The notes under the pieces: model-generated
Told to the model about the DNA's origin: nothing
What the model saw: only the letters and a program-made list of their open reading frames with translations
The model's database searches: none
Made by a program: the position numbers and the translations under genes
Shown here: positions 1-64,000 of the stretch, one piece after another
Numbering within the stretch: the first letter of the stretch is position 1
Layout of the letters: each line of letters opens with the position of its first letter
Source of the DNA: a virus
Virus record (IMG/VR): IMGVR_UViG_3300044620_001243
Reading direction: 5' to 3' (one strand)
Length of the DNA: 64,000 bases

Positions 1-142
1 TCTTATCAATGATTTCATTGATTTGTTTGTCCATTACTGTTATTTCTTGAGGAGAACTATTTGTAGTTCCTTCTGTTAATTGTACAGTGATTGTTTGATT
101 GTTAACTGCTTGATTGTTTTTTTTACATCCGCATCCGGCCAT
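1..142 (-). CDS. hypothetical protein, 5' part only (gene continues past left edge)
   Basis: Minus-strand ATG at 142-140 opens MAGCGCKKNNQAVNNQ... with no stop down to position 1; truncated, so absent from ORF track. Confidence 0.3.
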   Translation of the reverse strand, partial: MAGCGCKKNNQAVNNQTITVQLTEGTTNSSPQEITVMDKQINEIIDK

Positions 143-231
143 AATTAGTGTTTTTTTATAAATATTTGGTTTATTGAAAATAATTTACTATATTTTTGAT
201 GAAAAAATATTAAAATACAAACAAAAAGTAA

Positions 232-885
232 ATGGAAAAAGATTTTAAAATCGTAAAAAGTGTCCAACATTCAAACTATGAGGCGATAAAAAACATCATG
301 GAACTCTATGGTATAGAGAGATTTGACTTAGATTGCACCTACTCAAAAGGTAATTTTTGGAAAAATTTACCTGAACCATTACATAAAACCGACTTGTATC
401 CACATTATGAACATGTTATTGAGGCGAATTCTGAAAATTTACCATTCGAAGATGGTTCAATGAAAAGTATTATGTACGACCCACCTTTTGTTATTGCGGG
501 AAAAACATTTAAAGAAAACAGACCCGGAAGTTCGATTATAGCAAAAAGATTTGAAGGTTATACCACATATAAGGAATTACAAGAAAATTACCACAATACA
601 TTAAAAGAATTATATAGAATTTGTCAAAAAGATGGATTTGTGGTTATGAAATGTCAAGATACCGTGTCAGGGGGTAAACAACACTTTAGTCACGTAATGA
701 TAATGAATATGGCGTTTAAGCTTGGATTTTATCCATTAGATATGTTTGTTTTAATAAATAATGTGAGACTTAATAGTTTTGGTACAAAATGGACAAAACA
801 AGAACATTGTCGAAAATACCACAGTTATTTTTGGGTATTCAAAAAAATTAAACCAAAAGTTAATTATGATTTTATTGGGTTTTGA
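232..885 (+). CDS. DNA methyltransferase (N6-adenine/N4-cytosine class)
   Basis: 217 aa ORF with catalytic motif IV DPPF (SIMYDPPFVIAG); size typical of small phage methyltransferases. Confidence 0.55.
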   Translation: MEKDFKIVKSVQHSNYEAIKNIMELYGIERFDLDCTYSKGNFWKNLPEPLHKTDLYPHYEHVIEANSENLPFEDGSMKSIMYDPPFVIAGKTFKENRPGSSIIAKRFEGYTTYKELQENYHNTLKELYRICQKDGFVVMKCQDTVSGGKQHFSHVMIMNMAFKLGFYPLDMFVLINNVRLNSFGTKWTKQEHCRKYHSYFWVFKKIKPKVNYDFIGF

Positions 886-1235
886 GGTGAACCCAAATAC
901 ATATTAACCTTGTCTCCAACTTTCATACCTGAACACGTTCCCGATGGAAATTCAATTACATGGTCACCAATACCCGAATATCTTTTTGGGTTCATTTCGT
1001 TTCGACCAGCGGGTTCACAATTTAGGTGAATTTTACTGATTCGACCATTTAATATAAAAACAATATCCAAATTAATAAGACAATTTTTCATCCAAAATGA
1101 ATGATGACCAATTTTACCCATATTAAAAACCATACACCCGTCTAAATGGTCTCTACCCATCATACCTCTTTGGATTTCTTCTGGAGTCGATAGATATTCC
1201 GCAGAATACTTTTGGTTATTAATTATTACTGACAT
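864..1235 (-). CDS. DUF192-like protein
   Basis: 123 aa; pattern RGMMGR...GMVF...FWMKN..I.LDIVF recalled from the DUF192/COG1430 family; one of three minus-strand genes called. Confidence 0.45.
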   Translation of the reverse strand: MSVIINNQKYSAEYLSTPEEIQRGMMGRDHLDGCMVFNMGKIGHHSFWMKNCLINLDIVFILNGRISKIHLNCEPAGRNEMNPKRYSGIGDHVIEFPSGTCSGMKVGDKVNMYLGSPQNPIKS

Positions 1236-1284
1236 TTTTTTATAAATATTTGTTTATCTCATTATTTTTTTTTATATTTTAGAT

Positions 1285-1530
1285 ATGAGACCCATTTTTG
1301 ACGGAAACTTTAATTTTGAAAACCACATTGAGTTGGAATATGTTTTGGATAATTTAAATCCAAAAATAGCAATTAACATACTAGAATTAGGAATAGAACA
1401 GGGACTAAGGGAAGGTATATATGATTTGACCGAAGTTCATTGTTTATATAAATCACTTAGATTTTTAAAAAATTATGAAGATAAGAATAATAATTTATTC
1501 AATGATAATAATGATGGGGATAATAACTAA
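1285..1530 (+). CDS. hypothetical protein
   Basis: 81 aa ORF after divergent intergenic region; no motif recognised. Confidence 0.35.
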   Translation: MRPIFDGNFNFENHIELEYVLDNLNPKIAINILELGIEQGLREGIYDLTEVHCLYKSLRFLKNYEDKNNNLFNDNNDGDNN

Positions 1531-1634
1531 ATTATTTGTTGATACAACATACATATTTAATCATTATTTTTTGAATGGAATGATTTTCATGTCTTTAGTG
1601 AATATTTTATTAGAATATTTAATTAATAGAAAAA

Positions 1635-1859
1635 ATGGGTAAAATAGAAACTAAAAAATATTTATACGATTTTTTTATTCTTAAAAAGAAACATTTTTGG
1701 TTTTTAATACCAACCCCAATTTTTTATTATAATAAAGAAACGTTTTTTGAAACCGGTGTATATACACCATCATTTGGGTTTACATTTAGGTTTTTAAATA
1801 TTATGATTGGAATACAAATTCAAAAAAACTTATATATTAAAAATGAAAACAAAAATTGA
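1635..1859 (+). CDS. hypothetical small hydrophobic protein (doubtful)
   Basis: 74 aa ORF overlapping the glutamine synthetase start; low-complexity, F/I-rich. Confidence 0.2.
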   Translation: MGKIETKKYLYDFFILKKKHFWFLIPTPIFYYNKETFFETGVYTPSFGFTFRFLNIMIGIQIQKNLYIKNENKN

Positions 1860-2958
1860 ATACGTATGGTTAGATGGATATATATCTGAACCTAATTTAA
1901 GAAGTAAAATAAAAATAATCGATTACGCCAATCCATCAAGAATAACATTGGGGGATATACCTAATTGGGGGTTTGACGGTAGTTCAACAAAACAAGCCGA
2001 AGGTAATTTTTCTGACTGTTATCTTAAACCAATCAAATTATATCGTTCGGATAATAATGAATCAGATACGATTTACGTATTATGTGAAGTTTTGGATGGA
2101 GACAATAATACACATGACTCAAATACTCGAGCATTAATTGGTGATGAAGATATTGATTTTTGGGTGGGTTTCGAACAGGAGTACTTTATCAGAAAAGGTC
2201 ATAATCAAAACATTTTAGGATTTAACGGTACAATCATTGACCCACAAGGAAAATACTATTGTGGTGTTGGTGGACAAATGCATGGAAGACATCTAAGTGA
2301 TGAACATTTGGATATGTGTCTAAAGTATGGAATCAATATTGAAGGAACAAACGCAGAGGTTGCTATTGGTCAATGGGAATACCAAATATTTGGTAAGGGT
2401 AAAATATCAACATCAGATGACTTATGGATGTCTCGATATTTTCTTTATAAATTGGCCGAAAAATATGGATACCAAATTGATTTACATCCAAAACCTATTC
2501 AAATTGGTGAGTGGAATGGTTCAGGTTTACATACAAATTTTTCAAATAAAAAAATGAGAGAAGTTGGAGGAGAAGAATATTTTAACTCAATTTTTAAATC
2601 TTTTTCAAGTAGAACAAAAGAACACATTGATGCATATGGTTCCGATAACCATTTAAGATTAACCGGAAAGTATGAAACACAATCGATTGACAGGTTTAGT
2701 TGGGGATTTTCTGATAGGGGAGCGTCTATTAGGGTACCTAAAATGGTATCTGAAAATTGGACAGGGTATTTGGAAGACAGGAGACCGGCTTCACATGCTG
2801 ACCCATATAGAATTGTTAAAGTTATTTCAGATACGTTAAAATTTGCGGATGAATTATATAAAACGTTATATATGATGTATTACGAATCGGATGTTATTAA
2901 AAATGATTATGGTACATTAACAAAAGATGAACTTCTTAATGATTTCAAACAAGACTAA
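1843..2958 (+). CDS. glnII: glutamine synthetase, type II (eukaryote-like GSII)
   Basis: IEYVWLDG, WGFDGSSTKQAEG, GFEQEYF, NAEVAIGQWEYQI, HPKPI..GEWNGSGLHTNFS, RLTGKYETQSI..FSWG..DRGASIRVP match GSII signature blocks; start taken at second in-frame ATG (1843). Confidence 0.85.
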   Translation: MKTKIEYVWLDGYISEPNLRSKIKIIDYANPSRITLGDIPNWGFDGSSTKQAEGNFSDCYLKPIKLYRSDNNESDTIYVLCEVLDGDNNTHDSNTRALIGDEDIDFWVGFEQEYFIRKGHNQNILGFNGTIIDPQGKYYCGVGGQMHGRHLSDEHLDMCLKYGINIEGTNAEVAIGQWEYQIFGKGKISTSDDLWMSRYFLYKLAEKYGYQIDLHPKPIQIGEWNGSGLHTNFSNKKMREVGGEEYFNSIFKSFSSRTKEHIDAYGSDNHLRLTGKYETQSIDRFSWGFSDRGASIRVPKMVSENWTGYLEDRRPASHADPYRIVKVISDTLKFADELYKTLYMMYYESDVIKNDYGTLTKDELLNDFKQD

Positions 2959-3200
2959 TGTTTATACATATAACACCCGACGAACTCGAGGATGAATTTA
3001 AAAATTCTTGGAAAAGTGGATTGTTAACAAACGCTCACATTGATTACGCCACCAATGCGATTCATTGTTTATTTATGAATAGACAAGAAGTTATTGTTTT
3101 TAAATTCGATAAATATGGATTTATAAACGATAATCGATGTAACAAATATTCACTCTCTTCAGGTTCCGCTGGAATAACCATTAAAATAGAAAAAACATGA
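2958..3200 (+). CDS. hypothetical protein
   Basis: 80 aa ORF, ATG overlaps upstream stop (TAATG). Confidence 0.4.
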   Translation: MFIHITPDELEDEFKNSWKSGLLTNAHIDYATNAIHCLFMNRQEVIVFKFDKYGFINDNRCNKYSLSSGSAGITIKIEKT

Positions 3201-3367
3201 TACATCAAGAAATTTTAGACACATTTGTATTTGAAACAATAAATGGTCAGTTCGGTGTTTGCGACCCAACAGAATTCGACCAAATTATTGGTTATTACAG
3301 TACAAAAATTGAAGCTGAAAACGCTTTAAAAGAATATGTAACTCGAGAACAGATTGTTTTTGAATAA
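3197..3367 (+). CDS. hypothetical small protein
   Basis: 56-codon ORF (MIHQEILDTFVFETINGQ...) found by eye; fills the gap between neighbours; below ORF-track cutoff. Confidence 0.3.
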   Translation: MIHQEILDTFVFETINGQFGVCDPTEFDQIIGYYSTKIEAENALKEYVTREQIVFE

Positions 3368-3368
3368 T

Positions 3369-3734
3369 ATGAGTAGAATATTCTTAATCGATATTGATGG
3401 TACCATTTGTGATGATATCAGTAATGAAAATAGTCACCTTTATCCAAATGCAAAACCTATGGTTGGTGCTCAAAACATCATCAATAAATGGTACGATGAA
3501 GGAAATATCATTACTTTCTTTACCGCTCGTGAATCCAAAGACAGGACAATCACCGAAAATTGGTTAGATACACACGGATTCAAATATCATGGTTTGATTA
3601 TGGATAAACCGCGTATTCAAGATGGTCAAGAATACGTGTGGATTGATAATAGAAAAGTTAGAGCCATAACTTATCTTGGTACTTGGTCTGAGTTAACAGA
3701 AGTAGACGCTAAAATTCAAATGTTTAAAAAATGA
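3369..3734 (+). CDS. HAD-family phosphatase, resembles T4 Pnkp 3'-phosphatase domain
   Basis: DxDGT motif (FLIDIDGTICDD), TARESKDRT..W and IDNR blocks parallel the T4 Pnkp C-terminal domain as recalled; start moved to ATG 3369. Confidence 0.5.
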   Translation: MSRIFLIDIDGTICDDISNENSHLYPNAKPMVGAQNIINKWYDEGNIITFFTARESKDRTITENWLDTHGFKYHGLIMDKPRIQDGQEYVWIDNRKVRAITYLGTWSELTEVDAKIQMFKK

Positions 3735-3913
3735 ATATACGTTTAATAACAAAAATGAAAGAGATACAGACTTTTTATAGAGAAATAGGAAGTTTTTGTT
3801 ACGAATTGTATACGTTGATGTACGCATTCGCATTAAAAGAAAATATACCTTACGGCTTAGATATTCATCTGAAACTCATGGATGTAGTAGAAGAAGAATA
3901 TGCGGGAATTTGA
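3731..3913 (+). CDS. hypothetical protein
   Basis: 60 aa ORF, ATGA overlap with upstream gene. Confidence 0.35.
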   Translation: MNIRLITKMKEIQTFYREIGSFCYELYTLMYAFALKENIPYGLDIHLKLMDVVEEEYAGI

Positions 3914-3939
3914 TTTTTTTTGAATTTTTGTTATATTTG
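3909..3939 (+). promoter_or_regulatory. Bacteroidota-type promoter
   Basis: TTTG (3909-3912), 19 nt, TATATTTG (3932-3939). Confidence 0.5.
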
Positions 3940-3967
3940 TATTAAACCGAAAATTATTAAAAAAGTT

Positions 3968-4567
3968 ATGAACAACGAGATGAATAACAAAGGAGGAAAA
4001 ACAATTATTATTGATGATGCTAAAGCATTTTTCGAACATCTATCATTTTGGCATAACAAATCAGATGATGAGTGTATTGAATTAGCAACAAATGAATATG
4101 GTTTAGACGCCGAACAAGCATTGAGGAACATGTTCGAAAGAGATTTTGTTACTGGTATGAATAATAATTTAATTGAAGAACTTAAAAATTTAAGAGACAA
4201 TGAGGATGAAGAAAGATACAATCGGATTATTGATGATGCTTATAAGAATTTCAAGAATAATTTCCCGATGAAAAAATCTAACCCACCGAAAGACTATATT
4301 AATAGTAAAGGACAATTACTAACAAAAGAAGAATTCATCAACAAATGTAAAACCGATACAGAATTCTCCCAAAGGTGGGGATTGAAGATTGAACAACGAG
4401 AGTTGAGTTTGGAAGAAAGAGCAAAATGGTTACAAGATAATAAAGGATACGACTTATTGGTTGGTAATTTAGACCACGACCATATAAGAGAAGTTGTTGA
4501 AGAAGAAGCACCAACCAAACTAATCACAATAACATATAACGATAAAACAATAGAAAGCTATGAGTAA
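3968..4567 (+). CDS. hypothetical protein, paralog of 4865-5311 (shares a ThyA-insert-like segment)
   Basis: Start moved to ATG 3968 downstream of promoter 3909-3939; contains EEFINKCKTDTEFSQRWG..RELSLEER and C-terminal ITITYNDKTIESYE shared with 4865-5311. Confidence 0.6.
   Translation: MNNEMNNKGGKTIIIDDAKAFFEHLSFWHNKSDDECIELATNEYGLDAEQALRNMFERDFVTGMNNNLIEELKNLRDNEDEERYNRIIDDAYKNFKNNFPMKKSNPPKDYINSKGQLLTKEEFINKCKTDTEFSQRWGLKIEQRELSLEERAKWLQDNKGYDLLVGNLDHDHIREVVEEEAPTKLITITYNDKTIESYE
4544..4563 (+). repeat. gene-junction motif AAAACAATAGAAAGYTATGA, copy 1
   Basis: Contains the ATG of the downstream gene. Confidence 0.6.
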
Positions 4568-4868
4568 AGAAATTAGCCCTGTTATTATAGTAGCAGTAGA
4601 TTTAATGAAACGTGTTAATGAGGGTTTGGAAGTGGAATTCATAGGTGAAATGAAAAGAACAGAACCATCGGAATACTATCCAATTGGTCAGTTGGGGATT
4701 TCCACTAAAATGACCTTGTTAGGTCTTGAAGAAAATGTTTTTTTAGGAGCACAACAATGTGAAGACATGATAAACCCTCTCGGACATCTCTTAGCTGAGG
4801 ATTTAGTGATGACAGTTTTTAGAGACAAGCTAAAAGTATTATTTGAGCAGATAAGCCAAAATAATTGA
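4560..4868 (+). CDS. hypothetical protein
   Basis: 102 aa ORF, start embedded in the conserved junction motif. Confidence 0.5.
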   Translation: MSKEISPVIIVAVDLMKRVNEGLEVEFIGEMKRTEPSEYYPIGQLGISTKMTLLGLEENVFLGAQQCEDMINPLGHLLAEDLVMTVFRDKLKVLFEQISQNN

Positions 4869-5311
4869 AAATTATGAATAAAGAACAACAAGAATTATTG
4901 GATGATGTTTATGAGACATACACAAATTATCCATTAGCAACAATACAAGACCATCATACAAACATACTTTATCAAAATTTATACAAAGGTTGGTGTATTC
5001 TCATTGGTCTTTCTATCGTATCCCCGCACCCAACTAGACATCTAACAAAAGAAGAATTCATCAACAAATGTAAAACCGATACAGAATTCTCTGAAAGGTG
5101 GGGATTAAAAATTGAAGAACGAGAGTTGAGTTTGGAAGAGAGGAGTATTATAGCAAAATCAAACCACTATGAAGTATCTCAGAACATAAAGAGGTCTGTT
5201 CGTGTTGATGAAGACCGCACATTACATAAAAATTTGGATGAAATTAACATCCCAACAAAACTAATCACAATAACATACAACGATAAAACAATAGAAAGTT
5301 ATGAAAGTTAA
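4865..5311 (+). CDS. hypothetical protein, paralog of 3968-4567
   Basis: Shares about 100 nt (5042-5143) and the 3' end with 3968-4567. Confidence 0.6.
   Translation: MKIMNKEQQELLDDVYETYTNYPLATIQDHHTNILYQNLYKGWCILIGLSIVSPHPTRHLTKEEFINKCKTDTEFSERWGLKIEERELSLEERSIIAKSNHYEVSQNIKRSVRVDEDRTLHKNLDEINIPTKLITITYNDKTIESYES
5285..5304 (+). repeat. gene-junction motif, copy 2
   Basis: AAAACAATAGAAAGTTATGA. Confidence 0.6.
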
Positions 5312-5591
5312 AATTAATGAAAAATGGTTTGAGGGTAGATATGATGATGAAAGAAAATTTATTATACCTCTATCTGAAGAACAAGATGTGATTTTTTTTT
5401 ATAAATGGCAAAAAAAATGTAATCTTGGATTGAATGGACAAATACCTAAATCAGATTATGTGAAAGATGTTGAATATAAAAGAATTTGCGAGTCTGGTAT
5501 TTTAAATAATTGTTACCCAACACTAAACCTAAATGAAGATGCGGTATGGTTAAAATTTGATAGTTATAAAACAATAGAAAGTTATGAATAA
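5301..5591 (+). CDS. hypothetical protein
   Basis: 96 aa ORF ending ...KTIESYE in the junction motif. Confidence 0.5.
   Translation: MKVKINEKWFEGRYDDERKFIIPLSEEQDVIFFYKWQKKCNLGLNGQIPKSDYVKDVEYKRICESGILNNCYPTLNLNEDAVWLKFDSYKTIESYE
5568..5587 (+). repeat. gene-junction motif, copy 3
   Basis: AAAACAATAGAAAGTTATGA. Confidence 0.6.
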
Positions 5592-5862
5592 AGAAATCAA
5601 AAAAGGAAATCTGAATTACGACGGGTCAGGTAGAGCATACCCTGATAATCCACAAATAAAAGAAAATTGGGATTGTATTTGGGAAAATAATGGTAAACAT
5701 TATATGCTAGTTGGTAGTGATGAACACAAGAAGTGGGAAATTTACTTGGGTGAAATGATTAATGTTTGGATTGAACGTCGTGGGTATCTTGATTTTGATA
5801 CTGATGAACAGGAGATTATTGATTTTTACAATAAGACACAACAAAACAATAGAAAGTTATGA
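5584..5862 (+). CDS. hypothetical protein
   Basis: 92 aa ORF; reads the junction motif in a different frame. Confidence 0.5.
   Translation: MNKEIKKGNLNYDGSGRAYPDNPQIKENWDCIWENNGKHYMLVGSDEHKKWEIYLGEMINVWIERRGYLDFDTDEQEIIDFYNKTQQNNRKL
5843..5862 (+). repeat. gene-junction motif, copy 4 (read in a different frame by the upstream ORF)
   Basis: AAAACAATAGAAAGTTATGA. Confidence 0.6.
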
Positions 5863-6434
5863 AAGGAATATTAACAAGGAATGAAGATGGTATTTGGATG
5901 GTAAAATGGTCTGATTTACATTCATTCGGTCACGGAACGCATTGGTCTTATACAGAACTATCTAATGATAGTAATTCAATCAAGTACATTAAAGATGGTG
6001 AAATTAAATATAACGTACTTAAAGAAGGTTTGGAAGTTGATTTCGAAATTATAACATCAGGATACGATAGGGTAAACTTTACACCAAATAATTCAGCTAA
6101 ACTTATATTCCCAGAAGTTGATATTTTTGAAAAAGAAGGTTATATTAAAGAGTATGTTAAAGAAGGTGGTGACCTATGGTCAATATACAATATATCAACT
6201 ATTAGGGATGGTGGTACAATTATGTTAATAAGACCACCACAAAGTAAATTAAACCCAATTTATATTCATAAAGATTATTGGACATTACATGATGGTTATC
6301 CAACAACGGATGAAAATCTAATAACTAATACAAATGAACAATATTACATAATAGATAGGTTACAAAAATATAAAAGAGATTGTGAATTTAATTTACGACA
6401 AATTAAAGATATTATAGAAAAAATAAAGCTATGA
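5859..6434 (+). CDS. hypothetical protein
   Basis: 191 aa ORF in co-directional gene train. Confidence 0.55.
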   Translation: MKGILTRNEDGIWMVKWSDLHSFGHGTHWSYTELSNDSNSIKYIKDGEIKYNVLKEGLEVDFEIITSGYDRVNFTPNNSAKLIFPEVDIFEKEGYIKEYVKEGGDLWSIYNISTIRDGGTIMLIRPPQSKLNPIYIHKDYWTLHDGYPTTDENLITNTNEQYYIIDRLQKYKRDCEFNLRQIKDIIEKIKL

Positions 6435-6868
6435 ATAAAGAAATAATAAAAAATAAATTTGGTGATGAATCCGTGTGGAATCAACCAGAATTAAATGAAG
6501 GATTTGATAAATTTATTAAGGAAAAAACATCTCCCATAGGTGAGGGAAATGACCCGTGGAACTACAATATTCCATTAAATGAATTAAACATTAATATAAC
6601 AAAAGTAGAAGGACCTACATTTGAATACAATGGACGAGCATTCATTTGTCAAATTAGAAAAGCACCTCTGTTAAGAATCCATAATTTAGATGAAAACTTT
6701 TCAAATCTTACAGATAACTCTAGAATAAAAAAAGAGTTGGAGGATTTTATAAATGATAACTTCACCCATATCTACCAAGTTTTTGAGGAGAGATTATTGT
6801 CCTTTGTTGGTGATAATAGAGTGATGAACGAAATCAAATATGTCGTTAGAGGAACTAAAATAATTTAA
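6431..6868 (+). CDS. hypothetical protein
   Basis: 145 aa ORF, ATGA overlap. Confidence 0.5.
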   Translation: MNKEIIKNKFGDESVWNQPELNEGFDKFIKEKTSPIGEGNDPWNYNIPLNELNINITKVEGPTFEYNGRAFICQIRKAPLLRIHNLDENFSNLTDNSRIKKELEDFINDNFTHIYQVFEERLLSFVGDNRVMNEIKYVVRGTKII

Positions 6869-6870
6869 TT

Positions 6871-8016
6871 ATGAACAATTTAGATAAAAAATACATAGCA
6901 CTCCTACAAGACATACTTGATAATGGAGTAGAAAAGAAAGACAGGACAGGTACGGGGACTCTATCAGTATTCGGTAGACAAATCCGTCATTCTATGAAAG
7001 ATGGTTTCCCACTATTAACTACAAAGAAGATGTATTTCAAAGGAATTGTAACTGAATTGTTATGGTTCTTGCGTGGCGACACAAACATCAAATTCCTTGT
7101 TGATAATGATTGTCATATTTGGGATGGGGACGCATACAAAAACTATACCAAAAAAATGACATACCACCCAGAAGAAAATTGGTTAGATGATGGAATAGGT
7201 GGGAAAACTTATCGTCAACTCACACAAGAAGAATTCATTAACAAAATCAAGACAGATGATGAGTTTGCTAAGAAGTGGGGGTCGCTCGGGCCCGTGTATG
7301 GTAAGCAATGGAGAAGTTGGAGTAAATTAGAACTTACTGAGGTTGGTAAAGAATTATCTGAAATTTGGGATGGTAGAACACATACTAAACTTGATTTTCC
7401 GATAGACCAAATCGCAAACCTAATCAACGACCTTAAAACAAACCCAGACTCAAGACGATTGATGGTTAGTGCTTGGAATGTTGGAGAATTAGACCAAATG
7501 GTTCTTCCTCCTTGTCACTACAGCTTTCAAGTTTATACAAGAGAGTTGAGTTTACTAGAAAGATATGAACTGATGAAAAAATTAGATAATTGGGTGTCGG
7601 TTCACTACAAAGAGCCTAAGACAATGGAGTATATGGATAAACATAATATCCCAACCAGAGCAATCTCATTAATGTATAACGCCAGAAGCCAGGACGTACC
7701 ATTAGGAACGCCCTTCAACATAGCCTCCTATGCACTACTCTTGGAAATAATTGCAAAGATGGTTAATATGGTTCCTGATGAATTGATTACTAATATGGGG
7801 GATTGTCATATCTACCTCAATCAAATTGAAGGTATTAAAGAACAATTGACAAGAGAACCTTACACACTGCCAAAATTATTGGGAAAGGATGAATATTATT
7901 ACTTAATGGATTTGGATATTCCTTTCTCTGAAAAAATTGATGCATTCAAACCCGATTTTTGGAAATTGGAAAACTACCAATCTCACCCAGCAATTAAATT
8001 ACCATTATCAAATTAA
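6871..8016 (+). CDS. thyA: thymidylate synthase (ThyA), long form with extra insertions
   Basis: DRTGTGT, GFPLLTTKK, LGPVYGKQWRSW, DSRRLMVSAWN, catalytic LPPCH, PFNIASYALL, GDCHIY; 381 aa versus about 264 aa for E. coli ThyA. Confidence 0.9.
   Translation: MNNLDKKYIALLQDILDNGVEKKDRTGTGTLSVFGRQIRHSMKDGFPLLTTKKMYFKGIVTELLWFLRGDTNIKFLVDNDCHIWDGDAYKNYTKKMTYHPEENWLDDGIGGKTYRQLTQEEFINKIKTDDEFAKKWGSLGPVYGKQWRSWSKLELTEVGKELSEIWDGRTHTKLDFPIDQIANLINDLKTNPDSRRLMVSAWNVGELDQMVLPPCHYSFQVYTRELSLLERYELMKKLDNWVSVHYKEPKTMEYMDKHNIPTRAISLMYNARSQDVPLGTPFNIASYALLLEIIAKMVNMVPDELITNMGDCHIYLNQIEGIKEQLTREPYTLPKLLGKDEYYYLMDLDIPFSEKIDAFKPDFWKLENYQSHPAIKLPLSN
7991..8016 (+). repeat. thyA 3'-end repeat, copy 1
   Basis: CAATTAAATTACCATTATCAAATTAA. 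Confidence 0.6.
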
Positions 8017-8032
8017 CACACAAATAAACACT

Positions 8033-8206
8033 ATGAAAAATCTACAAATTGAAATAACCATCACCGATGGCGAAAAAGAGGCAAAGGCATCAATCAATGT
8101 TGGAGAATATCAAATGATGAAAGAACTACACAATGTTAGTTTAATAGATATGCAAGTTGATGTTTTACTCAATGAAATCAAAAAATCAATCACACCCATC
8201 AATTAA
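8033..8206 (+). CDS. hypothetical small protein (cassette flanked by a thyA 3'-end duplication)
   Basis: 57 aa from ATG 8033 (track ORF 7937 overlaps thyA); flanked by 26-nt repeats. Confidence 0.4.
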   Translation: MKNLQIEITITDGEKEAKASINVGEYQMMKELHNVSLIDMQVDVLLNEIKKSITPIN

Positions 8207-8225
8207 ATTACCGCTTTCAAATTAA
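8200..8225 (+). repeat. thyA 3'-end repeat, copy 2
   Basis: CAATTAAATTACCGCTTTCAAATTAA (3 mismatches); flanks ORF 8033-8206. Confidence 0.6.
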
Positions 8226-8228
8226 AAA

Positions 8229-8498
8229 ATGGAAAAATATTACATCAATGTTAAAATTTCTGGCGGAAAATCAGAAATTAGTGAAATTCTAAATCTTTTT
8301 GCTAAGATACAATATCTTGGAAATGTCGGTGCCACCCGCACAATTCCGGTCGTTGTTGATGGGGATGGGTCAGGTCAGTTACGATTTGAAACTATTGAAA
8401 CGGACAACAATATAATTGACAACTTTGAATTAGAAAATTTCAAAAGTCAAGTTGACTCAGGCATAGATAAACTAGATGACCATTGGATAGGGGAGTAA
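8229..8498 (+). CDS. hypothetical protein
   Basis: 89 aa ORF. Confidence 0.45.
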   Translation: MEKYYINVKISGGKSEISEILNLFAKIQYLGNVGATRTIPVVVDGDGSGQLRFETIETDNNIIDNFELENFKSQVDSGIDKLDDHWIGE

Positions 8499-8526
8499 TA
8501 CATTTAAAAATTAAAATTAAAAAATT

Positions 8527-9099
8527 ATGAGTTTAACAAATTACGCAAAAAAAGAATTACAGACCGCCGGTTTCTTTGATGAAGATTCCGATTACGGGGG
8601 TTTAATTGGAGAGGCTGTAATGGAACTTATTGAAGTGTTCGATAAACAAGGACACTCGGGTATGTCTGCTCCTTATGTTGCTTCAATCTTTAACAAACTT
8701 GCCAACTTTGAACCTTTACTACCTATTACAGGTAAAGATGAAGAATGGGGAGATGTTAAGGATTTGGAAAGTGGAAAACCTTGGTATCAAAACAGGAGAT
8801 GTTCTGCTTTATTTAAAGATGGGAAGGATGGAAAACCCTACTTCATACACGCAATTATTAAAAGAGACCAAAATGGGAGTTGTTGGAGTGGAATGGCGTG
8901 GTTAAATGAAGAAGATTACAAATCAGGCGATAGAAGTAAAATGGTTGGAAAGAAGGGGTATGTTAAATCATTTCCTTTTGTTCCTAAAACATTTTACATT
9001 GATGTTAAGGATGTTGAGGTAGGAAAAGATGATTGGGAATCATTTGTTGTCGACCCATCACAATTGGAAGAGGTGTGGGAGTATTATGATAAGGATTAA
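8527..9099 (+). CDS. hypothetical protein
   Basis: 190 aa ORF; no motif recognised. Confidence 0.55.
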   Translation: MSLTNYAKKELQTAGFFDEDSDYGGLIGEAVMELIEVFDKQGHSGMSAPYVASIFNKLANFEPLLPITGKDEEWGDVKDLESGKPWYQNRRCSALFKDGKDGKPYFIHAIIKRDQNGSCWSGMAWLNEEDYKSGDRSKMVGKKGYVKSFPFVPKTFYIDVKDVEVGKDDWESFVVDPSQLEEVWEYYDKD

Positions 9100-9104
9100 T
9101 AGAT

Positions 9105-9341
9105 ATGGTTACTAAGATACACGTCAATCAACACCACATTCGTTCCAACAAAACCAAAGGAACTGATTTACCTGTTATCACCGTTAAACAGGGTAGAAAA
9201 AACACCTATTGTAATGAAGTGGAGATATTGGGACCAAGTAAAATAACTTACTGTGGAGCTGGGGATGATGTAAAACCTTTAATTTCTTGTGGAGCAAGAG
9301 TGGTTATTGAGACTGAATCTGATGTACGGATTTTGAATTGA
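9105..9341 (+). CDS. hypothetical protein
   Basis: 78 aa ORF. Confidence 0.45.
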   Translation: MVTKIHVNQHHIRSNKTKGTDLPVITVKQGRKNTYCNEVEILGPSKITYCGAGDDVKPLISCGARVVIETESDVRILN

Positions 9342-9356
9342 TTTATATTTATTGAT

Positions 9357-9788
9357 ATGATAAAACTTATAAATGTATTGAAAGAAATCGATGAACCACA
9401 AGAAATTGACCAAAAAGATTTGTTTAGATTTTTTGAAAAAGTATTTTATGAAATAAAAGATAAAAGACATGGTTTACCAACGTCAGACCAATTGGCCCAA
9501 TTAACACCTGAAGCAAAATCTTATTTGCTGACTGTGTTAGATACAGTTAAGATGTATGACAGCAAATATCAAAGACTAGGAAAATTCCTACACCCAGACA
9601 ACAACAAAGAACTTACATCAGAAGACGAGTTAATATCGTATCTTTCTTCTATGTACTTTGCTGGTTTTGATAGACCTTCAATATTGGGTAAACCAAATAA
9701 ACCTATTCAAGGGTTGAAATTACCCCAACCACCATCTCAAGAAGTGGTGAACAGTATAATCAATTTCGCTAAGGCTAGAAAAACTTAA
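9357..9788 (+). CDS. hypothetical protein
   Basis: 143 aa ORF. Confidence 0.5.
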   Translation: MIKLINVLKEIDEPQEIDQKDLFRFFEKVFYEIKDKRHGLPTSDQLAQLTPEAKSYLLTVLDTVKMYDSKYQRLGKFLHPDNNKELTSEDELISYLSSMYFAGFDRPSILGKPNKPIQGLKLPQPPSQEVVNSIINFAKARKT

Positions 9789-9800
9789 ATAAATTTGGAT

Positions 9801-9944
9801 ATGATACTTTTTTTTATTATATTATCAATGACAATACCTCTTTCCATTCTTTGGGTGCGAGGTATTGATTACATGAAAGAAAATCATCCTGACTATTGGG
9901 GTGAGAATTTATTTGATGAAGAAGATAAAATACACATAAGTTAA
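9801..9944 (+). CDS. hypothetical small membrane protein
   Basis: 47-codon ORF found by eye (MILFFIILSMTIPLSILW...), one predicted TM helix. Confidence 0.3.
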   Translation: MILFFIILSMTIPLSILWVRGIDYMKENHPDYWGENLFDEEDKIHIS

Positions 9945-9949
9945 TTTTT

Positions 9950-10138
9950 ATGAAAGAAACTAATTATAAATTCAAAGTAGGCGATAAGGCTTACAAACCA
10001 AAAGGATATAAATTTCCTTGTACAATTGTATCCGTTTTTGAAACAACTTCCTCTCAAGTAAGGGTGGTAGCGGAAATGGATGAATACGGATTGTTACATA
10101 TTTTTAACGAAGAACAGTTAGAACATTACACTCAATAA
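9950..10138 (+). CDS. hypothetical protein
   Basis: 62 aa ORF. Confidence 0.4.
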   Translation: MKETNYKFKVGDKAYKPKGYKFPCTIVSVFETTSSQVRVVAEMDEYGLLHIFNEEQLEHYTQ

Positions 10139-10139
10139 A

Positions 10140-10787
10140 ATGGCATATTTAAATCACAATTTACCTTTAACATCCTGTCTAATTAGAAATGAATTTTTAT
10201 ACAACCACGAAAAGGGACATGGAGAATATACCGTCGCAAATATGCATTCTGTGGCATCAGTGGAGGGTATGGTACCATTATTCGAAGCCTTTTTAGAAAA
10301 TGGTGTAAATTGGACTCGAAGACCGATTCATGCTTTTTGTTGGAAAAAAGATGCAGAAGTATTACCACTAACCGAACATGTATATTGGGATTCTTTTAGT
10401 CCGTACATTGATGTTCAAGTTAGGGCAAGGTTGTATCCACTCAGTGCTGAGTTAATTTCAATCACGGGAGTGAAAAGAAGAGGTGTTTATATGTTCACAC
10501 TTGACTGGTCTCATGAAAATAAAACCATGTTAGATACAAATTTTTCAGAAACAACTGAACACAAATGTGGACATATGTTCAAGATGGATAATGGCAATTA
10601 TTTTATTTACCCAAATAATCGAATTTTGTGGATAGATAAGGCATTTACATTTAAAAGAATAGACAAAAATCCTGGATTTAAAATAGATAGGACAATATAC
10701 ACGGTTGATTCCAATTCAGATTATTTCACGGATGAGAATTATATCACAAATTTTGAAAAAAATCCAAACACCAATGATAAAAGTTAA
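10140..10787 (+). CDS. hypothetical protein
   Basis: 215 aa ORF. Confidence 0.55.
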   Translation: MAYLNHNLPLTSCLIRNEFLYNHEKGHGEYTVANMHSVASVEGMVPLFEAFLENGVNWTRRPIHAFCWKKDAEVLPLTEHVYWDSFSPYIDVQVRARLYPLSAELISITGVKRRGVYMFTLDWSHENKTMLDTNFSETTEHKCGHMFKMDNGNYFIYPNNRILWIDKAFTFKRIDKNPGFKIDRTIYTVDSNSDYFTDENYITNFEKNPNTNDKS

Positions 10788-11139
10788 AACTATAATTAAA
10801 CTATCACCAGGTAAAGGAGTTGGATTATTTGCTTTAGAAAATATTATGAAAGGTCAATTAATTTACGATGAGGGAAGTTATGAAAAAATATTTCATAAAG
10901 ATAATCTGTCAAATTTAAACCAACATGAAATAGATTATTATGAAAATTATTCTTGGCGTGTTGGTGATTATATTTACCTTTCTACTGACAATACTATGTA
11001 CATAAATCATTCAAATGAACCAAATATAGATGGTATGAGTGGACGAGCGTTGAAAAATATTAAAATTGGAGAAGAATTAACTGAAGATTATTCAACATTT
11101 GATGCGGATTTTAATGATTACATCGAAACTTACATTTAA
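10774..11139 (+). CDS. SET-domain protein (putative lysine methyltransferase)
   Basis: GKGVGLFA, YINHSNEPN (NHSxxPN motif) and ELTEDY; start moved to ATG 10774. Confidence 0.6.
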   Translation: MIKVKTIIKLSPGKGVGLFALENIMKGQLIYDEGSYEKIFHKDNLSNLNQHEIDYYENYSWRVGDYIYLSTDNTMYINHSNEPNIDGMSGRALKNIKIGEELTEDYSTFDADFNDYIETYI

Positions 11140-11158
11140 AAAAAACAATTAAAAAAAA

Positions 11159-11407
11159 ATGAAAACACTTGGATTAATAAATTACGAAGGTGATAACCTA
11201 AGTCTAAAAAAAGTCGCACCCAATAAATTTATTGTGGTCGACCAATTTGATGTCAAGGTAAGTGAGTTAACTTTGGAAGAATTGTGTGATTGGATTGAAG
11301 GTAGAACCTCAATTAAAGATTCTCAAGGTATGGATTGGTATTACACATATCAACCTCAAGATGCGAGAGTCTCATTGTTTAAAATTATAAATTACATAAT
11401 GCGATGA
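11159..11407 (+). CDS. hypothetical protein
   Basis: 82 aa ORF. Confidence 0.45.
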   Translation: MKTLGLINYEGDNLSLKKVAPNKFIVVDQFDVKVSELTLEELCDWIEGRTSIKDSQGMDWYYTYQPQDARVSLFKIINYIMR

Positions 11408-12246
11408 TAAAATGGGTCACCTCCATTATAGAAAAATATAAAAAATCATTATTATTAATTTATTTTTACATTTTTATCTCCCAAATTATTTTTTTACTTG
11501 AACCATATGTTTTGGGTAAATCAATAGACGGATTGATAAATAAAGACTATTCGTGGATAATCGTTTTTTTACTTATAGATTTACTTGGATGTTTTTTTAT
11601 ATATAAAAGAATGGTATTTGATACAAAAATTTATACATCAATATACAACGATATTGTTTTTAATTATTTAGACAACACGAAAGATGGTGATGTTTCTACC
11701 AAATTGGGTAGAACAGACTTAGCACACAATATCATTGATTTTCTCGAACACCATATTCACTATTACATTGTTTCAATATTAACGGTTGTTGGTACACTTA
11801 TTTTTATAATGTATTCACATTTATTGACGGGATTAATTGCATTATCTACAACACCTTTTATTTGTTTTATTGTTTGGAAGTTTTATAGGAAAATTGCTCA
11901 ATCAACACAAGTAAGCCATAATCATCATGAAAAAAAAATGAACATTTTCAACACCAATAATGATGGATTTATAAAATCATTTTTTGAGAGAAGAAAAAAA
12001 TTGTGGATTTTTGGTTCAACAATTCAGGGAAAAAATTGGACAGCATTAAACACTACAAAAACATTTTTTTTGGTTTTATGTTTGGTGATATTTACAAATA
12101 AAAATATTAATTTATCACAAGGGGAGGCGATAGCAATGTATTCTTACATTAATCAATTTTTAAATTCTTTATTGTCTATACCTGTTGGTATGGAAATGTT
12201 TACAAGAATGAAAGATGTTATTCAAAGATTAAACACAACAATATGA
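11404..12246 (+). CDS. polytopic membrane protein (ABC-exporter TM-domain-like, no ATPase)
   Basis: 280 aa with about 5-6 hydrophobic helices; N-terminus resembles ABC exporter membrane domains (weak recall). Confidence 0.4.
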   Translation: MIKWVTSIIEKYKKSLLLIYFYIFISQIIFLLEPYVLGKSIDGLINKDYSWIIVFLLIDLLGCFFIYKRMVFDTKIYTSIYNDIVFNYLDNTKDGDVSTKLGRTDLAHNIIDFLEHHIHYYIVSILTVVGTLIFIMYSHLLTGLIALSTTPFICFIVWKFYRKIAQSTQVSHNHHEKKMNIFNTNNDGFIKSFFERRKKLWIFGSTIQGKNWTALNTTKTFFLVLCLVIFTNKNINLSQGEAIAMYSYINQFLNSLLSIPVGMEMFTRMKDVIQRLNTTI

Positions 12247-12467
12247 TAAAAAAAATAATAGTTTCAATTAGAAAATTATTCTCACCTGAAATAAAAAAAG
12301 AATTGTCATGGACGGTTAACGATTTTAATATTGCAAAAAAATGGGCAAGTTGTCGTTTTCATCCAAATCATGAAAATAAAACAATATGGGAAATTGTTTA
12401 TTCACCAAGACAAGATTCTGTTGATGTAATATACGAAATAAATAAACTAACAAAAAAAATAAAATGA
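12243..12467 (+). CDS. hypothetical protein
   Basis: 74 aa ORF, ATGA overlaps on both sides. Confidence 0.45.
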   Translation: MIKKIIVSIRKLFSPEIKKELSWTVNDFNIAKKWASCRFHPNHENKTIWEIVYSPRQDSVDVIYEINKLTKKIK

Positions 12468-13846
12468 AAGCAATAAAAGTACTAATAATAATTTTCGGTG
12501 TAATTTTTACAATTTACTCCTGTACAAAAGAAGAAACAATAACACCTGTTGATTTCCCTAAAGATTTGGGGATTGATAATTTTAAATTTCCTGAAGATTC
12601 TCTTGAGATAATGAAATGGGTCGAAAATCAAGATACACATAAAATAGTTTCACATGCTTGGGGTATTTGGGCGGGGTTAACCGAACCAACAAATCAAAAA
12701 TACAACGGTCAGACCTTATTGGTTTTTGAAACATGGATGGGAGTTCAAGAACTTGCGGCAATGTCCGCAAATGGACAAATCGCAAACAATAATATGGTTC
12801 GAAAAAATAGAACAAATTTAAATGTACCAAAACAATTTGTTCACGGTTTTTTATTAACTGGCGAAAAACACATCGTTGACACCAATTTTTCGGTGTTGGA
12901 AACGGTTTCTTATGACCCATCCGCATCAAAATTTGTAACAGAAAACTCACTTTTTAACCAATCAAAATTAAATTCATATAAAAAAGATGGACAAATAAGT
13001 AGTATTCCTGAGTTTCCAAATACATCAATCACAATAAAACCAACGTATTACGCTGGTGTTCCAAATAAAGATGGTTATATAAGAGTCCCTGTTTGGACAG
13101 AACCATACGGACCGGGTGCTTACAAATATACTGAATGGAAAGAATGGGTCTTTGTCGATATAAAAAATAGACAAGAAGAAGGTAAAGTTATATATCCAAC
13201 AACAGACCCATCTCCATCAAATAATGATATGTATTGGTCAACATGCAACTTAAAGGACTTTATTCATTATAAAATTGATAGAGTTGGTGCTGATTATTTA
13301 AATAATCATCAAGATGTTGGAACATCACCGAGTAGACAATTTATTGATGGTGATTACGTATTGTTAGTGGCAATGCACGTTACAACTAAGGAATTTAAAA
13401 ATTGGACTTGGCAAACATTTTTTTGGGTTCCTAATATTGAAAGTCCACCATATCCAAGTTCGTGGTTTGAATCAAATTTAATGCCCGTTGAATTAAAAGG
13501 AGCTGCTTCACATTATGCCGTTAGTGTGGCATATGCCATGGTTTGGCCAAATCAACCTGTTACTGGTGGTACGGATAAAGACGCCAGACCTATAATTGCC
13601 TTTAACCCATATTTGGAAGGTGGATTTGGACCAAAAGTTTTCAAATTACCAAATAAATTTAGAACTGATTTTGTTTACGGCATGCAAACCAATTGCATGT
13701 CCTGTCACGCGTTATCAACAATGTCTGGTAAAAATGGATATACAACAAACCAATACATTGATATGATGGATACTACACTTTTTAAAAACGACGTAAAATT
13801 AGATTTTACGTGGTCTATTCAAGGAAATATTAATTTGGATAAATAA
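12464..13846 (+). CDS. lipoprotein with C-terminal CXXCH motif
   Basis: Signal peptide plus lipobox (VIFTIYSC); single CMSCH (CXXCH haem-c type) motif near the C-terminus. Confidence 0.55.
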   Translation: MKAIKVLIIIFGVIFTIYSCTKEETITPVDFPKDLGIDNFKFPEDSLEIMKWVENQDTHKIVSHAWGIWAGLTEPTNQKYNGQTLLVFETWMGVQELAAMSANGQIANNNMVRKNRTNLNVPKQFVHGFLLTGEKHIVDTNFSVLETVSYDPSASKFVTENSLFNQSKLNSYKKDGQISSIPEFPNTSITIKPTYYAGVPNKDGYIRVPVWTEPYGPGAYKYTEWKEWVFVDIKNRQEEGKVIYPTTDPSPSNNDMYWSTCNLKDFIHYKIDRVGADYLNNHQDVGTSPSRQFIDGDYVLLVAMHVTTKEFKNWTWQTFFWVPNIESPPYPSSWFESNLMPVELKGAASHYAVSVAYAMVWPNQPVTGGTDKDARPIIAFNPYLEGGFGPKVFKLPNKFRTDFVYGMQTNCMSCHALSTMSGKNGYTTNQYIDMMDTTLFKNDVKLDFTWSIQGNINLDK

Positions 13847-13893
13847 AATAATTTTATTAATTTTGTGATATTTATAAATAAAAAAATATCACT

Positions 13894-15225
13894 ATGAAAA
13901 TGAACTTTTTCAACAGATTTCTAAGTTTTGTAAATAAAAAAAACCATAACAAAGAAAGGGCAAAAAAAATAGAAGAACTAAGTAAAAAAATTACATTACT
14001 TGAGCCCGTAGTTGCGGTGGTACCTGTCGTGGAAGAAACACCTGTTGTAGAAGAAATACCGGTAATTGAAGAAACACCTGTCGTGGAGGAACCCGTTGTA
14101 GAAGAGGTACCAGTAATTGAAGAGACACCTGTAGTTGAAGAAACACCTGTTGTAGAAGAACCTGTCGTGGAGGAAACACCTGTTGTAGAAGAAACACCTG
14201 TTGTAGAAGAGGTACCAGTAGTTGAAGAAGTACCTGTTGTAGAAGAGGTACCAGTAATTGAAGAAACACCTGTCGTGGAGGAACCTGTTGTAGAAGAGGT
14301 ACCGGTAATTGAAGAAACACCTGTTGTAGAAGAACCTGTCGTGGAGGAAACACCTGTTGTAGAAGAACCTGTCGTGGAGGAAACACCTGTTGTAGAAGAA
14401 ACACCTGTTGTAGAAGAGGTACCAGTAGTTGAAGAAGTACCTGTTGTAGAAGAGGTACCAGTAATTGAAGAAACACCTGTTGTAGAAGAACCTGTCGTGG
14501 AGGAAACACCTGTTGTAGAAGAACCTGTCGTGGAGGAAACACCTGTTGTAGAAGAAACACCTGTTGTAGAAGAGGTACCAGTAGTTGAAGAAGTACCTGT
14601 TGTAGAAGAGGTACCAGTAATTGAAGAGACACCTGTAGTTGAAGAAACACCTGTTGTAGAAGAACCTGTCGTGGAGGAAACACCTGTTGTAGAAGAAACA
14701 CCTGTTGTAGAAGAGGTACCAGTAGTTGAAGAAGTACCTGTTGTAGAAGAGGTACCAGTAATTGAAGAAACACCTGTCGTGGAGGAACCTGTTGTAGAAG
14801 AGGTACCGGTAATTGAAGAAACACCTGTTGTAGAAGAACCTGTCGTGGAGGAAACACCTGTTGTAGAAGAACCTGTCGTGGAGGAAACACCTGTTGTAGA
14901 AGAAACACCTGTTGTAGAAGAGGTACCAGTAGTTGAAGAAGTACCTGTTGTAGAAGAGGTACCAGTAATTGAAGAAACACCTGTTGTAGAAGAACCTGTC
15001 GTGGAGGAAACACCTGTTGTAGAAGAACCTGTCGTGGAGGAAACACCTGTTGTAGAAGAAACACCTGTTGTAGAAGAGGTACCAGTAGTTGAAGAAGTAC
15101 CTGTTGTAGAAGAGGTACCAGTAATTGAAGAGACACCTGTAGTTGAAGAAACACCTGTTGTAGAAGAACCTGTCGTGGAGGAAACACCTGTTGTAGAAGA
15201 ACCTGTGGTAGAGGAGACACCATAA
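13894..15225 (+). CDS. acidic PVVEE-repeat protein
   Basis: 443 aa; 35-aa basic N-terminus, then uninterrupted E(T/V)PV(V/I)EE and EPVVEE units to the stop codon. Confidence 0.6.
   Translation: MKMNFFNRFLSFVNKKNHNKERAKKIEELSKKITLLEPVVAVVPVVEETPVVEEIPVIEETPVVEEPVVEEVPVIEETPVVEETPVVEEPVVEETPVVEETPVVEEVPVVEEVPVVEEVPVIEETPVVEEPVVEEVPVIEETPVVEEPVVEETPVVEEPVVEETPVVEETPVVEEVPVVEEVPVVEEVPVIEETPVVEEPVVEETPVVEEPVVEETPVVEETPVVEEVPVVEEVPVVEEVPVIEETPVVEETPVVEEPVVEETPVVEETPVVEEVPVVEEVPVVEEVPVIEETPVVEEPVVEEVPVIEETPVVEEPVVEETPVVEEPVVEETPVVEETPVVEEVPVVEEVPVVEEVPVIEETPVVEEPVVEETPVVEEPVVEETPVVEETPVVEEVPVVEEVPVVEEVPVIEETPVVEETPVVEEPVVEETPVVEEPVVEETP
14040..15225 (+). repeat. 504-bp higher-order tandem repeat (about 2.3 copies) built from 15/18-nt PVVEE units
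   Basis: Landmark strings recur at +504 (14107/14611, 14247/14751, 14454/14958); the blocks compared by eye were identical. Confidence 0.8.
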
Positions 15226-15255
15226 AGATTTTTTTATTTTACAGTAAAAACTTTT

Positions 15256-15286
15256 TTTGTTGATTTAAGTTTTTTCCGTATCTTTA
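15256..15286 (+). promoter_or_regulatory. Bacteroidota-type promoter
   Basis: TTTG, 19 nt, TATCTTTA; 14 nt upstream of ATG 15301. Confidence 0.5.
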
Positions 15287-15300
15287 CAAAAAAAACGGAT

Positions 15301-17031
15301 ATGGAGATTTTAAACCAAAGATTTCAGTATTTCACAATAGACTTGTGCCAAAATTATTCAAACATAAATGGCTCGGATTGTTCCGATTCATATGATTTTG
15401 AAAAGTACAGGTACATGTCATTGACCCCAAAAGAAAAAAATCCAAAAAGAACAAAATACTATTACACAAATGACGCGCGTGGTGAAAGAATAATATTAAA
15501 ATCTTGTTTCCCAAAACCAATTGAGACACAAAAAGAAAAACAATTAAAAAGACATTATGGTAATCCTTTTGCTCAAGTAGAGACACATTTTAAACAAAGG
15601 AGTGTTAAAATTATTGATAATAAAATTTCTTTTAGAATTTTTAGTCATTCAAAATATAGGGGTATCAATGATAAATTTTTTATAAAAACCTCAAATGTCA
15701 AAATCATAAAAATGGATTTAAATACTGGAGATTTTACCTTATGCGATATTAATTCTAAATTGAAAAGGAAACAATTTAGAAAAAATAATTTTGAAACTTT
15801 AAAAAATTTTATAACTGAACATGATTTTTTTACAAAAAAATATCATTTATCTAATGAATCTTTAATGAAAGAACAAAACATATCATTAAATGATGATATG
15901 TTTATTGATGTTTTATTGAAAAAAATTTCTTCAAATTTGGAAAGTAAAGAGGTTTCCAATATGGATATTTACAATGCATTTATTGATTTTTTCGTTATGA
16001 AGAAAAAAATCAAAACACCAAACAACTACCACTCTCTTATTTCAAATTTATACCCAACAGAAAAATTTCTCAAGAAAAACGATAGAAAATTAATACTATC
16101 CGTTTTAGATAGTTTTGGGATGAAATCAAAATTTTTCATAAAATATTTTCATGAAAATTCAGACAAATCAATAGTGGTGCACTCATTTTTTGTTAAGTTT
16201 TTTGGTGACGATTATCCAAAATACATGACAGCATTGTCTCCGATGTACTATCACCAATCAAAAATTGAGAATTCCAAAGTTTCAGTTCCTACCGTTAAAG
16301 ATAGAAAAATAAAATTTATTACTTTTTTAGAAAAGAAAGAAAAAGAGAATCTTGTTAAAATAATTAATTCATTTATTAATTGTCAAGATTTTTTAAAACA
16401 TGAATCGACACCACTTAGAACTCTTTGTTTACTTATAGATGACCATATTGAAATGTACAAAAAAATAAAAGATTATGAAATCGATGTCAAAATTAATGCA
16501 ACTAATAAGGAATCATTTATGTTAGAACACCAAGAATTTACTAGACTATCTTCTTTGATAAAAAAAGGTTGGACGATAGAATATCAATATGACAATAGAA
16601 TGGTTAGATACGTGGAATCACCAATTACAGTAAATTATGTGAATAAAGAATATACGTTTTTCCCAATCATACTAAAAAGAGAAGAAGAATATGAAACCGA
16701 AGGTGATTTTATGCACCACTGTGTTGCGTCTTATTCATCAAAAGAAAATTCGTTAATTGTTTCACTGAGGACAAATAATGGGATGGATAGGGTGACCTGT
16801 GAGTTCAATAAAAAAACAGGTGAATGTGTGCAATCGAGACATTTTTGTAATGCCAATCCCCCAAAACATTTTGAAAGGGCACTAGATATTTTAGATTCAA
16901 GAGTTAAAAGATTCAAAAACCAAAGATTACTTAACCATGTGGATGTTAAAAAAGTTAGGGTATGTATAAATGGAATAGAAATAAAAAATAATACGGTTAA
17001 CAATGAAGTGTTACATCATTTACCATTTTAA
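15301..17031 (+). CDS. PcfJ-like protein
   Basis: 576 aa; C-terminal EGDFMHHCVASY...SLR...Q.R block recalled from the PcfJ family; promoter 15256-15286 upstream. Confidence 0.45.
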   Translation: MEILNQRFQYFTIDLCQNYSNINGSDCSDSYDFEKYRYMSLTPKEKNPKRTKYYYTNDARGERIILKSCFPKPIETQKEKQLKRHYGNPFAQVETHFKQRSVKIIDNKISFRIFSHSKYRGINDKFFIKTSNVKIIKMDLNTGDFTLCDINSKLKRKQFRKNNFETLKNFITEHDFFTKKYHLSNESLMKEQNISLNDDMFIDVLLKKISSNLESKEVSNMDIYNAFIDFFVMKKKIKTPNNYHSLISNLYPTEKFLKKNDRKLILSVLDSFGMKSKFFIKYFHENSDKSIVVHSFFVKFFGDDYPKYMTALSPMYYHQSKIENSKVSVPTVKDRKIKFITFLEKKEKENLVKIINSFINCQDFLKHESTPLRTLCLLIDDHIEMYKKIKDYEIDVKINATNKESFMLEHQEFTRLSSLIKKGWTIEYQYDNRMVRYVESPITVNYVNKEYTFFPIILKREEEYETEGDFMHHCVASYSSKENSLIVSLRTNNGMDRVTCEFNKKTGECVQSRHFCNANPPKHFERALDILDSRVKRFKNQRLLNHVDVKKVRVCINGIEIKNNTVNNEVLHHLPF

Positions 17032-17050
17032 TTAACTTAAAATCACAATT

Positions 17051-17368
17051 ATGACAAAAATAAACCCGCACAACCCAAATGAAAAAGATGTAACATTTGA
17101 ATATGGTTACATCAATATAAAAACATCAACAATCGTAAAATTAAATGAAACATTTATTGTTGATACCGAAGACGGACCTGTTTATTTAAATGTTGAAATT
17201 TCCTCAGATTTCAAATTAATAGATGAGAAATATCATGAATTGTTTCTTAATATCTTATCATCAAAATATCTCAATAGAGTTTCATTTGGTAAAAATCCAT
17301 TTTCAGAATGTAAACCAATGAAAAAAAGAAAATGGTATGAATTTTGGAAATCAGAATACTTCACTTAA
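17051..17368 (+). CDS. hypothetical protein
   Basis: 105 aa ORF. Confidence 0.45.
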   Translation: MTKINPHNPNEKDVTFEYGYINIKTSTIVKLNETFIVDTEDGPVYLNVEISSDFKLIDEKYHELFLNILSSKYLNRVSFGKNPFSECKPMKKRKWYEFWKSEYFT

Positions 17369-17822
17369 ACCAATACGGTATCTCTCTGTTTTTCCATTTC
17401 GCAAATTTTGATTTATCACCAATATAGTACTTTCTATACGATTCGACTACCGAATCTGTTTTATATTGGTCAGGCATTGCCATTGGTGGTATAGTAAAAC
17501 CTTTGTCACAAATATTGATTTTATTTGTGACACACCATTCAATTATGTATTTAGATTTGTGTTGGTTATTGTATCTATGATTATACTCTTTACATAATTC
17601 TAAACCTAATTCACATAGGTATAGATAATTTGACAAAGACTCTCTAACCCATTTAGAACATGGGTGATTTTTGTGTACCATTTTGTATGGGGCCTCTGAA
17701 CCTGAAACCCAATGGGAGGTGCATAATAATTGAGCACTTTCTAATATCATTTTAACAACATGTTTGTCACAATGATATTGGGCACATTTTCTGACATCTT
17801 CGTCTAAAAAGAATATATTCAT
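17361..17822 (-). CDS. conserved hypothetical protein (family recalled from phages and giant viruses)
   Basis: 153 aa minus-strand ORF; N-terminus FFLDED..KCAQYHCDKHVVKMILESAQLL recalled as a conserved family of unknown function. Confidence 0.5.
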   Translation of the reverse strand: MNIFFLDEDVRKCAQYHCDKHVVKMILESAQLLCTSHWVSGSEAPYKMVHKNHPCSKWVRESLSNYLYLCELGLELCKEYNHRYNNQHKSKYIIEWCVTNKINICDKGFTIPPMAMPDQYKTDSVVESYRKYYIGDKSKFAKWKNREIPYWFK

Positions 17823-17872
17823 GGTGTAAATATACTTATTATACCTTATATTTAAAAAAAAATTAAAAAAAG

Positions 17873-18541
17873 ATGAAAATTAATCATCCATTATTAAAGT
17901 GTGAAGTGGTTGAAATTAAACCGAGAATTTTTGTTGTGACCGTTAAAAATGATTATGATAGGTCAATGTTGTTTTGTAGATACCAAGAATACTACGAGTC
18001 ACCACATTCAATGTTTTATCGTAAATTTTTTACATTAGAAGAATTTATGAAAATCTATTCCAAAAAAAGAAAAACATCATTTTTTTCATATCCTCTTGAT
18101 TGGATTGGATTTAATATTCCATCAGAAGTTTTAATCGAATCCCACAATTTATTTAAAAACTCTGGCAGTTTTTATGATGATATCATGGGTCAGATTATTT
18201 CTTTCTGTAAAAAAGAAATAAATGATGATAGTAAAAATTGGTATTTAATTGGTACGGATAAATTAAATTCTAAAATTTTAAAACATGAAATTTCACATGG
18301 TTTTTATTATACAAATGTAGACTATAAGAAAAATATGGATAAAATTATTAAAAAAATAGATAATGAAGACTTTCTTTTAATGAAAAAAAAATTGATTTTG
18401 ATGGGGTATCGAAATGAAAAGAAAATAATTTATGATGAAATACAAGCATACATGTCAAGTTATAAACTACCATCATGGAGTGATAATATTTATATGAAAT
18501 ATAGGTATGAATTTATTGAAGTTTTTGATATTTATAAATAA
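17873..18541 (+). CDS. hypothetical protein with HExxH motif
   Basis: 222 aa; HEISH motif (possible zinc metallopeptidase). Confidence 0.4.
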   Translation: MKINHPLLKCEVVEIKPRIFVVTVKNDYDRSMLFCRYQEYYESPHSMFYRKFFTLEEFMKIYSKKRKTSFFSYPLDWIGFNIPSEVLIESHNLFKNSGSFYDDIMGQIISFCKKEINDDSKNWYLIGTDKLNSKILKHEISHGFYYTNVDYKKNMDKIIKKIDNEDFLLMKKKLILMGYRNEKKIIYDEIQAYMSSYKLPSWSDNIYMKYRYEFIEVFDIYK

Positions 18542-18551
18542 ATATATTATT

Positions 18552-18722
18552 ATGAAACCTACAAAAGAACAAATTTTTGGAATGATAAGACACGGATTAA
18601 CATTTATTGGTGGTGTTTTAGTTATGAACGGATTAATAAATGAAGGAATGTCTCAAGAACTAATTGGCGGTTTAATGACATTTATTGGAACCGTTTGGTC
18701 GGTTTTTGATAAAAAAAAGTAA
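18552..18722 (+). CDS. small membrane protein, holin-like by position
   Basis: 56 aa from ATG 18552, two hydrophobic segments, basic C-terminus, directly upstream of the M23 peptidase. Confidence 0.4.
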   Translation: MKPTKEQIFGMIRHGLTFIGGVLVMNGLINEGMSQELIGGLMTFIGTVWSVFDKKK

Positions 18723-18731
18723 TTTTATTTA

Positions 18732-20066
18732 ATGAAAAAACTCACGATTGAAGAGGAAATCAAAAGATTTCATGAGATAACTTTTGGAAAAACATTTCTA
18801 CCAGAAGAAGATAGGGGTTTTTTAAGTAGACTTTTTGGGAAGAAAAAAATTGATGACCCCAAGAAAGCAGATTTCGTAACTGATGATGTTACTCAATTTT
18901 TTAAAACCATAGAAGATGCTTCGAATTCAGGGGGACTGAAACAGAGTGAAAAGGGTAGTATGAATTTTCAAAAAGAAGTTGAGTCAATGCAAATTGGTTT
19001 AAAATTATTAGACCCAACAGTTTTACCAAAATATGGGGTTGACGGTTTATATGGACCCGAAACGGCGGCGGCGGTTAAGAGTTTTGTTGAGAAAAATTTA
19101 AGTCAACAAAAAACAGTTAATGAAGTTGCACTATCTTCTCCGATTGGTGACACTGTTATTACATCACCATATGGACCAAGAAATGGAAAGACTCACCATG
19201 GTATCGATTTAAAAGCTGATTCAGGTACACCAATTAAGGCCCCATTGGATGGTCAAATCATTGACGCAGAAATAAGGGCAGATGCATGTGGAGGAACGAT
19301 TAGAATACAACACGCTGATGGATTAACAAGTAGATATTGTCATTGTAAACAAATTAATGTGAAAAATGGTCAATCAGTAAAAAAAGGAGAGATAATTGGT
19401 TTAACAGGTGGAGGTCAAGGTGATTCGGGAAAAGGTCGTTCTACTGGTCCACATTTACATTTTGAACTTTATAAAAATGGACAGATTGTAAACCCCGTAC
19501 AGTATTTAGGTTCAGAAGTTGGGGAGTTTACAGGGGTAAATAGTGGTGGTTTTATGTATAATGCGTCTCCTGAAATGTTGAGAAAACTATTGGAGATGTT
19601 GAAAGAAAGAGGAGTTAAATCTGAAGAATTAAAATCGTTTATTGATGTTGGTGTTACATTTGTTGGTGAAGTTACCGATAAAGCAGTTTATGAAAAAATA
19701 TTACAAGAATTGGGGGCACCAATTACAGATGAAAATATGAAATTTATGTTTGCTTGGAGACAAGCGGAAGGAAAAGGAGGAAAAAATAACCCATTTAATA
19801 CCACTCAAAATATGGCAGGTGCAACCAATTTTAATAGTGTTGGTGTTAAAAATTATTTAACAATATCGGACGGAGTTAATGCAACATTAAAAACCTTAAA
19901 AAATGGTCGATATAATTGTATCATAAATGGTTTACAACAAAATATTGGAGCAAGTGAAATTGCGAAATGTCAATCATTAAAAACTTGGGGAACGGGTGAT
20001 TTGGTTGCAACAGTATTGAACGGATATGATAGTGGGGCTAAACCAAAAATCTCAAGTCTTGCATAA
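18732..20066 (+). CDS. peptidoglycan-binding M23 metallopeptidase (lysin)
   Basis: PG_binding_1-like GVDGLYGPETAAAVKSF; M23 motifs HHGIDL and GPHLHFEL. Confidence 0.85.
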   Translation: MKKLTIEEEIKRFHEITFGKTFLPEEDRGFLSRLFGKKKIDDPKKADFVTDDVTQFFKTIEDASNSGGLKQSEKGSMNFQKEVESMQIGLKLLDPTVLPKYGVDGLYGPETAAAVKSFVEKNLSQQKTVNEVALSSPIGDTVITSPYGPRNGKTHHGIDLKADSGTPIKAPLDGQIIDAEIRADACGGTIRIQHADGLTSRYCHCKQINVKNGQSVKKGEIIGLTGGGQGDSGKGRSTGPHLHFELYKNGQIVNPVQYLGSEVGEFTGVNSGGFMYNASPEMLRKLLEMLKERGVKSEELKSFIDVGVTFVGEVTDKAVYEKILQELGAPITDENMKFMFAWRQAEGKGGKNNPFNTTQNMAGATNFNSVGVKNYLTISDGVNATLKTLKNGRYNCIINGLQQNIGASEIAKCQSLKTWGTGDLVATVLNGYDSGAKPKISSLA

Positions 20067-20116
20067 CATTTACTTTTTATAGTTATTATTTTATAATATA
20101 ATTAAAAAGTAAAAAT

Positions 20117-20335
20117 ATGAAAGATAAATGTGTTATATGTGGAAAAGAATCACCTTATGATATTACAACCAATGTAGATTATAGAATCGGTTACATTGAT
20201 GGAGGTGGTCAGGGTTGTTTTCAATCCGAAATTTGTAAAAAAACAATTTCAATTAATGAAGAATTAATTAAAGATACCCCAAATGATTTTGAATTGGGTG
20301 GTAAAGTTAGAGAATTATTTAATAAAATTAAATAA
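20117..20335 (+). CDS. small zinc-ribbon-like protein
   Basis: 72 aa with CVIC...C...C cysteine pairs. Confidence 0.4.
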   Translation: MKDKCVICGKESPYDITTNVDYRIGYIDGGGQGCFQSEICKKTISINEELIKDTPNDFELGGKVRELFNKIK

Positions 20336-20373
20336 TATCTAATTTTTAGATATTTATAATAAAAAAATATTTT

Positions 20374-21570
20374 ATGGATAAATTAACTGAAAGTTATCTC
20401 AAAAAAATCATAATAGAATCACTATCTAGAGAAGTTGAAGAATTAGCTTATGTTCGTAAAGACAAACAAAGTACCTCACTAAAATCTGGCGAAAAAAGAT
20501 TAAGACAATATGTCCCAATGAATGACGATGGTTCGCCTTTTCCAGAAGAAGATAGAAAAAAAAGTATACCCGATTATGTTATTGCAAATCCAAATTTAAT
20601 AGATGGTGGGGAAATTATTGTCGTTCCATTAGGATGTAATGAACTTGAAATGTTTAAAGACCAAAACAAAGAATGGTTAGAAAGTCTTGGAGTTAAACAT
20701 GGTAATCTTGAAGTACAATTAATACAATGTGGTAGAACTAAATATCCACATAAGTCTCTTGAAAAATTTTATCCCAAAGAAAAAACGGGAGAAAAAATGG
20801 GAGAACAAGAAAAAATTAAGAGAAAATTTTTTAGAATTGTATACAATGAATTAGATAATTCTGAGTTTCAAGGAATATTGAATAAGGCTAGCATTCCCGC
20901 TTTAAATATGAAAGATAATTCGGAATTTGGTAAAGCTCAAACAAAGAAAACAAATATAAGTCAATATGATATGTACGGTAACGATAAAATTGAATTTAAT
21001 TTACACAGTTACAATGGATATGATAGTTTAAAAAATTTCTTAGATTCAGTAATTGGTCGAATAAAAGGTACAGAAAATATCCCTAATACGTTTTTTATGT
21101 CAAGACAATATAACACAGGAGGATATGGTAATTACGATGCTGCTAGAAAAATGGAAAAAAAATATAAAGGTAAAACACCAGTACAGAAAAAAGATTCAAG
21201 AGATTACTACGAACAAAATTTAGATGCGACAGTTAGACTTGAAATTAATATTACAGGTGAGTTAATGGATAATAGTTATTTGTGGAATTTTGGATTAAAA
21301 ACACTTATCGGAAGAAAACTTGAAGATGAAAGTGGATTGAAAGGTGGTTATTTGGACAATAATTTAATACAGTCTTCAGAGACCGTACAATTGGAACCTA
21401 ATATCGAATTCAATGAAGAAAATACAGTTATGGATAATAAAGACATTGTTAATGGATTGATAAATGTATTAGATGATGTGAAATCACAAATTGAACAAAT
21501 TAGTCCTAAAACCATGTTAAAATGGGCAACAGTGAGAAGGAACGAAGTAGTAAGAAACGAATTAGCATAA
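20374..21570 (+). CDS. hypothetical protein
   Basis: 398 aa ORF; no motif recognised. Confidence 0.55.
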   Translation: MDKLTESYLKKIIIESLSREVEELAYVRKDKQSTSLKSGEKRLRQYVPMNDDGSPFPEEDRKKSIPDYVIANPNLIDGGEIIVVPLGCNELEMFKDQNKEWLESLGVKHGNLEVQLIQCGRTKYPHKSLEKFYPKEKTGEKMGEQEKIKRKFFRIVYNELDNSEFQGILNKASIPALNMKDNSEFGKAQTKKTNISQYDMYGNDKIEFNLHSYNGYDSLKNFLDSVIGRIKGTENIPNTFFMSRQYNTGGYGNYDAARKMEKKYKGKTPVQKKDSRDYYEQNLDATVRLEINITGELMDNSYLWNFGLKTLIGRKLEDESGLKGGYLDNNLIQSSETVQLEPNIEFNEENTVMDNKDIVNGLINVLDDVKSQIEQISPKTMLKWATVRRNEVVRNELA

Positions 21571-21589
21571 ATTTAAAAAAATAAGAAAA

Positions 21590-21784
21590 ATGAAAAAAAA
21601 TATTGTAAAGTTGTCACTTAAGGACATTGAAAACATCGTAGAGAGAACAATTAATGAATCAATGAATGAAGACGATTCTTTAGAGGGTGTTTCTTCGGAC
21701 AGAAATATAATGATTGGTAAAGACGAGGATGGTAAAATATATGTTATGGATGTTGAGACGGGTGATATTTTAGGTACAAAATAA
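21590..21784 (+). CDS. hypothetical protein
   Basis: 64 aa ORF. Confidence 0.4.
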   Translation: MKKNIVKLSLKDIENIVERTINESMNEDDSLEGVSSDRNIMIGKDEDGKIYVMDVETGDILGTK

Positions 21785-22264
21785 TTAATTACTTTTTTTA
21801 CAATTTGTTTTTAATTTTTGCACCATCCGTATAAGTTTCTCATCTTTTTCTAATTGAATTTCTGTTTCCATCATTTTACCATTCACTACTCCACCATATA
21901 TGGTGTCACCATGGTAGATTTCACTAACCCTGTAAGTCGTTGATTTTTTAGGTTTTTTAACATAGTTTTCAATCTCATTAACAATTAATAAAATTTCATT
22001 TTCTCTTTCTATAATACGATTGGTACATTCTATCTGATTTTTTATAACTTTTTGATTTAAATCATTTACATTTTCATTTAATTCAGTTATTAATTTTTTT
22101 TGTAATTCAATCTTTGTTTCCAATTCTTCGTTGTTATATGTTGTTAATTCAACAATTTTTGGACCAATTGAGATAGATACAATTGAAAATAAAATAATAA
22201 TAAGTGCAACTACCCTTTGTGTTTGAGTGAATTTTGATAAAATCTCAGATATATATTTAAACAT
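21785..22264 (-). CDS. membrane-anchored coiled-coil protein
   Basis: 159 aa minus-strand ORF; N-terminal TM helix, then heptad-like E/K/L/N-rich region. Confidence 0.5.
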   Translation of the reverse strand: MFKYISEILSKFTQTQRVVALIIILFSIVSISIGPKIVELTTYNNEELETKIELQKKLITELNENVNDLNQKVIKNQIECTNRIIERENEILLIVNEIENYVKKPKKSTTYRVSEIYHGDTIYGGVVNGKMMETEIQLEKDEKLIRMVQKLKTNCKKSN

Positions 22265-22290
22265 AATAATAAATATTATACATTAAAAAA

Positions 22291-22647
22291 ATGGCAAAAA
22301 AAGATATTGAAGCAAAACTAGTGAATGTTTTCAATCCTGAAAACGGTGATGAATTTGAAGTTTTTGTTACTTATGAATTCATAAACGATAATTTGTTGGA
22401 AGAAGATGAAGAAATCTACATGTACAATTATGGTTTCGACATAAAAAGTTATGTTTCATCCAACAATGAAGACGTACCCGAGTGGATGACCGAAGAAATG
22501 GTGTACCACTCATTAAGTGAGATTATTAATGATTCAATGATTGAAGATATGTTTTATGATGATGGAGACATTGACGATGCCGATGAAATTGAAGATTATG
22601 ATGACGATTTAAATTTCTCCGAATCTGATGATGAGGATGATTGGTAA
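22291..22647 (+). CDS. highly acidic protein
   Basis: 118 aa, D/E-rich throughout (C-terminus DDGDIDDADEIEDYDDDLNFSESDDEDDW). Confidence 0.5.
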   Translation: MAKKDIEAKLVNVFNPENGDEFEVFVTYEFINDNLLEEDEEIYMYNYGFDIKSYVSSNNEDVPEWMTEEMVYHSLSEIINDSMIEDMFYDDGDIDDADEIEDYDDDLNFSESDDEDDW

Positions 22648-22662
22648 AAATTTGTTATCCAT

Positions 22663-22693
22663 TTTGATTTTTAATGTTTTTTTTATATATTTG
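22663..22693 (+). promoter_or_regulatory. Bacteroidota-type promoter
   Basis: TTTG, 19 nt, TATATTTG. Confidence 0.5.
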
Positions 22694-22710
22694 TTTTATA
22701 ATCGACAAAT

Positions 22711-23811
22711 ATGAAAATAAACATATCTAATGCAACCTTTTCTTCTATTGTGGGTATTGGGCAGAAAGTAAAAAGAGCAGCTAAAGAAACTGGACACGAG
22801 TATTTGGAGTTAAATAGGGGGGTCAATGCTGTTGTTGAAATCGATTTAGAAAATATTATTAAAACTATTGATTTTAATTCAAAAGAATTTCAAGTATATG
22901 CGCCAAATTTAGGTATAGAATCTTTTAGAAAATCGATTCTTAAAGAATATTTTCCATCAATAGATGTTAACGAAGAATCATTAAATTATGTGTCGGTAAC
23001 ACCGGGGGGAATGCCCGCACTTGATTTAGTAATTCAAATATTGAACGTTGAAAATGTTTTATTTCCCAAATTTTATTGGGGGTCTTATTCTAAAATGGCA
23101 ACAATAAGAAAACGTTCATTCTCCTTTTATGAATCAATAGAATCTTTAGATGTTGATAAACTCAACGAATCCTCTTGTGTTTTCATATGTGACCCAAATA
23201 ACCCAACGGGAATAAAAATTAACGATGGGAAGTTATTAAACAAAATAGAGGAATTAACAAAAAAAGGAGTAATTGTCGTATTTGATTCACCATACAGAAA
23301 ACTTTTTTTTGACAATGATGATTTTTTTAATACGATATCCAAATTCGATAATTTAATTATTACAGAGTCGTTTTCTAAATGGATTGGACTATCTGGACTT
23401 AGAATGGGATTTATCTTCTGTAAAAATAAGGATTTCAATTCCGAATTAAATATACGTTTATTATACGAATTTAATGCTGTATCCTCACCATCACAAATGA
23501 TTGTCGAAAGAGTAATATCAACACCAGAAGGTAAAGAGGCTCACACAAAATTTAGAAATATTACGGTAGATAACATTCGTAAAAATATTGAACTATTAAA
23601 AAATTTAGAACTCTTACCTTATGAAATATATGGTGATAAATCACCAATAGGTATTTTTTCTGTAATAAAAAAATCTGAAGATTTTCTATTTCAAAACAGA
23701 ATAGGTGCGGTAGGAATGGATAAATTTGTTTATCACGATAAAGATTACTGGTCATCATATTCCAGAATATGTGTGTCAGTTAAACATGAATTATTTTATA
23801 AATTTTTTTAA
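22711..23811 (+). CDS. PLP-dependent aminotransferase (class I/II fold)
   Basis: 366 aa; FICDPNNPTG, SFSKWIGLSGLRMGF (PLP-lysine motif); promoter 22663-22693 upstream. Confidence 0.65.
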   Translation: MKINISNATFSSIVGIGQKVKRAAKETGHEYLELNRGVNAVVEIDLENIIKTIDFNSKEFQVYAPNLGIESFRKSILKEYFPSIDVNEESLNYVSVTPGGMPALDLVIQILNVENVLFPKFYWGSYSKMATIRKRSFSFYESIESLDVDKLNESSCVFICDPNNPTGIKINDGKLLNKIEELTKKGVIVVFDSPYRKLFFDNDDFFNTISKFDNLIITESFSKWIGLSGLRMGFIFCKNKDFNSELNIRLLYEFNAVSSPSQMIVERVISTPEGKEAHTKFRNITVDNIRKNIELLKNLELLPYEIYGDKSPIGIFSVIKKSEDFLFQNRIGAVGMDKFVYHDKDYWSSYSRICVSVKHELFYKFF

Positions 23812-23822
23812 AAAAAACAAAA

Positions 23823-24041
23823 ATGCAAACACTATTATTTAACACAACAAATAAAGAAGTAAAATTATTTAGTTCTTCTTTACATGAATCAAAACTATTA
23901 TTGATGTTTACCGATATTCCAACTGTTAGAATGTCCTCCGATGGGTATTATGAAGTTATGAAAAGAGATGAACTAAACGATAGGAACATTCCGGTTCTTA
24001 GAGTTCCTATTGCAAATACAAACATGTTAATTGAGCGATAA
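23823..24041 (+). CDS. hypothetical protein
   Basis: 72 aa ORF. Confidence 0.4.
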   Translation: MQTLLFNTTNKEVKLFSSSLHESKLLLMFTDIPTVRMSSDGYYEVMKRDELNDRNIPVLRVPIANTNMLIER

Positions 24042-24056
24042 TTCTTTAAAAGAAAT

Positions 24057-25970
24057 ATGACAAATTTTGTTCCAAGTAAGTATCAAAAAGAAATTTTTAA
24101 CTTTATTTCAAAAGACACCAAAAATGCGGTAGTATCTGCCGTTGCTGGTAGTGGTAAGACCACAACTTTGATAAATGCGTTGGATAAAGTACCTGACACA
24201 AAAAGTGTTTTATTTTTGGCATTTAATGTTAGTATTGTTGAGGAACTACAAAAAAGATTGGTTGGTAAAAACAACATTCGAATTAGTACTGTTCACAAAT
24301 TCGGATTCGATATTTTAAGGAACAATTTTTCTTGTGAAAAAAATAATCAAAAATATCGAGACATCTTTAAACAAATATTGTGCGAATATTTTGATGTAAA
24401 AAAATACATCACAAATATTACATTTGATGAAATTCATTATCCATATGTTGAAAAAATATATCAATTTCTTTCGGCTGATGGATTAGATAGGACAAAATTT
24501 ATTTCCAATTGTATTTCTTTATGTGATTTGGCTCGTTCAAATTATGTTGATTTTGAAATAAAAGCAATTGGAATTGGTGAAATAAATAGTTTGGCCGAAA
24601 ATCATGGTATTAGTAATGAAGATGGGGAATCAACAGTTACATGGTATTTGGGTAAATTAGGTTCTATGTTTACTAATGTGATTGATTTTACCGATATGAT
24701 TTTTTTACCAAATATCTTAAATGTAAAATCTGAAGAATTTGACTTTGTGTTTATTGATGAGTGTCAAGATTTAAATAGTTGTCAGAGATTAATAATGCAA
24801 AAAGCGGTTAAACTAGAAACAGGTAGATTTATTGCCGTTGGAGACCCAAAACAAGCAATATATGGTTTTGCCGGTGCCGATTATCAATCGTACAATAAAT
24901 TAAAATCTTTACCAAATACTGTTGAACTACCGTTATCATTCACATATCGAGTGGCCCCTGAAATTTTAAATTTGGTTAAACACATAAACCCTTCAATATC
25001 TGCACACAGTAAAAATAAAAAGGGAAGAATAGATAACAATTCATCATACAAAGACATTATGGATGGTGACATGGTCTTATGTAGAAATACTTTTCCCTTG
25101 GTTGTTTTATGTATCAGGTTATTACAAGAAAATAAAAAATCATATATTATTGGTTCAGATATTGGCGCATCCTTAAAATTTTTAATTTCAAACCATATAA
25201 ATCACAATGAACCACATACAATGGAAAACGTGATTATTAGTTTAATAAAAGAAAAGGAGAGAATGATTGAGAAAATTATGTCAACACACAATGTTGATAG
25301 GTCAGTTGCATGTGAAGAAAATTCAGTAATATTATTTAGTGAAAATATAAAAGTTATTGAAGCGTTATCTGAAAATATTGAGAATCCCGATAAGGTAATT
25401 GAAAAAATAGATAGTATTTTTTCAAAAGATACTAAAATAGGTATTTGTTTGAGTACAATACATAAAGCAAAAGGATTGGAATCCGATAGAGTATTCATTT
25501 TACACCCTGAACTAATACCTTCAAAATATGCTAAATTAAGTTGGCAATTAGAACAAGAAAAAAACTTAGAATATGTGGCCTATACTAGAGCAAAAACGTT
25601 TTTAGGTTTCATAACCGATTTCGATGCGTTTAAAGAACATAAATCAAAAAATTATGATTCAAATAAACTTAAAGTAAGTAAACATATTGGTAAACCAAAT
25701 GATAAACTTTGGTTAAGTTTAACAGTTACAAATATTAGACAAGTTGATTCTAAATTTGGTGGGGGAAAAACGCTAGTGTATGATATGGTTGATGATGAAG
25801 GAAATGTTTTTTGTAAATTTGATAAAATTGATAATTCTTTTTTAGATGATGACAATGATACCGATAGAATTGAAATAAATTCCAAAGTATCTTTTTATGC
25901 AAAAGTAAAAAACCACGGAGAATTTAAAGGTATAAGATATACCAATTTATCCACAATTTCACATTATTAA
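24057..25970 (+). CDS. UvrD/Rep-family (SF1) DNA helicase
   Basis: Walker A AVAGSGKTT, FIDECQD, GDPKQAIYGFAGA, STIHKAKGLE; extra C-terminal domain of about 100 aa. Confidence 0.85.
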   Translation: MTNFVPSKYQKEIFNFISKDTKNAVVSAVAGSGKTTTLINALDKVPDTKSVLFLAFNVSIVEELQKRLVGKNNIRISTVHKFGFDILRNNFSCEKNNQKYRDIFKQILCEYFDVKKYITNITFDEIHYPYVEKIYQFLSADGLDRTKFISNCISLCDLARSNYVDFEIKAIGIGEINSLAENHGISNEDGESTVTWYLGKLGSMFTNVIDFTDMIFLPNILNVKSEEFDFVFIDECQDLNSCQRLIMQKAVKLETGRFIAVGDPKQAIYGFAGADYQSYNKLKSLPNTVELPLSFTYRVAPEILNLVKHINPSISAHSKNKKGRIDNNSSYKDIMDGDMVLCRNTFPLVVLCIRLLQENKKSYIIGSDIGASLKFLISNHINHNEPHTMENVIISLIKEKERMIEKIMSTHNVDRSVACEENSVILFSENIKVIEALSENIENPDKVIEKIDSIFSKDTKIGICLSTIHKAKGLESDRVFILHPELIPSKYAKLSWQLEQEKNLEYVAYTRAKTFLGFITDFDAFKEHKSKNYDSNKLKVSKHIGKPNDKLWLSLTVTNIRQVDSKFGGGKTLVYDMVDDEGNVFCKFDKIDNSFLDDDNDTDRIEINSKVSFYAKVKNHGEFKGIRYTNLSTISHY

Positions 25971-25972
25971 TT

Positions 25973-26185
25973 ATGAAATTCTTAGAATTACTTGCGATTT
26001 TAATATCTACAATTTTGGGATTTGTACCAATGTATTTAATTATTTTTTTTCTAACAAAAAACCCATATCTGTTGGAATGGGATTTGTGGGAAAAAATTCT
26101 TTTTCTTTTCATTTCATACGGATTATCCGGTATCTTATACGATAAGATAAAAAAAAATGTAGATGAAGATGATGAAGTTGTTTGA
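25973..26185 (+). CDS. small membrane protein
   Basis: 70 aa with two TM helices and an acidic tail. Confidence 0.45.
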   Translation: MKFLELLAILISTILGFVPMYLIIFFLTKNPYLLEWDLWEKILFLFISYGLSGILYDKIKKNVDEDDEVV

Positions 26186-26226
26186 TTTTTGAACTTTTTT
26201 TCTTATATTTTTTATAAAAAAACATT

Positions 26227-27081
26227 ATGATAATAAAAACTTTTACACCCGAATGGAAACTGTGGATATGGTCGAATATTGTAAACGGATTTAATAAAGA
26301 ATCTGTTTTTAATATTTTGTTAAATAACGGATTTGATTATTCACTAATAAGAAATGAGCTTGGAATTGAACCAACAAACTCTTTAATATGGAGAAGACAA
26401 TACAACCAAGAAAGTTTAAATACACCATATGAAGTTGAACTATATCCATATAATAAATTCATATGTGATAATCCGAGAGCGTATCGTATAGAAAATAATC
26501 AAATGGAAATATATCATTTTCCTGAATTGTTAACATATGAAGAGTGTGATGAATTACTTTCAATAACAAATAAAAAATTAAATAAGAAAAATCAAGTAGC
26601 ACATAAATTGGACATGTCGTTAGATATATCCAAAACAATTAATAAGAGACTATGTGATGTTATTGGTCTTTCAGAAGATTTTGGTGAGGACATCTTTATT
26701 CAAAAATATTCATCAAATGTTGAATATGGTGAAAATGTTGATTATATGTTACCAGAATTAACAGACAATTTGTTTCAGACAAAAGGTCAACGAGTTTGGA
26801 GTGTGCACATTTGGTTAAATAATGTTAATGAAGGTGGACATTTAACTCTAAAATCGATAGATAAAAGTATTAAACCAGTTAAAGGGGAGGCGACCATATG
26901 GAAAAACATTCATCACGATGGTAGTATTAACGAAAACACTAGTTATGTTCACAACTCATTTACCGATGGCGATAAATACGTTTTAGTAAAATATTTTAGG
27001 GAAAGAGGCGATGTTAGTGTTGAGGTTTTAGAAAGTAAGGGTCCTACTGAAATTGAGTTCGAAATTACAGAAATTAAATAA
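26227..27081 (+). CDS. 2OG-Fe(II) oxygenase (prolyl 4-hydroxylase-like)
   Basis: C-terminal half resembles P4Hc: WSVHIWLNNVNEGGHLTL...GEATIWKN. Confidence 0.55.
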   Translation: MIIKTFTPEWKLWIWSNIVNGFNKESVFNILLNNGFDYSLIRNELGIEPTNSLIWRRQYNQESLNTPYEVELYPYNKFICDNPRAYRIENNQMEIYHFPELLTYEECDELLSITNKKLNKKNQVAHKLDMSLDISKTINKRLCDVIGLSEDFGEDIFIQKYSSNVEYGENVDYMLPELTDNLFQTKGQRVWSVHIWLNNVNEGGHLTLKSIDKSIKPVKGEATIWKNIHHDGSINENTSYVHNSFTDGDKYVLVKYFRERGDVSVEVLESKGPTEIEFEITEIK

Positions 27082-27082
27082 A

Positions 27083-27634
27083 ATGGGAAATTACAATTTC
27101 TCTGAAGATTTAAAATTTGGTAATATTGGTGAGGAAATTGTTGCAAAATATCTAACCAAAAATTATGGCGCGAAATTAATCGGTAAAAGTGATGTAAAAG
27201 AAAAAAACCATAAACATTTTGATTTATCTTTTGAATTTCCACATTCCAAAAATGTAACTTACGAAGTTAAGTCTGAAGACATTTATATTGTACCAAAAAA
27301 AGTTTTACCTAATGGTGCAATTTTTCCAGGAAAAGATACGGGTAATCTTTTTATCGAATATATGTGTTATCAAAAAGATAGTGGTATTATGGTGACGATG
27401 GCAGATTGGTGGGCACATGTTTTGGTACACATTGGTGAAATATGGTTTATTAAATGTGAAGAACTAAAATCGTTATTAGACAAAAACAATTTTCCAAAAA
27501 CTATTGGTGGGGATTCTAAAGATAGAAGTGGTAATATAATAAAAGAAGAAGATAGGTCACATGGTTATTTGATTCCAAGAAAAGAAGTTGAAGAACATTT
27601 TATCATAAAAAAATTTAACATCAAAAACTTGTAA
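27083..27634 (+). CDS. PD-(D/E)XK-like nuclease (putative)
   Basis: GNIGEEIVAKYL...FDLSF...YEVKSE arrangement (D...E.K); start moved to ATG 27083. Confidence 0.4.
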   Translation: MGNYNFSEDLKFGNIGEEIVAKYLTKNYGAKLIGKSDVKEKNHKHFDLSFEFPHSKNVTYEVKSEDIYIVPKKVLPNGAIFPGKDTGNLFIEYMCYQKDSGIMVTMADWWAHVLVHIGEIWFIKCEELKSLLDKNNFPKTIGGDSKDRSGNIIKEEDRSHGYLIPRKEVEEHFIIKKFNIKNL

Positions 27635-27684
27635 TTTATTTAACAAAAAGATAAATATTTATCTTAATAAAGAATTTAATACCT

Positions 27685-27876
27685 ATGACATCAGAAGAAA
27701 TGTATGAATATTACGGTTGGATGGCGTATCGCCATGGTTTTTTTAATGAATGGAGAAATGAAGTAACCAAAGAAATTAAACAAAACATAAAAGAACATGA
27801 ATTTTCCACAAAAAAAGCGGAAATTTCTGAAATCGTTTTTAGTAAAATATTATCAATTAAAAACATAAACGAATGA
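27685..27876 (+). CDS. hypothetical protein
   Basis: 63 aa ORF. Confidence 0.4.
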   Translation: MTSEEMYEYYGWMAYRHGFFNEWRNEVTKEIKQNIKEHEFSTKKAEISEIVFSKILSIKNINE

Positions 27877-28574
27877 AAGTAGAATCGTTGTTTTTATCTG
27901 ACATTCATTTGGGTTCAAAAGGTTCCAATTCAGATTTAGTTCTTAAAATATTAAAAAAATATGAACCCGAATATCTTTTTTTAGTTGGGGATATTATAGA
28001 CGGTTGGTTATTGAAAAGAAGATTTAGGTGGAAACAATCTGATACAAATGTTATAAGAAAAATTCTTTCATATTCAAAAAATGGAACAAAGGTAATTTAC
28101 ATAACTGGTAATCATGATGATTTTTTAAGAGAATATGGTGATTTAAATTTTGGTAATATTGAAATTTGTTTAGAATATAAATATAAAAATATTTTTATAA
28201 CCCATGGTGATTTATATGATGGAGTTATAAAATTAAAATGGTTGGGCGTGTTAGGTTCTTTTGGATACGATTTAGCAATTTCAATCGATAGATTTTTAAA
28301 AAAAATTGGATATAAACGTTCATTGTCTAAATTCTTAAAAGATAAAGTAAAAGAGGCGGTAAAATTTATAACCAGTTTTGAAAATGAATTAGTTAGACAA
28401 GCGAAAAAAAGAGAGTGTGATGTGGTGATTTGTGGACACATTCACAACCCCGAAGATAAAACAATTAATAATGTTCGTTATTTAAATTGTGGGGATTGGA
28501 TTGAAAACAACACATACATTACTTTTGATAAAAATATATTCAAAATTAATTATATTAAAAATGAAATACCTTAA
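27873..28574 (+). CDS. LpxH-like metallophosphoesterase (UDP-2,3-diacylglucosamine hydrolase family)
   Basis: FLSDIHLG, GDIIDGW, TGNHD, THGD, CGHIH motif series. Confidence 0.65.
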   Translation: MKVESLFLSDIHLGSKGSNSDLVLKILKKYEPEYLFLVGDIIDGWLLKRRFRWKQSDTNVIRKILSYSKNGTKVIYITGNHDDFLREYGDLNFGNIEICLEYKYKNIFITHGDLYDGVIKLKWLGVLGSFGYDLAISIDRFLKKIGYKRSLSKFLKDKVKEAVKFITSFENELVRQAKKRECDVVICGHIHNPEDKTINNVRYLNCGDWIENNTYITFDKNIFKINYIKNEIP

Positions 28575-29289
28575 TATAAAAGAAAAATTGACCATTGTCA
28601 TTCCTTGTTATAATGAAGAAAATTATTTGAAAAAAACTGTTGAATCTATATATAAACAAATTTATATAGAAGGAACTAGAGTAATTATATCAGATAATCA
28701 TTCGACAGACAGAACAAGACAGATTATTCATAATTTATCTAAAATGTATGCCGATAAGTTGAGAATTGAGTTAATTGATGGTGGGCCCGTTGCTGTATCG
28801 AGAAACTTGGGTAGTGATTTAGTGGATACCGAATATGTTTTATTTATGGATGCGGATACTCATTTATTTACGATTACAACAATATATGAAACATTGAATA
28901 ACATGATTGATTATGAATTAGATTTATTAACTTGTAAAATAAAATCTATTTCAAATGACATAAAAAGCAAAATAATATTTTCATTGTTTAATATTTTAAA
29001 TAACTTCATAAGTCTTACAAGTCCATTTGCTGTTGGTACTTATTTTTTAACACGAATTGATATTTTTAGAAAACTCGGTAAATTTGATGAAACATATAGA
29101 CATAGTGAAGATTATGGGTTAAGTAGAAAATACAACCCAACTAATTTCATGATATCTAAAAATTTTGTTGGTCAAGACAATCGTAGATTCAAAAAGTTTG
29201 GTTATATTAATATGTTAAAGTTGGTAATAAACTCATATAAAAATAGAAACAACCCTAATTTTTTTAAAAAAGATGTTGGGTATTGGTAA
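28561..29289 (+). CDS. family 2 glycosyltransferase
   Basis: IVIPCYNEE, SDNHSTD, MDADT (DxD); start moved to ATG 28561. Confidence 0.75.
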   Translation: MKYLNIKEKLTIVIPCYNEENYLKKTVESIYKQIYIEGTRVIISDNHSTDRTRQIIHNLSKMYADKLRIELIDGGPVAVSRNLGSDLVDTEYVLFMDADTHLFTITTIYETLNNMIDYELDLLTCKIKSISNDIKSKIIFSLFNILNNFISLTSPFAVGTYFLTRIDIFRKLGKFDETYRHSEDYGLSRKYNPTNFMISKNFVGQDNRRFKKFGYINMLKLVINSYKNRNNPNFFKKDVGYW

Positions 29290-29299
29290 AAAATAAGAT

Positions 29300-29737
29300 A
29301 TGACAAAAAAAATTTATATCGCATCGGACCACGCGGGTCTTGAATTAAAAAAAATTTTAATAAATAGAATAGTAAAATCGAACATAGATTTTGAAGATAT
29401 GGGTCCATTCACATATGAACCTGTTGATTATCCAGAATTTGCCCATAAGGTGTCCGATTGTGTATCGAAAAATGGGGGCACAATGGGAGTGTTAATTTGT
29501 GGTAGTGGTAATGGTGTTGCAATGACCTCAAATAAATGGGAAAATATAAGAGCATCTCTTTGTTGGAGTAGAGAAATTGCGAGTTTAGCTAGGTCACATA
29601 ACGATTCGAATGTCTTATGTATACCTGGAAGATTTTTATCAGTTGAAGACGCTATCGATATTTTGGATTATTTTATACACACACCCTTTGAAGGTGGAAG
29701 ACACGAAAATAGAGTCAAAAAAATAAACAAAACATGA
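29300..29737 (+). CDS. rpiB: ribose-5-phosphate isomerase B / sugar-phosphate isomerase (RpiB/LacAB)
   Basis: IASDHAGLELK, ICGSGNGVAMTSNK, SREIASLARSHNDSNVLCIPGRF. Confidence 0.8.
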   Translation: MTKKIYIASDHAGLELKKILINRIVKSNIDFEDMGPFTYEPVDYPEFAHKVSDCVSKNGGTMGVLICGSGNGVAMTSNKWENIRASLCWSREIASLARSHNDSNVLCIPGRFLSVEDAIDILDYFIHTPFEGGRHENRVKKINKT

Positions 29738-30498
29738 ACGTAACAATTCTTCAAACCGACATCAAGTGGAATGATGTTATTTATAATAGAAATAGAATAG
29801 AAAATAATTTAATTGATTTAAAAGACAGTGATTTAGTTATTCTTCCTGAAATGTTCACAACGGGGTTTAACATGAACCCATCTGAATCATTCGAAACAAT
29901 GGAAGGGGATACAGTTAACTGGATGAAAAAAATATCAAACGATAACGGTTTTGCGATTTGTGGGTCGATTATAATTAAAGAAAACAATAAATTTTACAAT
30001 AGATTTTTGTGGGTTGAACCAAATGGCACAGTTAAGTCTTATGATAAAAGACATTTATTTTCTTATTTGGGTGAAAATGTTAATTATGTTAAAGGTAACA
30101 AAAAAGTTATTATAGAATATAAAGGTTTTAAATTTTTACCTTTAATTTGTTATGATTTGAGATTTCCTGTTTTTTCAAGAAACAGTGAAAATTATGATGT
30201 TTTAATTTATATTGCAAATTGGCCATCAAAAAGAATAGATTCATGGGGAAACTTATTAACCGCTAGGGCGATTGAAAACCAATCTTACGTATTTGGGGTA
30301 AACAGGGTGGGTGAAGATGAGAATGGATTAACATACAGTGGTATGTCTCAAATCATTGACCCAAATGGAAACAAAATAATAATTATGTTACACATTGAGG
30401 GTAAATACACCTATACAATTGAAAAAGACCACATATCACAGATAAGGTCTGAATTTCCCTTTTTAAAAGACAAAGATTATTATCAACTATATATGTGA
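29734..30498 (+). CDS. carbon-nitrogen hydrolase (nitrilase superfamily, omega-amidase-like)
   Basis: LPEMFTTGF (Glu), KRHLF (Lys), ICYDLRFP (Cys) catalytic triad context. Confidence 0.8.
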   Translation: MNVTILQTDIKWNDVIYNRNRIENNLIDLKDSDLVILPEMFTTGFNMNPSESFETMEGDTVNWMKKISNDNGFAICGSIIIKENNKFYNRFLWVEPNGTVKSYDKRHLFSYLGENVNYVKGNKKVIIEYKGFKFLPLICYDLRFPVFSRNSENYDVLIYIANWPSKRIDSWGNLLTARAIENQSYVFGVNRVGEDENGLTYSGMSQIIDPNGNKIIIMLHIEGKYTYTIEKDHISQIRSEFPFLKDKDYYQLYM

Positions 30499-30544
30499 TT
30501 CAATTGAACATGGTTGCATAATATAAATTTTATTTTTAATTCAT

Positions 30545-30567
30545 CGGTAAAATTTTACCGATTTTTT
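30545..30567 (+). terminator. rho-independent terminator (AT-rich stem)
   Basis: Palindrome CGGTAAAATTTTACCG followed by ATTTTTT, after the nitrilase gene. Confidence 0.45.
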
Positions 30568-30596
30568 GGTTTTTACGAAAAAAACCACTATATTTG
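30565..30596 (+). promoter_or_regulatory. Bacteroidota-type promoter
   Basis: TTTG, 20 nt, TATATTTG. Confidence 0.5.
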
Positions 30597-30623
30597 ACTG
30601 TAATTTGAAAATTAAAAAACGTT

Positions 30624-31046
30624 ATGAAGATAACTCAATCAATGAAGTTAAATGATTGGACCTACAATCAAAAAAGAAATGTCGTTTCAAGGGCAATTAA
30701 ATGGTGTAAAGAAAATATTAAATCAAATAAGAAAAGTAAAATTCCATTAACATATGTTGTAAAAAAATACGAAAAAGATAAAATAACCTACGGAGGTTAT
30801 AGTCATGATTATAATAGAATATTTATTTACTTTAAAAATATAAATAATTTAAAATTATTATTGTGTACAGTAATTCATGAATACCAACATTCAACTCAAC
30901 CAATGATAGTAAAATATAATTTGTATTCAAAAAAATATGGTTATTGGAAAAATCCATTAGAAATTGAAGCGAGAGACGCAGAAAAGAAGTATTTTCGCGA
31001 ATTGTATAAACACATTAAAAAAACACAAAATGAAAACCAAAATTGA
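30624..31046 (+). CDS. hypothetical protein with HExxH motif
   Basis: 140 aa; VIHEYQH; promoter 30565-30596 upstream. Confidence 0.4.
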   Translation: MKITQSMKLNDWTYNQKRNVVSRAIKWCKENIKSNKKSKIPLTYVVKKYEKDKITYGGYSHDYNRIFIYFKNINNLKLLLCTVIHEYQHSTQPMIVKYNLYSKKYGYWKNPLEIEARDAEKKYFRELYKHIKKTQNENQN

Positions 31047-31149
31047 GTTTATTATAAATCTAATCATTAGTTCAACTTCGATTATTGCTTTTTCAATTCT
31101 TGTTTATGGGGTATACACCTTAATAAATGATATGTTTAATAGAGGATGA
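31030..31149 (+). CDS. small membrane protein
   Basis: 39 aa from internal ATG of track ORF 30964; single TM helix. Confidence 0.3.
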   Translation: MKTKIEFIINLIISSTSIIAFSILVYGVYTLINDMFNRG

Positions 31150-31817
31150 TTTTAATATCTAAATTAAAAAAAACCATGAAAAGTAAATTCGAATTCAAAG
31201 ACAATCGTTCTTTTAGTGTAAAGATGAAAGATTTTGCTCAATCTCTACTTTTTTGGAAAGGTAGAAAAAAAGGAATGATTTACACTCGTGATATTGTGTG
31301 GGGTGATATTCGTGAAATATTCTTTCCTAAAAACTTTGAGGAAAAATATGGTTATTTAGGTTCGGTTCCTTATGACCCGAGGACAAATACTTTTAAGGCA
31401 CTTTTACCCTTAGTTCTTGCTATGGATTACGAAGCAAAACCTAAATGGTGTCCTCGTTGGGTATTGAGATTTCTTTATGTATTTGGTGATGATAAATCTA
31501 TGGTAAGGGTTCGTAATAGGTTTTTATCTAATTTATCTAAAAAACTAACCAAAGGAATTACATTATACGATTACAAGACTAAATGGTCGTACTATGATTT
31601 AAGGATTAGTATTGGTGCTCCCCAATATCTACAAGATTTGGCCGATGACATTGAGCATGGTTATTACCAAAGAGGTAGGAGAGAAGAACTATTGAGTAAT
31701 ATCAAAAAGTATGAACCAGATTTTAATAAATGGATGACCATAAAAGAATTAGGTGAATATTTGGATGGTTTATCAGAAAAAAAAATAGTTAGAAAAAATG
31801 ATGAGGAGGGCGATTAA
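31146..31817 (+). CDS. hypothetical protein
   Basis: 223 aa ORF; same frame as 31818-32075 with only one TAA between them. Confidence 0.5.
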   Translation: MILISKLKKTMKSKFEFKDNRSFSVKMKDFAQSLLFWKGRKKGMIYTRDIVWGDIREIFFPKNFEEKYGYLGSVPYDPRTNTFKALLPLVLAMDYEAKPKWCPRWVLRFLYVFGDDKSMVRVRNRFLSNLSKKLTKGITLYDYKTKWSYYDLRISIGAPQYLQDLADDIEHGYYQRGRREELLSNIKKYEPDFNKWMTIKELGEYLDGLSEKKIVRKNDEEGD

Positions 31818-31877
31818 ATTAGAGATGAAGCAGATAAAATACTGAGCGAAGGTAGAAACAAACTCCTACAAGAAGAT

Positions 31878-32075
31878 TTGGGTAAAAATGGAAGTTATAG
31901 TATTTATAACCCCAATGAAGTAGATGAAAGTTGTAGGGTTGCTTTTGACTTGATACAGGTTATTAGACATGAATTTTGGAAAAACGAACCAAACAGAAGT
32001 AGCATAACTGTCGATTCATCAGTACATTTGAGAACAAAGGAATCAGGTAAAATTAAATGTAAAATAGATGTCTAA
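31878..32075 (+). CDS. hypothetical protein (TTG start, or read-through extension of 31146-31817)
   Basis: Frame is open from 31818; no ATG start available. Confidence 0.3.
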   Translation: MGKNGSYSIYNPNEVDESCRVAFDLIQVIRHEFWKNEPNRSSITVDSSVHLRTKESGKIKCKIDV

Positions 32076-33363
32076 ATACAAACCCATAGGGATTACACCC
32101 AAAGAAAAAGCAGACCAGTTGTTAGAATCTGTTATGTTTAGTCTAAATAAACAATTTGACCCAAACACAGGTGAATATCAACCAATCCCAACCAACCCGC
32201 ATTATAAAGAATGCGCATTAGCAATTGTAAACGAAATCTTTGAGTTTATTAAAAAAGATGATTTAGATTCCGAAACGGCGTATTGGGCAAATCATCCTAT
32301 TTCTAATTTTTGGGTTGAAGTTGAACGTGAAATTAAAAAACAAATGAATTTGATTCAAATTTTAGAGAATTATTTTCAAAAAGGTTGGTTGATTAAACAA
32401 ACTCACCCAACTTTACCTCTGACAATTTGGAATTATTCCCAAACAACCCAATACGAGGGTAGGTGGGATGAAATAACCCTCATGTGTAGAGGTTTGGTTA
32501 CAGATGATGATGGAAATATTGTTGCCAGACCTTTCAAGAAGTTTTTCAATTTAGAAGAGGGAAAACACACACCAACCTCAGAATTCGAAGTATATGAAAA
32601 GATGGATGGTTCTTTGGGTATTTTCTTTTATTATCAGGAGCAACCCGTTTTTGCATCCAGAGGTTCTTTCACTTCCGACCAAGCCATCAAAGGAAGAACT
32701 CTTTTAGATAAGTATAATTGGCAAGGTGGAACTTACCCTGGCTACACTTACCTATTTGAGATTCTTTACCCGGAAAATCGGATAGTAGTAAATTACGGTG
32801 ATTTAGAAGAACTGGTTGTTTTGGGTGTGCTCAATACCCAAACTGGAGAAGAGTGTGATTTTTCAGAAATGAAAAACGAAGGATTCGTTCTAGTTAAAAA
32901 ATACGATGGAGTTAAAGACTATACCAAATTAAAGAGTATGATTTTTAACAATCAAGAAGGGTTTGTTGTAAAGTTTTCAAACGGAAATAGGGTAAAAATC
33001 AAAGGAGAAGAATACTTGCGTCTTCATAAGATTATGACTGAAGTTTCGACTAAATCTGTTTGGGAGATTTTATCCAATGGTGATAATATGGAAGAGATAC
33101 TCAGAGATGTTCCTGATGAATTTTTTGATAAGGTCAAGGAATATGAAACAGAACTTGTTTCTAAATTTGATGATATAAAGAATGAATACACTTGGATTTA
33201 TAAAGTTTTAGAAAGAAACGAGGAAATTTCAGAAAATAGAGCTATCTTTGCCCAATACGCTAAAAGATACAAACACCCATCCATTTTATTTGGTCTATTG
33301 GACGGTAAAAATATAGACCCTATGATTTGGAAAATAATACAACCCGAATATAAAAAACTATGA
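32068..33363 (+). CDS. rnlA: RNA ligase, T4 RnlA (Rnl1) family, with about 92-aa N-terminal extension
   Basis: CRGLV...IVARPFKKFFN, adenylylation motif I YEKMDGSL (T4: KEDGSL), SRGSFTSDQA, FEILYPENRIVVNY, EGFVVKF..G.RVKIKGEEYLRLH all parallel T4 Rnl1 as recalled. Confidence 0.85.
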   Translation: MSKYKPIGITPKEKADQLLESVMFSLNKQFDPNTGEYQPIPTNPHYKECALAIVNEIFEFIKKDDLDSETAYWANHPISNFWVEVEREIKKQMNLIQILENYFQKGWLIKQTHPTLPLTIWNYSQTTQYEGRWDEITLMCRGLVTDDDGNIVARPFKKFFNLEEGKHTPTSEFEVYEKMDGSLGIFFYYQEQPVFASRGSFTSDQAIKGRTLLDKYNWQGGTYPGYTYLFEILYPENRIVVNYGDLEELVVLGVLNTQTGEECDFSEMKNEGFVLVKKYDGVKDYTKLKSMIFNNQEGFVVKFSNGNRVKIKGEEYLRLHKIMTEVSTKSVWEILSNGDNMEEILRDVPDEFFDKVKEYETELVSKFDDIKNEYTWIYKVLERNEEISENRAIFAQYAKRYKHPSILFGLLDGKNIDPMIWKIIQPEYKKL

Positions 33364-33773
33364 AATACTCAATTTACTTAGATGATGTGAGGACACCCAT
33401 TCCGGGTAATATAGACTGGATTGTTGTCAGAAGCTACGACGAGTTTGTGAGTAAAGTCACCCAAATCGGTCTTGACAACATAGACCTTATTTCCCTCGAC
33501 CATGACCTTGGCGACTCTGCTATGAAGGAGTGGCACACAAATGTCTATCACAACTACACGCTGGATTACAACAACATTACAGAAAAAACAGGTATGGACT
33601 GTGCAAAATGGTTGGTTAATCAGTGGCTGGACGGTGCTCCCGTGGTGAAAGTTATGGTTCATTCTGCAAACGCTATCGGCTCGGCTAATATGATGGGTTA
33701 CATCAACAATTACAAGCATGTGCATAGAATGATACAAGATTGCCAAAGGTGGGTAGTTCCACACACGGTTTGA
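33360..33773 (+). CDS. receiver-like domain protein of the type found next to RNA-repair genes
   Basis: IYLDDVR...W..VRSYDEF...ISLDHDLG pattern, recalled as a 'cyclic-phosphate processing receiver'-like domain (low certainty). Confidence 0.4.
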   Translation: MKYSIYLDDVRTPIPGNIDWIVVRSYDEFVSKVTQIGLDNIDLISLDHDLGDSAMKEWHTNVYHNYTLDYNNITEKTGMDCAKWLVNQWLDGAPVVKVMVHSANAIGSANMMGYINNYKHVHRMIQDCQRWVVPHTV

Positions 33774-33811
33774 TTTTTTGGGAATTTTTTTGTATGTTTG
33801 TGTAAAATGAA

Positions 33812-34021
33812 ATGATGAAAAAATTGTTGTTCCTGATATGTTTTTTCACAATCTCCTGCAATAATGAACGTCCGTGGCGAGTCATTGAGGTGAGACAAAA
33901 AAGTGAAATGTGTGAGTACGTTCTGAGCCGCAGTAACGGACTAGGTCCACAGTTAAAAGAAGTAATCGACACTTGTGGAAAATACCAATGGAATCAAGTA
34001 ATTCAAAACAAAGACCTATGA
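33812..34021 (+). CDS. small lipoprotein
   Basis: MMKKLLFLICFFTISC signal peptide plus lipobox. Confidence 0.5.
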   Translation: MMKKLLFLICFFTISCNNERPWRVIEVRQKSEMCEYVLSRSNGLGPQLKEVIDTCGKYQWNQVIQNKDL

Positions 34022-34446
34022 AACAATACTTAGAGTGGCTTGAAAAACAAATTGACTTTTATTTAGAGGATAAAACGATGCAAAGAGAACATTGGGCTTT
34101 TTGTAAGGCATACGAGAAGTTCAAAAGCCTTGAAACGACCGCTGAATCAGAAGAACTCACACCCTACATTGAATACTACTCCAACGGAAATGTATCTATT
34201 AAAGGACAATTGAACTCCAAAGGACAAGAAGAAGGTCTTTGGGAGTGGTTCTATCCAAACGGAAACATCGAATGGAGAACCCCATACAAGGAGGGTAAGA
34301 TGGATGGAATTGAGGAGCGGTTTGATAAACAAGGAAACATCAAATGGAGAATCCCATACAAAGAGGGAAGGAGGATGGGATTGAGGAGGAATTTGATGAA
34401 CGAGGAAACATCACCGAAACCCATATTTGGAAAGATGGAGAACTAA
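34018..34446 (+). CDS. MORN/YwqK-type repeat protein, frameshifted at its last repeat
   Basis: Repeats YYSNGN..G.W.WFYPNGNIEWRTPYKEGKMDGIEE; after about 34368 the conserved repeat continues in another frame (ending 34454). Confidence 0.55.
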   Translation: MKQYLEWLEKQIDFYLEDKTMQREHWAFCKAYEKFKSLETTAESEELTPYIEYYSNGNVSIKGQLNSKGQEEGLWEWFYPNGNIEWRTPYKEGKMDGIEERFDKQGNIKWRIPYKEGRRMGLRRNLMNEETSPKPIFGKMEN

Positions 34447-34470
34447 TTGAATAAACTAAACACTAAACCT

Positions 34471-34719
34471 ATGAAAGACGGACAAACAATCGGCCAATGG
34501 CTGAACTGGGACTTTGAGGACAATGGTAACCTTAATGTTAAAGACAAGAATGGCAATCTCATCTACCAAGAATCTCCAAGTGGCTTTTGGGATAGGCGCG
34601 AATTTAATTCGAATGGCTTTGTCATCTACTATGAAAATTCAGATGGTGTCATTACTGACAACCGCACTCCCGAAATCATCGAACACAACGGACGCAAATA
34701 CCAATTAATTCCTAACTAA
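34471..34719 (+). CDS. hypothetical protein
   Basis: 82 aa from ATG 34471 (track ORF starts at TTG 34447). Confidence 0.45.
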   Translation: MKDGQTIGQWLNWDFEDNGNLNVKDKNGNLIYQESPSGFWDRREFNSNGFVIYYENSDGVITDNRTPEIIEHNGRKYQLIPN

Positions 34720-34725
34720 AACAAA

Positions 34726-35382
34726 ATGAAACTAATTTTAGAAAAAGACCAAAGATTATTTTTTACTAGTGATACCCACTACAATCACTCTAATATTTGT
34801 AGGGCAACTACAAAATGGGAGGACAGTTATGATGCCACTCGTGATTTTAAATCTTTAAGTCACATGAACGACAGTATTGTTCAGAATATTAATGATTTGG
34901 TAAAAGAAAATGATGTTTTAATCCACATGGGAGATTGGTCATGGGGTGGATTTGAATATATTGAAGAATTTCGAAAAAGGATTGTTTGTAAAAACGTTCA
35001 CTTAGTTTTTGGAAACCATGATGAACATATTAAAAAAAATACAGAAAACATTCAAGATATATTCACATCAACTCATGATTATTTACATTTGGATGTTAGA
35101 CAACCTTCCTCAACCAACAAAGGGTCAGTAAATAAGTTTGAATTTATTTGTATGCACTATCCTATTGCTAGTTGGGATGGTTTGTACCACGGTACAATTC
35201 ATTTACATGGTCACACACATCTAACTCCTAACTCTAGAATTTCACAAGGAAAAGCAATGGATGTTGGTGTAGATGGTAACGAGTATAAACCTTTACTTAT
35301 GCAAGAGATTATTGTTATCATGGGAAATAGAGAAATAAATCACCTTTGTTTACCAAAAGACCGTAACGAAAAAAGAATTTGA
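34726..35382 (+). CDS. calcineurin-like metallophosphoesterase
   Basis: SDTHYNH, MGDWSWG, FGNHDEH, MHYP, LHGHTH motif series. Confidence 0.75.
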   Translation: MKLILEKDQRLFFTSDTHYNHSNICRATTKWEDSYDATRDFKSLSHMNDSIVQNINDLVKENDVLIHMGDWSWGGFEYIEEFRKRIVCKNVHLVFGNHDEHIKKNTENIQDIFTSTHDYLHLDVRQPSSTNKGSVNKFEFICMHYPIASWDGLYHGTIHLHGHTHLTPNSRISQGKAMDVGVDGNEYKPLLMQEIIVIMGNREINHLCLPKDRNEKRI

Positions 35383-35783
35383 AAATTATGAAAAATCTAA
35401 TATTATTAAGGGGTTTACCTGGTTCGGGAAAATCGACAGTCGCAAAAATGTTGGTCAACAAAGACTACTGTCATAAAGAAGCAGATATGTTTTTCGTCGA
35501 CAGAGAAGGCAACTATAAGTTCGAGCCGTCGAAAATCAAAGACGCACACGCTTGGTGCCAAGAAGAAGTTGAGTTCTTGTTGAGACTCGAACACACGCCG
35601 GTGGTTGTTTCCAACACATTCACACAAGAATGGGAGATGGAAGCTTATTATAAGTTGGCCAAAGATTACGGTTACACAGTTTTCTCATTGATTGTTGAAA
35701 ACCGACACGGCGGAAGGAATATTCACGGTGTTCCTGATGATAAGTTAGAAATTATGAAAAACAGATTTGAAATAAAATTATGA
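35379..35783 (+). CDS. P-loop polynucleotide-kinase-like kinase (PNK/N4BP2 clade)
   Basis: LLRGLPGSGKSTVAK Walker A, EADMFF, VVSNTFTQEWE; about 134 aa stand-alone kinase. Confidence 0.6.
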   Translation: MKIMKNLILLRGLPGSGKSTVAKMLVNKDYCHKEADMFFVDREGNYKFEPSKIKDAHAWCQEEVEFLLRLEHTPVVVSNTFTQEWEMEAYYKLAKDYGYTVFSLIVENRHGGRNIHGVPDDKLEIMKNRFEIKL

Positions 35784-36130
35784 AAGAAAAACAAATTGAT
35801 AAGTTATACCTAGACAGATTCATCGATTCGATGGAGAATGATTATGAAAATTGGAAAATGGACCATTACGCCGGACCAGGGATGTCATGGGCAGAATTTC
35901 ATAGTCCAACTTATGAAAAAGAAAATGGAGGAAGGTTATCTTTTGGTTGGAGTTCAAATCATATTGGTGCCTGGGTGAACGGTCATTTTTCTTGGAAAAT
36001 ACCGTTTGCTGTTTTGAATCCATTCAATCCTATTTTTTGGAAATTCAGAAGGGCCGAAAAAAGAATGAAAAATTATTTGAGAAGTAAAGAAAAAGAGTTA
36101 TATTTGGATAATTTAAAAAACGTATTGTAA
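35780..36130 (+). CDS. hypothetical protein
   Basis: 116 aa ORF, ATGA overlap. Confidence 0.5.
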   Translation: MKEKQIDKLYLDRFIDSMENDYENWKMDHYAGPGMSWAEFHSPTYEKENGGRLSFGWSSNHIGAWVNGHFSWKIPFAVLNPFNPIFWKFRRAEKRMKNYLRSKEKELYLDNLKNVL

Positions 36131-36669
36131 TGATTAAACTATATTATATAATACTCAAAGATAAAATCCGGTCTTGGAAAAACTTTATCAAAAATATTTG
36201 GTTATTTAGAAAGGAGCTTACTGATTTTCATTGGTGGGATTATAGTGGTCTAATTCAATTTATGAACACAGGCATTAATGAAATGGTTAATGGGATTGAG
36301 AATAAAGGTAGTGAGATTAAGTCCACTAAAATGAAAAAAGTGGACAAAATGAGGCGTGCTTGTGAGATTTTACAAAACCATATAGATGATAACTACACCA
36401 CAATGGCTGAAAACATTTTGGGTAAACTTTACGATTCTGAAATTAAATTTGTTCCTTTGGAAGATAGACCTGATTTATTTAGATATGAAGATGGTTTAAC
36501 TGAAGAACAAAGTGAACACAACTTAAAAGTTTTTTTAAAATCTCGTGAACTTGAAGTTAAGGAATGGGAAGAATTTTGTGAAATAATTAAAGGACAGGGA
36601 GATTTTTTCGAACAAGATAGTTGGGAGGAAGAGTTTGATGGTTCGGGACTTAAAAATTGGTGGAATTAA
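36130..36669 (+). CDS. hypothetical protein
   Basis: 179 aa ORF. Confidence 0.5.
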   Translation: MIKLYYIILKDKIRSWKNFIKNIWLFRKELTDFHWWDYSGLIQFMNTGINEMVNGIENKGSEIKSTKMKKVDKMRRACEILQNHIDDNYTTMAENILGKLYDSEIKFVPLEDRPDLFRYEDGLTEEQSEHNLKVFLKSRELEVKEWEEFCEIIKGQGDFFEQDSWEEEFDGSGLKNWWN

Positions 36670-36691
36670 AATTTTCAAAGCATAAAAAATT

Positions 36692-36982
36692 ATGAAAATA
36701 GAAATAAACAAAACATATTTAACAAAGCACGGTCGATTTGTGAAAATGGTATGTGAGCCTTGGTCCGGAGTATTTAACGGTGAATATGAAGAAGATGGAA
36801 GAGGGGGGGATATGGTTCCCAGATATAAAGAAGATGGAAAAGCGTGGAATGTTTTTTTTACCATGGGGGGTGTTTATTTTCCCGAACACGACATCATAAT
36901 GGAAGATAGTGCTGAAGCAAGAAAACTTGCTCAAGAAATGAAGTTAGAAAGAAAGAGGAAAGCATACGAAGAAACTAATTAA
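36692..36982 (+). CDS. hypothetical protein
   Basis: 96 aa ORF. Confidence 0.45.
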   Translation: MKIEINKTYLTKHGRFVKMVCEPWSGVFNGEYEEDGRGGDMVPRYKEDGKAWNVFFTMGGVYFPEHDIIMEDSAEARKLAQEMKLERKRKAYEETN

Positions 36983-37006
36983 GTATTAATTTTTAATCGA
37001 AAAAAT

Positions 37007-38032
37007 ATGAAAAAACTAGAATTAACAAAAGACGAATTGGAAAAACTTTATTATCTCCCCCCAAAGGATGTTGAGAAAGAAACAGAATTCCAAATAACCT
37101 ATCGAATGGGTAGAAACTCATTAGTGTTGGAGTTGATAAAAAAGATAGATGAGGAACTCACACCCTACATTGAATACCACGACAACGGAAATGTGTGGAT
37201 TAAAGGACAAGAGAACTCCGTAGGACAACGAGAAGGCATTTGGGAGTATTTCTGGGTGAACGGAAACATCGAAAGGAGAATCCCTTTTAAAGAGGGTAAG
37301 GTGGACGGTATTCAGGAGGTTTTCTATCCAAACGGGAACATCGATTTTAGAACCCCATTCAAAGATGGTAATATGGATGGAATTCAGGAGTGGTTTGATG
37401 AACAAGGAAACATCACCAAAACCACTCTATGGAAAAATGGTGAAGTAATTGAAGAAACTGAACCCGAACTCACACCATACGTTGAATACCACGACAACGG
37501 AAATGTAGCGGTAAAAGGACAAAAGAACTCCGTAGGACAGGAAGAAGGTATTTGGGAGTTCTTCTATTCAAACGGAAATATCCAATATTCAAACGGAAAT
37601 ATCCAATGTAGAACCCCATACAAAGAGGGTAAGGCGGATGGTATTCAGGAGGTTTTCTATGAAAGCGGAAACATCCATTGGAGAACCCCATACAAAGAGG
37701 GTAAGAGGGATGGAATTGAGGAGTGGTTCTATGAAAACGGAAACATCGAATGGAGAACCCCATACAAGGAGGGTAAGATGGATGGAATTGAGGAGCGGTT
37801 TGATAAACAAGGAAACATCAAATGGAGAATCCCATACAAAGAGGGAAAACTGATTGAAGAAACTAAACCCAAACCACAACCTGACCCACAACTAATTGAT
37901 TTTATGGCAATGAGATACAGACATGACTTTGGGTTTTTGGATGAAAAACACAAAGAATCCATCAGAATAACAATGAAACAACTTTGGGAAGAAGTTGTTG
38001 GTCTTGGATTTTATAAACCAAAATCAAAATAA
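37007..38032 (+). CDS. MORN/YwqK-type repeat protein
   Basis: 341 aa; about 9 tandem roughly 23-aa repeats (G.W..F..NGNI..R.P.K.GK.DGI.E.F). Confidence 0.7.
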   Translation: MKKLELTKDELEKLYYLPPKDVEKETEFQITYRMGRNSLVLELIKKIDEELTPYIEYHDNGNVWIKGQENSVGQREGIWEYFWVNGNIERRIPFKEGKVDGIQEVFYPNGNIDFRTPFKDGNMDGIQEWFDEQGNITKTTLWKNGEVIEETEPELTPYVEYHDNGNVAVKGQKNSVGQEEGIWEFFYSNGNIQYSNGNIQCRTPYKEGKADGIQEVFYESGNIHWRTPYKEGKRDGIEEWFYENGNIEWRTPYKEGKMDGIEERFDKQGNIKWRIPYKEGKLIEETKPKPQPDPQLIDFMAMRYRHDFGFLDEKHKESIRITMKQLWEEVVGLGFYKPKSK

Positions 38033-38038
38033 TGAAAT

Positions 38039-38338
38039 ATGAATAAAATTAAATTTTACAGGGATTCTCATAGCATTTCCCGAGATATGTATGAACATAT
38101 TAATGACCCATCTTTGGTAGATGAATTAGATAAATGGGAATCGGTTCGATATAGAATGAGTGATGAAGGAATTGAATATTGTTTTAAACATTATTCTACT
38201 TTTAGTGAAATTGAAGATGAACAATTCCATTCAAAACGTGAAAAACTAATTGAACTGATGGTAGACATAGAAGAATATGTCCAAAATAAAATCACAGAAA
38301 TAAAAGACGAAATAACCAAACTAACAGAAGATGAATAA
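38039..38338 (+). CDS. hypothetical protein
   Basis: 99 aa ORF. Confidence 0.45.
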   Translation: MNKIKFYRDSHSISRDMYEHINDPSLVDELDKWESVRYRMSDEGIEYCFKHYSTFSEIEDEQFHSKREKLIELMVDIEEYVQNKITEIKDEITKLTEDE

Positions 38339-38380
38339 AATCGAAAAAGCAATTTACGACACAAAACTCCATATTGAAAA

Positions 38381-38412
38381 GTTGGAAAATCAAAATTTAC
38401 TTCGTATATTTA
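38381..38412 (+). promoter_or_regulatory. Bacteroidota-type promoter
   Basis: GTTG, 20 nt, TATATTTA. Confidence 0.45.
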
Positions 38413-38430
38413 CACCATAATTAAATCTCT

Positions 38431-38658
38431 ATGAAATACATTCTCCACAAAACACTCATACTTGTCATGTTTGCATTATTTTGCTCCGAAGTATTGAAAA
38501 TATGCTTCGGATTAATGAACCAACCATCCACACTTCAATTCCTAACGGGCGTTGCAGTACTGATGACAGGAATTTATGGTTCTTTTTACTTTGTAAAATG
38601 GCTTATCAATTACCCAACTTCAAAAACCAAAAATAACTCTCAAAATCAAAACAATTAA
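38431..38658 (+). CDS. small membrane protein (possible partner of the SPFH protein)
   Basis: 75 aa, two TM helices; promoter 38381-38412 upstream; directly precedes the SPFH gene. Confidence 0.45.
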   Translation: MKYILHKTLILVMFALFCSEVLKICFGLMNQPSTLQFLTGVAVLMTGIYGSFYFVKWLINYPTSKTKNNSQNQNN

Positions 38659-38670
38659 AAAACAAAAAAA

Positions 38671-39525
38671 ATGAATCAGAAAAACTTAATTATTCTCGGA
38701 GTTGCCGCCTTTATCTTAGGCCTCTTCTCTATGACCAGCTGTGAAATAATCGACGCTGGTCACGTTGGTGTTAAAGTCAATCTTTACGGCGACGGAAAAG
38801 GTATTGACGATGTGACCGAAGTCAATGGCAGGGTATTCTACAACCCCTTTACCACAAAAATTGTTGAATTTCCAACTTTTATCCAGCACAAAGAATACAA
38901 ACACAACGGAGAAGACAATCCCGATGAATCTTTTGTGGTCAACTCAAAAGATGGGTCAGAGTTTCATGTATCTCCATTATTGAACTATTCAGTCAAGAGG
39001 GAAAGAGTTCCTTATATTTTCGGTAAGTACCGAGTTACTCTGGATGAAATCGAATCTGGTTTCTTAAAAACAGCAGTCTATGATGCCTTTCGTGTTGTCG
39101 CAAATTCATACACCGCAGATGAATTGATTTCAAATCGTGAACAGTTCGAAGTAAAGGTTCGTAAGGTTTTGGTAACCCATCTCTTACCCGAAGGATTCAT
39201 ACTAGCACAATTTACATCTAATCTTGTCTATCCCGAAACATTCAAGAAAGCCATTGAAGCTAAGAACAATGCGGTTCAATCAGCACTCACCGCAGAGAAC
39301 AGAGTAAAACAAGCGGAGGCCGAGGCAAAAATCAAAATTGCACAAGCCGAAGGTAATGCTCAAGCAATGCTGACTTCGGCCAAGGCAGAAGCGGAGTCAA
39401 ACAGGATGAAACAACAAACCATTACACCTATGCTTCTACAACTTGAGTACATCAAGAAATGGAACGGAGTTGAACCCACAACACAATTGTGTTCAGGGTC
39501 AAATATGATGTATAACATAAAATAG
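38671..39525 (+). CDS. SPFH/Band-7 (prohibitin-homology) domain protein
   Basis: N-terminal anchor, SPFH core, and A/E/K-rich coiled region RVKQAEAEAKIKIAQAEGNAQA typical of the family. Confidence 0.7.
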   Translation: MNQKNLIILGVAAFILGLFSMTSCEIIDAGHVGVKVNLYGDGKGIDDVTEVNGRVFYNPFTTKIVEFPTFIQHKEYKHNGEDNPDESFVVNSKDGSEFHVSPLLNYSVKRERVPYIFGKYRVTLDEIESGFLKTAVYDAFRVVANSYTADELISNREQFEVKVRKVLVTHLLPEGFILAQFTSNLVYPETFKKAIEAKNNAVQSALTAENRVKQAEAEAKIKIAQAEGNAQAMLTSAKAEAESNRMKQQTITPMLLQLEYIKKWNGVEPTTQLCSGSNMMYNIK

Positions 39526-39550
39526 AAATTAAAAGAGAAATGTTTAAAGA

Positions 39551-39576
39551 GGGAAGAATTGTCTTCCCTTTTTTTT
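39551..39576 (+). terminator. rho-independent terminator
   Basis: GGGAAGA-ATTG-TCTTCCC followed by TTTTTTTT, 25 nt after the SPFH stop. Confidence 0.65.
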
Positions 39577-39601
39577 GTTTGGTATTTTAAAATTTATTTC
39601 G

Positions 39602-39609
39602 TATATTTA
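39602..39609 (+). promoter_or_regulatory. -7 box TATATTTA
   Basis: Directly after terminator 39551-39576 and 4 nt before ATG 39614. Confidence 0.4.
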
Positions 39610-39613
39610 CACT

Positions 39614-40333
39614 ATGAAAACCGTATTCATCGGCGATATTCACGGACGTTCCATTTGGAAAGAAATTGTAGAACAGGAAAAACCTGATAGGGTTATTTTT
39701 GTCGGAGACTATTTCGACTCACTTGATATTCCAGGTATTGACCAAATTCATAATTTTAAAGAAATCATTCACCACAAAAAAACAAGTGGAATTGAGGTTG
39801 TACTGTTGGTAGGTAATCACGATTATCATTATATGGATATGGGTGAAACTTACAGTGGATTTCAACCTGCTCTAAAATTTGATATTGGGCAGTTACTCAA
39901 AGAAAATATGGAACATTTACAAATGGCACATTCATTTGATAATTTCCTTTGCACCCACGCTGGTGTATCTTCGGTGTTTATGAATGATAATTTTAGAGAT
40001 AGTTGGGATTGCGATAATTTAGTTGAAAAACTGAATGAAACATTTAAATATTCTCCATTCATTTTTAAGTTCAATGGTTTTAATCCATATGGGGATAATG
40101 AAACACAATCACCTATTTGGATTAGGTTGAATTCATTGAGAAGTTCAAATAACAAACGAGGTAAAGATGGAATTAAAAAGCAATTTATTCAAGTGTTTGG
40201 ACACACCCAAGTTAAAGAAATTGATTTGGTTGGAATGGCGAAATTTTTAGGTGGTAGATATATTATGATTGATGCTTTACCATCCCGTCAATACCTAATT
40301 TACAATGGAGAAATTAAAGTAGGAAAAGTGTAA
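39614..40333 (+). CDS. Ser/Thr phosphatase-type metallophosphoesterase
   Basis: VFIGDIHGR, VGDYFD, VGNHD, THAG, GHT motifs; start moved to ATG 39614 downstream of promoter. Confidence 0.7.
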   Translation: MKTVFIGDIHGRSIWKEIVEQEKPDRVIFVGDYFDSLDIPGIDQIHNFKEIIHHKKTSGIEVVLLVGNHDYHYMDMGETYSGFQPALKFDIGQLLKENMEHLQMAHSFDNFLCTHAGVSSVFMNDNFRDSWDCDNLVEKLNETFKYSPFIFKFNGFNPYGDNETQSPIWIRLNSLRSSNNKRGKDGIKKQFIQVFGHTQVKEIDLVGMAKFLGGRYIMIDALPSRQYLIYNGEIKVGKV

Positions 40334-40337
40334 GAAA

Positions 40338-40538
40338 ATGAAAGATTTGATATACGTTAAAGACCCAAAACTAAGTGCCATACCGATTACAAAATTAATG
40401 AAATTAGTTTACGAGTTTATCCCAATAGAACAAAGAGAAGAATTTTTATCTGAATATAAAAAATTATATATGGAATCGTTACAAGACTTACAAAAATCAT
40501 ATGAATATGGACTTAATGAAAAAATACATAACGAATAA
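40338..40538 (+). CDS. hypothetical protein
   Basis: 66 aa ORF. Confidence 0.4.
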   Translation: MKDLIYVKDPKLSAIPITKLMKLVYEFIPIEQREEFLSEYKKLYMESLQDLQKSYEYGLNEKIHNE

Positions 40539-40636
40539 AAAAATAGTTATTATTGTTTCAGTAATAATTCTTCAAATACTCTTCGGTTTTGACCCCAAAT
40601 TCACATTTATAAATCTCATCTGGTTACTTTTTTAAT

Positions 40637-40969
40637 ATGAACAACAAATTAATATCCACATCAAATTATCTCTATTTGGTAGACGATTCAATAATAAACA
40701 ATGGTGATTATGTTTTTAACATTGAGGCTAAAATTGTGTGTGATTATAATTCTGATTTTAATGTAAACAAATCTTCTCTAAAAAAGATAATCGCCCATTT
40801 ACCATTGAAAGAAGATTCGTTTTATTTAAAAAAATTAAAATTACTTCCAAAATTAGATATGAACCTAATGCCAAATAAATTTATCTGTGAAACAGATTCA
40901 TCAGGTAAACCAGTAATTAAGGTTGACGAAAAAAATAGACCTATTTTGGTTGGAAAATACGAATATTGA
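40637..40969 (+). CDS. hypothetical protein
   Basis: 110 aa ORF. Confidence 0.45.
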   Translation: MNNKLISTSNYLYLVDDSIINNGDYVFNIEAKIVCDYNSDFNVNKSSLKKIIAHLPLKEDSFYLKKLKLLPKLDMNLMPNKFICETDSSGKPVIKVDEKNRPILVGKYEY

Positions 40970-41310
40970 TGAAAAATTTATTATACGGCATTTTCTTAAT
41001 GGTTATTGCACAAATTTTAACTTTTTATCAAATACAAGGTCCACTTAAAATTGCGTTTTTTAAAAACAATTATTGGTTTGCCATTTTGATGGGTATTCCT
41101 TTATCGATTTTATATGTGGAGTCAGTTAAACAAATTGTAACATATTATGATGGTTTAGTGTGGCCAGGTAGATTAATTGGTTTTGGTGTTGGTGTGATTG
41201 TCTTTGGGATTTTTTCCTATTATGTGTTTAATGAAACATTAACCACAAAAACATTATTGTGTCTTTTACTGTCTTTAGGGATTATAGCTATTCAACTTTT
41301 TTGGAAATGA
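40966..41310 (+). CDS. membrane protein
   Basis: 114 aa with about 4 TM helices. Confidence 0.5.
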   Translation: MMKNLLYGIFLMVIAQILTFYQIQGPLKIAFFKNNYWFAILMGIPLSILYVESVKQIVTYYDGLVWPGRLIGFGVGVIVFGIFSYYVFNETLTTKTLLCLLLSLGIIAIQLFWK

Positions 41311-41369
41311 TAGAATATTCAGATGTGATTGTCGATTTACATATGATATATAATTTATTTAATGAAAAA

Positions 41370-41401
41370 TTTGGTTTTTTGAATTTTATTGCGTATATTT
41401 G
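41370..41401 (+). promoter_or_regulatory. Bacteroidota-type promoter
   Basis: TTTG, 20 nt, TATATTTG; drives the lipoprotein ORF and first shell RNA. Confidence 0.5.
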
Positions 41402-41420
41402 AATCATAAAAAAAACACTT

Positions 41421-41579
41421 ATGAAAAACCTATTTATGTTTTTGGTTCTTTGTGGTCTAACAATGACCTCATGTTCCAATGGTGGTGAAAACTCGAGCGA
41501 GACTCCTGTTGAGGTACCACAAGATTCAGTATCCGTCGATACCGTCCCAGCGTATACGGATACTGTTCGTCCACTTTAA
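41421..41579 (+). CDS. small lipoprotein
   Basis: 52-codon ORF found by eye: MKNLFMFLVLCGLTMTSC (lipobox); promoter 41370-41401 upstream; stop lies 7 nt before a tRNA-like element. Confidence 0.45.
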   Translation: MKNLFMFLVLCGLTMTSCSNGGENSSETPVEVPQDSVSVDTVPAYTDTVRPL

Positions 41580-41586
41580 GTGGAAT

Positions 41587-41725
41587 AGTCAGATGGCGAA
41601 ATGTAGCCGCTATTTGGGTAAAACAGTTTAACACGAGACGCGAACCTCACACAAAGCCTGATAATAACCAAATGAAAGTGCGAAGTACAGTAACACTTAT
41701 ACGGGTTCGACTCCCGTTCTGACTG
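41587..41725 (+). ncRNA. tRNA-Leu-like shell RNA 1 (divergent copy)
   Basis: AGTCAGA-TG-GCGAAATGTAGCCGC ... ACGGG-TTCGACT-CCCGT-TCTGACT-G; 90-nt insert with ATTTGG/CCAAAT stem around 51 nt, plus AAGTG/CACTT arm. Confidence 0.55.
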
Positions 41726-41737
41726 CGAGCCAGAGAT

Positions 41738-41911
41738 ATGGTAGTAATCGCACTGGTATATGAAGTAATTCAAATGTTGAATCCTAAGAATCTCAATCTT
41801 ACAACTATGGGTGGCTTAATTGTTGGTTCTACTCCTGAAATTACAGAGGAAATTGTCCTGAGAAAACAAGAGTACTCTGTAATCAGGTTAAATTTAAAAC
41901 AAAAATCATGA
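41738..41911 (+). CDS. hypothetical small protein (doubtful)
   Basis: 57-codon ORF starting 12 nt after tRNA-like element 41587-41725; contains a 13-bp hairpin, so it may instead be non-coding. Confidence 0.25.
   Translation: MVVIALVYEVIQMLNPKNLNLTTMGGLIVGSTPEITEEIVLRKQEYSVIRLNLKQKS
41834..41887 (+). other. long imperfect hairpin
   Basis: CCTGAAATTACAGAG ... CTCTGTAATCAGG (13 bp plus one bulge) around 26 nt. Confidence 0.4.
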
Positions 41912-42018
41912 TACAAATAATTTCAGTTTTATTGATTTACGTTCTTATCTACTTAATAGTTTCCGCTTGGATTAAGTTCTCAAATGAAAACACAATTAAA
42001 AACCTTTACAAAAAATAA
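41908..42018 (+). CDS. hypothetical small membrane protein
   Basis: 36-codon ORF MIQIISVLLIYVLIYLIVSAW..., ATGA overlap. Confidence 0.25.
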   Translation: MIQIISVLLIYVLIYLIVSAWIKFSNENTIKNLYKK

Positions 42019-42022
42019 AAAT

Positions 42023-42184
42023 ATGAAACAAAACAGTCACCTAATTCTTGCAATTAGTTTATTTTTACTTGGAATTTTAATTCAATGTGTATTACCACAG
42101 TTTACCGTTTTAGCGCATTTATCCTGTTTTATTTCGGGATGGTTTTTTGGTAACTATTTTTTCAATAAACAATATTCAGAATAA
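42023..42184 (+). CDS. small membrane protein
   Basis: 53 aa from ATG 42023 within track ORF 41984; two hydrophobic segments. Confidence 0.35.
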   Translation: MKQNSHLILAISLFLLGILIQCVLPQFTVLAHLSCFISGWFFGNYFFNKQYSE

Positions 42185-42194
42185 ATTTAACAAC

Positions 42195-42271
42195 AGGGAT
42201 GTATCCCCTCATGCTTATACCATGTAGAAAGGGTAATTGGTGACATATGAGTTCGAGTCTCATCTTCCCTA
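42195..42271 (+). ncRNA. atypical tRNA-like element lacking a D arm (candidate UAU anticodon loop)
   Basis: Acceptor AGGGATG/CTTCCCT (6 of 7 bp), T arm ATGAG-TTCGAGT-CTCAT, hairpin CATG-CTTATAC-CATG at positions 16-30, no foldable D arm; 77 nt. Confidence 0.4.
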
Positions 42272-42300
42272 CAATTCAAAAATCAAATTAAAAAAAAACC

Positions 42301-42711
42301 ATGAAAAAACTGTTCACATTTTTATTCTTAATGATTATTTCCATTGTTTCATATGGTCAAAAACCAATGGTTGGTTTTACGGAAGACGATATTAAAACAT
42401 ATAATAGAATTCAAAATGAAACGTTTTTTTGGGATAAAATTTATGAATCAAATATATGGTGTCTTTGGACAAAACACCAAACTCTTGATTTAATGAGCTT
42501 TTATGTTTTTGAATATGGTAAAAATAAAAACACCATGTTTGTAAACGCCACAAAAGATGATGAACTTGCTTTAATTATTTTAGATAAAATAAGAGAAGAT
42601 TGTGTTTTTTTAGGTAATGATAGGTACTTTAACAAAGACAATGGTTTGACAGTAAAATGTGAGTACAACCAAAGTGAGAAATCATTCATGTTTAAGTGGT
42701 GTTTTGAATAG
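42301..42711 (+). CDS. secreted protein (signal peptide)
   Basis: MKKLFTFLFLMIISIVSYG N-terminal signal-like sequence. Confidence 0.5.
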   Translation: MKKLFTFLFLMIISIVSYGQKPMVGFTEDDIKTYNRIQNETFFWDKIYESNIWCLWTKHQTLDLMSFYVFEYGKNKNTMFVNATKDDELALIILDKIREDCVFLGNDRYFNKDNGLTVKCEYNQSEKSFMFKWCFE

Positions 42712-42727
42712 TTTAAAAAAACATAAC

Positions 42728-43375
42728 ATGATTAATAATATTGAACTTATTAAACCCCTATTGAATTATGAAGAACACGGGGATTTTTACATGCTCTATG
42801 TTTTTAAAAGAAAAAAAGACCAACCCGAAGGAGAAAAAGATAACCATCAATCTGTTAGGACAATAAAAACATATTGTGTAGAAAGTATTGAATACTTAGA
42901 AAAAAGATTTGATGAGATAAAAGAATTGTGTGAATATTTTAAAGCGAGAGCATACATCCATGTTCAAAAACAAAACCATAAGGATGTCTCATTAGATATG
43001 ATGATTAGTTTGGCGGAAAAAATTAAAAATGGGCAACTGAATCAAAAGAATCTATTTGATTCGGTTGTTGGTCAAATAAAAACACACGAGAAAAGATGGG
43101 TCATTGACATTGATGGGTCTGAAACCCCATCTCCATTAATGATGGCAAATATTGAATATCATTGTAAACCAATAACCACACTTAAATATGATAAATCGGG
43201 GGTGATGAACGGTTATACTTCTGGCCCAAAAATTGAGGCCATTATCCCAACAAAAAACGGTCACCATATCATCACGAAAAAATTTGATGTGATGGAGTTT
43301 AAAAAATATTATCCCGATGTCGATATTCAAAAAAAGAATCCAACATTATTATATTATCCAAAAAGTTTAGGATAA
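42728..43375 (+). CDS. hypothetical protein
   Basis: 215 aa from ATG 42728 (track ORF 42659 overlaps upstream gene). Confidence 0.5.
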   Translation: MINNIELIKPLLNYEEHGDFYMLYVFKRKKDQPEGEKDNHQSVRTIKTYCVESIEYLEKRFDEIKELCEYFKARAYIHVQKQNHKDVSLDMMISLAEKIKNGQLNQKNLFDSVVGQIKTHEKRWVIDIDGSETPSPLMMANIEYHCKPITTLKYDKSGVMNGYTSGPKIEAIIPTKNGHHIITKKFDVMEFKKYYPDVDIQKKNPTLLYYPKSLG

Positions 43376-43399
43376 TTTTTTATTTTCAATTTTTTTTCT

Positions 43400-43407
43400 T
43401 ACATTTG
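43400..43407 (+). promoter_or_regulatory. -7 box TACATTTG
   Basis: 23 nt upstream of ATG 43431. Confidence 0.4.
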
Positions 43408-43430
43408 TACTAACAAAAAAAAATACCAAC

Positions 43431-44411
43431 ATGAAAACAAAAAAAACTCAATTTGTAAATCTTTATGACGTATACAAAATAATTTTTAGTGATGATAAAA
43501 CTAAATATATTGATATGTTGTCAAGAATTTCAACTAAAAGTATTGAAAACGTTGAATTAATCAACTTACGAGAACATTTACTATCGTATGGTATTGGCGT
43601 TGATGTTTTAGATAAAATGTCAAATGTTGATTTATTGTTTCTTCATTCTGTTATGGATGGGATATTTCGTTATCACATGAAACTTGATAAGCAAGAAATT
43701 CAAACCGTAAGGAAGTTTATTGAATACAATGAGAGAGGTTTAATTGCAAATAATGATGTGTCCACATATAAAGATTTTAAAGAATTAGAAGATTCTGTTA
43801 GAATTGCAAATCTCAAAAGTCTTGATAAAGAAATGAGTAAAGAAATAAAAGAAATTTATTCTGACGATGAATGGTTTGTTTTAAGACCACTCACCACTTT
43901 ATCTGGTGAAAAATATGGATACGGTACTAAATGGTGCACAACCATGAATTCTGAATATTTTTTAAGATATTCACGAAATGGTATTTTGATTTACATAATC
44001 AATACAAAGACAGGAAAAAAAGTTGCATGTCATTCCTCTTTGGTAGAAGAAAATTCTACTTCTTTTTGGAATGAAGCAGATAATAGGGTGGACTCGATTG
44101 ACACAAATTTACCCGATTTTATTCTTGAAAAATTAAGAGTTGAACTTAAAAGTGGGGTAGACAATTTCAGTTTTCTTTCTGAAGAAAAACAAAAAATTGA
44201 ATTAGATAAAATTCATATAACCCTTAAAGAAAGTCATGAAATTGTAGAAAATATGGCAATGGATGAAATAATGGGGGAGGATGAGATGATTCCGACTCCA
44301 ATAAATCTGCATGAAAATATACGAAGGATGATAAATGGTGGTGGGGTGACGGGATTAAGAGGAAATGAATACGAACCCACGGAACAGAGGGAAGAAATTA
44401 GTGAAGAATAA
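43431..44411 (+). CDS. hypothetical protein
   Basis: 326 aa; promoter 43400-43407 upstream; no motif recognised (GTKWCTT block noted). Confidence 0.55.
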   Translation: MKTKKTQFVNLYDVYKIIFSDDKTKYIDMLSRISTKSIENVELINLREHLLSYGIGVDVLDKMSNVDLLFLHSVMDGIFRYHMKLDKQEIQTVRKFIEYNERGLIANNDVSTYKDFKELEDSVRIANLKSLDKEMSKEIKEIYSDDEWFVLRPLTTLSGEKYGYGTKWCTTMNSEYFLRYSRNGILIYIINTKTGKKVACHSSLVEENSTSFWNEADNRVDSIDTNLPDFILEKLRVELKSGVDNFSFLSEEKQKIELDKIHITLKESHEIVENMAMDEIMGEDEMIPTPINLHENIRRMINGGGVTGLRGNEYEPTEQREEISEE

Positions 44412-44439
44412 GAAATACCACGGTTTATTGGATAAAATT

Positions 44440-44604
44440 ATGCAACCAAAAGAATCAAAAACAAATACCCATTTTCAATTAAGTTTGATAAAATCTCTTT
44501 TAAGGATATTAGGATGTATTTATCTATTCTTTGGGTGTACAAGTATGTTTGTAATTATTTTCATATTTGCAGAAATTCTTGGAATTTTAGAAGAAATTTT
44601 GTAG
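44440..44604 (+). CDS. small membrane protein
   Basis: 54 aa from ATG 44440; C-terminal TM helices. Confidence 0.35.
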   Translation: MQPKESKTNTHFQLSLIKSLLRILGCIYLFFGCTSMFVIIFIFAEILGILEEIL

Positions 44605-44628
44605 TTTGAATTTTTTTTCGTATATTTG
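44598..44628 (+). promoter_or_regulatory. Bacteroidota-type promoter at the head of the RNA array
   Basis: TTTG, 19 nt, TATATTTG; tRNA-Met starts at 44654. Confidence 0.55.
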
Positions 44629-44653
44629 TATTCTGAATATGAAAATAAACAAT

Positions 44654-44727
44654 AGCGGGGTGGTGGCAGATGGTAGCCCGCCAGGCTCATAACCTGGAGG
44701 TCGTAGGTTCGAGTCCTACCCCCGCAA
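44654..44727 (+). tRNA. tRNA-Met (CAU), initiator-like
   Basis: Hand-folded cloverleaf colinear with E. coli tRNA-fMet (AGCGGGG..CCAGG-CTCATAA-CCTGG-AGGTC-GTAGG-TTCGAGT-CCTAC-CCCCGCA-A); A1/A72 mismatch; one bulged U in the D stem; starts about 25 nt after the -7 box at 44621-44628. Confidence 0.75.
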
Positions 44728-44791
44728 CCGTATAGTTTTTGTTCTTTGACATCTTGGGAATTAAAAGTAAAAGTCGAGAGACTTAAAAATT

Positions 44792-44901
44792 AGTCAGGTG
44801 GCGGAATTGGTAGACGCAAGTGAGAATAGTAATTGCGCTGATGTAGCGGCAGATGCAGTAAGTTATTATTCATACAGGTTCGAGTCCTGTCCTGACTACC
44901 A
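44792..44901 (+). ncRNA. tRNA-Leu-like shell RNA 2
   Basis: Consensus ends (AGTCAGGTGGCGGAATTGGTAGACGC ... ACAGGTTCGAGTCCTGTCCTGACTACCA); 56-nt insert forms a rod GAATAGTAA/TTATTATTC + TTGC/GCAG + GCTG/CGGC; no 5-7-5 anticodon arm. Confidence 0.6.
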
Positions 44902-45008
44902 AAGAAACAAGTAAAACGCAAACGCACAGTCCCTTGATGCATCAGGTGAGGCGCACACTGTATACTGGATGACCTCTGTTTCTTTTTTAATCAGTCAGGT
45001 GGCGGAAT
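44871..45008 (+). repeat. 138-bp exact duplication, copy 1 (T arm + acceptor + spacer + next 5' half)
   Basis: Identical by eye to 45339-45476. Confidence 0.8.
44902..44992 (+). ncRNA. structured 91-nt spacer RNA candidate (copy 1 of 2)
   Basis: AAAGAAACA (from 44901, sharing the terminal A of the preceding CCA)/TGTTTCTTT 9-bp closing stem, internal ACAGT/ACTGT and GAGG/CCTC pairings, palindrome TGATGCATCA; identical copy at 45370-45460. Confidence 0.3.
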
Positions 45009-45101
45009 TGGATAGACGCATTGAGGAATCTAAACTTGGTAGCATTTGTTAGATTTAATAGTAATCCTCCTTCCTTACAGGTTCGACTCCTGTCCTGACT
45101 A
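44993..45101 (+). ncRNA. tRNA-Leu-like shell RNA 3
   Basis: Consensus ends; 57-nt insert with GAGGA/TCCTC and ATCTAA/TTAGAT stems. Confidence 0.6.
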
Positions 45102-45267
45102 CGACAGTTAGCAGATAATACTTGGTAGTTCTTGTAACGTCTGACTATGCGTGAGGTGGTTTTATAACTTTCCACCAGCTGGTCCAAAACTAAAAGTTAA
45201 TACAGGTTTAATAACGGGGTGAAGGAAAGTCTAACTAACAAGTACTTCACTACCTACTGTAAAAATT

Positions 45268-45369
45268 AGTCAGGTGACGAAATTGGTAGACGTGCCACGA
45301 ATAAAACTAAGTGGTGGAGAAACAGCTTTCAGGCACTCCATACAGGTTCGAGTCCTGTCCTGACTACCA
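45268..45369 (+). ncRNA. tRNA-Leu-like shell RNA 4
   Basis: Ends AGTCAGGTGACGAAATTGGTAGACGT ... CCTGACTACCA; 48-nt insert with CCAC/GTGG and GGAG/CTCC hairpins. Confidence 0.6.
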
Positions 45370-45476
45370 AAGAAACAAGTAAAACGCAAACGCACAGTCC
45401 CTTGATGCATCAGGTGAGGCGCACACTGTATACTGGATGACCTCTGTTTCTTTTTTAATCAGTCAGGTGGCGGAAT
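45339..45476 (+). repeat. 138-bp exact duplication, copy 2
   Basis: Identical by eye to 44871-45008; offset 468 bp. Confidence 0.8.
45370..45460 (+). ncRNA. structured 91-nt spacer RNA candidate (copy 2 of 2)
   Basis: Identical to 44902-44992. Confidence 0.3.
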
Positions 45477-45558
45477 GGTAGACGCACTGGACAGGCGATG
45501 CATTTAAAACAGAAATAAGCCCAGTCGGTACTTACAGGTTCGAATCCTGTCCTGACTA
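45461..45558 (+). ncRNA. tRNA-Leu-like shell RNA 5
   Basis: Consensus ends; 48-nt insert with ACTGG/CCAGT + GGC/GCC around a 22-nt loop. Confidence 0.6.
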
Positions 45559-45926
45559 CAAATCTTAGGAGTAATTAACCTAAGACTGAGAGGTTCGAAA
45601 CTCTCGATTGGCTATGGTGTAATGGGCACAGAGAAACGGAGTACGAAAGGGGTTACGGGAATTTTCCCGCAAACATCAGAAACGGGACTCAGGATTATGG
45701 TTCGAATCCATATTAGTCAACAAGCCGTCTTTTTTTCTTGTCCGCCGTGGACGTGGATTGTTGAGACGTAAAAGTAACAATCGATTGATTAGAGAACGGT
45801 AGGATACAGGTTCACTAGACGAAGGTAGAAGTTTTTTTTTGATAGATGGGTTTGAGTTCTTTATAACAACAAACCAACTATAATTCAGTAGGGACAAATG
45901 GGAGCGGCTTACTCCAGTCCCGAAAT

Positions 45927-46085
45927 AGTCAGGTGGCGGAATTGGTAGACGCTATGAAATCATGTTTTAAGATTGAACGGGTAGGCAGACGTAACATATA
46001 GGTAAAAGAGTGTTATCGCCGAATACACTTATAAGGGTCCTATGAAAAAACTTCAATCATACAGGTTCAAGTCCTGTCCTGACTA
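45927..46085 (+). ncRNA. tRNA-Leu-like shell RNA 6 (largest insert)
   Basis: Consensus ends (T loop TTCAAGT); 108-nt insert with GATTGAA/TTCAATC closing stem and nested helices. Confidence 0.55.
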
Positions 46086-46328
46086 CACGTTCCGAAACAG
46101 ACAACGGATAGTTCCACTATGAACGATGAGAAACAGGGTGATGTCCTGTATTAGTTATCGCCTCCCGAATGCGGTCGGGATAGGTTGACCACCTAAACAT
46201 CAGCAATGTGAACGGTCTATTTCTAACTCACCTACGTTTGTAAGACAACATAGAAGTGACGAGACGGGAAACTCGTCGTGAGGACATCCAAGACACCTGT
46301 AAGTTGGATAAATTAGGGTGTTATTTTT

Positions 46329-46451
46329 AGTCAGGTGTGGGTAAAAATGCGCTAACTGGAAACCCACTGAAAGCGAAAGCAAAGTCGAGGTCTAAATGCG
46401 CACTATGGCCGAGGTAATGGCGAGATACAGGTTCAAGTCCTGTCCTGACTA
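46329..46451 (+). ncRNA. tRNA-Leu-like shell RNA 7 (D arm replaced)
   Basis: AGTCAGG-TG, then GTGGGT/ACCCAC hairpin instead of the D arm, GC-GAAA-GC hairpin, consensus T arm and CCTGACT-A. Confidence 0.5.
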
Positions 46452-46596
46452 CAAAGACAATGGTTTTCCCCATTCAACGGATGTCGACAATCCAGAATGG
46501 AATCGGAATTCAGCACCCTCAGCCGAGGCGCCTCGTAAAACTACGATTAAGCTGTTAAGATTGGAGCGAGACGGGTACTCCATCATTGTCTTATTT

Positions 46597-46668
46597 GGTC
46601 GGTTCATCTAGAGGTTAGGATACAAGATTTTCATTCTTGTCACATGGGTTCGATTCCCATACCGACTA
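46597..46668 (+). tRNA. tRNA-Glu (UUC)
   Basis: GGTCGGT/ACCGACT acceptor, D arm ATCT-AGAGGTTA-GGAT, anticodon arm CAAGA-TTTTCAT-TCTTG, T arm ATGGG-TTCGATT-CCCAT, A73. Confidence 0.85.
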
Positions 46669-46843
46669 CCTTGGAGGTATAGGGGTAAACCCTTGAGGCG
46701 AAGTACAAGCCATAGTCACTGAACTTAAACTGACCTCCAACCAAATTAGAAGTGTCGCAATACGCGTTTCAATCTAATTGATAGACGTATCAATGAAGAT
46801 GTTCGAGGGTGAAAATCCCAAGCTTCTAATCCTCCATTCTTAG

Positions 46844-46938
46844 TGTTATGTGGTTAAAACACGTTAACTCTTACATCGCCTGATTAGCGCTAATCCGAAT
46901 GTAAGACGAGTAAGTTGGTTCGAATCCAACAGAATGGA
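46844..46938 (+). ncRNA. tRNA-like RNA of a second lineage with rod-like anticodon arm
   Basis: Acceptor CCATTCT/AGAATGG (7 bp), D arm GTGT-TATGTGGTTAAA-ACAC, T arm GTTGG-TTCGAAT-CCAAC, A73; 50-nt rod TTACAT/ATGTAA + palindrome GATTAGCGCTAATC. Confidence 0.55.
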
Positions 46939-47216
46939 CAATGAGTAAGAGATACTCAGAGTCTTTGGTCTAAGACTTAAACAATAGACTCGCAGAATGT
47001 CTACGGCGTGAGTGGGACATCATGGGAACAAAGAAGAGTCACACACCTTCTCCCAGTAGTGTTGACAGGTTTTTATGTGGTAAGACACTAATGAAAAAGA
47101 CTCGTTCTATGGGGTACTTATCTGGAGTATCAAACAAGTGTGAGTGATATGGTTCTCGAACAGACAGAGAAACCCGTTAAAATCTACCCGTCTGGAATCT
47201 CAGGATGGGGAAACAT

Positions 47217-47319
47217 AGTCAGGTGGCGGAGTGGGCTAACGCTAACTTGGAAGAGTCTGAGGAGTGGTAACCAAGTACCTATACTCTGATGACCGCAGGT
47301 TCGAATCCTGTCCTGACTA
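47217..47319 (+). ncRNA. tRNA-Leu-like shell RNA 8
   Basis: AGTCAGG-TG-GCGGAGTGGGCTAACGC ... GCAGG-TTCGAAT-CCTGT-CCTGACT-A; 52-nt insert with ACTTGG/CCAAGT stem; loop AGAGT complementary to downstream ACTCT. Confidence 0.6.
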
Positions 47320-47337
47320 CAAAAATAAATTAAAATT

Positions 47338-47598
47338 ATGTTTATAGAAAGATTTTTTAACCCCTATGTGTCATCTCACGAAAGGGTATTATATGAGAAT
47401 AAAGAAGCAATTGAACATTGTTTGAAATATCATACATGGATTAGACATTATTCATTTGAAGGTGATGAATATATCAAAAATGTTAATGGTAAATTAGTTT
47501 GGAATGATGGTAGTAAAGTTGATAAAAGAAAATTACCTAAAAAAGGAAAAGGATGGGGCAGATATTCAAGTGAACTTTATAATTTGTGTTCTTTTTAA
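47338..47598 (+). CDS. hypothetical protein (cassette between tRNA-like elements)
   Basis: 86 aa ORF starting 18 nt after element 47217-47319 and ending 7 nt before element 47606. Confidence 0.5.
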   Translation: MFIERFFNPYVSSHERVLYENKEAIEHCLKYHTWIRHYSFEGDEYIKNVNGKLVWNDGSKVDKRKLPKKGKGWGRYSSELYNLCSF

Positions 47599-47605
47599 AT
47601 TAAAT

Positions 47606-47751
47606 AGTCAGGTGGCGGAATTGGTTAGACGCTGTAAAAGTAAGATATGGGAATTGTGCACTCGGTAAACCTACGCACAAGGCTTAGATAGTTGTGCAAC
47701 AGCGGAAAGTCTTACAAAACTATCTTACAGGTTCGAATCCTGTCCTGACTG
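47606..47751 (+). ncRNA. tRNA-Leu-like shell RNA 9
   Basis: Consensus ends (G73); 94-nt insert with AAGATA/TATCTT and TTGTGC/GCACAA stems. Confidence 0.55.
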
Positions 47752-47764
47752 CAAAATTAAAGAT

Positions 47765-47908
47765 ATGTTTAGAACATTAAATTATATTTGGAAATTGTTT
47801 TGGAAAAGACCTAGTAGAAGAGTATTTTTTATATTTTTTAGAATGCTAAAAACGGAAATTAAGTGTTTAATGTTGACTGGATACTCAACAGATGAATTAC
47901 TAAATTAG
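47765..47908 (+). CDS. hypothetical small protein (cassette between tRNA-like elements)
   Basis: 47-codon ORF found by eye; its TAG stop overlaps the first 2 nt of element 47907. Confidence 0.3.
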   Translation: MFRTLNYIWKLFWKRPSRRVFFIFFRMLKTEIKCLMLTGYSTDELLN

Positions 47909-48033
47909 TCAGGTGGCGGAATTGGTAGACGCACGATTTATTGTTTAACGATGTGGCTCAATGTCCTAATGGATGAGAGAAAATAAACAGAGAAATATAC
48001 CACATACAGGTTCGAATCCTGTCCTGACTACCA
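47907..48033 (+). ncRNA. tRNA-Leu-like shell RNA 10
   Basis: Consensus ends with encoded CCA; 73-nt insert with crossing complementarities TTTATT/AATAAA and ATGTGG/CCACAT. Confidence 0.6.
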
Positions 48034-48085
48034 AGTTAACCCACTAAGACTAGAAACGGGTGACACCTCGGAAAGACGAGGACAT

Positions 48086-48170
48086 AGTCAGGTGGCGGAA
48101 TGGATAGACGCGGCCCTATCAGGGGTAGAGGCGAAAGAAACTCATACAGGTTCGAATCCTGTCCTGACTA
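48086..48170 (+). ncRNA. tRNA-Leu-like shell RNA 11 (tRNA-sized, non-canonical anticodon loop)
   Basis: 85 nt; best arm CCCTA-TCAGGGG-TAGAG has a C/A mismatch and C at position 33; looks like a damaged Leu(CAG) loop. Confidence 0.5.
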
Positions 48171-48278
48171 CACAGTGTTGGCTTCAAGGACCTATTAGGG
48201 AAGTACACTTAAATAAAACAAGAACGGGGAAAACACCGAATCTGCAGATAACGGCGAAGTACCAACGAAAGGTGAAAC

Positions 48279-48352
48279 GACCTCATAGCTTAATTGGTAA
48301 AGCACCTGGCTTTTAACCAGGGGAGTCCAGAGTTCGAGTCTCGGTGGGGTCA
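48279..48352 (+). tRNA. tRNA-Lys (UUU)
   Basis: GACCTCA/TGGGGTC acceptor, D arm GCTT-AATTGGTA-AAGC, anticodon arm CCTGG-CTTTTAA-CCAGG, T loop TTCGAGT, A73. Confidence 0.8.
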
Positions 48353-48517
48353 CAAAGGTTGATTGGGGAATGATGGTGACAAAGACTTGAGAGTTTATGC
48401 CGGTCGTTACCATCGGAGTTGGGAGGTATAAACCTAAGCAATGCCAATCGTAAAAGGAGTTGTCCACTCGACCATCTTCTCCTTTCCTTTTTTTTAAAAA
48501 AATTCTTAAAGACACAT

Positions 48518-48549
48518 TTTGGTTTTATCATTTTACTTTTGTATATTTT
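48518..48549 (+). promoter_or_regulatory. Bacteroidota-type promoter
   Basis: TTTG, 20 nt, TATATTTT. Confidence 0.4.
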
Positions 48550-48553
48550 ACAT

Positions 48554-48820
48554 ATGAAAAACATAATAAACATAAGAAAAGTTGTATCTCAACTAACTCA
48601 AGAATATCTCTTTTTTAAAGAGGCATTTGAATCAGACGTGGATTCTGAAACTATGGAAAACACCAAAACGATTATGGATGATTTTGAAGATTTCGTTGAT
48701 GCATATTTGGATGAAAACGATGTTGATGATACGATAACAGACGATGAGATTTTAGATGATTGGATTGAAAAAAATGAGAGGTCAATGTATAAAAAGTTGA
48801 ATCGAAACGATATCAATTAA
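48554..48820 (+). CDS. acidic protein
   Basis: 88 aa from ATG 48554 downstream of promoter 48518-48549; D/E-rich. Confidence 0.45.
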   Translation: MKNIINIRKVVSQLTQEYLFFKEAFESDVDSETMENTKTIMDDFEDFVDAYLDENDVDDTITDDEILDDWIEKNERSMYKKLNRNDIN

Positions 48821-48870
48821 TCAATGGAAAAGAAGTGACCAAGTTTACTTTAATAAAATTTTTGAATTTT

Positions 48871-48902
48871 TTTGGAATTCTCATTTCTTTTAGTTATATT
48901 TG
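48871..48902 (+). promoter_or_regulatory. Bacteroidota-type promoter
   Basis: TTTG, 20 nt, TATATTTG; about 100-nt leader to ATG 49002. Confidence 0.45.
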
Positions 48903-49001
48903 TATCATATTCGTTCTTTGAAATATTAAAAATGTAATTAATACCATTAACACTTATAAATACCCTTTCTATAACGATATAAATAATTTATAGATATTTA
49001 T

Positions 49002-50435
49002 ATGTGTGAATTTTTACCAAAAAGAATGGGTTATAAGTTAGAATTACTTAAAAGTGCGTTAAGTATTGATGGGGTTGAATCAATAGATAATGTGATAAAT
49101 TGGATTTTACTTCAAAATAAATCAACACATATTTCTGTAAATCGTGTTGATTTAATGTCACTTAAAAATTGGTTTTTTTCAAATGACATTCAAAACATAT
49201 ATCATAAAACTGGTAAATTTTTTTCTATTGATGGAATAACAGTTAAAACTAATTGGGGAACTATTAATGAATGGGACCAACCCATTATTAACCAACCTGA
49301 AATAGGGTTTTTAGGGTTTATCACACAAGAAATAAATGGGGTTTTACATTTCTTATTACAAGCTAAGATTGAACCAGGAAACGTAAATTATGTGCAATTA
49401 TCCCCAACTTTACAAGCCACACGTAGTAATTACACTCAAATTCATAGAGGAAATAAACCTTTTTTTCTTGAATATTTTTTAAATGTTAAATCAGAAAACA
49501 TTCTTTTTGACCAGTTACAATCTGAACAAGGTGCTCGTTTTTTGCGAAAACGAAACAGAAACATTATTATTAAAGTTGACGAACCAATAAAGCCACCTTC
49601 TAATTTTATGTGGTTAACTTTAGGTCAACTCAAACTATTAATGAAGATGTCTAATATCGTAAATATGGATACAAGAACAGTAATTTCTGGTATTTTATTT
49701 GACGGTCTTTCTCAATTTAATTATGAACAAATCATGAATGAAAAAGGAATAGTTCCTTCTGATTTGGGTGTTTCATTTTTTAAATCTGCAATTCTTAATG
49801 AAGGGTCTCTTCATAGTATTGAAGAGATAATTACATTTTTAACTAAACACAAAAGTTTTTTTGAAATTTTTATTGAACGAATACCACTTACTCATTTACG
49901 TAAATGGGAAGTCAAATCAGACGAGATTGTACGTCCTGATAATAAATATTTTAAAATTATTGGTGTAAATGTTGAAATTGATAATCGAGAAGTATCTAAT
50001 TGGGACCAACCGATGTTAATGCCATTGCAAGAAGGTATTTGTGCCATGATTGTTAAAAACATAAATGGTGTAATGCATTTTTTAATGTTAGCAAAATTAG
50101 AGTGTGGTAATCATGATATTATTGAATTTGCACCAACTATTCAACACACATCAACTGGCAATGATTTGTCATCTAATTGTCCACCATTTTTAAATTATGT
50201 GCTTGAATCCAATGAAAAACAAATAATTTACGACACTTATCAATCAGAAGAAGGTGGTAGATTTTATCGAGAACAAAATAGGTATCTAATTGTCCTCGCA
50301 GATGAAGATTTTAAAAACGAAGTGCCTGAAAATTATATTTGGATGACATTGTATCAAATTCAAGTTTTTTTAAAATTTAACAATTATATTAATATACAGG
50401 CACGTAGTCTTATCGCGGCTATTTCTTATTTATGA
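49002..50435 (+). CDS. NDP-hexose 2,3-dehydratase
   Basis: 477 aa with two internal repeats of the hexose-dehydratase domain (WDQP...G.L......G...FL.QAK.EPGN; second copy WDQPML...HFLMLAKLECGN; GGRF). Confidence 0.7.
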   Translation: MCEFLPKRMGYKLELLKSALSIDGVESIDNVINWILLQNKSTHISVNRVDLMSLKNWFFSNDIQNIYHKTGKFFSIDGITVKTNWGTINEWDQPIINQPEIGFLGFITQEINGVLHFLLQAKIEPGNVNYVQLSPTLQATRSNYTQIHRGNKPFFLEYFLNVKSENILFDQLQSEQGARFLRKRNRNIIIKVDEPIKPPSNFMWLTLGQLKLLMKMSNIVNMDTRTVISGILFDGLSQFNYEQIMNEKGIVPSDLGVSFFKSAILNEGSLHSIEEIITFLTKHKSFFEIFIERIPLTHLRKWEVKSDEIVRPDNKYFKIIGVNVEIDNREVSNWDQPMLMPLQEGICAMIVKNINGVMHFLMLAKLECGNHDIIEFAPTIQHTSTGNDLSSNCPPFLNYVLESNEKQIIYDTYQSEEGGRFYREQNRYLIVLADEDFKNEVPENYIWMTLYQIQVFLKFNNYINIQARSLIAAISYL

Positions 50436-51418
50436 AAAAACGTTTTGTTGTTGGTATCATGGGTTGTGCAAGTATTGCTGAGAGAATGATGATTCCGGCA
50501 ATACAAAATAGTTTGTATTTTGATTTAAAATTAATAGCGAGTAGGTCTCAATCAAAAGCAAAACAATTTGCTCAAAAGTTTAATATTGAGGCGGTAGTTG
50601 GTTATGAGAATTTATTAAACAATCCAAATATAGAAGTCATATATATGCCTCTCCCAACTGGTCTTCATTTAGAATGGGCAATAAAAACATTAAATGCGGG
50701 AAAACATTTACTTATAGAAAAATCATTAGCAAATAATTACGAAGAAACTAAAACGATAGTATCTTTAGCAAAAAAGAAAGGACTTCTTGTTATGGAAAAT
50801 TTTATGTTTCAGTATCACAGTCAGATGGGTGAATTAAGTAAATTATTAGATTCACATGTAATAGGTGATATTCGTTCTGTACATATTAGTTTTGGATTCC
50901 CACCATTCAAAGATTCCTCTAATATTCGTTACTCTCATGAGCTTGGGGGTGGGTCGTTACTTGATGCGGGGTCATATACATTGAAAATCGCTCAATTATT
51001 ACCTGTAGGTAAATTAAAAATTCAAGGAGCCAGTTTAGTTCAATCAAGAACCCATGGTGTTGATATTTCAGGAGAATGTTTTCTAACTACTAATCAAGGT
51101 ATAGGAATACACACTTCTTTTGGATTTCAACACTATTATCAGTGTAAATTAGAAATATGGGGTAGTCAAGGTAAAATCATCGCTCATCGTATTTTTACCG
51201 CTGGTCCGAATGTGATTCCTAAAATTGAAGTTGAAACAGAAAAAAAAACCATTCAAATATCTACTTCCGCAGATAATCACTTTATAAATCTATTGTCTCA
51301 TTTTGGAAATTGCTTACAACAAATGGATTTTATTGAGTCTGAATATCAATTACTTTTACAACAATCGTATTTATTGGAGGAATTAAGGTTAAAAGCCGAA
51401 ATTTTTTATCAAAATTGA
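50432..51418 (+). CDS. Gfo/Idh/MocA-family oxidoreductase (likely NDP-3-keto-deoxysugar reductase)
   Basis: N-terminal Rossmann fold GIMGCASIAERMMIPA, EKS motif (LIEKSLA); ATGA-coupled to the 2,3-dehydratase. Confidence 0.65.
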   Translation: MKKRFVVGIMGCASIAERMMIPAIQNSLYFDLKLIASRSQSKAKQFAQKFNIEAVVGYENLLNNPNIEVIYMPLPTGLHLEWAIKTLNAGKHLLIEKSLANNYEETKTIVSLAKKKGLLVMENFMFQYHSQMGELSKLLDSHVIGDIRSVHISFGFPPFKDSSNIRYSHELGGGSLLDAGSYTLKIAQLLPVGKLKIQGASLVQSRTHGVDISGECFLTTNQGIGIHTSFGFQHYYQCKLEIWGSQGKIIAHRIFTAGPNVIPKIEVETEKKTIQISTSADNHFINLLSHFGNCLQQMDFIESEYQLLLQQSYLLEELRLKAEIFYQN

Positions 51419-51469
51419 TAAAAAAAACACAAATACAATCTTAAAATTTACGTAAGATATTTATATCAT

Positions 51470-52702
51470 ATGAGAGAATTAATTAGAAAAATTTTATATG
51501 AGACGGTTGGTGTGCCTTCAGGTATCACCACAGTCGGAAAAAACATTTATAATAAATTAATGGAGTATTTGAGACAAAATCCGGATTTTGCTATAAATGG
51601 TCAAGAAATAAGATTTTACAATGAAGATGGACCCAACGGTCGTATATTTGACTTTGCAGATGTTGGACCAGAATATATCAATATATATATAAATTTAAGA
51701 GAAGTAGATAGTGATGAACTTAATAGATACGTTATGATAGGACTTGGTCTAAGAGAACATATCAAGTTTAACGTAGATACATTAAAAGTTGACATACCAC
51801 CAAGAAATTTCATTAGTTTAAATTTTAATATTGCATATCCGTCCAACGACACTCCAAAACCTGAAAGTGTTATTGATTTATTAAAAAAAGATACGGAAAC
51901 AGAAAAATATGATAATGGAATTGATATAATATCCTCAATCGTTCACGAAATTATGCATGATTACGATTCATTTAAAAAGAAAAGAGAGGGGGTAAGAGAA
52001 AGGACAAAATACTCAAACGCGGCGAATAAACGATTTGGTATTAAAGTTATTGATAAATTTATTTATAATACCTATTTTGTCACCAATATTGAATCGACTG
52101 TTAGACCAAGTGAGATTTTTTCTAAATTTGAATTAATGAATGTAACCCAAGAAACTTTTTTGGAAGAATTAAGAAAGACCAAAACATACGAGAAATTAAA
52201 AGAAATCGAAAGCTTTACGTATGATAAATTTATAGAAAGATTAAAAAATGAAGTTGATTTAGATAGCCCACCCAAGACAGATAATATGACCGAGGAAGAA
52301 AAAGTTAAATTATTTTTAAAGAGAGTATATGTTGCATTTCACCAAAGTTTTGTTGATTTGTTGCCAAGATTTTTAGGAATGGAAACTTTCACATCAATTT
52401 TAGATAGTGATGACACCAAAGAGAAGAAAAGAAATATGTACGATAAACTTTCCAATGAAGTTGTTAGAAACGTTGATAACCCAATAGATTATTTTCAAAA
52501 GACAATAAAAAGAAATTCATTTCTTGCTCAAAACGCAATAAAAAGGATTTCAAAAATTTATTCACTATTACCATCATCAAAAAATCAAAATAATTCAATA
52601 AATCCAAATATTGCATTAAAAGAATATGATTATTTTCCAGAAAAAAGGGTAAAGTTGGGTGGAGTAAAAATTAAACGTCTTAATTTTAAAAAAGATAACT
52701 GA
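51470..52702 (+). CDS. hypothetical protein with HExxH motif
   Basis: 410 aa; VHEIMHDYD. Confidence 0.5.
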   Translation: MRELIRKILYETVGVPSGITTVGKNIYNKLMEYLRQNPDFAINGQEIRFYNEDGPNGRIFDFADVGPEYINIYINLREVDSDELNRYVMIGLGLREHIKFNVDTLKVDIPPRNFISLNFNIAYPSNDTPKPESVIDLLKKDTETEKYDNGIDIISSIVHEIMHDYDSFKKKREGVRERTKYSNAANKRFGIKVIDKFIYNTYFVTNIESTVRPSEIFSKFELMNVTQETFLEELRKTKTYEKLKEIESFTYDKFIERLKNEVDLDSPPKTDNMTEEEKVKLFLKRVYVAFHQSFVDLLPRFLGMETFTSILDSDDTKEKKRNMYDKLSNEVVRNVDNPIDYFQKTIKRNSFLAQNAIKRISKIYSLLPSSKNQNNSINPNIALKEYDYFPEKRVKLGGVKIKRLNFKKDN

Positions 52703-52746
52703 AATGGTTTTTTACACATCTTGTTAATTTTATATATTTATTATAT

Positions 52747-53517
52747 ATGAAAATAATAAGATTAGTTGAAGAAATTGTTATTGATAAATATAGGTTAAAA
52801 CTATTGACCGAAAACCTTGAGGTTTTTTTATCAAAAAATGTTGGAAATGAGGGTCAGGTAACACAAGAAGAGTACGATAAAATTGATAAAACATTTAGTA
52901 AATACGGCCAGGGTTACGTTCAATGGATGGTAAGGAGAATAAATGAAAAGAAAATAAAACTTGAAGATTTAATTCAATGGGATATCATTATTGATACTTA
53001 TATTAAACCAATATACAAAAATGAATGGGCTCAAAGTGGGGTTCCAAGGGATATCAATCAAATTAAAACGTTGGATGATATTGTAATGTTATCTAAAGCA
53101 TCCCAAGATGTTAGAAGTAAACATAGAGAATCTATGGGTATTACTTCCGATGTTGATGTTCTTGATACAAATAATTATCTAAGTCCGAAAGACATTCAGA
53201 GATTAAAAAATGTGGGAATTATTTTTCATGGCATTGTTGAGGGATATCAATTATTTCAAGTACCACCTTCCGCTGCAAATTTTAATGAGGACCAATGGAA
53301 AGTTTATAAAGGAATACTCGGCCAATGTGCGAACCGTGAAAGTGAAAAAGTTGCATTATGTACGGTGGCCACATTAGAACATTTTCATCATTACCTTAAT
53401 CTACATCCAGATTCCTCTTATTGGGTTTTGTTTAATTTGGGTGACCCGTTGTCCCCATATCAGTTTCATTATGAAAGTGGTCAATTTATGCATAAAAATA
53501 ATCTTACCATCTTATAA
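52747..53517 (+). CDS. hypothetical protein
   Basis: 256 aa ORF. Confidence 0.5.
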   Translation: MKIIRLVEEIVIDKYRLKLLTENLEVFLSKNVGNEGQVTQEEYDKIDKTFSKYGQGYVQWMVRRINEKKIKLEDLIQWDIIIDTYIKPIYKNEWAQSGVPRDINQIKTLDDIVMLSKASQDVRSKHRESMGITSDVDVLDTNNYLSPKDIQRLKNVGIIFHGIVEGYQLFQVPPSAANFNEDQWKVYKGILGQCANRESEKVALCTVATLEHFHHYLNLHPDSSYWVLFNLGDPLSPYQFHYESGQFMHKNNLTIL

Positions 53518-53524
53518 TTAGAAA

Positions 53525-54256
53525 ATGGATAAAGATAAATTAAAAAATATCATTACCAGAATTGGTCAAATAAATCCAAAATATGAATTGGAAAATATTC
53601 TGCCTCAATCGCCAAAATTAATTAAATTAATGCCTAAATTAATTCAACTCATGGGTGACCCATTAGAAGATGCTCAATTGGCTGCAGTTAAAAAAGATGG
53701 TTTAACAATCGAATATATCGTTAAAGGTGGAATCACCCCATCAGAAGATGTTCAATTGGCTGCAGTTAACGAAAATGGTTATGCAATCCAATATATCATT
53801 AATGGTGGAATCGTCCCATCAGAAGGTGTTCAATTGGCTGCAGTTAACAAAAAGGGTTATGCAATCTCAAATATCATTAAAGGTGGAATCGTCCCATCAG
53901 AAGATGTTCAATTGGCCGCAGTTAACGAAGAGGGTTATGCAATAGGATATATCATTGATGGTGGAATCGTCCCATCAGAAGGTGTTCAATTGGCCGCAGT
54001 TAATAATAATGGTTATGCAATCCAACATATCATTAATGGTGGAATCGTTCCATCAGAAGGTGTTCAATTGGCCGCAGTTAACAAAAAGGGTTTATCAATC
54101 GAATATATCATTGATGCCGGAATCATTCCATCAGAAGATGTTCAATTTGGAGCAGTTAATTATAATGGTTTATCAATCCAATATATCATTGATGCTGGAA
54201 TCACCCCATCAGAACGTGTAAAAGAACTTGCTCGTTCCAAGGGTGTTCAAATATAA
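53525..54256 (+). CDS. DUF4116-like repeat protein, paralog 1 of 3
   Basis: Seven roughly 30-aa repeats GGI.PSEDVQLAAVN.NGYAIQYII; shared N- and C-termini with the next two genes. Confidence 0.6.
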   Translation: MDKDKLKNIITRIGQINPKYELENILPQSPKLIKLMPKLIQLMGDPLEDAQLAAVKKDGLTIEYIVKGGITPSEDVQLAAVNENGYAIQYIINGGIVPSEGVQLAAVNKKGYAISNIIKGGIVPSEDVQLAAVNEEGYAIGYIIDGGIVPSEGVQLAAVNNNGYAIQHIINGGIVPSEGVQLAAVNKKGLSIEYIIDAGIIPSEDVQFGAVNYNGLSIQYIIDAGITPSERVKELARSKGVQI

Positions 54257-54261
54257 ATAAC

Positions 54262-54897
54262 ATGGATAAAGATAAATTAAAAAATATCATTACCAGAATT
54301 GGTCAAATAAATCCAAAATATGAATTGGAAAATATTCTGCCCCAATCACCAAAATTAATTCAATTCATGGATAATCCATCAGAAGATGTTCAATTGGCCG
54401 CAGTTAAAAAAGATGGTTTAACAATCTATTATATCATTGAAGCCGGAATCGTCCCATCTGAAGATGTTCAATTGGCTGCAGTTAATAATAATGGTTCATC
54501 AATCTATCAAATCATATATGATGCTGGAATCACCCCATCAGAAGATGTTCAATTGGTTGCAGTTAAAAAAGTGGGCGACTTAATCTATGATATCATTAAA
54601 GTCGGAATAACCCCATCAGAAGATGTTCAATTGGCTGCGGTTAATAATAATGGTTCATCAATAGGATATATCATTAACGGTGGAATCACCCCATCAGAAG
54701 ATGTTCAATTGGCCGCTGCTAATCAAAATGGTAGGGTAATCCAATATATCATTAAAGCTGGAATCACCCCATCAGAAGATGTTCAATTGGCCGCAGTTAA
54801 TAATAATGGTTATGCAATCCAACATATCATTAACGCCCGAATCACCCCATCAGAACGTGTAAAAGAACTTGCTCGTTCCAAGGGTGTTAATATATAA
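54262..54897 (+). CDS. DUF4116-like repeat protein, paralog 2 of 3
   Basis: Same architecture; N-terminus MDKDKLKNIITRIGQINPKYELENI identical. Confidence 0.6.
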   Translation: MDKDKLKNIITRIGQINPKYELENILPQSPKLIQFMDNPSEDVQLAAVKKDGLTIYYIIEAGIVPSEDVQLAAVNNNGSSIYQIIYDAGITPSEDVQLVAVKKVGDLIYDIIKVGITPSEDVQLAAVNNNGSSIGYIINGGITPSEDVQLAAANQNGRVIQYIIKAGITPSEDVQLAAVNNNGYAIQHIINARITPSERVKELARSKGVNI

Positions 54898-54902
54898 GTT
54901 AT

Positions 54903-55616
54903 ATGGATAAAGATAAATTAAAAAATATCATTACCAGAATTGGTCAAATAAATCCAAAATATGAATTGGAAAATATTGTGCAGCAAGCGCCACAATTAAT
55001 TCAATTCATGGATAATCCATCTGAAGAAATTCAATTGGCCGCGGTTGAAAAAGATGGTAAATATATAAAAAATATTATTGAAAGTGGAATCAAACCATCA
55101 GAAGATGTTCAATGGACAGCTGTTAATCAAGGTGGTCAGTCACTTTATTTTATCCTTGAAGCCGGAATCGTCCCATCTGAAGATGTTCAGTTGGCAGCGG
55201 TTAGAAGTAGAGGTTCGGCAATCCAATTTATCATTGAAGCTGGAATCATTCCATCAGAAGATGTTCAATGGTTTGCGGTTAACGAAAATGGTTATGTAAT
55301 CCAAGATATCATTGATGCCGGAATCACCCCATCAGAACGTGTTCAATTGGCCACAGTTAATTATAATGGTTTGTTAATCAAATATATCATTGATGTCGGA
55401 ATCACCCCATCAGAACGTGTTCAATTGGCTGCTGTTAATCAAAATGGTTTGTCAATCAAAGATATCATTGAAGCCGGAATCGTCCCATCTGAAGATGTTC
55501 AGTTGACTGCAGTTAGAAGTAGAGGTTCGGCAATCCAATTTATCATTTATAATGGTGGAATCAAACCATCAGAACGTGTAAAAGAACTTGCTCGTTCCAA
55601 GGGTATTAATATATAA
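54903..55616 (+). CDS. DUF4116-like repeat protein, paralog 3 of 3
   Basis: Same architecture; C-terminus PSERVKELARSKG.NI shared. Confidence 0.6.
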   Translation: MDKDKLKNIITRIGQINPKYELENIVQQAPQLIQFMDNPSEEIQLAAVEKDGKYIKNIIESGIKPSEDVQWTAVNQGGQSLYFILEAGIVPSEDVQLAAVRSRGSAIQFIIEAGIIPSEDVQWFAVNENGYVIQDIIDAGITPSERVQLATVNYNGLLIKYIIDVGITPSERVQLAAVNQNGLSIKDIIEAGIVPSEDVQLTAVRSRGSAIQFIIYNGGIKPSERVKELARSKGINI

Positions 55617-55621
55617 ATAAC

Positions 55622-56194
55622 ATGGAAAAAAATCTAAATGAAGAGATTTCAAGAATAAAATCAATAATCAATTTTATGAATGAAAATGAATTGCCCAAAA
55701 ATTCTGGAGACTTAATAAGGATGTTACCTGAAAAGTTAAAAGAATTATTTTTCAATCAATGGAAAGCAAAACAAAACCCAAAATGGCACCCCGAAGGTAA
55801 CACATTGAAACATATTCTTGTTGTAATTAAAAGGGCTTATCATTATTATCCTGATGACCCCAATATGATTATGGCGGCGTTGTTTCATGATTTGGGGAAA
55901 ATTGATACATACAACATTAACCCAAAAACGGGGGAACCAACTGCGTATGGTCATGAGAACAAGTCAGTGCAATATGTGGAAGAATTCAAAGATTGGATTC
56001 AGAGTTTTGAGGGAACGAACGTGGAAGAGATTAAATATTTGGTTAAAAACCATATGAAGGTAAAACCATCCACATGGGACTCAATGAGGGATATTAAGAA
56101 AGAACCGATACAATCACACCCCGCATTTGATAAATTAATGGGTTTTACAAGTAAATTGGATGGTGGGGGGATTAATTTGGAAAAAAATATTTAA
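55622..56194 (+). CDS. HD-domain phosphohydrolase (CCA-enzyme HD-domain-like)
   Basis: NPKWHPEGNTLKH and LFHDLGK (H...HD) resemble the HD domain of bacterial CCA-adding enzymes. Confidence 0.6.
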   Translation: MEKNLNEEISRIKSIINFMNENELPKNSGDLIRMLPEKLKELFFNQWKAKQNPKWHPEGNTLKHILVVIKRAYHYYPDDPNMIMAALFHDLGKIDTYNINPKTGEPTAYGHENKSVQYVEEFKDWIQSFEGTNVEEIKYLVKNHMKVKPSTWDSMRDIKKEPIQSHPAFDKLMGFTSKLDGGGINLEKNI

Positions 56195-56211
56195 ACAAAA
56201 AAGTTAATTTT

Positions 56212-56243
56212 TTTGGAAGTATGGTATCTTTTACTTATCTTTG
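56212..56243 (+). promoter_or_regulatory. Bacteroidota-type promoter
   Basis: TTTG, 20 nt, TATCTTTG. Confidence 0.5.
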
Positions 56244-56249
56244 TAGAAG

Positions 56250-56369
56250 ATGAAAACAAATCTATTCATGGAAATATTAATTTATATTGGGTTTATCTTG
56301 TGGTTTTTTGCGGGATATAATATGGGTGTGTGTGACCAAAGAATGAAAAATTTATTTAAAAATAAATAA
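56250..56369 (+). CDS. hypothetical small membrane protein
   Basis: 39-codon ORF found by eye, downstream of promoter 56212-56243. Confidence 0.3.
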   Translation: MKTNLFMEILIYIGFILWFFAGYNMGVCDQRMKNLFKNK

Positions 56370-56376
56370 ATCCAAA

Positions 56377-56631
56377 ATGGGAACCGAAGTAAAATTGTTT
56401 GTCAAATACAATGAAATTGACGGTAGGTCATATTTTGATTTAAGTGTTGGTGATGGTAATAAAGACATATCTTTACGTGATATTCGTGCAATATTAACTG
56501 GTGCCGTTGCTATGACCATTAGATTATCTGAAAATGATGTCGAGGCAATGACAGAGGTTATAAACTTATTGAATGAACAATTTGTGAGTCCTCATGCATT
56601 CGAAGATGGTAAATTAAAAAAAATAATATGA
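56377..56631 (+). CDS. hypothetical protein
   Basis: 84 aa ORF. Confidence 0.45.
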   Translation: MGTEVKLFVKYNEIDGRSYFDLSVGDGNKDISLRDIRAILTGAVAMTIRLSENDVEAMTEVINLLNEQFVSPHAFEDGKLKKII

Positions 56632-56819
56632 TATTACTTAGACAACAAAAAGTATTGGTGACTGGTGATGAATACGCCGGCGATATTCAGAACAAGATTG
56701 ACAAAATCTTGGAAGATGGTTGGTTCATTGTATCTGTAACAGCACAACACATATCAACAGGTAGTAGTAGTTATCTAAGAGGAGGTTATCTCATCGTGTT
56801 TGAAAGAACCATTAGTTAA
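56628..56819 (+). CDS. hypothetical protein
   Basis: 63 aa ORF, ATGA overlap. Confidence 0.4.
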   Translation: MILLRQQKVLVTGDEYAGDIQNKIDKILEDGWFIVSVTAQHISTGSSSYLRGGYLIVFERTIS

Positions 56820-56830
56820 ATCCAAAACCG

Positions 56831-57448
56831 ATGCAAAAAGTTATTTTCTTGGATATTGATGGGGTAATGAACTCACATATTTTCTATGAACAAAGGCATA
56901 GAAAAAGATGGTTGAAATGGAGAACTTATTATTTTTTGATTAGAAGATTTTTGGGGATTAAATCCAAATCCGTGAGTCTTGCTAACCACAAAACACCCAA
57001 ATCCCATTGCACATACCAACACCAATTTAAAAGATTAAAAGAAGAGACTTGTCAGCAAAAATGGAAATGGCTTGCTAATTTCTGCAACGAGACTGGAACT
57101 AAAATTTGTGTATCATCTGTGTGGAGATTTCATTTTGGAAATGAAGAATCGGTTATACCCCTGTGGTGGGAACGAGCACTGATTGATTTGGGTTTCAACG
57201 AAGGAACATTTGTTGGTATCACCGACAGATTGGGAATGAGAGGAGAAGAAATCAAGGATTGGCTTCAAAAAAATCAGGAAGTTCAGGAATATGCAATTTT
57301 AGATGATGACTCTGATATGCTACCTGAACAGATGGATAAATTTTATCATTGTGATGGATATTTTGGTCTTTCTCCCAATCACTTATATCGTATCCAAAGA
57401 GCCTTCTCGGGTAAAAGTAAATATGGACATTTGAATAAAACCGTATAA
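56831..57448 (+). CDS. HAD-like phosphatase (recalls the HAD domains of 'Swiss-army-knife' RNA-repair proteins)
   Basis: VIFLDIDGVMNS motif I; ILDDDSD motif near the C-terminus. Confidence 0.45.
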   Translation: MQKVIFLDIDGVMNSHIFYEQRHRKRWLKWRTYYFLIRRFLGIKSKSVSLANHKTPKSHCTYQHQFKRLKEETCQQKWKWLANFCNETGTKICVSSVWRFHFGNEESVIPLWWERALIDLGFNEGTFVGITDRLGMRGEEIKDWLQKNQEVQEYAILDDDSDMLPEQMDKFYHCDGYFGLSPNHLYRIQRAFSGKSKYGHLNKTV

Positions 57449-57467
57449 ATTTATAATTCAAAATCGA

Positions 57468-58595
57468 ATGAGACACGAAAAATTGATTGAAAAACATTTA
57501 GGTATTAACACACCTGATTGGGTTAAAGAAAAAGTAAATAATGCCATAGATGAAGCACTTGGTTATAATTTGAAAAAATCTGAAGAACTCACACCATACA
57601 TTGAATACTACTCCAACGGAAATGTACTTGTCAAAGGACAAAAGAACTCCAAAGGACAAGAAGAAGGTCTTTGGGAGTGGTTCTATAAAAACGGAAACAT
57701 CCGTATGAGAATCCCATACAAAGAGGGTAAGGAAGATGGAATTGAGGAGGTTTTCTATGAAAACGGAAACATCAGTATGAGAATCCCATACAAGGAGGGT
57801 AAGATGGATGGAATTCGGGAGTGGTTTGATAAACAATGGAACATCAAAGCAAGAATCCCATTCAAAGAGGGTAAGGAGGATGGAATTGCGGAGTGGTTTG
57901 ATGAACAGGGAAACATCACCGAAACCCGTGTATGTAAAAATGGTGAAGTAATTGAAATAACTAAACCCGAACTCACACCCCACATCGAATACTACTCCAA
58001 CGGGAACGTAAGGGTCAAAGGACAAAGGAATTCCAAAGGACAACGAGAAGGTATTTGGGAGTGGTTTTTTGAGAACGGAAACATCCTATGTAGAACCCCG
58101 TACAAAGAGGGTAATATGGATGGTATTGAGGAGTTGTTCTATGAAAACGGAAACACCAAATGGAGAATCCCATACAAAAATGGCGTGGAGGATGGAGTTC
58201 AGGAGTGTTTTGATGAACAGGGAAACATCACCGCGACCAGTCATTGGAAAGATGGTGAAGTAATTGAAGAAACTAAACCCGAACTCACACCCCACATTGA
58301 ATACTACCCCAACGGAAATGTATGGTTCAAAGGTCAAAAGAACTCCAAAGGACAACGAGAGGGGATTTGGGAGATTTTTTGGATGAACGGAAACATCGAA
58401 TGGAGAACTTCTTACAAAGAGGGTAAGGAGGATGGTATTGATGAGGGGTTCTATTCAGACGGAAACATCCGTTGTAGAACCCCATACAAAGAGGGTAAGG
58501 AGGATGGAATTGAGGAGCGGTTTGATGAACAAGGAAACATCACCGAAACCCGTCATTGGAAAGACGGGGAAATAATTGAAGAAACTAAACACTAA
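57468..58595 (+). CDS. MORN/YwqK-type repeat protein
   Basis: 375 aa; about 12 tandem roughly 23-aa repeats in three blocks, each starting ELTP.IEYY.NGN. Confidence 0.7.
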   Translation: MRHEKLIEKHLGINTPDWVKEKVNNAIDEALGYNLKKSEELTPYIEYYSNGNVLVKGQKNSKGQEEGLWEWFYKNGNIRMRIPYKEGKEDGIEEVFYENGNISMRIPYKEGKMDGIREWFDKQWNIKARIPFKEGKEDGIAEWFDEQGNITETRVCKNGEVIEITKPELTPHIEYYSNGNVRVKGQRNSKGQREGIWEWFFENGNILCRTPYKEGNMDGIEELFYENGNTKWRIPYKNGVEDGVQECFDEQGNITATSHWKDGEVIEETKPELTPHIEYYPNGNVWFKGQKNSKGQREGIWEIFWMNGNIEWRTSYKEGKEDGIDEGFYSDGNIRCRTPYKEGKEDGIEERFDEQGNITETRHWKDGEIIEETKH

Positions 58596-58598
58596 ACT

Positions 58599-59222
58599 AT
58601 GACACACAACATCATTAAAACAGACAACTATCTTTTTATTGGTTCTGATGATGACATTAGAAGAGGATTGTTTTATTGTGTAAGAAGGAAAAATATTTTC
58701 CAAGATGAGGGTGAAGATATTCATTGTTGTATGGGAGATATCAGAATTATGGCCCACTTACCACTCAACAACTCACCTGTTCTTGAAGGTATAGACTTAT
58801 TACCCGCTTTAGAGGATGGTGTTGAGAAGTTGGCTGAGGAATTTAAAAGTTCATATAAAAAAGTTGGAGTTACTGATTATGAGGTTTCATCATTTATTGT
58901 AGGCTACAACAAAGCCAAAGAGAAGTACAAGTACACAGAAGAAGATTTGAGAGAAGCTTTATTTGAAGTATTAAATACATCAAAAGAAGAATGTTGTGCA
59001 ACTCATACGAAAGATAGTATTGTTCGTAGAGTAATCAAATCCCTCCAACAACCAAAGATACCTGATGCTTTTGAGTGTGAGATGGTAACTATGAACAAAG
59101 GTTATACTGAAGAATCTGACTATCCGTATCAACAGTGTGATATACCAAAAATCACAACCAACTCACAAGGTCTCACGCAGTGGGTTGGTAGCTATATCTT
59201 TAAAACCAAAAATCAAAACTAA
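58599..59222 (+). CDS. hypothetical protein
   Basis: 207 aa ORF. Confidence 0.5.
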   Translation: MTHNIIKTDNYLFIGSDDDIRRGLFYCVRRKNIFQDEGEDIHCCMGDIRIMAHLPLNNSPVLEGIDLLPALEDGVEKLAEEFKSSYKKVGVTDYEVSSFIVGYNKAKEKYKYTEEDLREALFEVLNTSKEECCATHTKDSIVRRVIKSLQQPKIPDAFECEMVTMNKGYTEESDYPYQQCDIPKITTNSQGLTQWVGSYIFKTKNQN

Positions 59223-59232
59223 ATTAAAAATT

Positions 59233-59427
59233 ATGCAAAATTTAATCTCAACCGAATTATACGAAGTAACCGAAAAACTTTACAGAGATATGAACCCAAA
59301 TGGCAGGATGTCAGAACCACCGAGTAGTGTCTATGTTACTGTTATTGAAAAGTGGTATCCCGAATACCGGCAATCAAATTCCGAATTGAGTTTCTACGAA
59401 TGGTGTAAAAAAAATAAAAGTAATTAA
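59233..59427 (+). CDS. hypothetical protein
   Basis: 64 aa from ATG 59233 (track ORF 59137 overlaps upstream gene). Confidence 0.4.
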   Translation: MQNLISTELYEVTEKLYRDMNPNGRMSEPPSSVYVTVIEKWYPEYRQSNSELSFYEWCKKNKSN

Positions 59428-59429
59428 AT

Positions 59430-59549
59430 ATGATAGGACTTATTATTTTCGGATTGTTGATTTTTTGGATTATTATAACGGAAGGAAATATTTTTCTTCG
59501 CGATAATGACGATGATTGGGACGGAACAAATCAAAGTATAGATTTGTGA
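59430..59549 (+). CDS. hypothetical small membrane protein
   Basis: 39-codon ORF found by eye (MIGLIIFGLLIFWIIIT...). Confidence 0.3.
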   Translation: MIGLIIFGLLIFWIIITEGNIFLRDNDDDWDGTNQSIDL

Positions 59550-59590
59550 TTATTTTCAAAAATAATTTTTTTTTTTGAACTTGTAGTTAG

Positions 59591-59598
59591 TATATTTA
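59591..59598 (+). promoter_or_regulatory. -7 box TATATTTA
   Basis: 22 nt upstream of ATG 59621. Confidence 0.4.
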
Positions 59599-59620
59599 CA
59601 CCATCAAATCAAGATTAAAA

Positions 59621-59875
59621 ATGTACGAAGCAAAATACGTAATCGTTGAAGGGAGTGGAATCATCTTTTCCGCAGCAATCCAACACAAAGACATGGTTGG
59701 TTATAATGAAAAATGCGAAGGTGCTGGGTTCGTAAGGTTTGCCGTTGAAAAAGATAGCTACGGCGATGACATCATCGTTGCCCAATGCTACGGCGAGTCC
59801 ATTTCATTGGGTATCGAATCTCGACCAGAAAAAGATTCAAAAATTCTAACGCGTCAAATCACCAATCCTTTTTGA
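59621..59875 (+). CDS. hypothetical protein
   Basis: 84 aa ORF downstream of the -7 box at 59591-59598. Confidence 0.5.
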   Translation: MYEAKYVIVEGSGIIFSAAIQHKDMVGYNEKCEGAGFVRFAVEKDSYGDDIIVAQCYGESISLGIESRPEKDSKILTRQITNPF

Positions 59876-59901
59876 ATGTAAAACTAAAAAATATTAAAAC
59901 G

Positions 59902-60105
59902 ATGATAACAATTTCAACTCTATTCATTTTGCTGTACTCATACAGTCTGTATAAAATTAGAAAAGACTCTGGGTCTTGGAAAGAATTCGACCCATTTGGG
60001 AGTAGTCTATTTGTCTCGTTGGTATTCATATTCGGTACATCAGCAATCATAGTATGTGTGTTAGGAATTCTAGGTTATGTGGTACAAAATAATTTAATAC
60101 CCTAA
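59902..60105 (+). CDS. small membrane protein
   Basis: 67 aa from ATG 59902; two TM helices. Confidence 0.4.
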   Translation: MITISTLFILLYSYSLYKIRKDSGSWKEFDPFGSSLFVSLVFIFGTSAIIVCVLGILGYVVQNNLIP

Positions 60106-60117
60106 ATAATACAAAAC

Positions 60118-60225
60118 ATGAAAAAAGAAAAAACATATTTTGATGGAATTATAGTAGGGTTTGGTATAACTTTTATACTTTATTCAATCTTGTTAGGTTA
60201 TATCATTTCAATCTTAACACCATAA
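60118..60225 (+). CDS. hypothetical small membrane protein
   Basis: 35-codon ORF found by eye. Confidence 0.25.
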   Translation: MKKEKTYFDGIIVGFGITFILYSILLGYIISILTP

Positions 60226-60239
60226 AACTCTTCAACCAC

Positions 60240-60947
60240 ATGTACGTAGTATACGCAAAGAATGATTTCACTCTTTTAGGAAAAGAGTATTTCGGTACTG
60301 ACGAAAAAAGTATCATCGGCTTTCATGACCCAGTTAGAGCTTCTCACTTTGAATCTGTTGAAGCGGCAGAAGAGTTCTGTAAACTTTTTGACTATCCAGA
60401 TAGAAAGATAGAACCTCTGTCAAAACACATAAAGCTTTTTCAAAAGTGCACTTATGTTTACAGAAAGATTGATAAGCTAGATGACTGTATAAACATCAAG
60501 TATGATGAGAAAAAGCACGATGCTCTCGCAGTTCTTGATTGGAGAATGAAACATGCTAAAGAACCAGAAAGAGCGGTTGCTTATGAGAACTATCGAACTT
60601 GGCCAGATTTGTATTCTGTATTTACATACTTATTCAAACTCACTAGATACTACTCAAGAGATTACAAATCCCTGTTCTATTCGGTTCAGTTAAAGACTCC
60701 AAAGAACGGAAACTACGAGGCTTTTTACAAGGAATTCGCACTCGTTCTTGACTATTGTACTTTTGTAGATGAGGATGGCAGAAAGGTATTTGACATTATA
60801 GACCTCGAACTTTGTGAATATGAAAGAAGAAGATTATGTTTCGGTGGAGAAGATGATTGCACCATTTCAAATGGTAGGCGCGACATCTTCAAGGGAACTC
60901 TGAAAGAGTGTTTTGAGGAAATGAGAAAAGACTTTTGGTATAACTGA
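60240..60947 (+). CDS. hypothetical protein
   Basis: 235 aa ORF, less AT-rich than surroundings. Confidence 0.55.
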   Translation: MYVVYAKNDFTLLGKEYFGTDEKSIIGFHDPVRASHFESVEAAEEFCKLFDYPDRKIEPLSKHIKLFQKCTYVYRKIDKLDDCINIKYDEKKHDALAVLDWRMKHAKEPERAVAYENYRTWPDLYSVFTYLFKLTRYYSRDYKSLFYSVQLKTPKNGNYEAFYKEFALVLDYCTFVDEDGRKVFDIIDLELCEYERRRLCFGGEDDCTISNGRRDIFKGTLKECFEEMRKDFWYN

Positions 60948-60965
60948 TATTCCAAGAAATCTTTA

Positions 60966-60992
60966 CCCAGATTTGAATCCTATCTTGACAAC
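60966..60992 (+). other. decayed 3' half of a shell element
   Basis: CCAGATTTGAATCCTATCTTGACAAC versus consensus ACAGGTTCGAATCCTGTCCTGACTAC; followed by the shared cassette leader. Confidence 0.5.
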
Positions 60993-61015
60993 AAAAAAAA
61001 CAAAAAACAAAACAA

Positions 61016-61222
61016 ATGAAAAACAAAGTTTGGAACAAAACAGTTATTGCAACTGAAGAACAAAACGTAAGCATTTATCCGACAGATGAGTTTGATGGCA
61101 TTATAGTTGAAACAAAAGAGTTGGACGATAAAACATTAAATGGTAAGTTGTATCTTAACAAAGATGAAATGGAACTGTTGATTCAGAAAATGGTGGAAAT
61201 GATGAATTACGTAAAAAGTTAA
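61016..61222 (+). CDS. hypothetical protein (cassette after a decayed tRNA-like 3' half)
   Basis: 68 aa; leader AACAAAACAAATGAAA shared with other cassettes. Confidence 0.45.
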   Translation: MKNKVWNKTVIATEEQNVSIYPTDEFDGIIVETKELDDKTLNGKLYLNKDEMELLIQKMVEMMNYVKS

Positions 61223-61237
61223 TCGAATCCTGACTGC
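61223..61237 (+). other. truncated 3' half of a shell element
   Basis: TCGAATCCTGACTGC equals the consensus T-loop/acceptor with an internal 5-nt deletion; followed by the shared leader. Confidence 0.45.
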
Positions 61238-61264
61238 AAATCAAATCAACTAAAAACAAAACAA

Positions 61265-61405
61265 ATGAAAAATAAGTTAAAAACAATTTGGCATGATTTT
61301 TGGACTGACCCCCTATACTACATTGTAATTATGTCGTATATTGGTTTGCTTTTAATTATGTTAATAGTTAGTGTGGCTTGGTTTATCCAACCTTTAATAA
61401 AATAA
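61265..61405 (+). CDS. hypothetical small membrane protein (cassette)
   Basis: 46-codon ORF found by eye; same leader; stop 6 nt before the tRNA-Leu at 61412. Confidence 0.35.
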   Translation: MKNKLKTIWHDFWTDPLYYIVIMSYIGLLLIMLIVSVAWFIQPLIK

Positions 61406-61411
61406 CAAAAC

Positions 61412-61501
61412 AGTCAGGTGGTGGAATTGGTTAGACCGTCCCCTCCCTTAAGTGGAAGGGGGAGACCGAAAGGTATACAGGTTCGAATCCTGTCCTGACT
61501 A
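61412..61501 (+). tRNA. tRNA-Leu (UAA), type II; the most intact member of the AGTCAGG shell family
   Basis: Family acceptor and T arms; anticodon arm CCTCC-CTTAAGT-GGAAG (one C/A mismatch; U33, UAA, G37); variable arm ACC-GAAA-GGT. Confidence 0.5.
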
Positions 61502-61518
61502 CTAAAAATTAAAGAATT

Positions 61519-61680
61519 ATGAAAATAAAAGTACACTTATTAAGTCAATCTAAACCGATTGAATATGAGGATGTGAAAAACGCATACACAAAAAGCGGTT
61601 TGTATTGTGTCTATCTAAAAAACAATCAAGTACACAAATACCCTTTGTGTAATGTATTTAGAATTGAAGAAGATTATTAA
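61519..61680 (+). CDS. hypothetical small protein (cassette)
   Basis: 53-codon ORF found by eye between elements 61412-61501 and 61686-61768. Confidence 0.35.
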   Translation: MKIKVHLLSQSKPIEYEDVKNAYTKSGLYCVYLKNNQVHKYPLCNVFRIEEDY

Positions 61681-61685
61681 AACAT

Positions 61686-61768
61686 AGTCAGGTGGCGAAA
61701 TTGGATAGACGCTAGGGAAACCTTCCCGAGAATGAAAGTTCATATAGGTTCGAGTCCTGTCCTGACAA
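61686..61768 (+). ncRNA. tRNA-Leu-like shell RNA 13 (tRNA-sized)
   Basis: 83 nt; A1/A72 mismatch (CCTGACA); centre folds as GGGAA-ACC-TTCCC, not a 7-nt anticodon loop. Confidence 0.5.
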
Positions 61769-61784
61769 CTAAAAATTAAAGAAT

Positions 61785-61967
61785 ATGGAATGGGTTGAAA
61801 TTAAAAATGGAAAACCAAAAGATGGTAGTTGGGTACTAATTCAAAGTTCTTTGAAGAACGTACCGAAATATGAGGTTTGCTATTATGAAAATGATGAATG
61901 GTACATACCTTCGTATAATGATGTATGTGAAGAGAAACATATTATTAAATGGTCGTACATTGAATAA
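61785..61967 (+). CDS. hypothetical protein (cassette)
   Basis: 60 aa ORF between elements 61686 and 61974. Confidence 0.45.
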   Translation: MEWVEIKNGKPKDGSWVLIQSSLKNVPKYEVCYYENDEWYIPSYNDVCEEKHIIKWSYIE

Positions 61968-61973
61968 TCAAAC

Positions 61974-62096
61974 AGTCAGGTGGCGGAATTGGTAGACGTA
62001 TAGAGTAGGGAGTAGCACTCCATTTATGGTAAGGCAAGCAAATAAGACCTAACCCTCTAAGGTAGCACCATACAGGTTCGAATCCTGTCCTGACTA
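61974..62096 (+). ncRNA. tRNA-Leu-like shell RNA 14
   Basis: Consensus ends; 72-nt insert with TAGAG/CTCTA closing stem and GGAG-TAGCA-CTCC hairpin. Confidence 0.6.
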
Positions 62097-62115
62097 CAAA
62101 CAAACAAAAAAAAAT

Positions 62116-62322
62116 ATGAGTCAATTTATCAACACAAATCACGCAAACGAAGCGGCAAGAGAAGCCTTTCAGGGTTATAGGAAAGACACAGAAAGAATCA
62201 AACAAATCAGACAGATGTTACAGAATGGTGAATCTGTTAGCAATGAAGATATTCTTTGGTTGTGTCAAAGAGCTCAATCAGGCATACTACAAGAAGAATC
62301 AAGTTGGTATGACCACGGATAA
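62116..62322 (+). CDS. hypothetical protein (cassette)
   Basis: 68 aa ORF between elements 61974 and 62329. Confidence 0.45.
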   Translation: MSQFINTNHANEAAREAFQGYRKDTERIKQIRQMLQNGESVSNEDILWLCQRAQSGILQEESSWYDHG

Positions 62323-62328
62323 AAATAT

Positions 62329-62435
62329 AGTCAGGTGGCGGAATTGGTAGACGCAATAAGGCATGGAAACATGCGCATCATGACGGATTGGTGATATTAG
62401 CCAAAGTTATACAGGTTCGAATCCTGTCCTGACTA
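62329..62435 (+). ncRNA. tRNA-Leu-like shell RNA 15
   Basis: Consensus ends; 56-nt insert with ATAA/TTAT closing stem, GCATG-GAAA-CATGC (GNRA tetraloop) and TTGG/CCAA hairpins. Confidence 0.6.
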
Positions 62436-62454
62436 CAATAAAAAAACAAAACAA

Positions 62455-62943
62455 ATGAAACTAAATCAAAACTCACTCTCGGCAAAACTCTATCGTTGGT
62501 TCTATAAAACCGACACAATGCCAACCAACCTATGTCCTTACTTTTGGAAACTGGTCACTGCGGTGATTCTTTCACCTTTGCTTGCAATTCACACCCTACC
62601 CTATGAAATCATCAACTACAAACGTCAGCGTTGGGATACATACAGTGATATGCTCGGAATATCGCTTGTTTGTTGGTGCCTTATCGCTGTTGTTATTTGC
62701 ATGATTTCATCATTGGGTCTTTTCTTTTACATCCCTGATAAGGGTTCATCACTTTGGACAATGATGTCAATCGGTCTTATTTGTTGGGGTACCCTTATCC
62801 TAGTTGGCATTACTTGGGCTATTACTAAAACAGTAGTATACTTAAAATCAAAGAAGAGTGATAATGAAAAGACAGACAACATCATCGTTGAAATGGTGAA
62901 AGCAAAGTATCACAAATACTGCCCTAAAATTGATTGGAAGTAA
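62455..62943 (+). CDS. membrane protein (cassette)
   Basis: 162 aa with about 4 TM helices, between elements 62329 and 62951. Confidence 0.55.
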   Translation: MKLNQNSLSAKLYRWFYKTDTMPTNLCPYFWKLVTAVILSPLLAIHTLPYEIINYKRQRWDTYSDMLGISLVCWCLIAVVICMISSLGLFFYIPDKGSSLWTMMSIGLICWGTLILVGITWAITKTVVYLKSKKSDNEKTDNIIVEMVKAKYHKYCPKIDWK

Positions 62944-62950
62944 AACAAAT

Positions 62951-63028
62951 AGTCAGGTGGCGGAATGGTAACGCAGCTCGCGGTGTACACAAAGGGGTGA
63001 ATTGCAGGTTCGAATCCTGTCCTGACTA
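62951..63028 (+). ncRNA. tRNA-Leu-like shell RNA 16 (shortest)
   Basis: 78 nt; 29-nt centre tested at every register for a 5-7-5 arm, none found. Confidence 0.5.
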
Positions 63029-63047
63029 CAATAAAAAAACAAAACAA

Positions 63048-63320
63048 ATGAAAAGACTATTTTTATTTCTTCTCAGAAGATACAGCAACACTGAATCACA
63101 ACGAATGGAAATTTACCGTGAGTTGTGGGAAAAAACCAAAGAGGAATATTGGGCACAAACCGCATTTGGAAATGTCTACAATATGAATATTGAGGTTCTA
63201 ATGGCAAATCCATTTTTCGAAAGTAGAGTTAAGTTAGGAGAGGATGAACATTTAAGAATGTTAAAAGCTGGACTATCAGATTCATTTGACGATAGTGTTG
63301 AATATATCCTGAATGGTTGA
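63048..63320 (+). CDS. hypothetical protein (cassette)
   Basis: 90 aa from ATG 63048; the track ORF start at 62934 reads through the tRNA-like element and is rejected. Confidence 0.45.
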   Translation: MKRLFLFLLRRYSNTESQRMEIYRELWEKTKEEYWAQTAFGNVYNMNIEVLMANPFFESRVKLGEDEHLRMLKAGLSDSFDDSVEYILNG

Positions 63321-63374
63321 AAAAATTAATTTACTGTTTCTCTAAATTTAAAAATATGTCAGATTTCAAAGGTA

Positions 63375-63424
63375 GTAAATTTTTCTTTGGAGATTCGGAA
63401 AATCAAAATTTATTACTTATATTT
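63375..63424 (+). repeat. 50-nt promoter-bearing repeat, copy 1
   Basis: GTAAATTTTTCTTTGGAGATTCGGAAAATCAAAATTTATTACTTATATTT. Confidence 0.7.
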
Positions 63425-63425
63425 A
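63418..63425 (+). promoter_or_regulatory. -7 box TATATTTA inside the 50-nt repeat
   Basis: 24 nt upstream of ATG 63450. Confidence 0.45.
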
Positions 63426-63449
63426 GGCCATAATTAAACAAAAAATAAG

Positions 63450-63638
63450 ATGGAAAAACAATTGAATATATCTGATGATAGAAGTAGTAAAATTATATAC
63501 ACAGTTGTACCTTACTTTTCAAATGGATATGAAGTAAATCAAAATGATGTAAAATCTTTCACTGATTTTAAAAAAGCGGAAGAATATACATGGACATTAA
63601 ACTGTCATTTTGATGTGATTGAAAATGAACTTATATAA
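63450..63638 (+). CDS. hypothetical protein
   Basis: 62 aa ORF downstream of repeated promoter module. Confidence 0.45.
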   Translation: MEKQLNISDDRSSKIIYTVVPYFSNGYEVNQNDVKSFTDFKKAEEYTWTLNCHFDVIENELI

Positions 63639-63687
63639 TTTTATTTCATATAACGTCCGCACTTGATTTGAAATTAATTTTAAAACT

Positions 63688-63885
63688 ATGAACGGAAGAA
63701 AATTATACAGAGAGTATGCTCAAAGTAAAGGTAAAGAAGCAAAGGAATTTGTAAAAATAGAAGAAGATTGGTACAACCAAGACACATTAATTACGAAAGA
63801 TAACAAAGGTAATGAAGAACGAACAAGTATTAATTACAAAGACCTTGTGAACTGGATTATACGTACCGTACCCAATGGTGCGTAA
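63688..63885 (+). CDS. hypothetical protein
   Basis: 65 aa ORF. Confidence 0.45.
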   Translation: MNGRKLYREYAQSKGKEAKEFVKIEEDWYNQDTLITKDNKGNEERTSINYKDLVNWIIRTVPNGA

Positions 63886-63903
63886 CGTCCACAAATATGA
63901 GTG

Positions 63904-63953
63904 GTAAATTTTTCTTTGGAGATTCGGAAAATCAAAATTTATTACTTATATTT
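63904..63953 (+). repeat. 50-nt promoter-bearing repeat, copy 2
   Basis: Identical 50-mer; a partial relative (GGAAAATCAAAATTTACTTCGTATATTTA) lies at 38384-38412. Confidence 0.7.
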
Positions 63954-63954
63954 G
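63947..63954 (+). promoter_or_regulatory. -7 box TATATTTG inside the 50-nt repeat
   Basis: Second copy of the promoter module near the window end. Confidence 0.45.
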
Positions 63955-64000
63955 CTGTTAGAAATAGTTAGACATAATTGTTTCTAACGGTTGGGTATAT

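Follow-up and report, generated by a model that had tools for sequence, protein, structure and literature searches.

The thymidylate synthase (ThyA) encoded in a 64,000-nt stretch of viral DNA (IMG/VR record IMGVR_UViG_3300044620_001243; hereafter, the window) probably belongs to a phage clade in which the ThyA scaffold carries exchangeable peptide cassettes, with two small upstream genes (ORFs A and B) as paralogs of that scaffold, recombination in the conserved framework as the means of exchange, and recognition as the candidate role of the variable surface. The scaffold would run from the helix DGDAYKNY through a first variable segment (V1) to the helix pair LTQEEFINKIKTDDEFAKKWG, and then from the strand FQVYT through the stem helix RELSLEER, a second variable segment (V2), and NIPT to a return strand. 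Few enzymes are as conserved or as well studied as thymidylate synthase, and we know of nobody who expected hypervariable, horizontally exchanged surface cassettes on it.

A long-form thymidylate synthase with variable segments

The thyA gene of the window (Table 1) matched PF00303 (E = 2.3e−90, profile positions 1–264 of 266) and phrog_160 (1.6e−104), and residues C215, R25, R195/R196, R272, S273, D275, N283, H313, and Y315 were invariant in an alignment with the ThyAs of Escherichia coli and Lactobacillus casei. With the family profile matched and the catalytic and dUMP-binding residues present, the product is a putative active ThyA. The gene is a single uninterrupted ORF, with no endonuclease ORF or intron inside. 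The closest solved structures were the long-form enzymes 3UWL, 4DQ1, and 1LCA; residues 5–151 aligned without a break to 3UWL and 4DQ1, as well as to L. casei ThyA, and the protein has the long-form small-domain insertion of approximately 50 residues, ending in a ..D.FA.K(Y/W)G helix before LGPVYG. The first-pass annotation had described a 381-aa ThyA with the long-form segment LTQEEFINKIKTDDEFAKKWG and an insert beside the catalytic strand. The segment was borne out by the alignment with the E. coli and L. casei enzymes, in which 39–40 extra amino acids also lay between FQVYT and RAISLMYNARS, as described. AlphaFold2 predicted the helices of LTQEEFINKIKTDDEFAKKWG at residues 119–128 and 130–136 (pLDDT 86–95).

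The long-form ThyAs of Firmicutes (L. casei 1LCA, E. faecalis 3UWL, and S. aureus 4DQ1) have the same helix, loop, and helix-pair layout of the small domain (AFE.Y.K ... DD.FA.KYG), and all catalytic residues are conserved between them and the window thyA, which is itself long-form. However, they lack the beta-hairpin insert after the catalytic Cys, window residues 228–267 being unaligned in every PDB entry, and, unlike the phage clade, they have neither hypervariable cassettes nor core-less paralogs. The hairpin insert was conserved in a large clade of phage ThyAs and was present too in those of jumbo phages (Goslar, Joad, Kwan, and Lak); on these alignments, it is not peculiar to this phage.

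Table 1. Features of the thyA region of the window (positions in nt from the first letter of the window)
Feature	Position	Strand	Description or basis
ORF A	3968–4567	+	199 aa; N-terminal 81 aa from an unrelated gene, in-frame fusion to mini-ThyA scaffold (4211–4564)
ORF A, V1	4253–4318	+	
ORF A, helix pair	4319–4381	+	
ORF A, strand	4382–4396	+	
ORF A, stem	4397–4420	+	
ORF A, V2	4421–4507	+	
ORF A, stem and C-terminal strands	4508–4564	+	
ORF B	4874–5311 (alternative start 4865)	+	145 aa; full-length mini-ThyA; profile and AlphaFold2
ORF B, V1	4922–5041	+	
ORF B, helix pair	5042–5104	+	
ORF B, strand	5105–5119	+	
ORF B, stem	5120–5143	+	
ORF B, V2	5144–5245	+	
ORF B, NIPT	5246–5257	+	
ORF B, C-terminal strands	5258–5308	+	
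Gene-junction motif AACAATAGAAAGYTATGA	4546–4563, 5287–5304, 5570–5587, 5845–5862	+	Mini end ..TIESYE* overlapping the next gene start
thyA	6871–8016	+	Intact long-form thymidylate synthase, 381 aa; carries the variable scaffold
DGDAYKNY framework helix	7123–7146	+	Precedes V1; HIWDGDAYKNY near-invariant in 120 relatives; aligns with mini DEAYENY/DDAYKNF
V1 cassette of thyA, TKKMTYHPEENWLDDGIGGKTYRQ	7147–7218	+	Hypervariable between DGDAYKNY and LTQEEFINKIKTDDEFAKKWG
Helix pair LTQEEFINKIKTDDEFAKKWG	7219–7281	+	Long-form small-domain element; framework and recombination flank; repeat family D13
VRb	7321–7401	+	Third hypervariable segment, after QWRSW; sequence and length vary in all relatives; pLDDT 39–56
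Catalytic PPCH motif and strand FQVYT	7507–7539	+	Leads into the hairpin; alignment
V2 module of thyA	7540–7656	+	V2 proper, flanked by RELSLEER and NIPT, sits at the tip of the beta-hairpin that follows the catalytic Cys
V2 module, 5′ stem RELSLLER	7540–7563	+	
V2 module, variable part YELMKKLDNWVSVHYKEPKTMEYMDKH	7564–7644	+	
V2 module, 3′ stem NIPT	7645–7656	+	
Return strand RAISLMYNARS	7657–7689	+	Equivalent to E. coli KLSCQLYQRS; dUMP-binding Arg and Ser; aligns with mini KLITITYNDKT

Core-less paralogs upstream of thyA

Both upstream ORFs contain EEFINKCKTDTEFS(Q/E)RWG-LKIE(Q/E)-RELSLEER, so that the end of the helix pair and the stem of the hairpin, which are separate in ThyA, stand next to each other, as had been noticed in the first reading of the sequence. 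The similarity claimed there at the DNA level was recovered as two repeat families, D13 (4316–4380 and 5039–5103, 92% identity; 7216–7280, 72% identity to the reference copy 5039–5103) and D14 (4319–4419 and 5042–5142, 94% identity), and as the 13-mer GAGAGTTGAGTTT, which occurs exactly three times in the window (4398, 5121, and 7541) against an expectation of 0 in 100 shuffles. A low-complexity or chance match is excluded: a profile of the family of ORFs A and B found thyA in the six-frame translation of the window at E = 1.2e−17 (hmmsearch), and hhalign gave a probability of 99% (E = 6e−18), with residues 52–139 of the small proteins corresponding to ThyA residues 112–137 and 220–273. On this evidence, ORFs A and B are core-less paralogs of the predicted ThyA scaffold, and we refer to them as mini-ThyAs, or minis.

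The resemblance between thyA and the minis extends further than the first-pass annotation saw. Residues 89–138 of ORF A aligned with ThyA residues 86–137 (DAYKNF.. against DAYKNY..), and the ..NIPTKLITITYN of the minis aligned with the ..NIPTRAISLMYN of ThyA. The minis also hold counterparts of core elements of the enzyme, namely the two strands of the hairpin and the helix that precedes V1. AlphaFold2 modelled ORF B and ThyA with the same order of secondary-structure elements over the shared parts.

The layout of the minis is helix, V1, helix pair, strand, RELSLEER, V2, NIPT, and strand, and the framework consensus of 150 cluster representatives reads MNKE..IIDEAY.NY-[V1]-KEEFINKCKTD.EFSEKWG-LKIEE-RELSLEER-[V2]-NIPTKLITITYN..TIESYE. 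They lack VRb, the catalytic stretch of approximately 80 residues that in ThyA links the helix pair to the hairpin strand, and anything outside the scaffold. The family profile matched ORF B at E = 2e−81 and ORF A at E = 3e−36 (hmmsearch); in ORF A, the position of the fusion junction was located by comparison with a near-identical phage contig (L011). A search with ORF B returned 6475 database matches at E ≤0.01, and the family comprises at least 397 clusters at 50% identity (606 in the ORF B match set). Pfam and PHROGs gave no match for ORF A, ORF B, or five neighbouring small ORFs, and among the best 150 mini cluster representatives Pfam found a thymidylate-synthase domain in just 4; no structural or functional match was found for the mini. 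The family is known only from metagenomic contigs of uncultured phages: tblastn against isolated phages gave no significant match (E ≤1e−3) except one weak N-terminal match, and among 185,579 species-representative bacterial and archaeal genomes there was no significant match, only one of 20 residues. The minis represent a large phage protein family without annotation, built on the same scaffold as thyA.

Minis retain start codons, intact frames, and N- and C-termini of their own; the dN/dS of the mini framework and V1 was 0.19–0.26, and the AlphaFold2 model of ORF B was compact (pLDDT 74.7, pTM 0.62). We infer that the minis are translated proteins rather than silent donors. Among 61 distinct loci, each with one to eight minis, the mini lay upstream of thyA on the same strand in 65 mini-thyA pairs, downstream in 5, and on the opposite strand in 0. 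Members of an array, even in those of up to eight copies, nearly always differ from one another in V1 and V2. At many loci, the minis precede a short gene of the thymidylate-synthase family (277–285 aa) without V modules, and for that reason they can do without a nearby cassette-bearing thyA.

Within the arrays, the end of a mini overlaps the start of the next gene in the motif AACAATAGAAAGYTATGA, of which the window has four exact copies and one variant with three mismatches (five matches, with 0.44 expected); the same motif links minis head to tail in L011, L012, and L067. The flanks of L011 and the window were 98.5–99.9% identical, and L011 has four minis where the window has two. Tandem arrays of minis thus evidently expand, contract, and fuse via the repeated gene-junction motif.

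Cassette types and their assortment

V1 and V2 are hypervariable at fixed sites on a near-invariant core and framework (V1 in 120 ThyA relatives, V2 in 118 ThyAs), and a conserved framework with hypervariable V1 and V2 was seen likewise in the minis. The cassettes measure 25–45 codons, and their types differ in length and cannot be aligned to one another. There were 66 V1 types among 117 ThyAs, and the 66 V1 and 50 V2 types were observed in 95 combinations in ThyAs; V1 and V2 types appear to assort almost freely. The strict four-gamete test of V1 against V2 types found no complete quartet because the types are too many for the sample, and reassortment was judged by comparisons of core identity in its place. 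Core identity was unrelated to V2 type (0.776 for pairs of the same type and 0.769 for pairs of different types), and dN/dS among cassettes of one type was 0.10 for V2 and 0.21 for V1. By these measures, the cassettes fall into discrete sequence types of old origin that reassort independently of the enzyme core, each type evidently under purifying selection. The earlier suggestion of a single domain made up of both inserts, with free-standing copies elsewhere, holds in part: free-standing homologues are numerous, but the minis also include the counterparts of ThyA core elements, and the near-free assortment of V1 and V2 opposes tight co-adaptation.

Six of 120 relatives, as well as phage immuto, carry a V2 module type at a third ThyA site too, and the module is tandemly duplicated in one mini (P0247). 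We rejected the idea that the module moves in frame through other protein families as a general mobile element: a regex scan across eight related loci (L001–L008) and the window found it only in ThyA and minis, and the best 150 mini cluster representatives had no Pfam domain other than thymidylate synthase.

Exchange of cassettes between thyA and minis

Eleven V2 types were common to ThyAs and minis, and the type carried by the window thyA was present in 27 ThyAs and 6 minis; likewise, seven V1 types were common to thyA and minis in the 61 loci. The V1 type of ORF A is that of ThyA P0203 and of the third mini of L011, that of ORF B also occurs inside ThyA P0331, that of the window thyA occurs in one mini of L012, and one L011 mini has the V1 type of ThyA P0123. 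The borders of the common segments are sharp. Between the V2 module of the window thyA and a mini of another locus (P0086, L009), DNA identity was approximately 93% inside the module and 68% in the helix pair, and the sequence just outside was unrelated; across 11 thyA-mini pairs, identity was 91% in the module but 30% and 48% over the 45 nt on either side. At one locus (L036), thyA and its own mini share the module at 116 of 117 nt, and the same is true of L037. The common types, the sharp borders, and the L036 module together point to recombination in the short conserved framework as the process that shuffles cassettes, in strong support of the first-pass proposal of recombination between thyA and its upstream paralogs. 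As the alignments show, cassettes move between thyA and minis, and from mini to mini, by recombination with end points in the short conserved sequences of the framework or stems (approximately 14–65 nt).

A full-text literature search found no description of a cassette-swapping phenomenon of thyA and minis, and cassette exchange between an enzyme and scaffold-only genes would, according to that search, be new for an enzyme of nucleotide metabolism. Close parallels are Treponema tprK, Borrelia vlsE, and Neisseria pilE/pilS, in which a full-length gene with variable regions likewise has a nearby array of partial copies and transfer is limited to cassettes. If the minis were, as in those systems, archival and essentially silent cassettes from which frequent unidirectional conversion switches the surface of thyA, partial copies would be expected where they are, in same-orientation arrays directly upstream of thyA, and the variable regions would be bordered by conserved sequence, as they are; the one clear intragenomic conversion (L036) also fits. 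However, same-locus thyA-mini pairs had a common V2 in only 2 of 69 cases and a common V1 in 0 of 56, and frequent, programmed conversion from donor to thyA is unsupported because thyA and minis of the same genome almost never share a cassette. The partial copies here, unlike those of tprK, vlsE, and pilS, look like translated, selected genes with their own starts, frames, and termini (dN/dS of about 0.2), they persist upstream of thymidylate-synthase genes without V modules, and in the window the framework flanks of mini and thyA are only approximately 72% identical, with exact DNA matches of 10–14 nt. Moreover, the carrier in those systems is a cell-surface antigen, whereas here it is a phage metabolic enzyme. 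We therefore regard a donor array as unlikely. Intragenomic conversion happens, but rarely, with one verified event (L036). An apparent common cassette within the L011 genome was an artefact of single-linkage clustering.

Homing endonucleases in related thyA genes

Endonuclease-interrupted thyA genes were found at five related loci and in phage Joad. Endonucleases split the gene at the V1 site in L018 and L087, at the site after QWR in L082, and before PPCH in L066, and an in-frame endonuclease insert lies at the post-QWR site in L070; VRb is thus the insertion site of a homing endonuclease in L082 and L070. The thyA of these contigs is a hot spot for GIY-YIG/HNH endonucleases, as in the cases of T4 I-TevI, Bacillus I-BmoI, and the GIY-YIG enzyme of Erwinia phage Joad. 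Patchy mosaicism resembling the co-conversion of endonuclease-invaded td/thyA genes was also seen between the thyA genes of the window and L011, which form a patchwork of segments 28–100% identical (V1, 28–42%; V2 module, 100%). In contrast to endonuclease- or intron-invaded genes, the window thyA contains neither element, and its cassettes, conserved at the peptide level, appear to be read in frame. The Pfam families listed (25 of 41) for the larger ORFs of the window included neither a homing endonuclease nor a recombinase, and the link to endonuclease breaks therefore rests on the related contigs. From these contigs, homing endonucleases are a likely source of breaks for cassette exchange: by repeatedly invading thyA at V1 and the post-QWR site, they would make the double-strand breaks that fuel it.

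The same invasions could have produced the minis as decaying remnants of thyA, without function of their own, and the variable segments as neutral scars. Endonuclease genes often interrupt thyA at V1 and after QWR, the C-terminal thyA fragments begin with a mini-like helix-pair leader, chimeric fragments exist (P0246), and ORF A is itself a fusion. However, strong purifying selection acts on the cassette types (dN/dS of 0.10 and 0.21) as well as on the mini framework, the framework is near-invariant across the at least 397 clusters, and the arrays of up to eight copies consist of members nearly all distinct in V1 and V2. Nor was any V1 composed of the fused tails of endonuclease-split fragments, as no ThyA or mini with LKECE.. 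or ..GRPFT tails was found. An origin of the minis as mere by-products is quite improbable. Should the pattern stem from conflict with endonucleases, it would document with unusual clarity how homing endonucleases remodel the gene that they target.

Possible functions and comparable systems

Because old, discrete cassette types are kept by selection, the surface of this nucleotide-metabolism enzyme may be seen by something, such as a competitor, a partner that itself varies, or the defences of the host. In the reading that we prefer, with cassettes exchanged on a ThyA scaffold, the weakest step is the proposal that V1 and V2 make up a surface for recognition on which diversifying or balancing selection acts; in a conflict between phage and host or between phages, it could be, for instance, a target, a decoy, or an inhibitor, and the minis would widen the repertoire of specificities per genome. 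A recognition role of the variable surface would make the family a natural display scaffold, compact and with two loops, and open a new way into the biology of phage-host conflict. A more far-reaching version, which we put forward tentatively and consider somewhat doubtful, is that the ThyA-derived scaffold forms a phage system of hypervariable binding proteins, with two cassettes on a conserved frame, combinatorially diversified by exchange among thyA and tandem arrays of scaffold-only genes, and a set of specificities in each genome for counter-defence or inter-phage conflict, as a recombination-based analogue of the targets of diversity-generating retroelements. That V1, the helix pair, and V2 instead pack as an autonomous domain docking a partner, such as a nucleotide-synthesis complex, with minis as free copies, is very improbable: the surface insertions of T4 thymidylate synthase have been proposed as contact sites in the dNTP-synthesising complex, the AlphaFold2 models of mini and enzyme agree in the order of their secondary-structure elements, and that of the mini is compact, but V1 and V2 types assort freely, and phages 99% identical elsewhere differ in V1 and the post-QWR segment, which fits a fixed partner poorly.

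A target of a diversity-generating retroelement in the strict sense was rejected because of the pattern of variation, in which cassettes vary in length and are unalignable rather than differing at adenines only. The window had no template-like repeat beyond the three framework copies, and no reverse transcriptase was among its Pfam families listed (25 of 41). HsdS of type I restriction systems likewise has two variable domains set apart by conserved helices, and adjacent truncated hsdS genes exchange via the conserved parts; however, HsdS shuffling relies on inverted repeats and on a site-specific recombinase of its own, whereas the copies here are direct and the Pfam families listed (25 of 41) include no recombinase. 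As with the linkers of lambdoid phages and the promoter-stem-loop cassettes of the T4 type, a repeated border motif here accompanies copy-number changes and gene fusions, and, compared with the modular gene shuffling of phages, exchange additionally takes place inside one gene, on peptide cassettes.

A thymidylate synthase with interchangeable cassettes

The thyA gene of the window encodes a long-form enzyme of the ThyA family. Alignment with the E. coli and L. casei enzymes showed that all catalytic and substrate-binding residues are kept. Two additions distinguish it from E. coli ThyA: the long-form insertion of the small domain, with LTQEEFINKIKTDDEFAKKWG at its end, and an insert of 39–40 residues (FQVYT-RELSLLERYELMKKLDNWVSVHYKEPKTMEYMDKHNIPT-RAISLMYNARS) in the beta-hairpin after the catalytic Cys, at the hairpin tip. 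Residues 228–267 were unaligned in every PDB match, leaving the hairpin insert without coverage by a solved structure. An alignment placed the same insert in Flavobacterium phage immuto, the nearest isolated phage by ThyA (54% identical), and in two huge uncultured phages. The insert is both a clade feature and a cassette.

Among the 120 best database matches to ThyA (338–513 aa), the flanks GFQVYT-RELSLEER and NIPTR-AISLMYN were almost invariant, and the 25–50 residues between them (V2) fell into discrete types that could not be aligned to one another. The same pattern was observed for V1, the segment between HIWDGDAYKNY and LTQEEFINKIKTDDEFAKKWG, and for the segment after QWR.W. In 115 ThyAs, 66 V1 types and 50 V2 types occurred in 95 combinations. 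Sharing a V2 type did not make two ThyAs closer in the core (identity 0.776 for same-type pairs vs 0.769 for pairs of different types), and V1 or V2 can differ between ThyAs with 98–99% identical cores. Furthermore, in immuto and 6 of the 120 relatives, EQIG precedes a complete RELxLxER...NIPxR module (a third site), with types found at the hairpin site of other ThyAs. Hairpin modules with the same stems are also present in ThyAs of jumbo phages (Joad, Goslar, Kwan, and Lak); therefore, the module itself is old.

Core-less paralogs form a new protein family

The first-pass annotation had reported that pieces of the ThyA inserts recur, fused, in two upstream ORFs. The translations of ORF A and ORF B (the latter better started at 4874, by homology) do both contain EEFINKCKTDTEFS.RWG-LKIE.-RELSLEER, and the reported DNA repeats are real (family D13): the two upstream copies are 92% identical to each other, that of thyA matches the reference at 72% identity, and the 13-mer GAGAGTTGAGTTT occurs three times, with none expected. 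The match extends upstream (DAYKNF/DEAYENY of the ORFs with DGDAYKNY of ThyA) and downstream (NIPTKLITITYN with NIPTRAISLMYN). In a profile–profile comparison, positions 52–139 of the ORF B family aligned with ThyA 112–137 and 220–273 across an 82-residue gap (probability 99%, E = 6e-18). Thus thyA and these core-less paralogs, here called mini-ThyA or minis, have one conserved scaffold in common, of which a profile search found just three copies within the 64 kb.

A search with ORF B retrieved 6475 proteins (E ≤ 0.01), the best 120 of which were full-length matches of approximately 104–192 aa without any Pfam domain. Clustered at 50% identity, the proteins found by an exhaustive profile search formed 606 clusters (397 of them at E ≤ 1e-10), almost always 88–221 aa in length; a thymidylate-synthase domain was present in 4 of the best 150 family proteins, and other Pfam domains in none. 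The consensus, MNKE...IIDEAY.NY-[V1]-KEEFINKCKTD.EFSEKWG-LKIEE-RELSLEER-[V2]-D..NIPTKLITITYN..TIESYE, combines a near-invariant framework with hypervariable V1 and V2; dN/dS of the framework and V1 was 0.19–0.26, indicating purifying selection. By tblastn (E ≤ 1e-3), no significant match to the minis came from isolated phages or from bacterial and archaeal genomes representing species, and PHROGs has no family for them. We regard the minis as a new protein family. One member, P0247 (161 aa), carries two tandem V2 modules (RELSLEER..NVPTKLITVT-RELSLEER..APTKLITITYN), the second of the ORF A type, showing duplication at the module level.

Cassettes are exchanged between thyA and minis

In the first sample, 11 V2 types were common to ThyAs and minis; that of the window thyA occurred in 27 ThyAs and 6 minis. 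The V1 of ORF A is that of ThyA P0203, the V1 of ORF B lies also within ThyA P0331, the window thyA V1 recurs in a mini of the related contig L012, and one V1 of several ThyAs recurs in minis of L011 and L012. At the DNA level, a mini of L009 is approximately 93% identical to the window thyA from AGAGAGTTGAG to ATCCCAACCA, unrelated right outside the module, and just 68% identical in the helix pair. Across 11 independent thyA–mini pairs of the same V2 type, the module was 91% identical and the 45-nt flanks 30% and 48%. The exchange end points lie in short framework sequences. In L036, and likewise in L037, which came from a different sample, the module of thyA matches that of the mini upstream of it in the same contig at 116 of 117 nt, between unrelated flanks: a recent intragenomic conversion. 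The shared types, sharp DNA borders, and this conversion strongly favor the alternative that the first-pass annotation had also offered, namely, recombination between thyA and its paralogs shuffling segments. Comparisons within types, where dS was approximately 0.5, gave a dN/dS of 0.21 for V1 and 0.10 for V2; therefore, the types are old rather than junk, and their peptide sequences are constrained. The cassettes are individually conserved and hypervariable as a set.

Minis within one array nearly always differ from each other. A donor array from which thyA is frequently switched is weakened as an explanation by the rarity of cassettes common to thyA and a mini of the same genome (2/69 V2 pairs, 0/56 V1 pairs) and by the selection on the minis. 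Likewise, strong purifying selection and the size and conservation of the mini family weaken the view that the minis are a pure by-product. Docking of V1 and V2 as a single domain is not favored, as the two assort freely. A diversity-generating retroelement was excluded by the pattern of variation.

Dynamics of the mini arrays

Mini arrays are dynamic. L011, a 33-kb contig with flanks 98.5–99.9% identical to the window, has four minis compared with two in the window; its thyA differs in the V1 and post-QWR segments, has an identical V2, and is just 64–71% identical in the core stretch directly after V2. Thus, the locus is a recombination hot spot in a near-clonal background. Although the two phages are otherwise 99% identical, they differ in that core stretch, which among the ThyA relatives exists in three discrete allelic classes (SLMYNARSQDVPLGTPFNIASY, SLMWNQRSVDTFLGLPFNIASY, SLMFNMRSTDVPLGLPFNLASY). 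It is the classical site of introns and endonucleases in td/thyA, and phage Joad uses it.

The fusion point of ORF A, compared with L011 (98.5% identical upstream), is the ATGAA(TAAA)GAAAG junction, at a repeated gene-junction motif. At this motif, ..TIESYE and a stop end unrelated small genes and MNKE starts the next gene; at 5845 it is kept regardless of reading frame. The motif looks like a boundary sequence for whole-gene shuffling.

In 61 distinct loci (57 from IMG/VR), each with 1–8 minis, the mini lay upstream of thyA on the same strand in 65 pairs, downstream in 5, and on the opposite strand in none. At many further loci, minis precede a short thymidylate-synthase-family gene (277–285 aa) without V modules; therefore, the minis are independent of cassette-bearing thyA. 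This divergent gene takes the place of the long thyA in many contigs, and its substrate or product may not be that of ThyA.

Features of the window and related contigs (window coordinates unless a contig is named)
Feature	Location	Description
thyA	6871–8016 (+)	381 aa; PF00303, full length, E 2e-90
ORF A	3968–4567 (+)	In-frame fusion of an 81-aa gene and a mini without its first codons (vs L011:430–675, L011:1985–2332)
ORF B	4874–5311 (+)	Mini
D13 repeats	4316–4380, 5039–5103, 7216–7280	
Junction motif, AAAACAATAGAAAGYTATGA(ATAAAGAA)	4546–4563, 5287–5304, 5570–5587, 5845–5862	Variants at 4860, 6413
Core segment after V2	7657–7760	Three allelic classes
Tad3 homologue	8527–9099 (inferred)	0.5 kb downstream of thyA; PF25185, E 6e-38
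tRNA-like end pairs	44785–48186, 60965–63053	
Tandem repeats	13999–15200, 53572–55618	Periods 15–18 nt and 78 nt
D9/D12 motif	15255–63963	Approximately ten intergenic copies
Short thymidylate-synthase-family gene	L047:7884–8738, L090:11047–11889, L084:13285–14115	PF00303 ~1e-60; FPCAYE..RSNDYLVAGYINK
Endonuclease-type ORF	L018:10996–12006	thyA split at V1; DUF7487-type
Endonuclease-type ORF	L087:11724–12491	thyA split at V1; contains NUMOD1; GIY-YIG-like motifs by eye
Endonuclease ORF	L082:11945–12679	thyA split at post-QWR site; HNH + NUMOD3 + I-TevI DNA-binding domain
thyA with in-frame insert	L070:12162–14048	Insert at post-QWR site, roughly 270 aa
Endonuclease ORF	L066:2718–3632	thyA split before PPCH; GIY-YIG + NUMOD3

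Homing endonucleases and the possible motor of exchange

In related contigs, endonuclease genes split thyA at V1, at the post-QWR site, and at one non-cassette position, and in phage Joad a GIY-YIG gene lies 12 codons past the V2 module. The C-terminal fragments of split genes open with a mini-like helix-pair leader (..KEEF(I/L).K(I/L)KTD.EF..), which starts downstream thyA fragments even where the split is elsewhere. This leader suggests that the minis may descend from endonuclease-split thyA fragments and that homing-endonuclease breaks could be the motor of cassette exchange. Among the Pfam families listed for the larger ORFs of the window (25 of 41), no endonuclease occurred in or near the window thyA, which is uninterrupted.

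The minis are probably translated, functional proteins, and V1/V2 may form a surface for recognition on which diversifying or balancing selection acts. A counter-defence gene near thyA, a homologue of the Type I Thoeris inhibitor Tad3, is compatible with a role in conflict without proving one; its coordinates are inferred from a 190-aa gene with a Tad3 match at the syntenic L011 position, the window scan giving a family count. In L012, the Tad3 match lies in a 193-aa gene approximately 7 kb upstream of thyA.

The exchange works like the segmental gene conversion of tprK, vlsE, and pilS and the domain shuffling of HsdS; it differs from the former three in that the minis look like translated genes rather than silent donors and conversion is not frequent and unidirectional. 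The process is of a known kind, cassette exchange among paralogs, with an unexpected carrier. In full-text literature searches, neither the mini family nor hypervariability of thymidylate synthases was found described.

Other features of the window

Approximately 15 tRNA-like end pairs (TAGTCAGGTGGCGGAATTGGTAGACGC ... CAGGTTCGAATCCTGTCCTGACTAC) have one common acceptor stem. As ARAGORN called just 6 tRNA genes across the window, many of these copies are tRNA-like elements of an unusual or degenerate kind. Long tandem repeats run in frame within ORFs, and a Pfam scan found the MORN_2 and LED repeat families among the window ORFs. The intergenic motif of D9/D12 has ..TTTG..N..TAtATTTG/A at its end; its similarity to the consensus of Bacteroidota promoters is consistent with a Bacteroidota host.

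What the first reader, a model, noticed from the sequence alone, without database searches (positions are those of the whole stretch)
13894..15225. 1.2-kb near-perfect higher-order repeat encoding an acidic PVVEE-repeat protein
Seen in sequence: after a 35-aa basic N-terminus, the ORF is nothing but E(T/V)PV(V/I)EE and EPVVEE units up to its stop codon. At the DNA level these 15- and 18-nt units form a 504-bp super-repeat, present about 2.3 times (14040-15225) and identical in the blocks I compared. Such identity implies very recent expansion or ongoing homogenisation. Copy number is likely to vary between virions, and the region is assembly-sensitive. Inference: it may be a proline/glutamate-rich extended spacer or entropic spring (PEVK-like). 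Its charge density also makes a nucleic-acid mimic possible.
Basis: partly seen in the sequence, partly recalled or inferred. Interest (0 to 1): 0.55.

Follow-up and report, generated by a model that had tools for sequence, protein, structure and literature searches.

The report
Hypervariable acidic repeat gene in phage
A small orphan gene of an uncultured large phage has grown to 443 codons through a near-perfect, fast-changing tandem repeat that encodes a probably disordered, extremely acidic Pro-Val-Val-Glu-Glu tail. It is a real example of a known kind of repeat protein, and its function is still unknown.

Summary
ORF 13894-15225 (+) encodes a unique basic 36-aa N-terminus followed by 70 units of 15 or 18 nt (PVVEE / xPV[V/I]EE). 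A 504-nt super-repeat is exactly identical over 603 nt (14095-14697 = 14599-15201), about 2.2 copies.

Variation among unit types falls mainly on third codon positions. That fits selection on the peptide in this frame.

The array is hypervariable. In ten other assemblies whose compared flanks are 97-100% identical, the same gene is 56, 206 or 266 aa, is N-gapped, or ends the contig. So the copy number in the window cannot be verified.

The N-terminus has no homologue among 1.84 billion representative proteins. Relatives at about 71% neighbour identity carry other genes in this slot. A Tad3 anti-defence gene lies 4.8 kb upstream.

The same phage clade has a core membrane protein with an acidic tail. 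In the closest lineage that tail is also a variable PVVEE array and shares codon quirks with this one, so it is a possible source.

TPVVEE-type stretches occur widely as linkers and tails on unrelated proteins. AlphaFold gives pLDDT 34.

Best reading: an accessory polyanionic disordered protein made and resized by slippage or unequal recombination. Its role (N-terminally tethered acidic brush, decoy, or none) is inferred only. New member of a known kind; moderate interest.

The parts
13865..13892 (+). Perfect 9-bp inverted repeat (GTGATATTT, 10-nt loop, AAATATCAC) that ends 1 nt before the start codon. It could be a terminator of the upstream lipoprotein gene or a hairpin that covers the translation start region. 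Its role is inferred only.
   Evidence: Read from the sequence. RNA fold of 13847-13905: -8.6 kcal/mol, z = -2.2. Listed by the inverted-repeat scan. A TAATTTTG box at 13858-13865 matches TANNTTTG, but that motif is not enriched in the window.
13894..15225 (+). Complete ORF of 443 codons plus stop. Predicted product is 49 kDa with calculated pI about 4.05.
   Evidence: It lies on the same strand as nearly all neighbouring genes.
13894..14001 (+). Unique N-terminal segment of 36 aa, net charge +7. Residues 3-16 could form an amphipathic helix (hydrophobic moment 0.56-0.71). Residues 23-36 have a short heptad-like I/L pattern.
   Evidence: The first 117 nt of the ORF (this segment plus the first three array codons) are 100% identical in five other assemblies. 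There is one A23V variant in L025. No homologue other than the 56-aa allele P0121 was found in 5.8 billion clusters or 1.84 billion representatives.
14002..15222 (+). Repeat array: 70 units of 15 or 18 nt encoding PVVEE / [T/V/I]PV[V/I]EE. Net charge is -139.
   Evidence: Among unit types, 5 of the 8 variable sites are third codon positions. Codon differences are 122 synonymous against 62 conservative (T/V/I, V/I) in the 18-nt units, and 18 against 0 in the 15-nt units.
14095..14598 (+). Super-repeat copy 1 (504 nt; 29 units, GHCICJKLMENOCICICJKLMCICICJKL, in register from 14107).
14599..15102 (+). Super-repeat copy 2, identical to copy 1.
   Evidence: exact run of 603 nt at lag 504.
15103..15201 (+). 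Partial third copy (99 nt, identical to the start of the super-repeat). It is followed by the unique last units P and Q (CCTGTGGTAGAGGAG ACACCATAA).
   Evidence: The same terminal units close the arrays in L019, L020, L022 and L024.

Best explanation
SHOWN
- This is a genuine protein-coding variable-number tandem repeat in a lineage-restricted accessory gene of an uncultured large phage. Relatives' contigs reach 288-335 kb.
- The gene consists of a unique 36-aa basic N-terminal segment followed by a Pro/Val/Glu array.
- The array has three nested levels: 15/18-nt units, 105-207-nt modules, and a 504-nt super-repeat.
- It differs in length and unit order between otherwise near-identical genomes (56 to 443 aa).
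- All changes are multiples of three bases. Unit variants differ almost only at wobble positions or by T/V/I swaps.

INFERRED, fairly safe
- The array is resized by replication slippage and unequal recombination between identical stretches. For example, the 206-aa allele equals the window allele minus 711 nt, with 134 nt of exact homology at the junction.
- The product is an intrinsically disordered, extended polyanion.

INFERRED, weak (about 0.25)
- The N-terminal basic amphipathic segment tethers the protein to the cytoplasmic face of the membrane or to a partner.
- The array then acts as a one-end-anchored acidic brush or tail whose length is freely tunable. Two arrangements are comparable: the core membrane protein of the same phage clade that carries an acidic or PVVEE tail, and FtsY, which has an N-terminal lipid-binding motif followed by an acidic A-domain.
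- The units may have been seeded from the tail of that membrane-protein gene.
For: Anatomy.

Coding frame:
- Wobble-biased variation among unit types.
- The only antisense frame with coincident wobble positions has no start codon ahead of the array.
- The gene is on the same strand as its neighbours.

Hypervariability against constant flanks:
- The compared flanks are 99.2-100% identical in L019-L024 and 97-98% identical in L033. L025 and L034 share the gene's 5' end.
- Resolved alleles are 206 aa (L022), 266 aa (a contig listed without DNA) and 56 aa (L033).
- L019-L021 and L025 have other unit orders.
- The 711-nt difference to L022 has a 134-nt homologous junction.

Accessory and orphan status:
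- The gene is absent from 18 related IMG/VR loci, where the slot holds a 103-aa membrane protein, a 184-aa 2H phosphoesterase or a nitroreductase-like gene.
- The N-terminus has no homologue.

Disorder: AlphaFold2 mean pLDDT 33.8 and the composition.

Use of the same peptide as a linker or tail elsewhere:
- Tails on FtsY, ribosomal proteins L17/S1/S2/S16, HU, ABC permeases and CHAP/M23 peptidases.
- A (TPVVEE)n stretch between the LysM and C-terminal domains of Enterococcus phage proteins.

Parallel within the clade:
- A conserved 159-aa membrane domain with an acidic tail occurs on the same contigs as the relatives.
- In the closest lineage the tail is a PVVEE array of 121-195 aa, while the membrane domain stays at least 90.6% identical.
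- The two arrays share unit DNA types and codon quirks: Thr is always ACA, and PVI is always CC[A/G] GTA ATT.

Anchor idea: hydrophobic moment of 0.56-0.71 for residues 3-16. For the FtsY alphaA1 motif plus acidic A-domain, see PMC5533587.
Against: - There is no expression or localisation data.
- AlphaFold2 does not confidently predict an N-terminal helix.
- The 56-aa allele shows that the phage tolerates almost no array. A long array is therefore not essential and may be neutral.
- The wobble-biased pattern could be inherited from a donor array rather than reflect selection in this gene.
- The 206-aa allele could be a de Bruijn-graph collapse through the 134-nt shared stretch, not a real allele. 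The window's own copy number is equally unverified.
- Resemblance of the N-terminus to FtsY N-termini is limited to an FF-basic motif and is not homology.
Confidence: 0.6

Rival explanations
1. Neutral runaway expansion. A tiny orphan ORF (about 56 codons, possibly born de novo or from a fragment) picked up a few PVVEE units. Slippage then inflated them. The acidic disordered product is merely tolerated, and the array has no function.
For: - A 56-aa allele exists in a 97-98% identical genome.
- The gene is absent from relatives.
- The N-terminus has no homologue anywhere.
- Length varies about eight-fold.
- Repeat-only 'de novo repeat peptides' are discussed for Borgs (PMC9879509).
Against: - Unit variants are almost purely synonymous or conservative.
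- There are no frame-breaking units in any allele.
- The N-terminus is identical across alleles.
- The same peptide unit is kept in a second gene of the clade.
Confidence: 0.25
2. Polyanionic decoy or nucleic-acid mimic. The tail sequesters basic host proteins (nucleoid proteins, restriction or other defence nucleases) or chaperones basic phage proteins. Array length would set its capacity.
For: - Net charge is -139.
- The gene sits in a variable accessory region with a Tad3 anti-Thoeris homologue 4.8 kb upstream (129.6 bits).
- In relatives, the same slot holds a 2H phosphoesterase with sub-threshold Acb1 similarity.
- Rapid variation is typical of genes that interact with the host.
Against: - There is no similarity to any known mimic family.
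- Known DNA mimics are folded (established knowledge), whereas this protein has no predicted fold.
- Charge spacing is about one per 10 Å when extended, against two per 3.4 Å for dsDNA (my calculation).
- The short allele is viable.
Confidence: 0.12
3. The higher-order structure or copy number is an assembly product. The real allele has one (or a different number of) 504-nt block(s), and the assembler traversed a graph cycle an arbitrary number of times.
For: - The duplicated stretch is exactly identical for 603 nt, longer than short reads.
- Of ten other assemblies, five break and two are N-gapped at the array.
- The exact 443-aa product is not on record elsewhere.
Against: - The array itself and its variability are real. 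The 56-aa allele is spanned by single k-mers of 141 nt (contig name k141_). Different unit orders are also read directly next to the unique flanks.
- Short-read assemblers normally collapse rather than duplicate exact repeats (general knowledge). Two full copies therefore suggest long-read or paired-end support, but this was not checked.
Confidence: 0.3
4. The repeat works at the DNA level, as an iteron or centromere-like array of protein-binding sites, or as a folded beta-helix (pentapeptide or hexapeptide type) rather than a disordered chain.
For: - There are tandem 15-18-bp units.
- Weak hexapeptide-like Pfam signal: LbH_EIF2B at 22.8 bits against a cut-off of 54.
Against: - The invariant bases are exactly codon positions 1 and 2, and the variable ones are wobble positions. 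That points to protein-level, not DNA-level, constraint.
- Mixed 5- and 6-residue units break any beta-helix register.
- There is no Pentapeptide or Hexapep hit above threshold.
- AlphaFold2 pLDDT is 33.8.
Confidence: 0.03

Closest known systems
Amino-acid tandem repeats (aaTRs) that create disordered regions in Borg extrachromosomal elements (Schoelmerich et al. 2023, PMC9879509)
   Same: - Near-perfect nucleotide tandem repeats inside ORFs.
- Unit lengths divisible by three.
- Rapid variation within populations.
- Products predicted to be disordered.
- Some proteins are almost entirely repeat.
- Homologous proteins carry repeats of similar composition.
   Different: - Here the element is a bacteriophage-like genome, not an archaeal Borg.
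- This is the only long near-perfect array in the 64-kb window; such repeats are not pervasive.
- The units are imperfect at the 15/18-nt level, and perfection appears only at the 504-nt level.
- The composition is purely acidic (P/V/E), not polyampholyte or P/T/S.
Acidic xPVVEE-type linkers and tails on bacterial and phage proteins (Pfam label LED_rpt, PF20854), for example the LysM-domain proteins of Enterococcus Schiekvirus phages
   Same: - The same hexapeptide is used. phiSHEF16 UMO76861 contains APVVEETPVVEETPVVEETPVVEETPVVEQ between the LysM and C-terminal domains.
- Similar tails occur on FtsY, ribosomal proteins L17/S1/S2/S16, HU, and CHAP and M23 peptidases.
   Different: Those stretches are short (about 30-200 aa) and join or extend folded domains. 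Here the array is 92% of the protein, and the only other part is a 36-aa orphan segment.
FtsY (bacterial SRP receptor): N-terminal alphaA1 lipid-binding motif plus acidic A-domain
   Same: - The architecture matches: a short basic/aromatic N-terminal motif followed by a long, poorly conserved, highly acidic region (PMC5533587).
- Some FtsY proteins carry PVVEE-like repeats in that region (P0030, P0096).
   Different: There is no NG GTPase domain and no sequence homology in the N-terminus. This is an analogy only.
Core membrane protein with an acidic tail in the same phage clade (P0006/P0016 family)
   Same: - It has a length-variable PVVEE array (121-195 aa) attached to a membrane-associating N-terminal module.
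- It shares unit DNA types and codon quirks with the window's array.
   Different: - Its N-terminal part is a conserved 159-aa hydrophobic, apparently multi-pass membrane domain, unrelated to the 36-aa segment here.
- That gene is conserved across the clade (80 loci), whereas this one is not.
Titin PEVK region
   Same: It is rich in Pro, Glu and Val, and is an extended, disordered, repetitive chain.
   Different: - PEVK has abundant Lys and 28-residue PPAK modules, and is anchored at both ends (established knowledge).
- This array has no Lys, has 5-6-residue units, gives no PPAK Pfam hit, and has a free C-terminus.
DNA-mimic anti-restriction proteins (Ocr, ArdA, Arn)
   Same: They are very acidic, phage-encoded, and found in accessory regions.
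   Different: Those are compact folded proteins that display carboxylates with B-DNA geometry (established knowledge). Here there is no fold, no homology and a much lower charge density.

Membership tests
Pfam PF20854 LED_rpt (acidic low-complexity repeat) | Score above Pfam's gathering threshold | tested here: met
   80.8 bits against a cut-off of 59, in 4 stretches. The label also sits on the acidic tails of unrelated proteins (CHAP, M23, L17, S1). It therefore marks composition and periodicity, not function. I could not find a description of the family.
Amino-acid tandem-repeat (aaTR) disordered proteins as defined for Borgs (PMC9879509) | Nucleotide tandem repeat inside an ORF, with unit length divisible by three | tested here: met
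   All 70 units are 15 or 18 nt.
Amino-acid tandem-repeat (aaTR) disordered proteins as defined for Borgs (PMC9879509) | Perfect or near-perfect repeats that vary within populations | tested here: met
   Exact 603-nt identity at lag 504. Alleles of 56, 206, 266 and 443 aa and several unit orders in contigs whose compared flanks are 97-100% identical. At the single-unit level the repeats are only about 71% matched.
Amino-acid tandem-repeat (aaTR) disordered proteins as defined for Borgs (PMC9879509) | The repeat region is intrinsically disordered | tested here: inconclusive
   AlphaFold2 on the single sequence gives mean pLDDT 33.8 with no confident element. The composition is V 35%, E 32%, P 16%. 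No dedicated disorder predictor was available.
Titin-type PEVK / PPAK repeats | Lys-rich 28-residue PPAK modules or polyE segments, with a Pfam PPAK hit | tested here: not met
   No PPAK hit. There is no Lys in the array. Units are 5-6 residues.
Beta-helix repeat proteins (pentapeptide repeats; hexapeptide left-handed beta-helix) | Regular 5- or 6-residue register, a family HMM hit, and a predicted beta-helix | tested here: not met
   Only LbH_EIF2B at 22.8 bits against a cut-off of 54. Units of 5 and 6 residues are interleaved. No fold is predicted.
FtsY / SRP receptor | NG GTPase domain (SRP54_N plus SRP54) | tested here: not met
   There are no such Pfam or NCBIfam hits. The protein ends in the array.
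DNA-mimic proteins (Ocr/ArdA/Arn type) | Homology to a known mimic family, or a fold that presents carboxylates with DNA-like spacing | tested here: not met
   No hit in Pfam, PHROGs with an assigned function, NCBIfam or PDB sequences. No fold is predicted.
DNA-mimic proteins (Ocr/ArdA/Arn type) | Binds and inhibits a DNA-binding enzyme | not testable with these tools
   This needs biochemistry.
TonB-type proline-rich spacer proteins | N-terminal transmembrane anchor, (EP)n(KP)n spacer and C-terminal TonB domain | tested here: not met
   There is no hydrophobic transmembrane stretch (mean Eisenberg hydrophobicity of the N-terminal windows is 0.30 or less), no KP half and no C-terminal domain.

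The most novel reading that the evidence does not exclude
The gene is a length-tunable polyanionic counter-defence or host-takeover factor. It would be a disordered 'charge sponge' tethered by its N-terminus. It would titrate basic host proteins (nucleoid proteins or defence nucleases) or shield a surface. Tandem-repeat slippage would give the phage population a standing range of capacities. That would be a disordered, repeat-encoded alternative to folded DNA mimics such as Ocr.
Probability: 0.1. Interest if true: 0.7.

Novelty: new member of a known kind. Interest (0 to 1): 0.35.

Why it matters
- It is a clean natural example of how quickly a coding tandem array can remodel a phage protein. 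Length changes eight-fold, and a 711-nt step sits next to compared flanks that differ at no more than 1 base in 6 kb.
- It shows how an orphan gene can be made almost entirely from repeat expansion.
- It marks a locus where metagenome assemblies of this phage systematically break or mis-size, so gene catalogues will mis-report it.
- If the array turns out to have a counter-defence or membrane role, it would add a disordered, repeat-encoded class to phage host-interaction factors.
- As it stands it is a descriptive case rather than a new mechanism.

Tried and rejected
1. Homology of the whole protein. It gave 574 hits, all driven by composition: acidic tails on unrelated proteins. None is an orthologue.
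2. Homology of the N-terminus alone. I used the word-indexed search, full HMMER against 1.84 billion representatives and tblastn/blastn against the related loci. Only the 56-aa allele of the same gene was found.
3. Derivation of the N-terminus from the 5' end of the clade's membrane-protein gene. Alignment scores are within the shuffle range, so this was rejected.
4. Exact-product look-up, and scans of viral contigs with the N-terminal DNA and with peptide patterns. Nothing was found, so the source of the window is not in those collections.
5. Genome scan for EETPVVEEPVVEE. It hit only five Clostridia MAGs and gave no host clue or donor gene.
6. tblastn against cultured phages. It was empty because of low-complexity masking. 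The DNA 'distant' search then found the Enterococcus phage linkers.
7. Sigma-70-type promoter and terminator scan and the TANNTTTG motif. Neither was above chance, so no promoter is claimed.
8. Antisense coding. The 410-aa antisense ORF (13991-15223) is a by-product of the repeat. The wobble-coincident antisense frame has no start codon.
9. PDB sequence search and NCBIfam. Nothing meaningful was found.
10. Literature searches for 'LED repeat' and PVVEE motifs. Nothing relevant was found.
11. Cluster look-up for other alleles. The 206-aa allele is not indexed.
Full report
**1. What is in the sequence**

The ORF 13894-15225 (+ strand, 443 aa) exists as described. It starts with a unique 36-aa segment, MKMNFFNRFLSFVNKKNHNKERAKKIEELSKKITLL, which has 10 K/R and 3 E.

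From codon 37 to the stop there are only repeat units: one PVVAV, then 69 units of PVVEE (15 nt) or [T/V/I]PV[V/I]EE (18 nt), then TP-stop. The 17 DNA unit types encode about six peptides. With one letter per DNA type, the array reads ABCDEF [GHCICJKLMENOCICICJKLMCICICJKL]x2 GHCIC PQ.

Autocorrelation peaks at lag 504. Identity at that lag is exact for 603 bases (14095-14697 = 14599-15201), which gives 2.2 copies.

Lower-order modules (CICJKL of 105 nt; lags 156 and 207) explain the Tandem Repeats Finder rows. No other long near-perfect array exists in the window. The other tandem repeats are 72-85% matched 24-aa and 26-aa domain repeats, plus one trivial 43-nt perfect two-copy repeat.

**2. 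Is it coding, and in which frame?**

- Among the unit types, 8 of 18 positions vary. Five of them are third codon positions, including the four-fold sites of Pro and the first Val.
- The three others give only T/V/I or V/I exchanges.
- Codon differences between 18-nt unit types are 122 synonymous against 62 conservative. Between 15-nt types they are 18 against 0.
- By my own binomial estimate, 10 of 13 allele steps at wobble sites has p of about 0.002 under uniform mutation.
- One antisense frame (…SSTTG…) shares the wobble positions. It is open from 13875 to 15233 but has no ATG, GTG or TTG before residue 427.
- The listed 410-aa antisense ORF is in a different frame with high peptide diversity (76 distinct 6-mers against 32 for the sense frame). 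It is a by-product of the repeat.
- The gene is co-oriented with almost all neighbours.
- Glu codon usage matches the rest of the window. Pro usage does not: CCT is 74% here against 24% elsewhere.
- No promoter or terminator could be called above chance.
- A perfect 9-bp hairpin ends 1 nt before the ATG.

**3. Product**

- Mass is 49 kDa and calculated pI about 4.05. Composition is V 35%, E 32%, P 16% and T 7%.
- Array net charge is -139 and N-terminus net charge is +7.
- AlphaFold2 on the single sequence gives mean pLDDT 33.8 with no confident element. This fits disorder, with the caveat that no alignment exists.
- Residues 3-16 have a hydrophobic moment of 0.56-0.71 with low mean hydrophobicity, so they could form a surface-seeking amphipathic helix. 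They do not look like a signal peptide or a transmembrane segment.
- The C-terminus is free (…EETP).

**4. Genomic setting**

The window looks like part of a large phage:

- almost all genes are on one strand;
- there are PHROG hits to a helicase and to an RNA ligase/tail-fibre attachment catalyst;
- there is a thymidylate synthase, a Tad3 anti-Thoeris homologue (8527-9099, 129.6 bits) and a SET-domain protein;
- ABC_membrane_3-like, PcfJ-like, Pyr_excise-like and M23 peptidase genes are present;
- a holin is annotated in the identical contig L019;
- several tRNAs are present.

Relatives in IMG/VR are contigs of up to 288-335 kb.

The gene lies between a conserved 460-aa lipoprotein-like gene (phrog_19967) and the PcfJ-like gene. 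In 18 related loci (67-72% identity in the lipoprotein) the repeat gene is absent. The slot holds a 103-aa membrane protein (with or without a basic 50-aa antisense ORF), a 184-aa 2H phosphoesterase with sub-threshold Acb1 similarity, or other genes. This is therefore a variable accessory slot.

**5. The same gene in other assemblies**

Ten further contigs carry the gene or its flanks.

| Assembly | State of the repeat gene |
|---|---|
| L022 | 206 aa, resolved |
| ENA+JGI contig (no DNA shown) | 266 aa, resolved |
| L033 | 56 aa, resolved |
| L019, L020 | scaffolds with N gaps inside the array |
| L021, L023, L024, L025, L034 | contig starts or ends inside the array |

- Compared flanks of L019-L024 are 99.2-100% identical to the window, and those of L033 are 97-98% identical. 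L025 and L034 share the gene's 5' end.
- The N-terminal 117 nt are identical in five loci. L025 has one A23V change.
- L022 (206 aa) equals the window allele minus units 16-56 (711 nt), with 134 nt of exact homology at the junction. This fits one unequal-recombination or slippage event. It also fits a de Bruijn-graph collapse.
- L033 (56 aa) has the N-terminus plus three units. It is a k141 contig, so single k-mers span the 51-nt array and both flanks. This allele is therefore real.
- L019-L021 begin A R H J G H J G…, and L025 begins ABCD followed by TPVVEE/TPVIEE units. These orders are read directly from the unique flank.

So the array really differs in both order and length between near-identical genomes. 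The locus also defeats most assemblies. The 2.2-copy count in the window cannot be verified, because the source of the window is not in the searchable collections.

**6. Relatives of the protein**

The whole-protein search gives only composition-driven hits. xPVVEE-like stretches appear as tails or linkers on ABC permeases, FtsY, ribosomal proteins L17/S1/S2/S16, HU, DnaX, and CHAP and M23 peptidases. The Pfam label LED_rpt (80.8 bits) and PHROGs 5070 and 7964 reflect the same thing.

In cultured phages, Enterococcus Schiekvirus LysM proteins use (TPVVEE)n as an interdomain linker.

The N-terminus alone has no homologue except the 56-aa allele. The exact motif EETPVVEEPVVEE occurs in only five Clostridia MAGs among 185,579 species genomes.

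**7. A second PVVEE gene in the clade**

One hit family (P0006, P0016 and others) has a 159-aa hydrophobic, apparently membrane-spanning domain followed by a PVVEE array of 121-195 aa. The membrane domain stays at least 90.6% identical across the family.

This membrane domain is a core gene of the clade. It was found in 80 IMG/VR loci, many on the very contigs that carry the lipoprotein homologue, about 26-33 kb away.

In most relatives the tail is acidic but not repetitive, and contains single EETPVV(D/E) motifs. Only the lineage closest to the window (L031, L036, L037) has it as an array.

That array shares some exact 18-nt unit types with the window's array. It also shares codon quirks: Thr is always ACA, and PVI is CC[A/G] GTA ATT. 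Overall the two arrays are about 70% identical at the DNA level.

This suggests, but does not prove, that the orphan gene's units came from that tail. The expected position of this gene is outside the window.

**8. Mechanism**

Shown:
- a translated-frame-constrained, hierarchically organised coding array;
- rapid change by gain and loss of whole units and modules;
- dispensability of most of the array (the 56-aa allele);
- accessory status of the gene.

Inferred with fair confidence:
- slippage and unequal recombination between identical stretches of 134-603 nt generate the variation;
- the product is a disordered, extended polyanion.

Inferred weakly:
- The N-terminal basic amphipathic segment tethers the chain to the membrane surface or to a partner, so that the array forms an acidic brush or tail. 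FtsY has a similar layout, with an alphaA1 lipid-binding motif followed by an acidic A-domain (PMC5533587). The clade's own membrane-anchored acidic-tail protein is a second parallel.

Rivals:
- a functionless tolerated expansion;
- a polyanionic decoy or mimic, for which the anti-defence neighbourhood gives mild support;
- a wrong copy number from assembly;
- a DNA-level or beta-helix role, which is disfavoured.

**9. Comparison with known systems and novelty**

The closest described phenomenon is the amino-acid tandem repeats of Borg elements: unit lengths divisible by three, rapid evolution, disordered products and some repeat-only proteins (PMC9879509). The peptide itself is a widespread acidic linker type.

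It is not titin-type PEVK, because it has no Lys, no PPAK modules and a free end. It is not a member of FtsY, TonB, the beta-helix repeat families or the known DNA-mimic families.

I class it as a new member of a known kind. The allelic range, the 504-nt perfect super-repeat and the orphan architecture are noteworthy. No new mechanism is demonstrated.

Noticed in passing
window 44400-48400 and 61400-63050: A tRNA cluster lies in a stretch with no ORF of 100 aa or more and a higher GC content (about 0.39). Rfam finds 10 tRNA-model hits, several of them abnormally long: 45461-45558 (98 nt), 47217-47319 (103 nt), 47907-48030 (124 nt) and 62329-62435 (107 nt). ARAGORN calls only 6 tRNAs. These may be tRNAs that carry an intron or insert.
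   Followed up: partly
window 48086-48171 and 46597-46670: The phage encodes tRNA-Pro with the unusual anticodon AGG (reads CCU) and tRNA-Glu(UUC). The PVVEE array uses CCT for 74% of its 70 Pro codons, against 24% in 43 other ORFs, and has 139 Glu codons. This may be coincidence or codon supply.
   Followed up: partly
window 8527-9099: Strong homologue of the anti-Thoeris protein Tad3 (Pfam PF25185, 129.6 bits), 4.8 kb upstream of the repeat gene. A SET-domain protein lies at 10705-11139.
   Followed up: partly
L001 7407-7961 and L011 7371-7928: In two relatives, the slot of the repeat gene holds a 184-185-aa 2H phosphoesterase with sub-threshold similarity to the anti-CBASS protein Acb1 (E = 1.2e-4, 22.3 bits against a cut-off of 27). 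This hints that the slot is a counter-defence hotspot.
   Followed up: partly
L003 7693-7845 (-) and L002 7686-7838 (-): A conserved, very basic 50-aa ORF (MAAGKSSKGKSSNASIKV…RGQGRRT) lies on the opposite strand between the small membrane-protein gene and the PcfJ-like gene in relatives.
   Followed up: no
window 34261-34413, 37262-37845, 57674-58590; 53659-55574: Several genes are built of diverged 72-nt (24-aa, GNI..PYKEGK.DG, MORN-like by eye) repeats and 78-nt (26-aa) repeats, at 72-85% match. They were not annotated further.
   Followed up: no
L021 1087-2928 versus window 6871-8016: The thymidylate synthase gene is interrupted by a NUMOD1 homing-endonuclease-type gene in one near-identical contig. 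It is intact in the window, so this is a mobile intron or intein-like insertion polymorphism.
   Followed up: no
L036-L115 (80 IMG/VR loci); expected about 15-20 kb upstream of the window start: A clade-wide core gene encodes a 159-aa hydrophobic membrane-type domain with no Pfam or PHROG match, followed by an acidic tail that is very diverse in length and sequence (69-370 aa). Many relatives keep a conserved motif in the tail (…AKDIVGEVSRVRLSxxDLxxLEKxL…PNE…).
   Followed up: partly
window 13865-13892: A perfect 9-bp inverted repeat ends 1 nt before the start codon of the repeat gene (RNA fold -8.6 kcal/mol, z = -2.2). It could be a terminator or a translational hairpin.
   Followed up: partly
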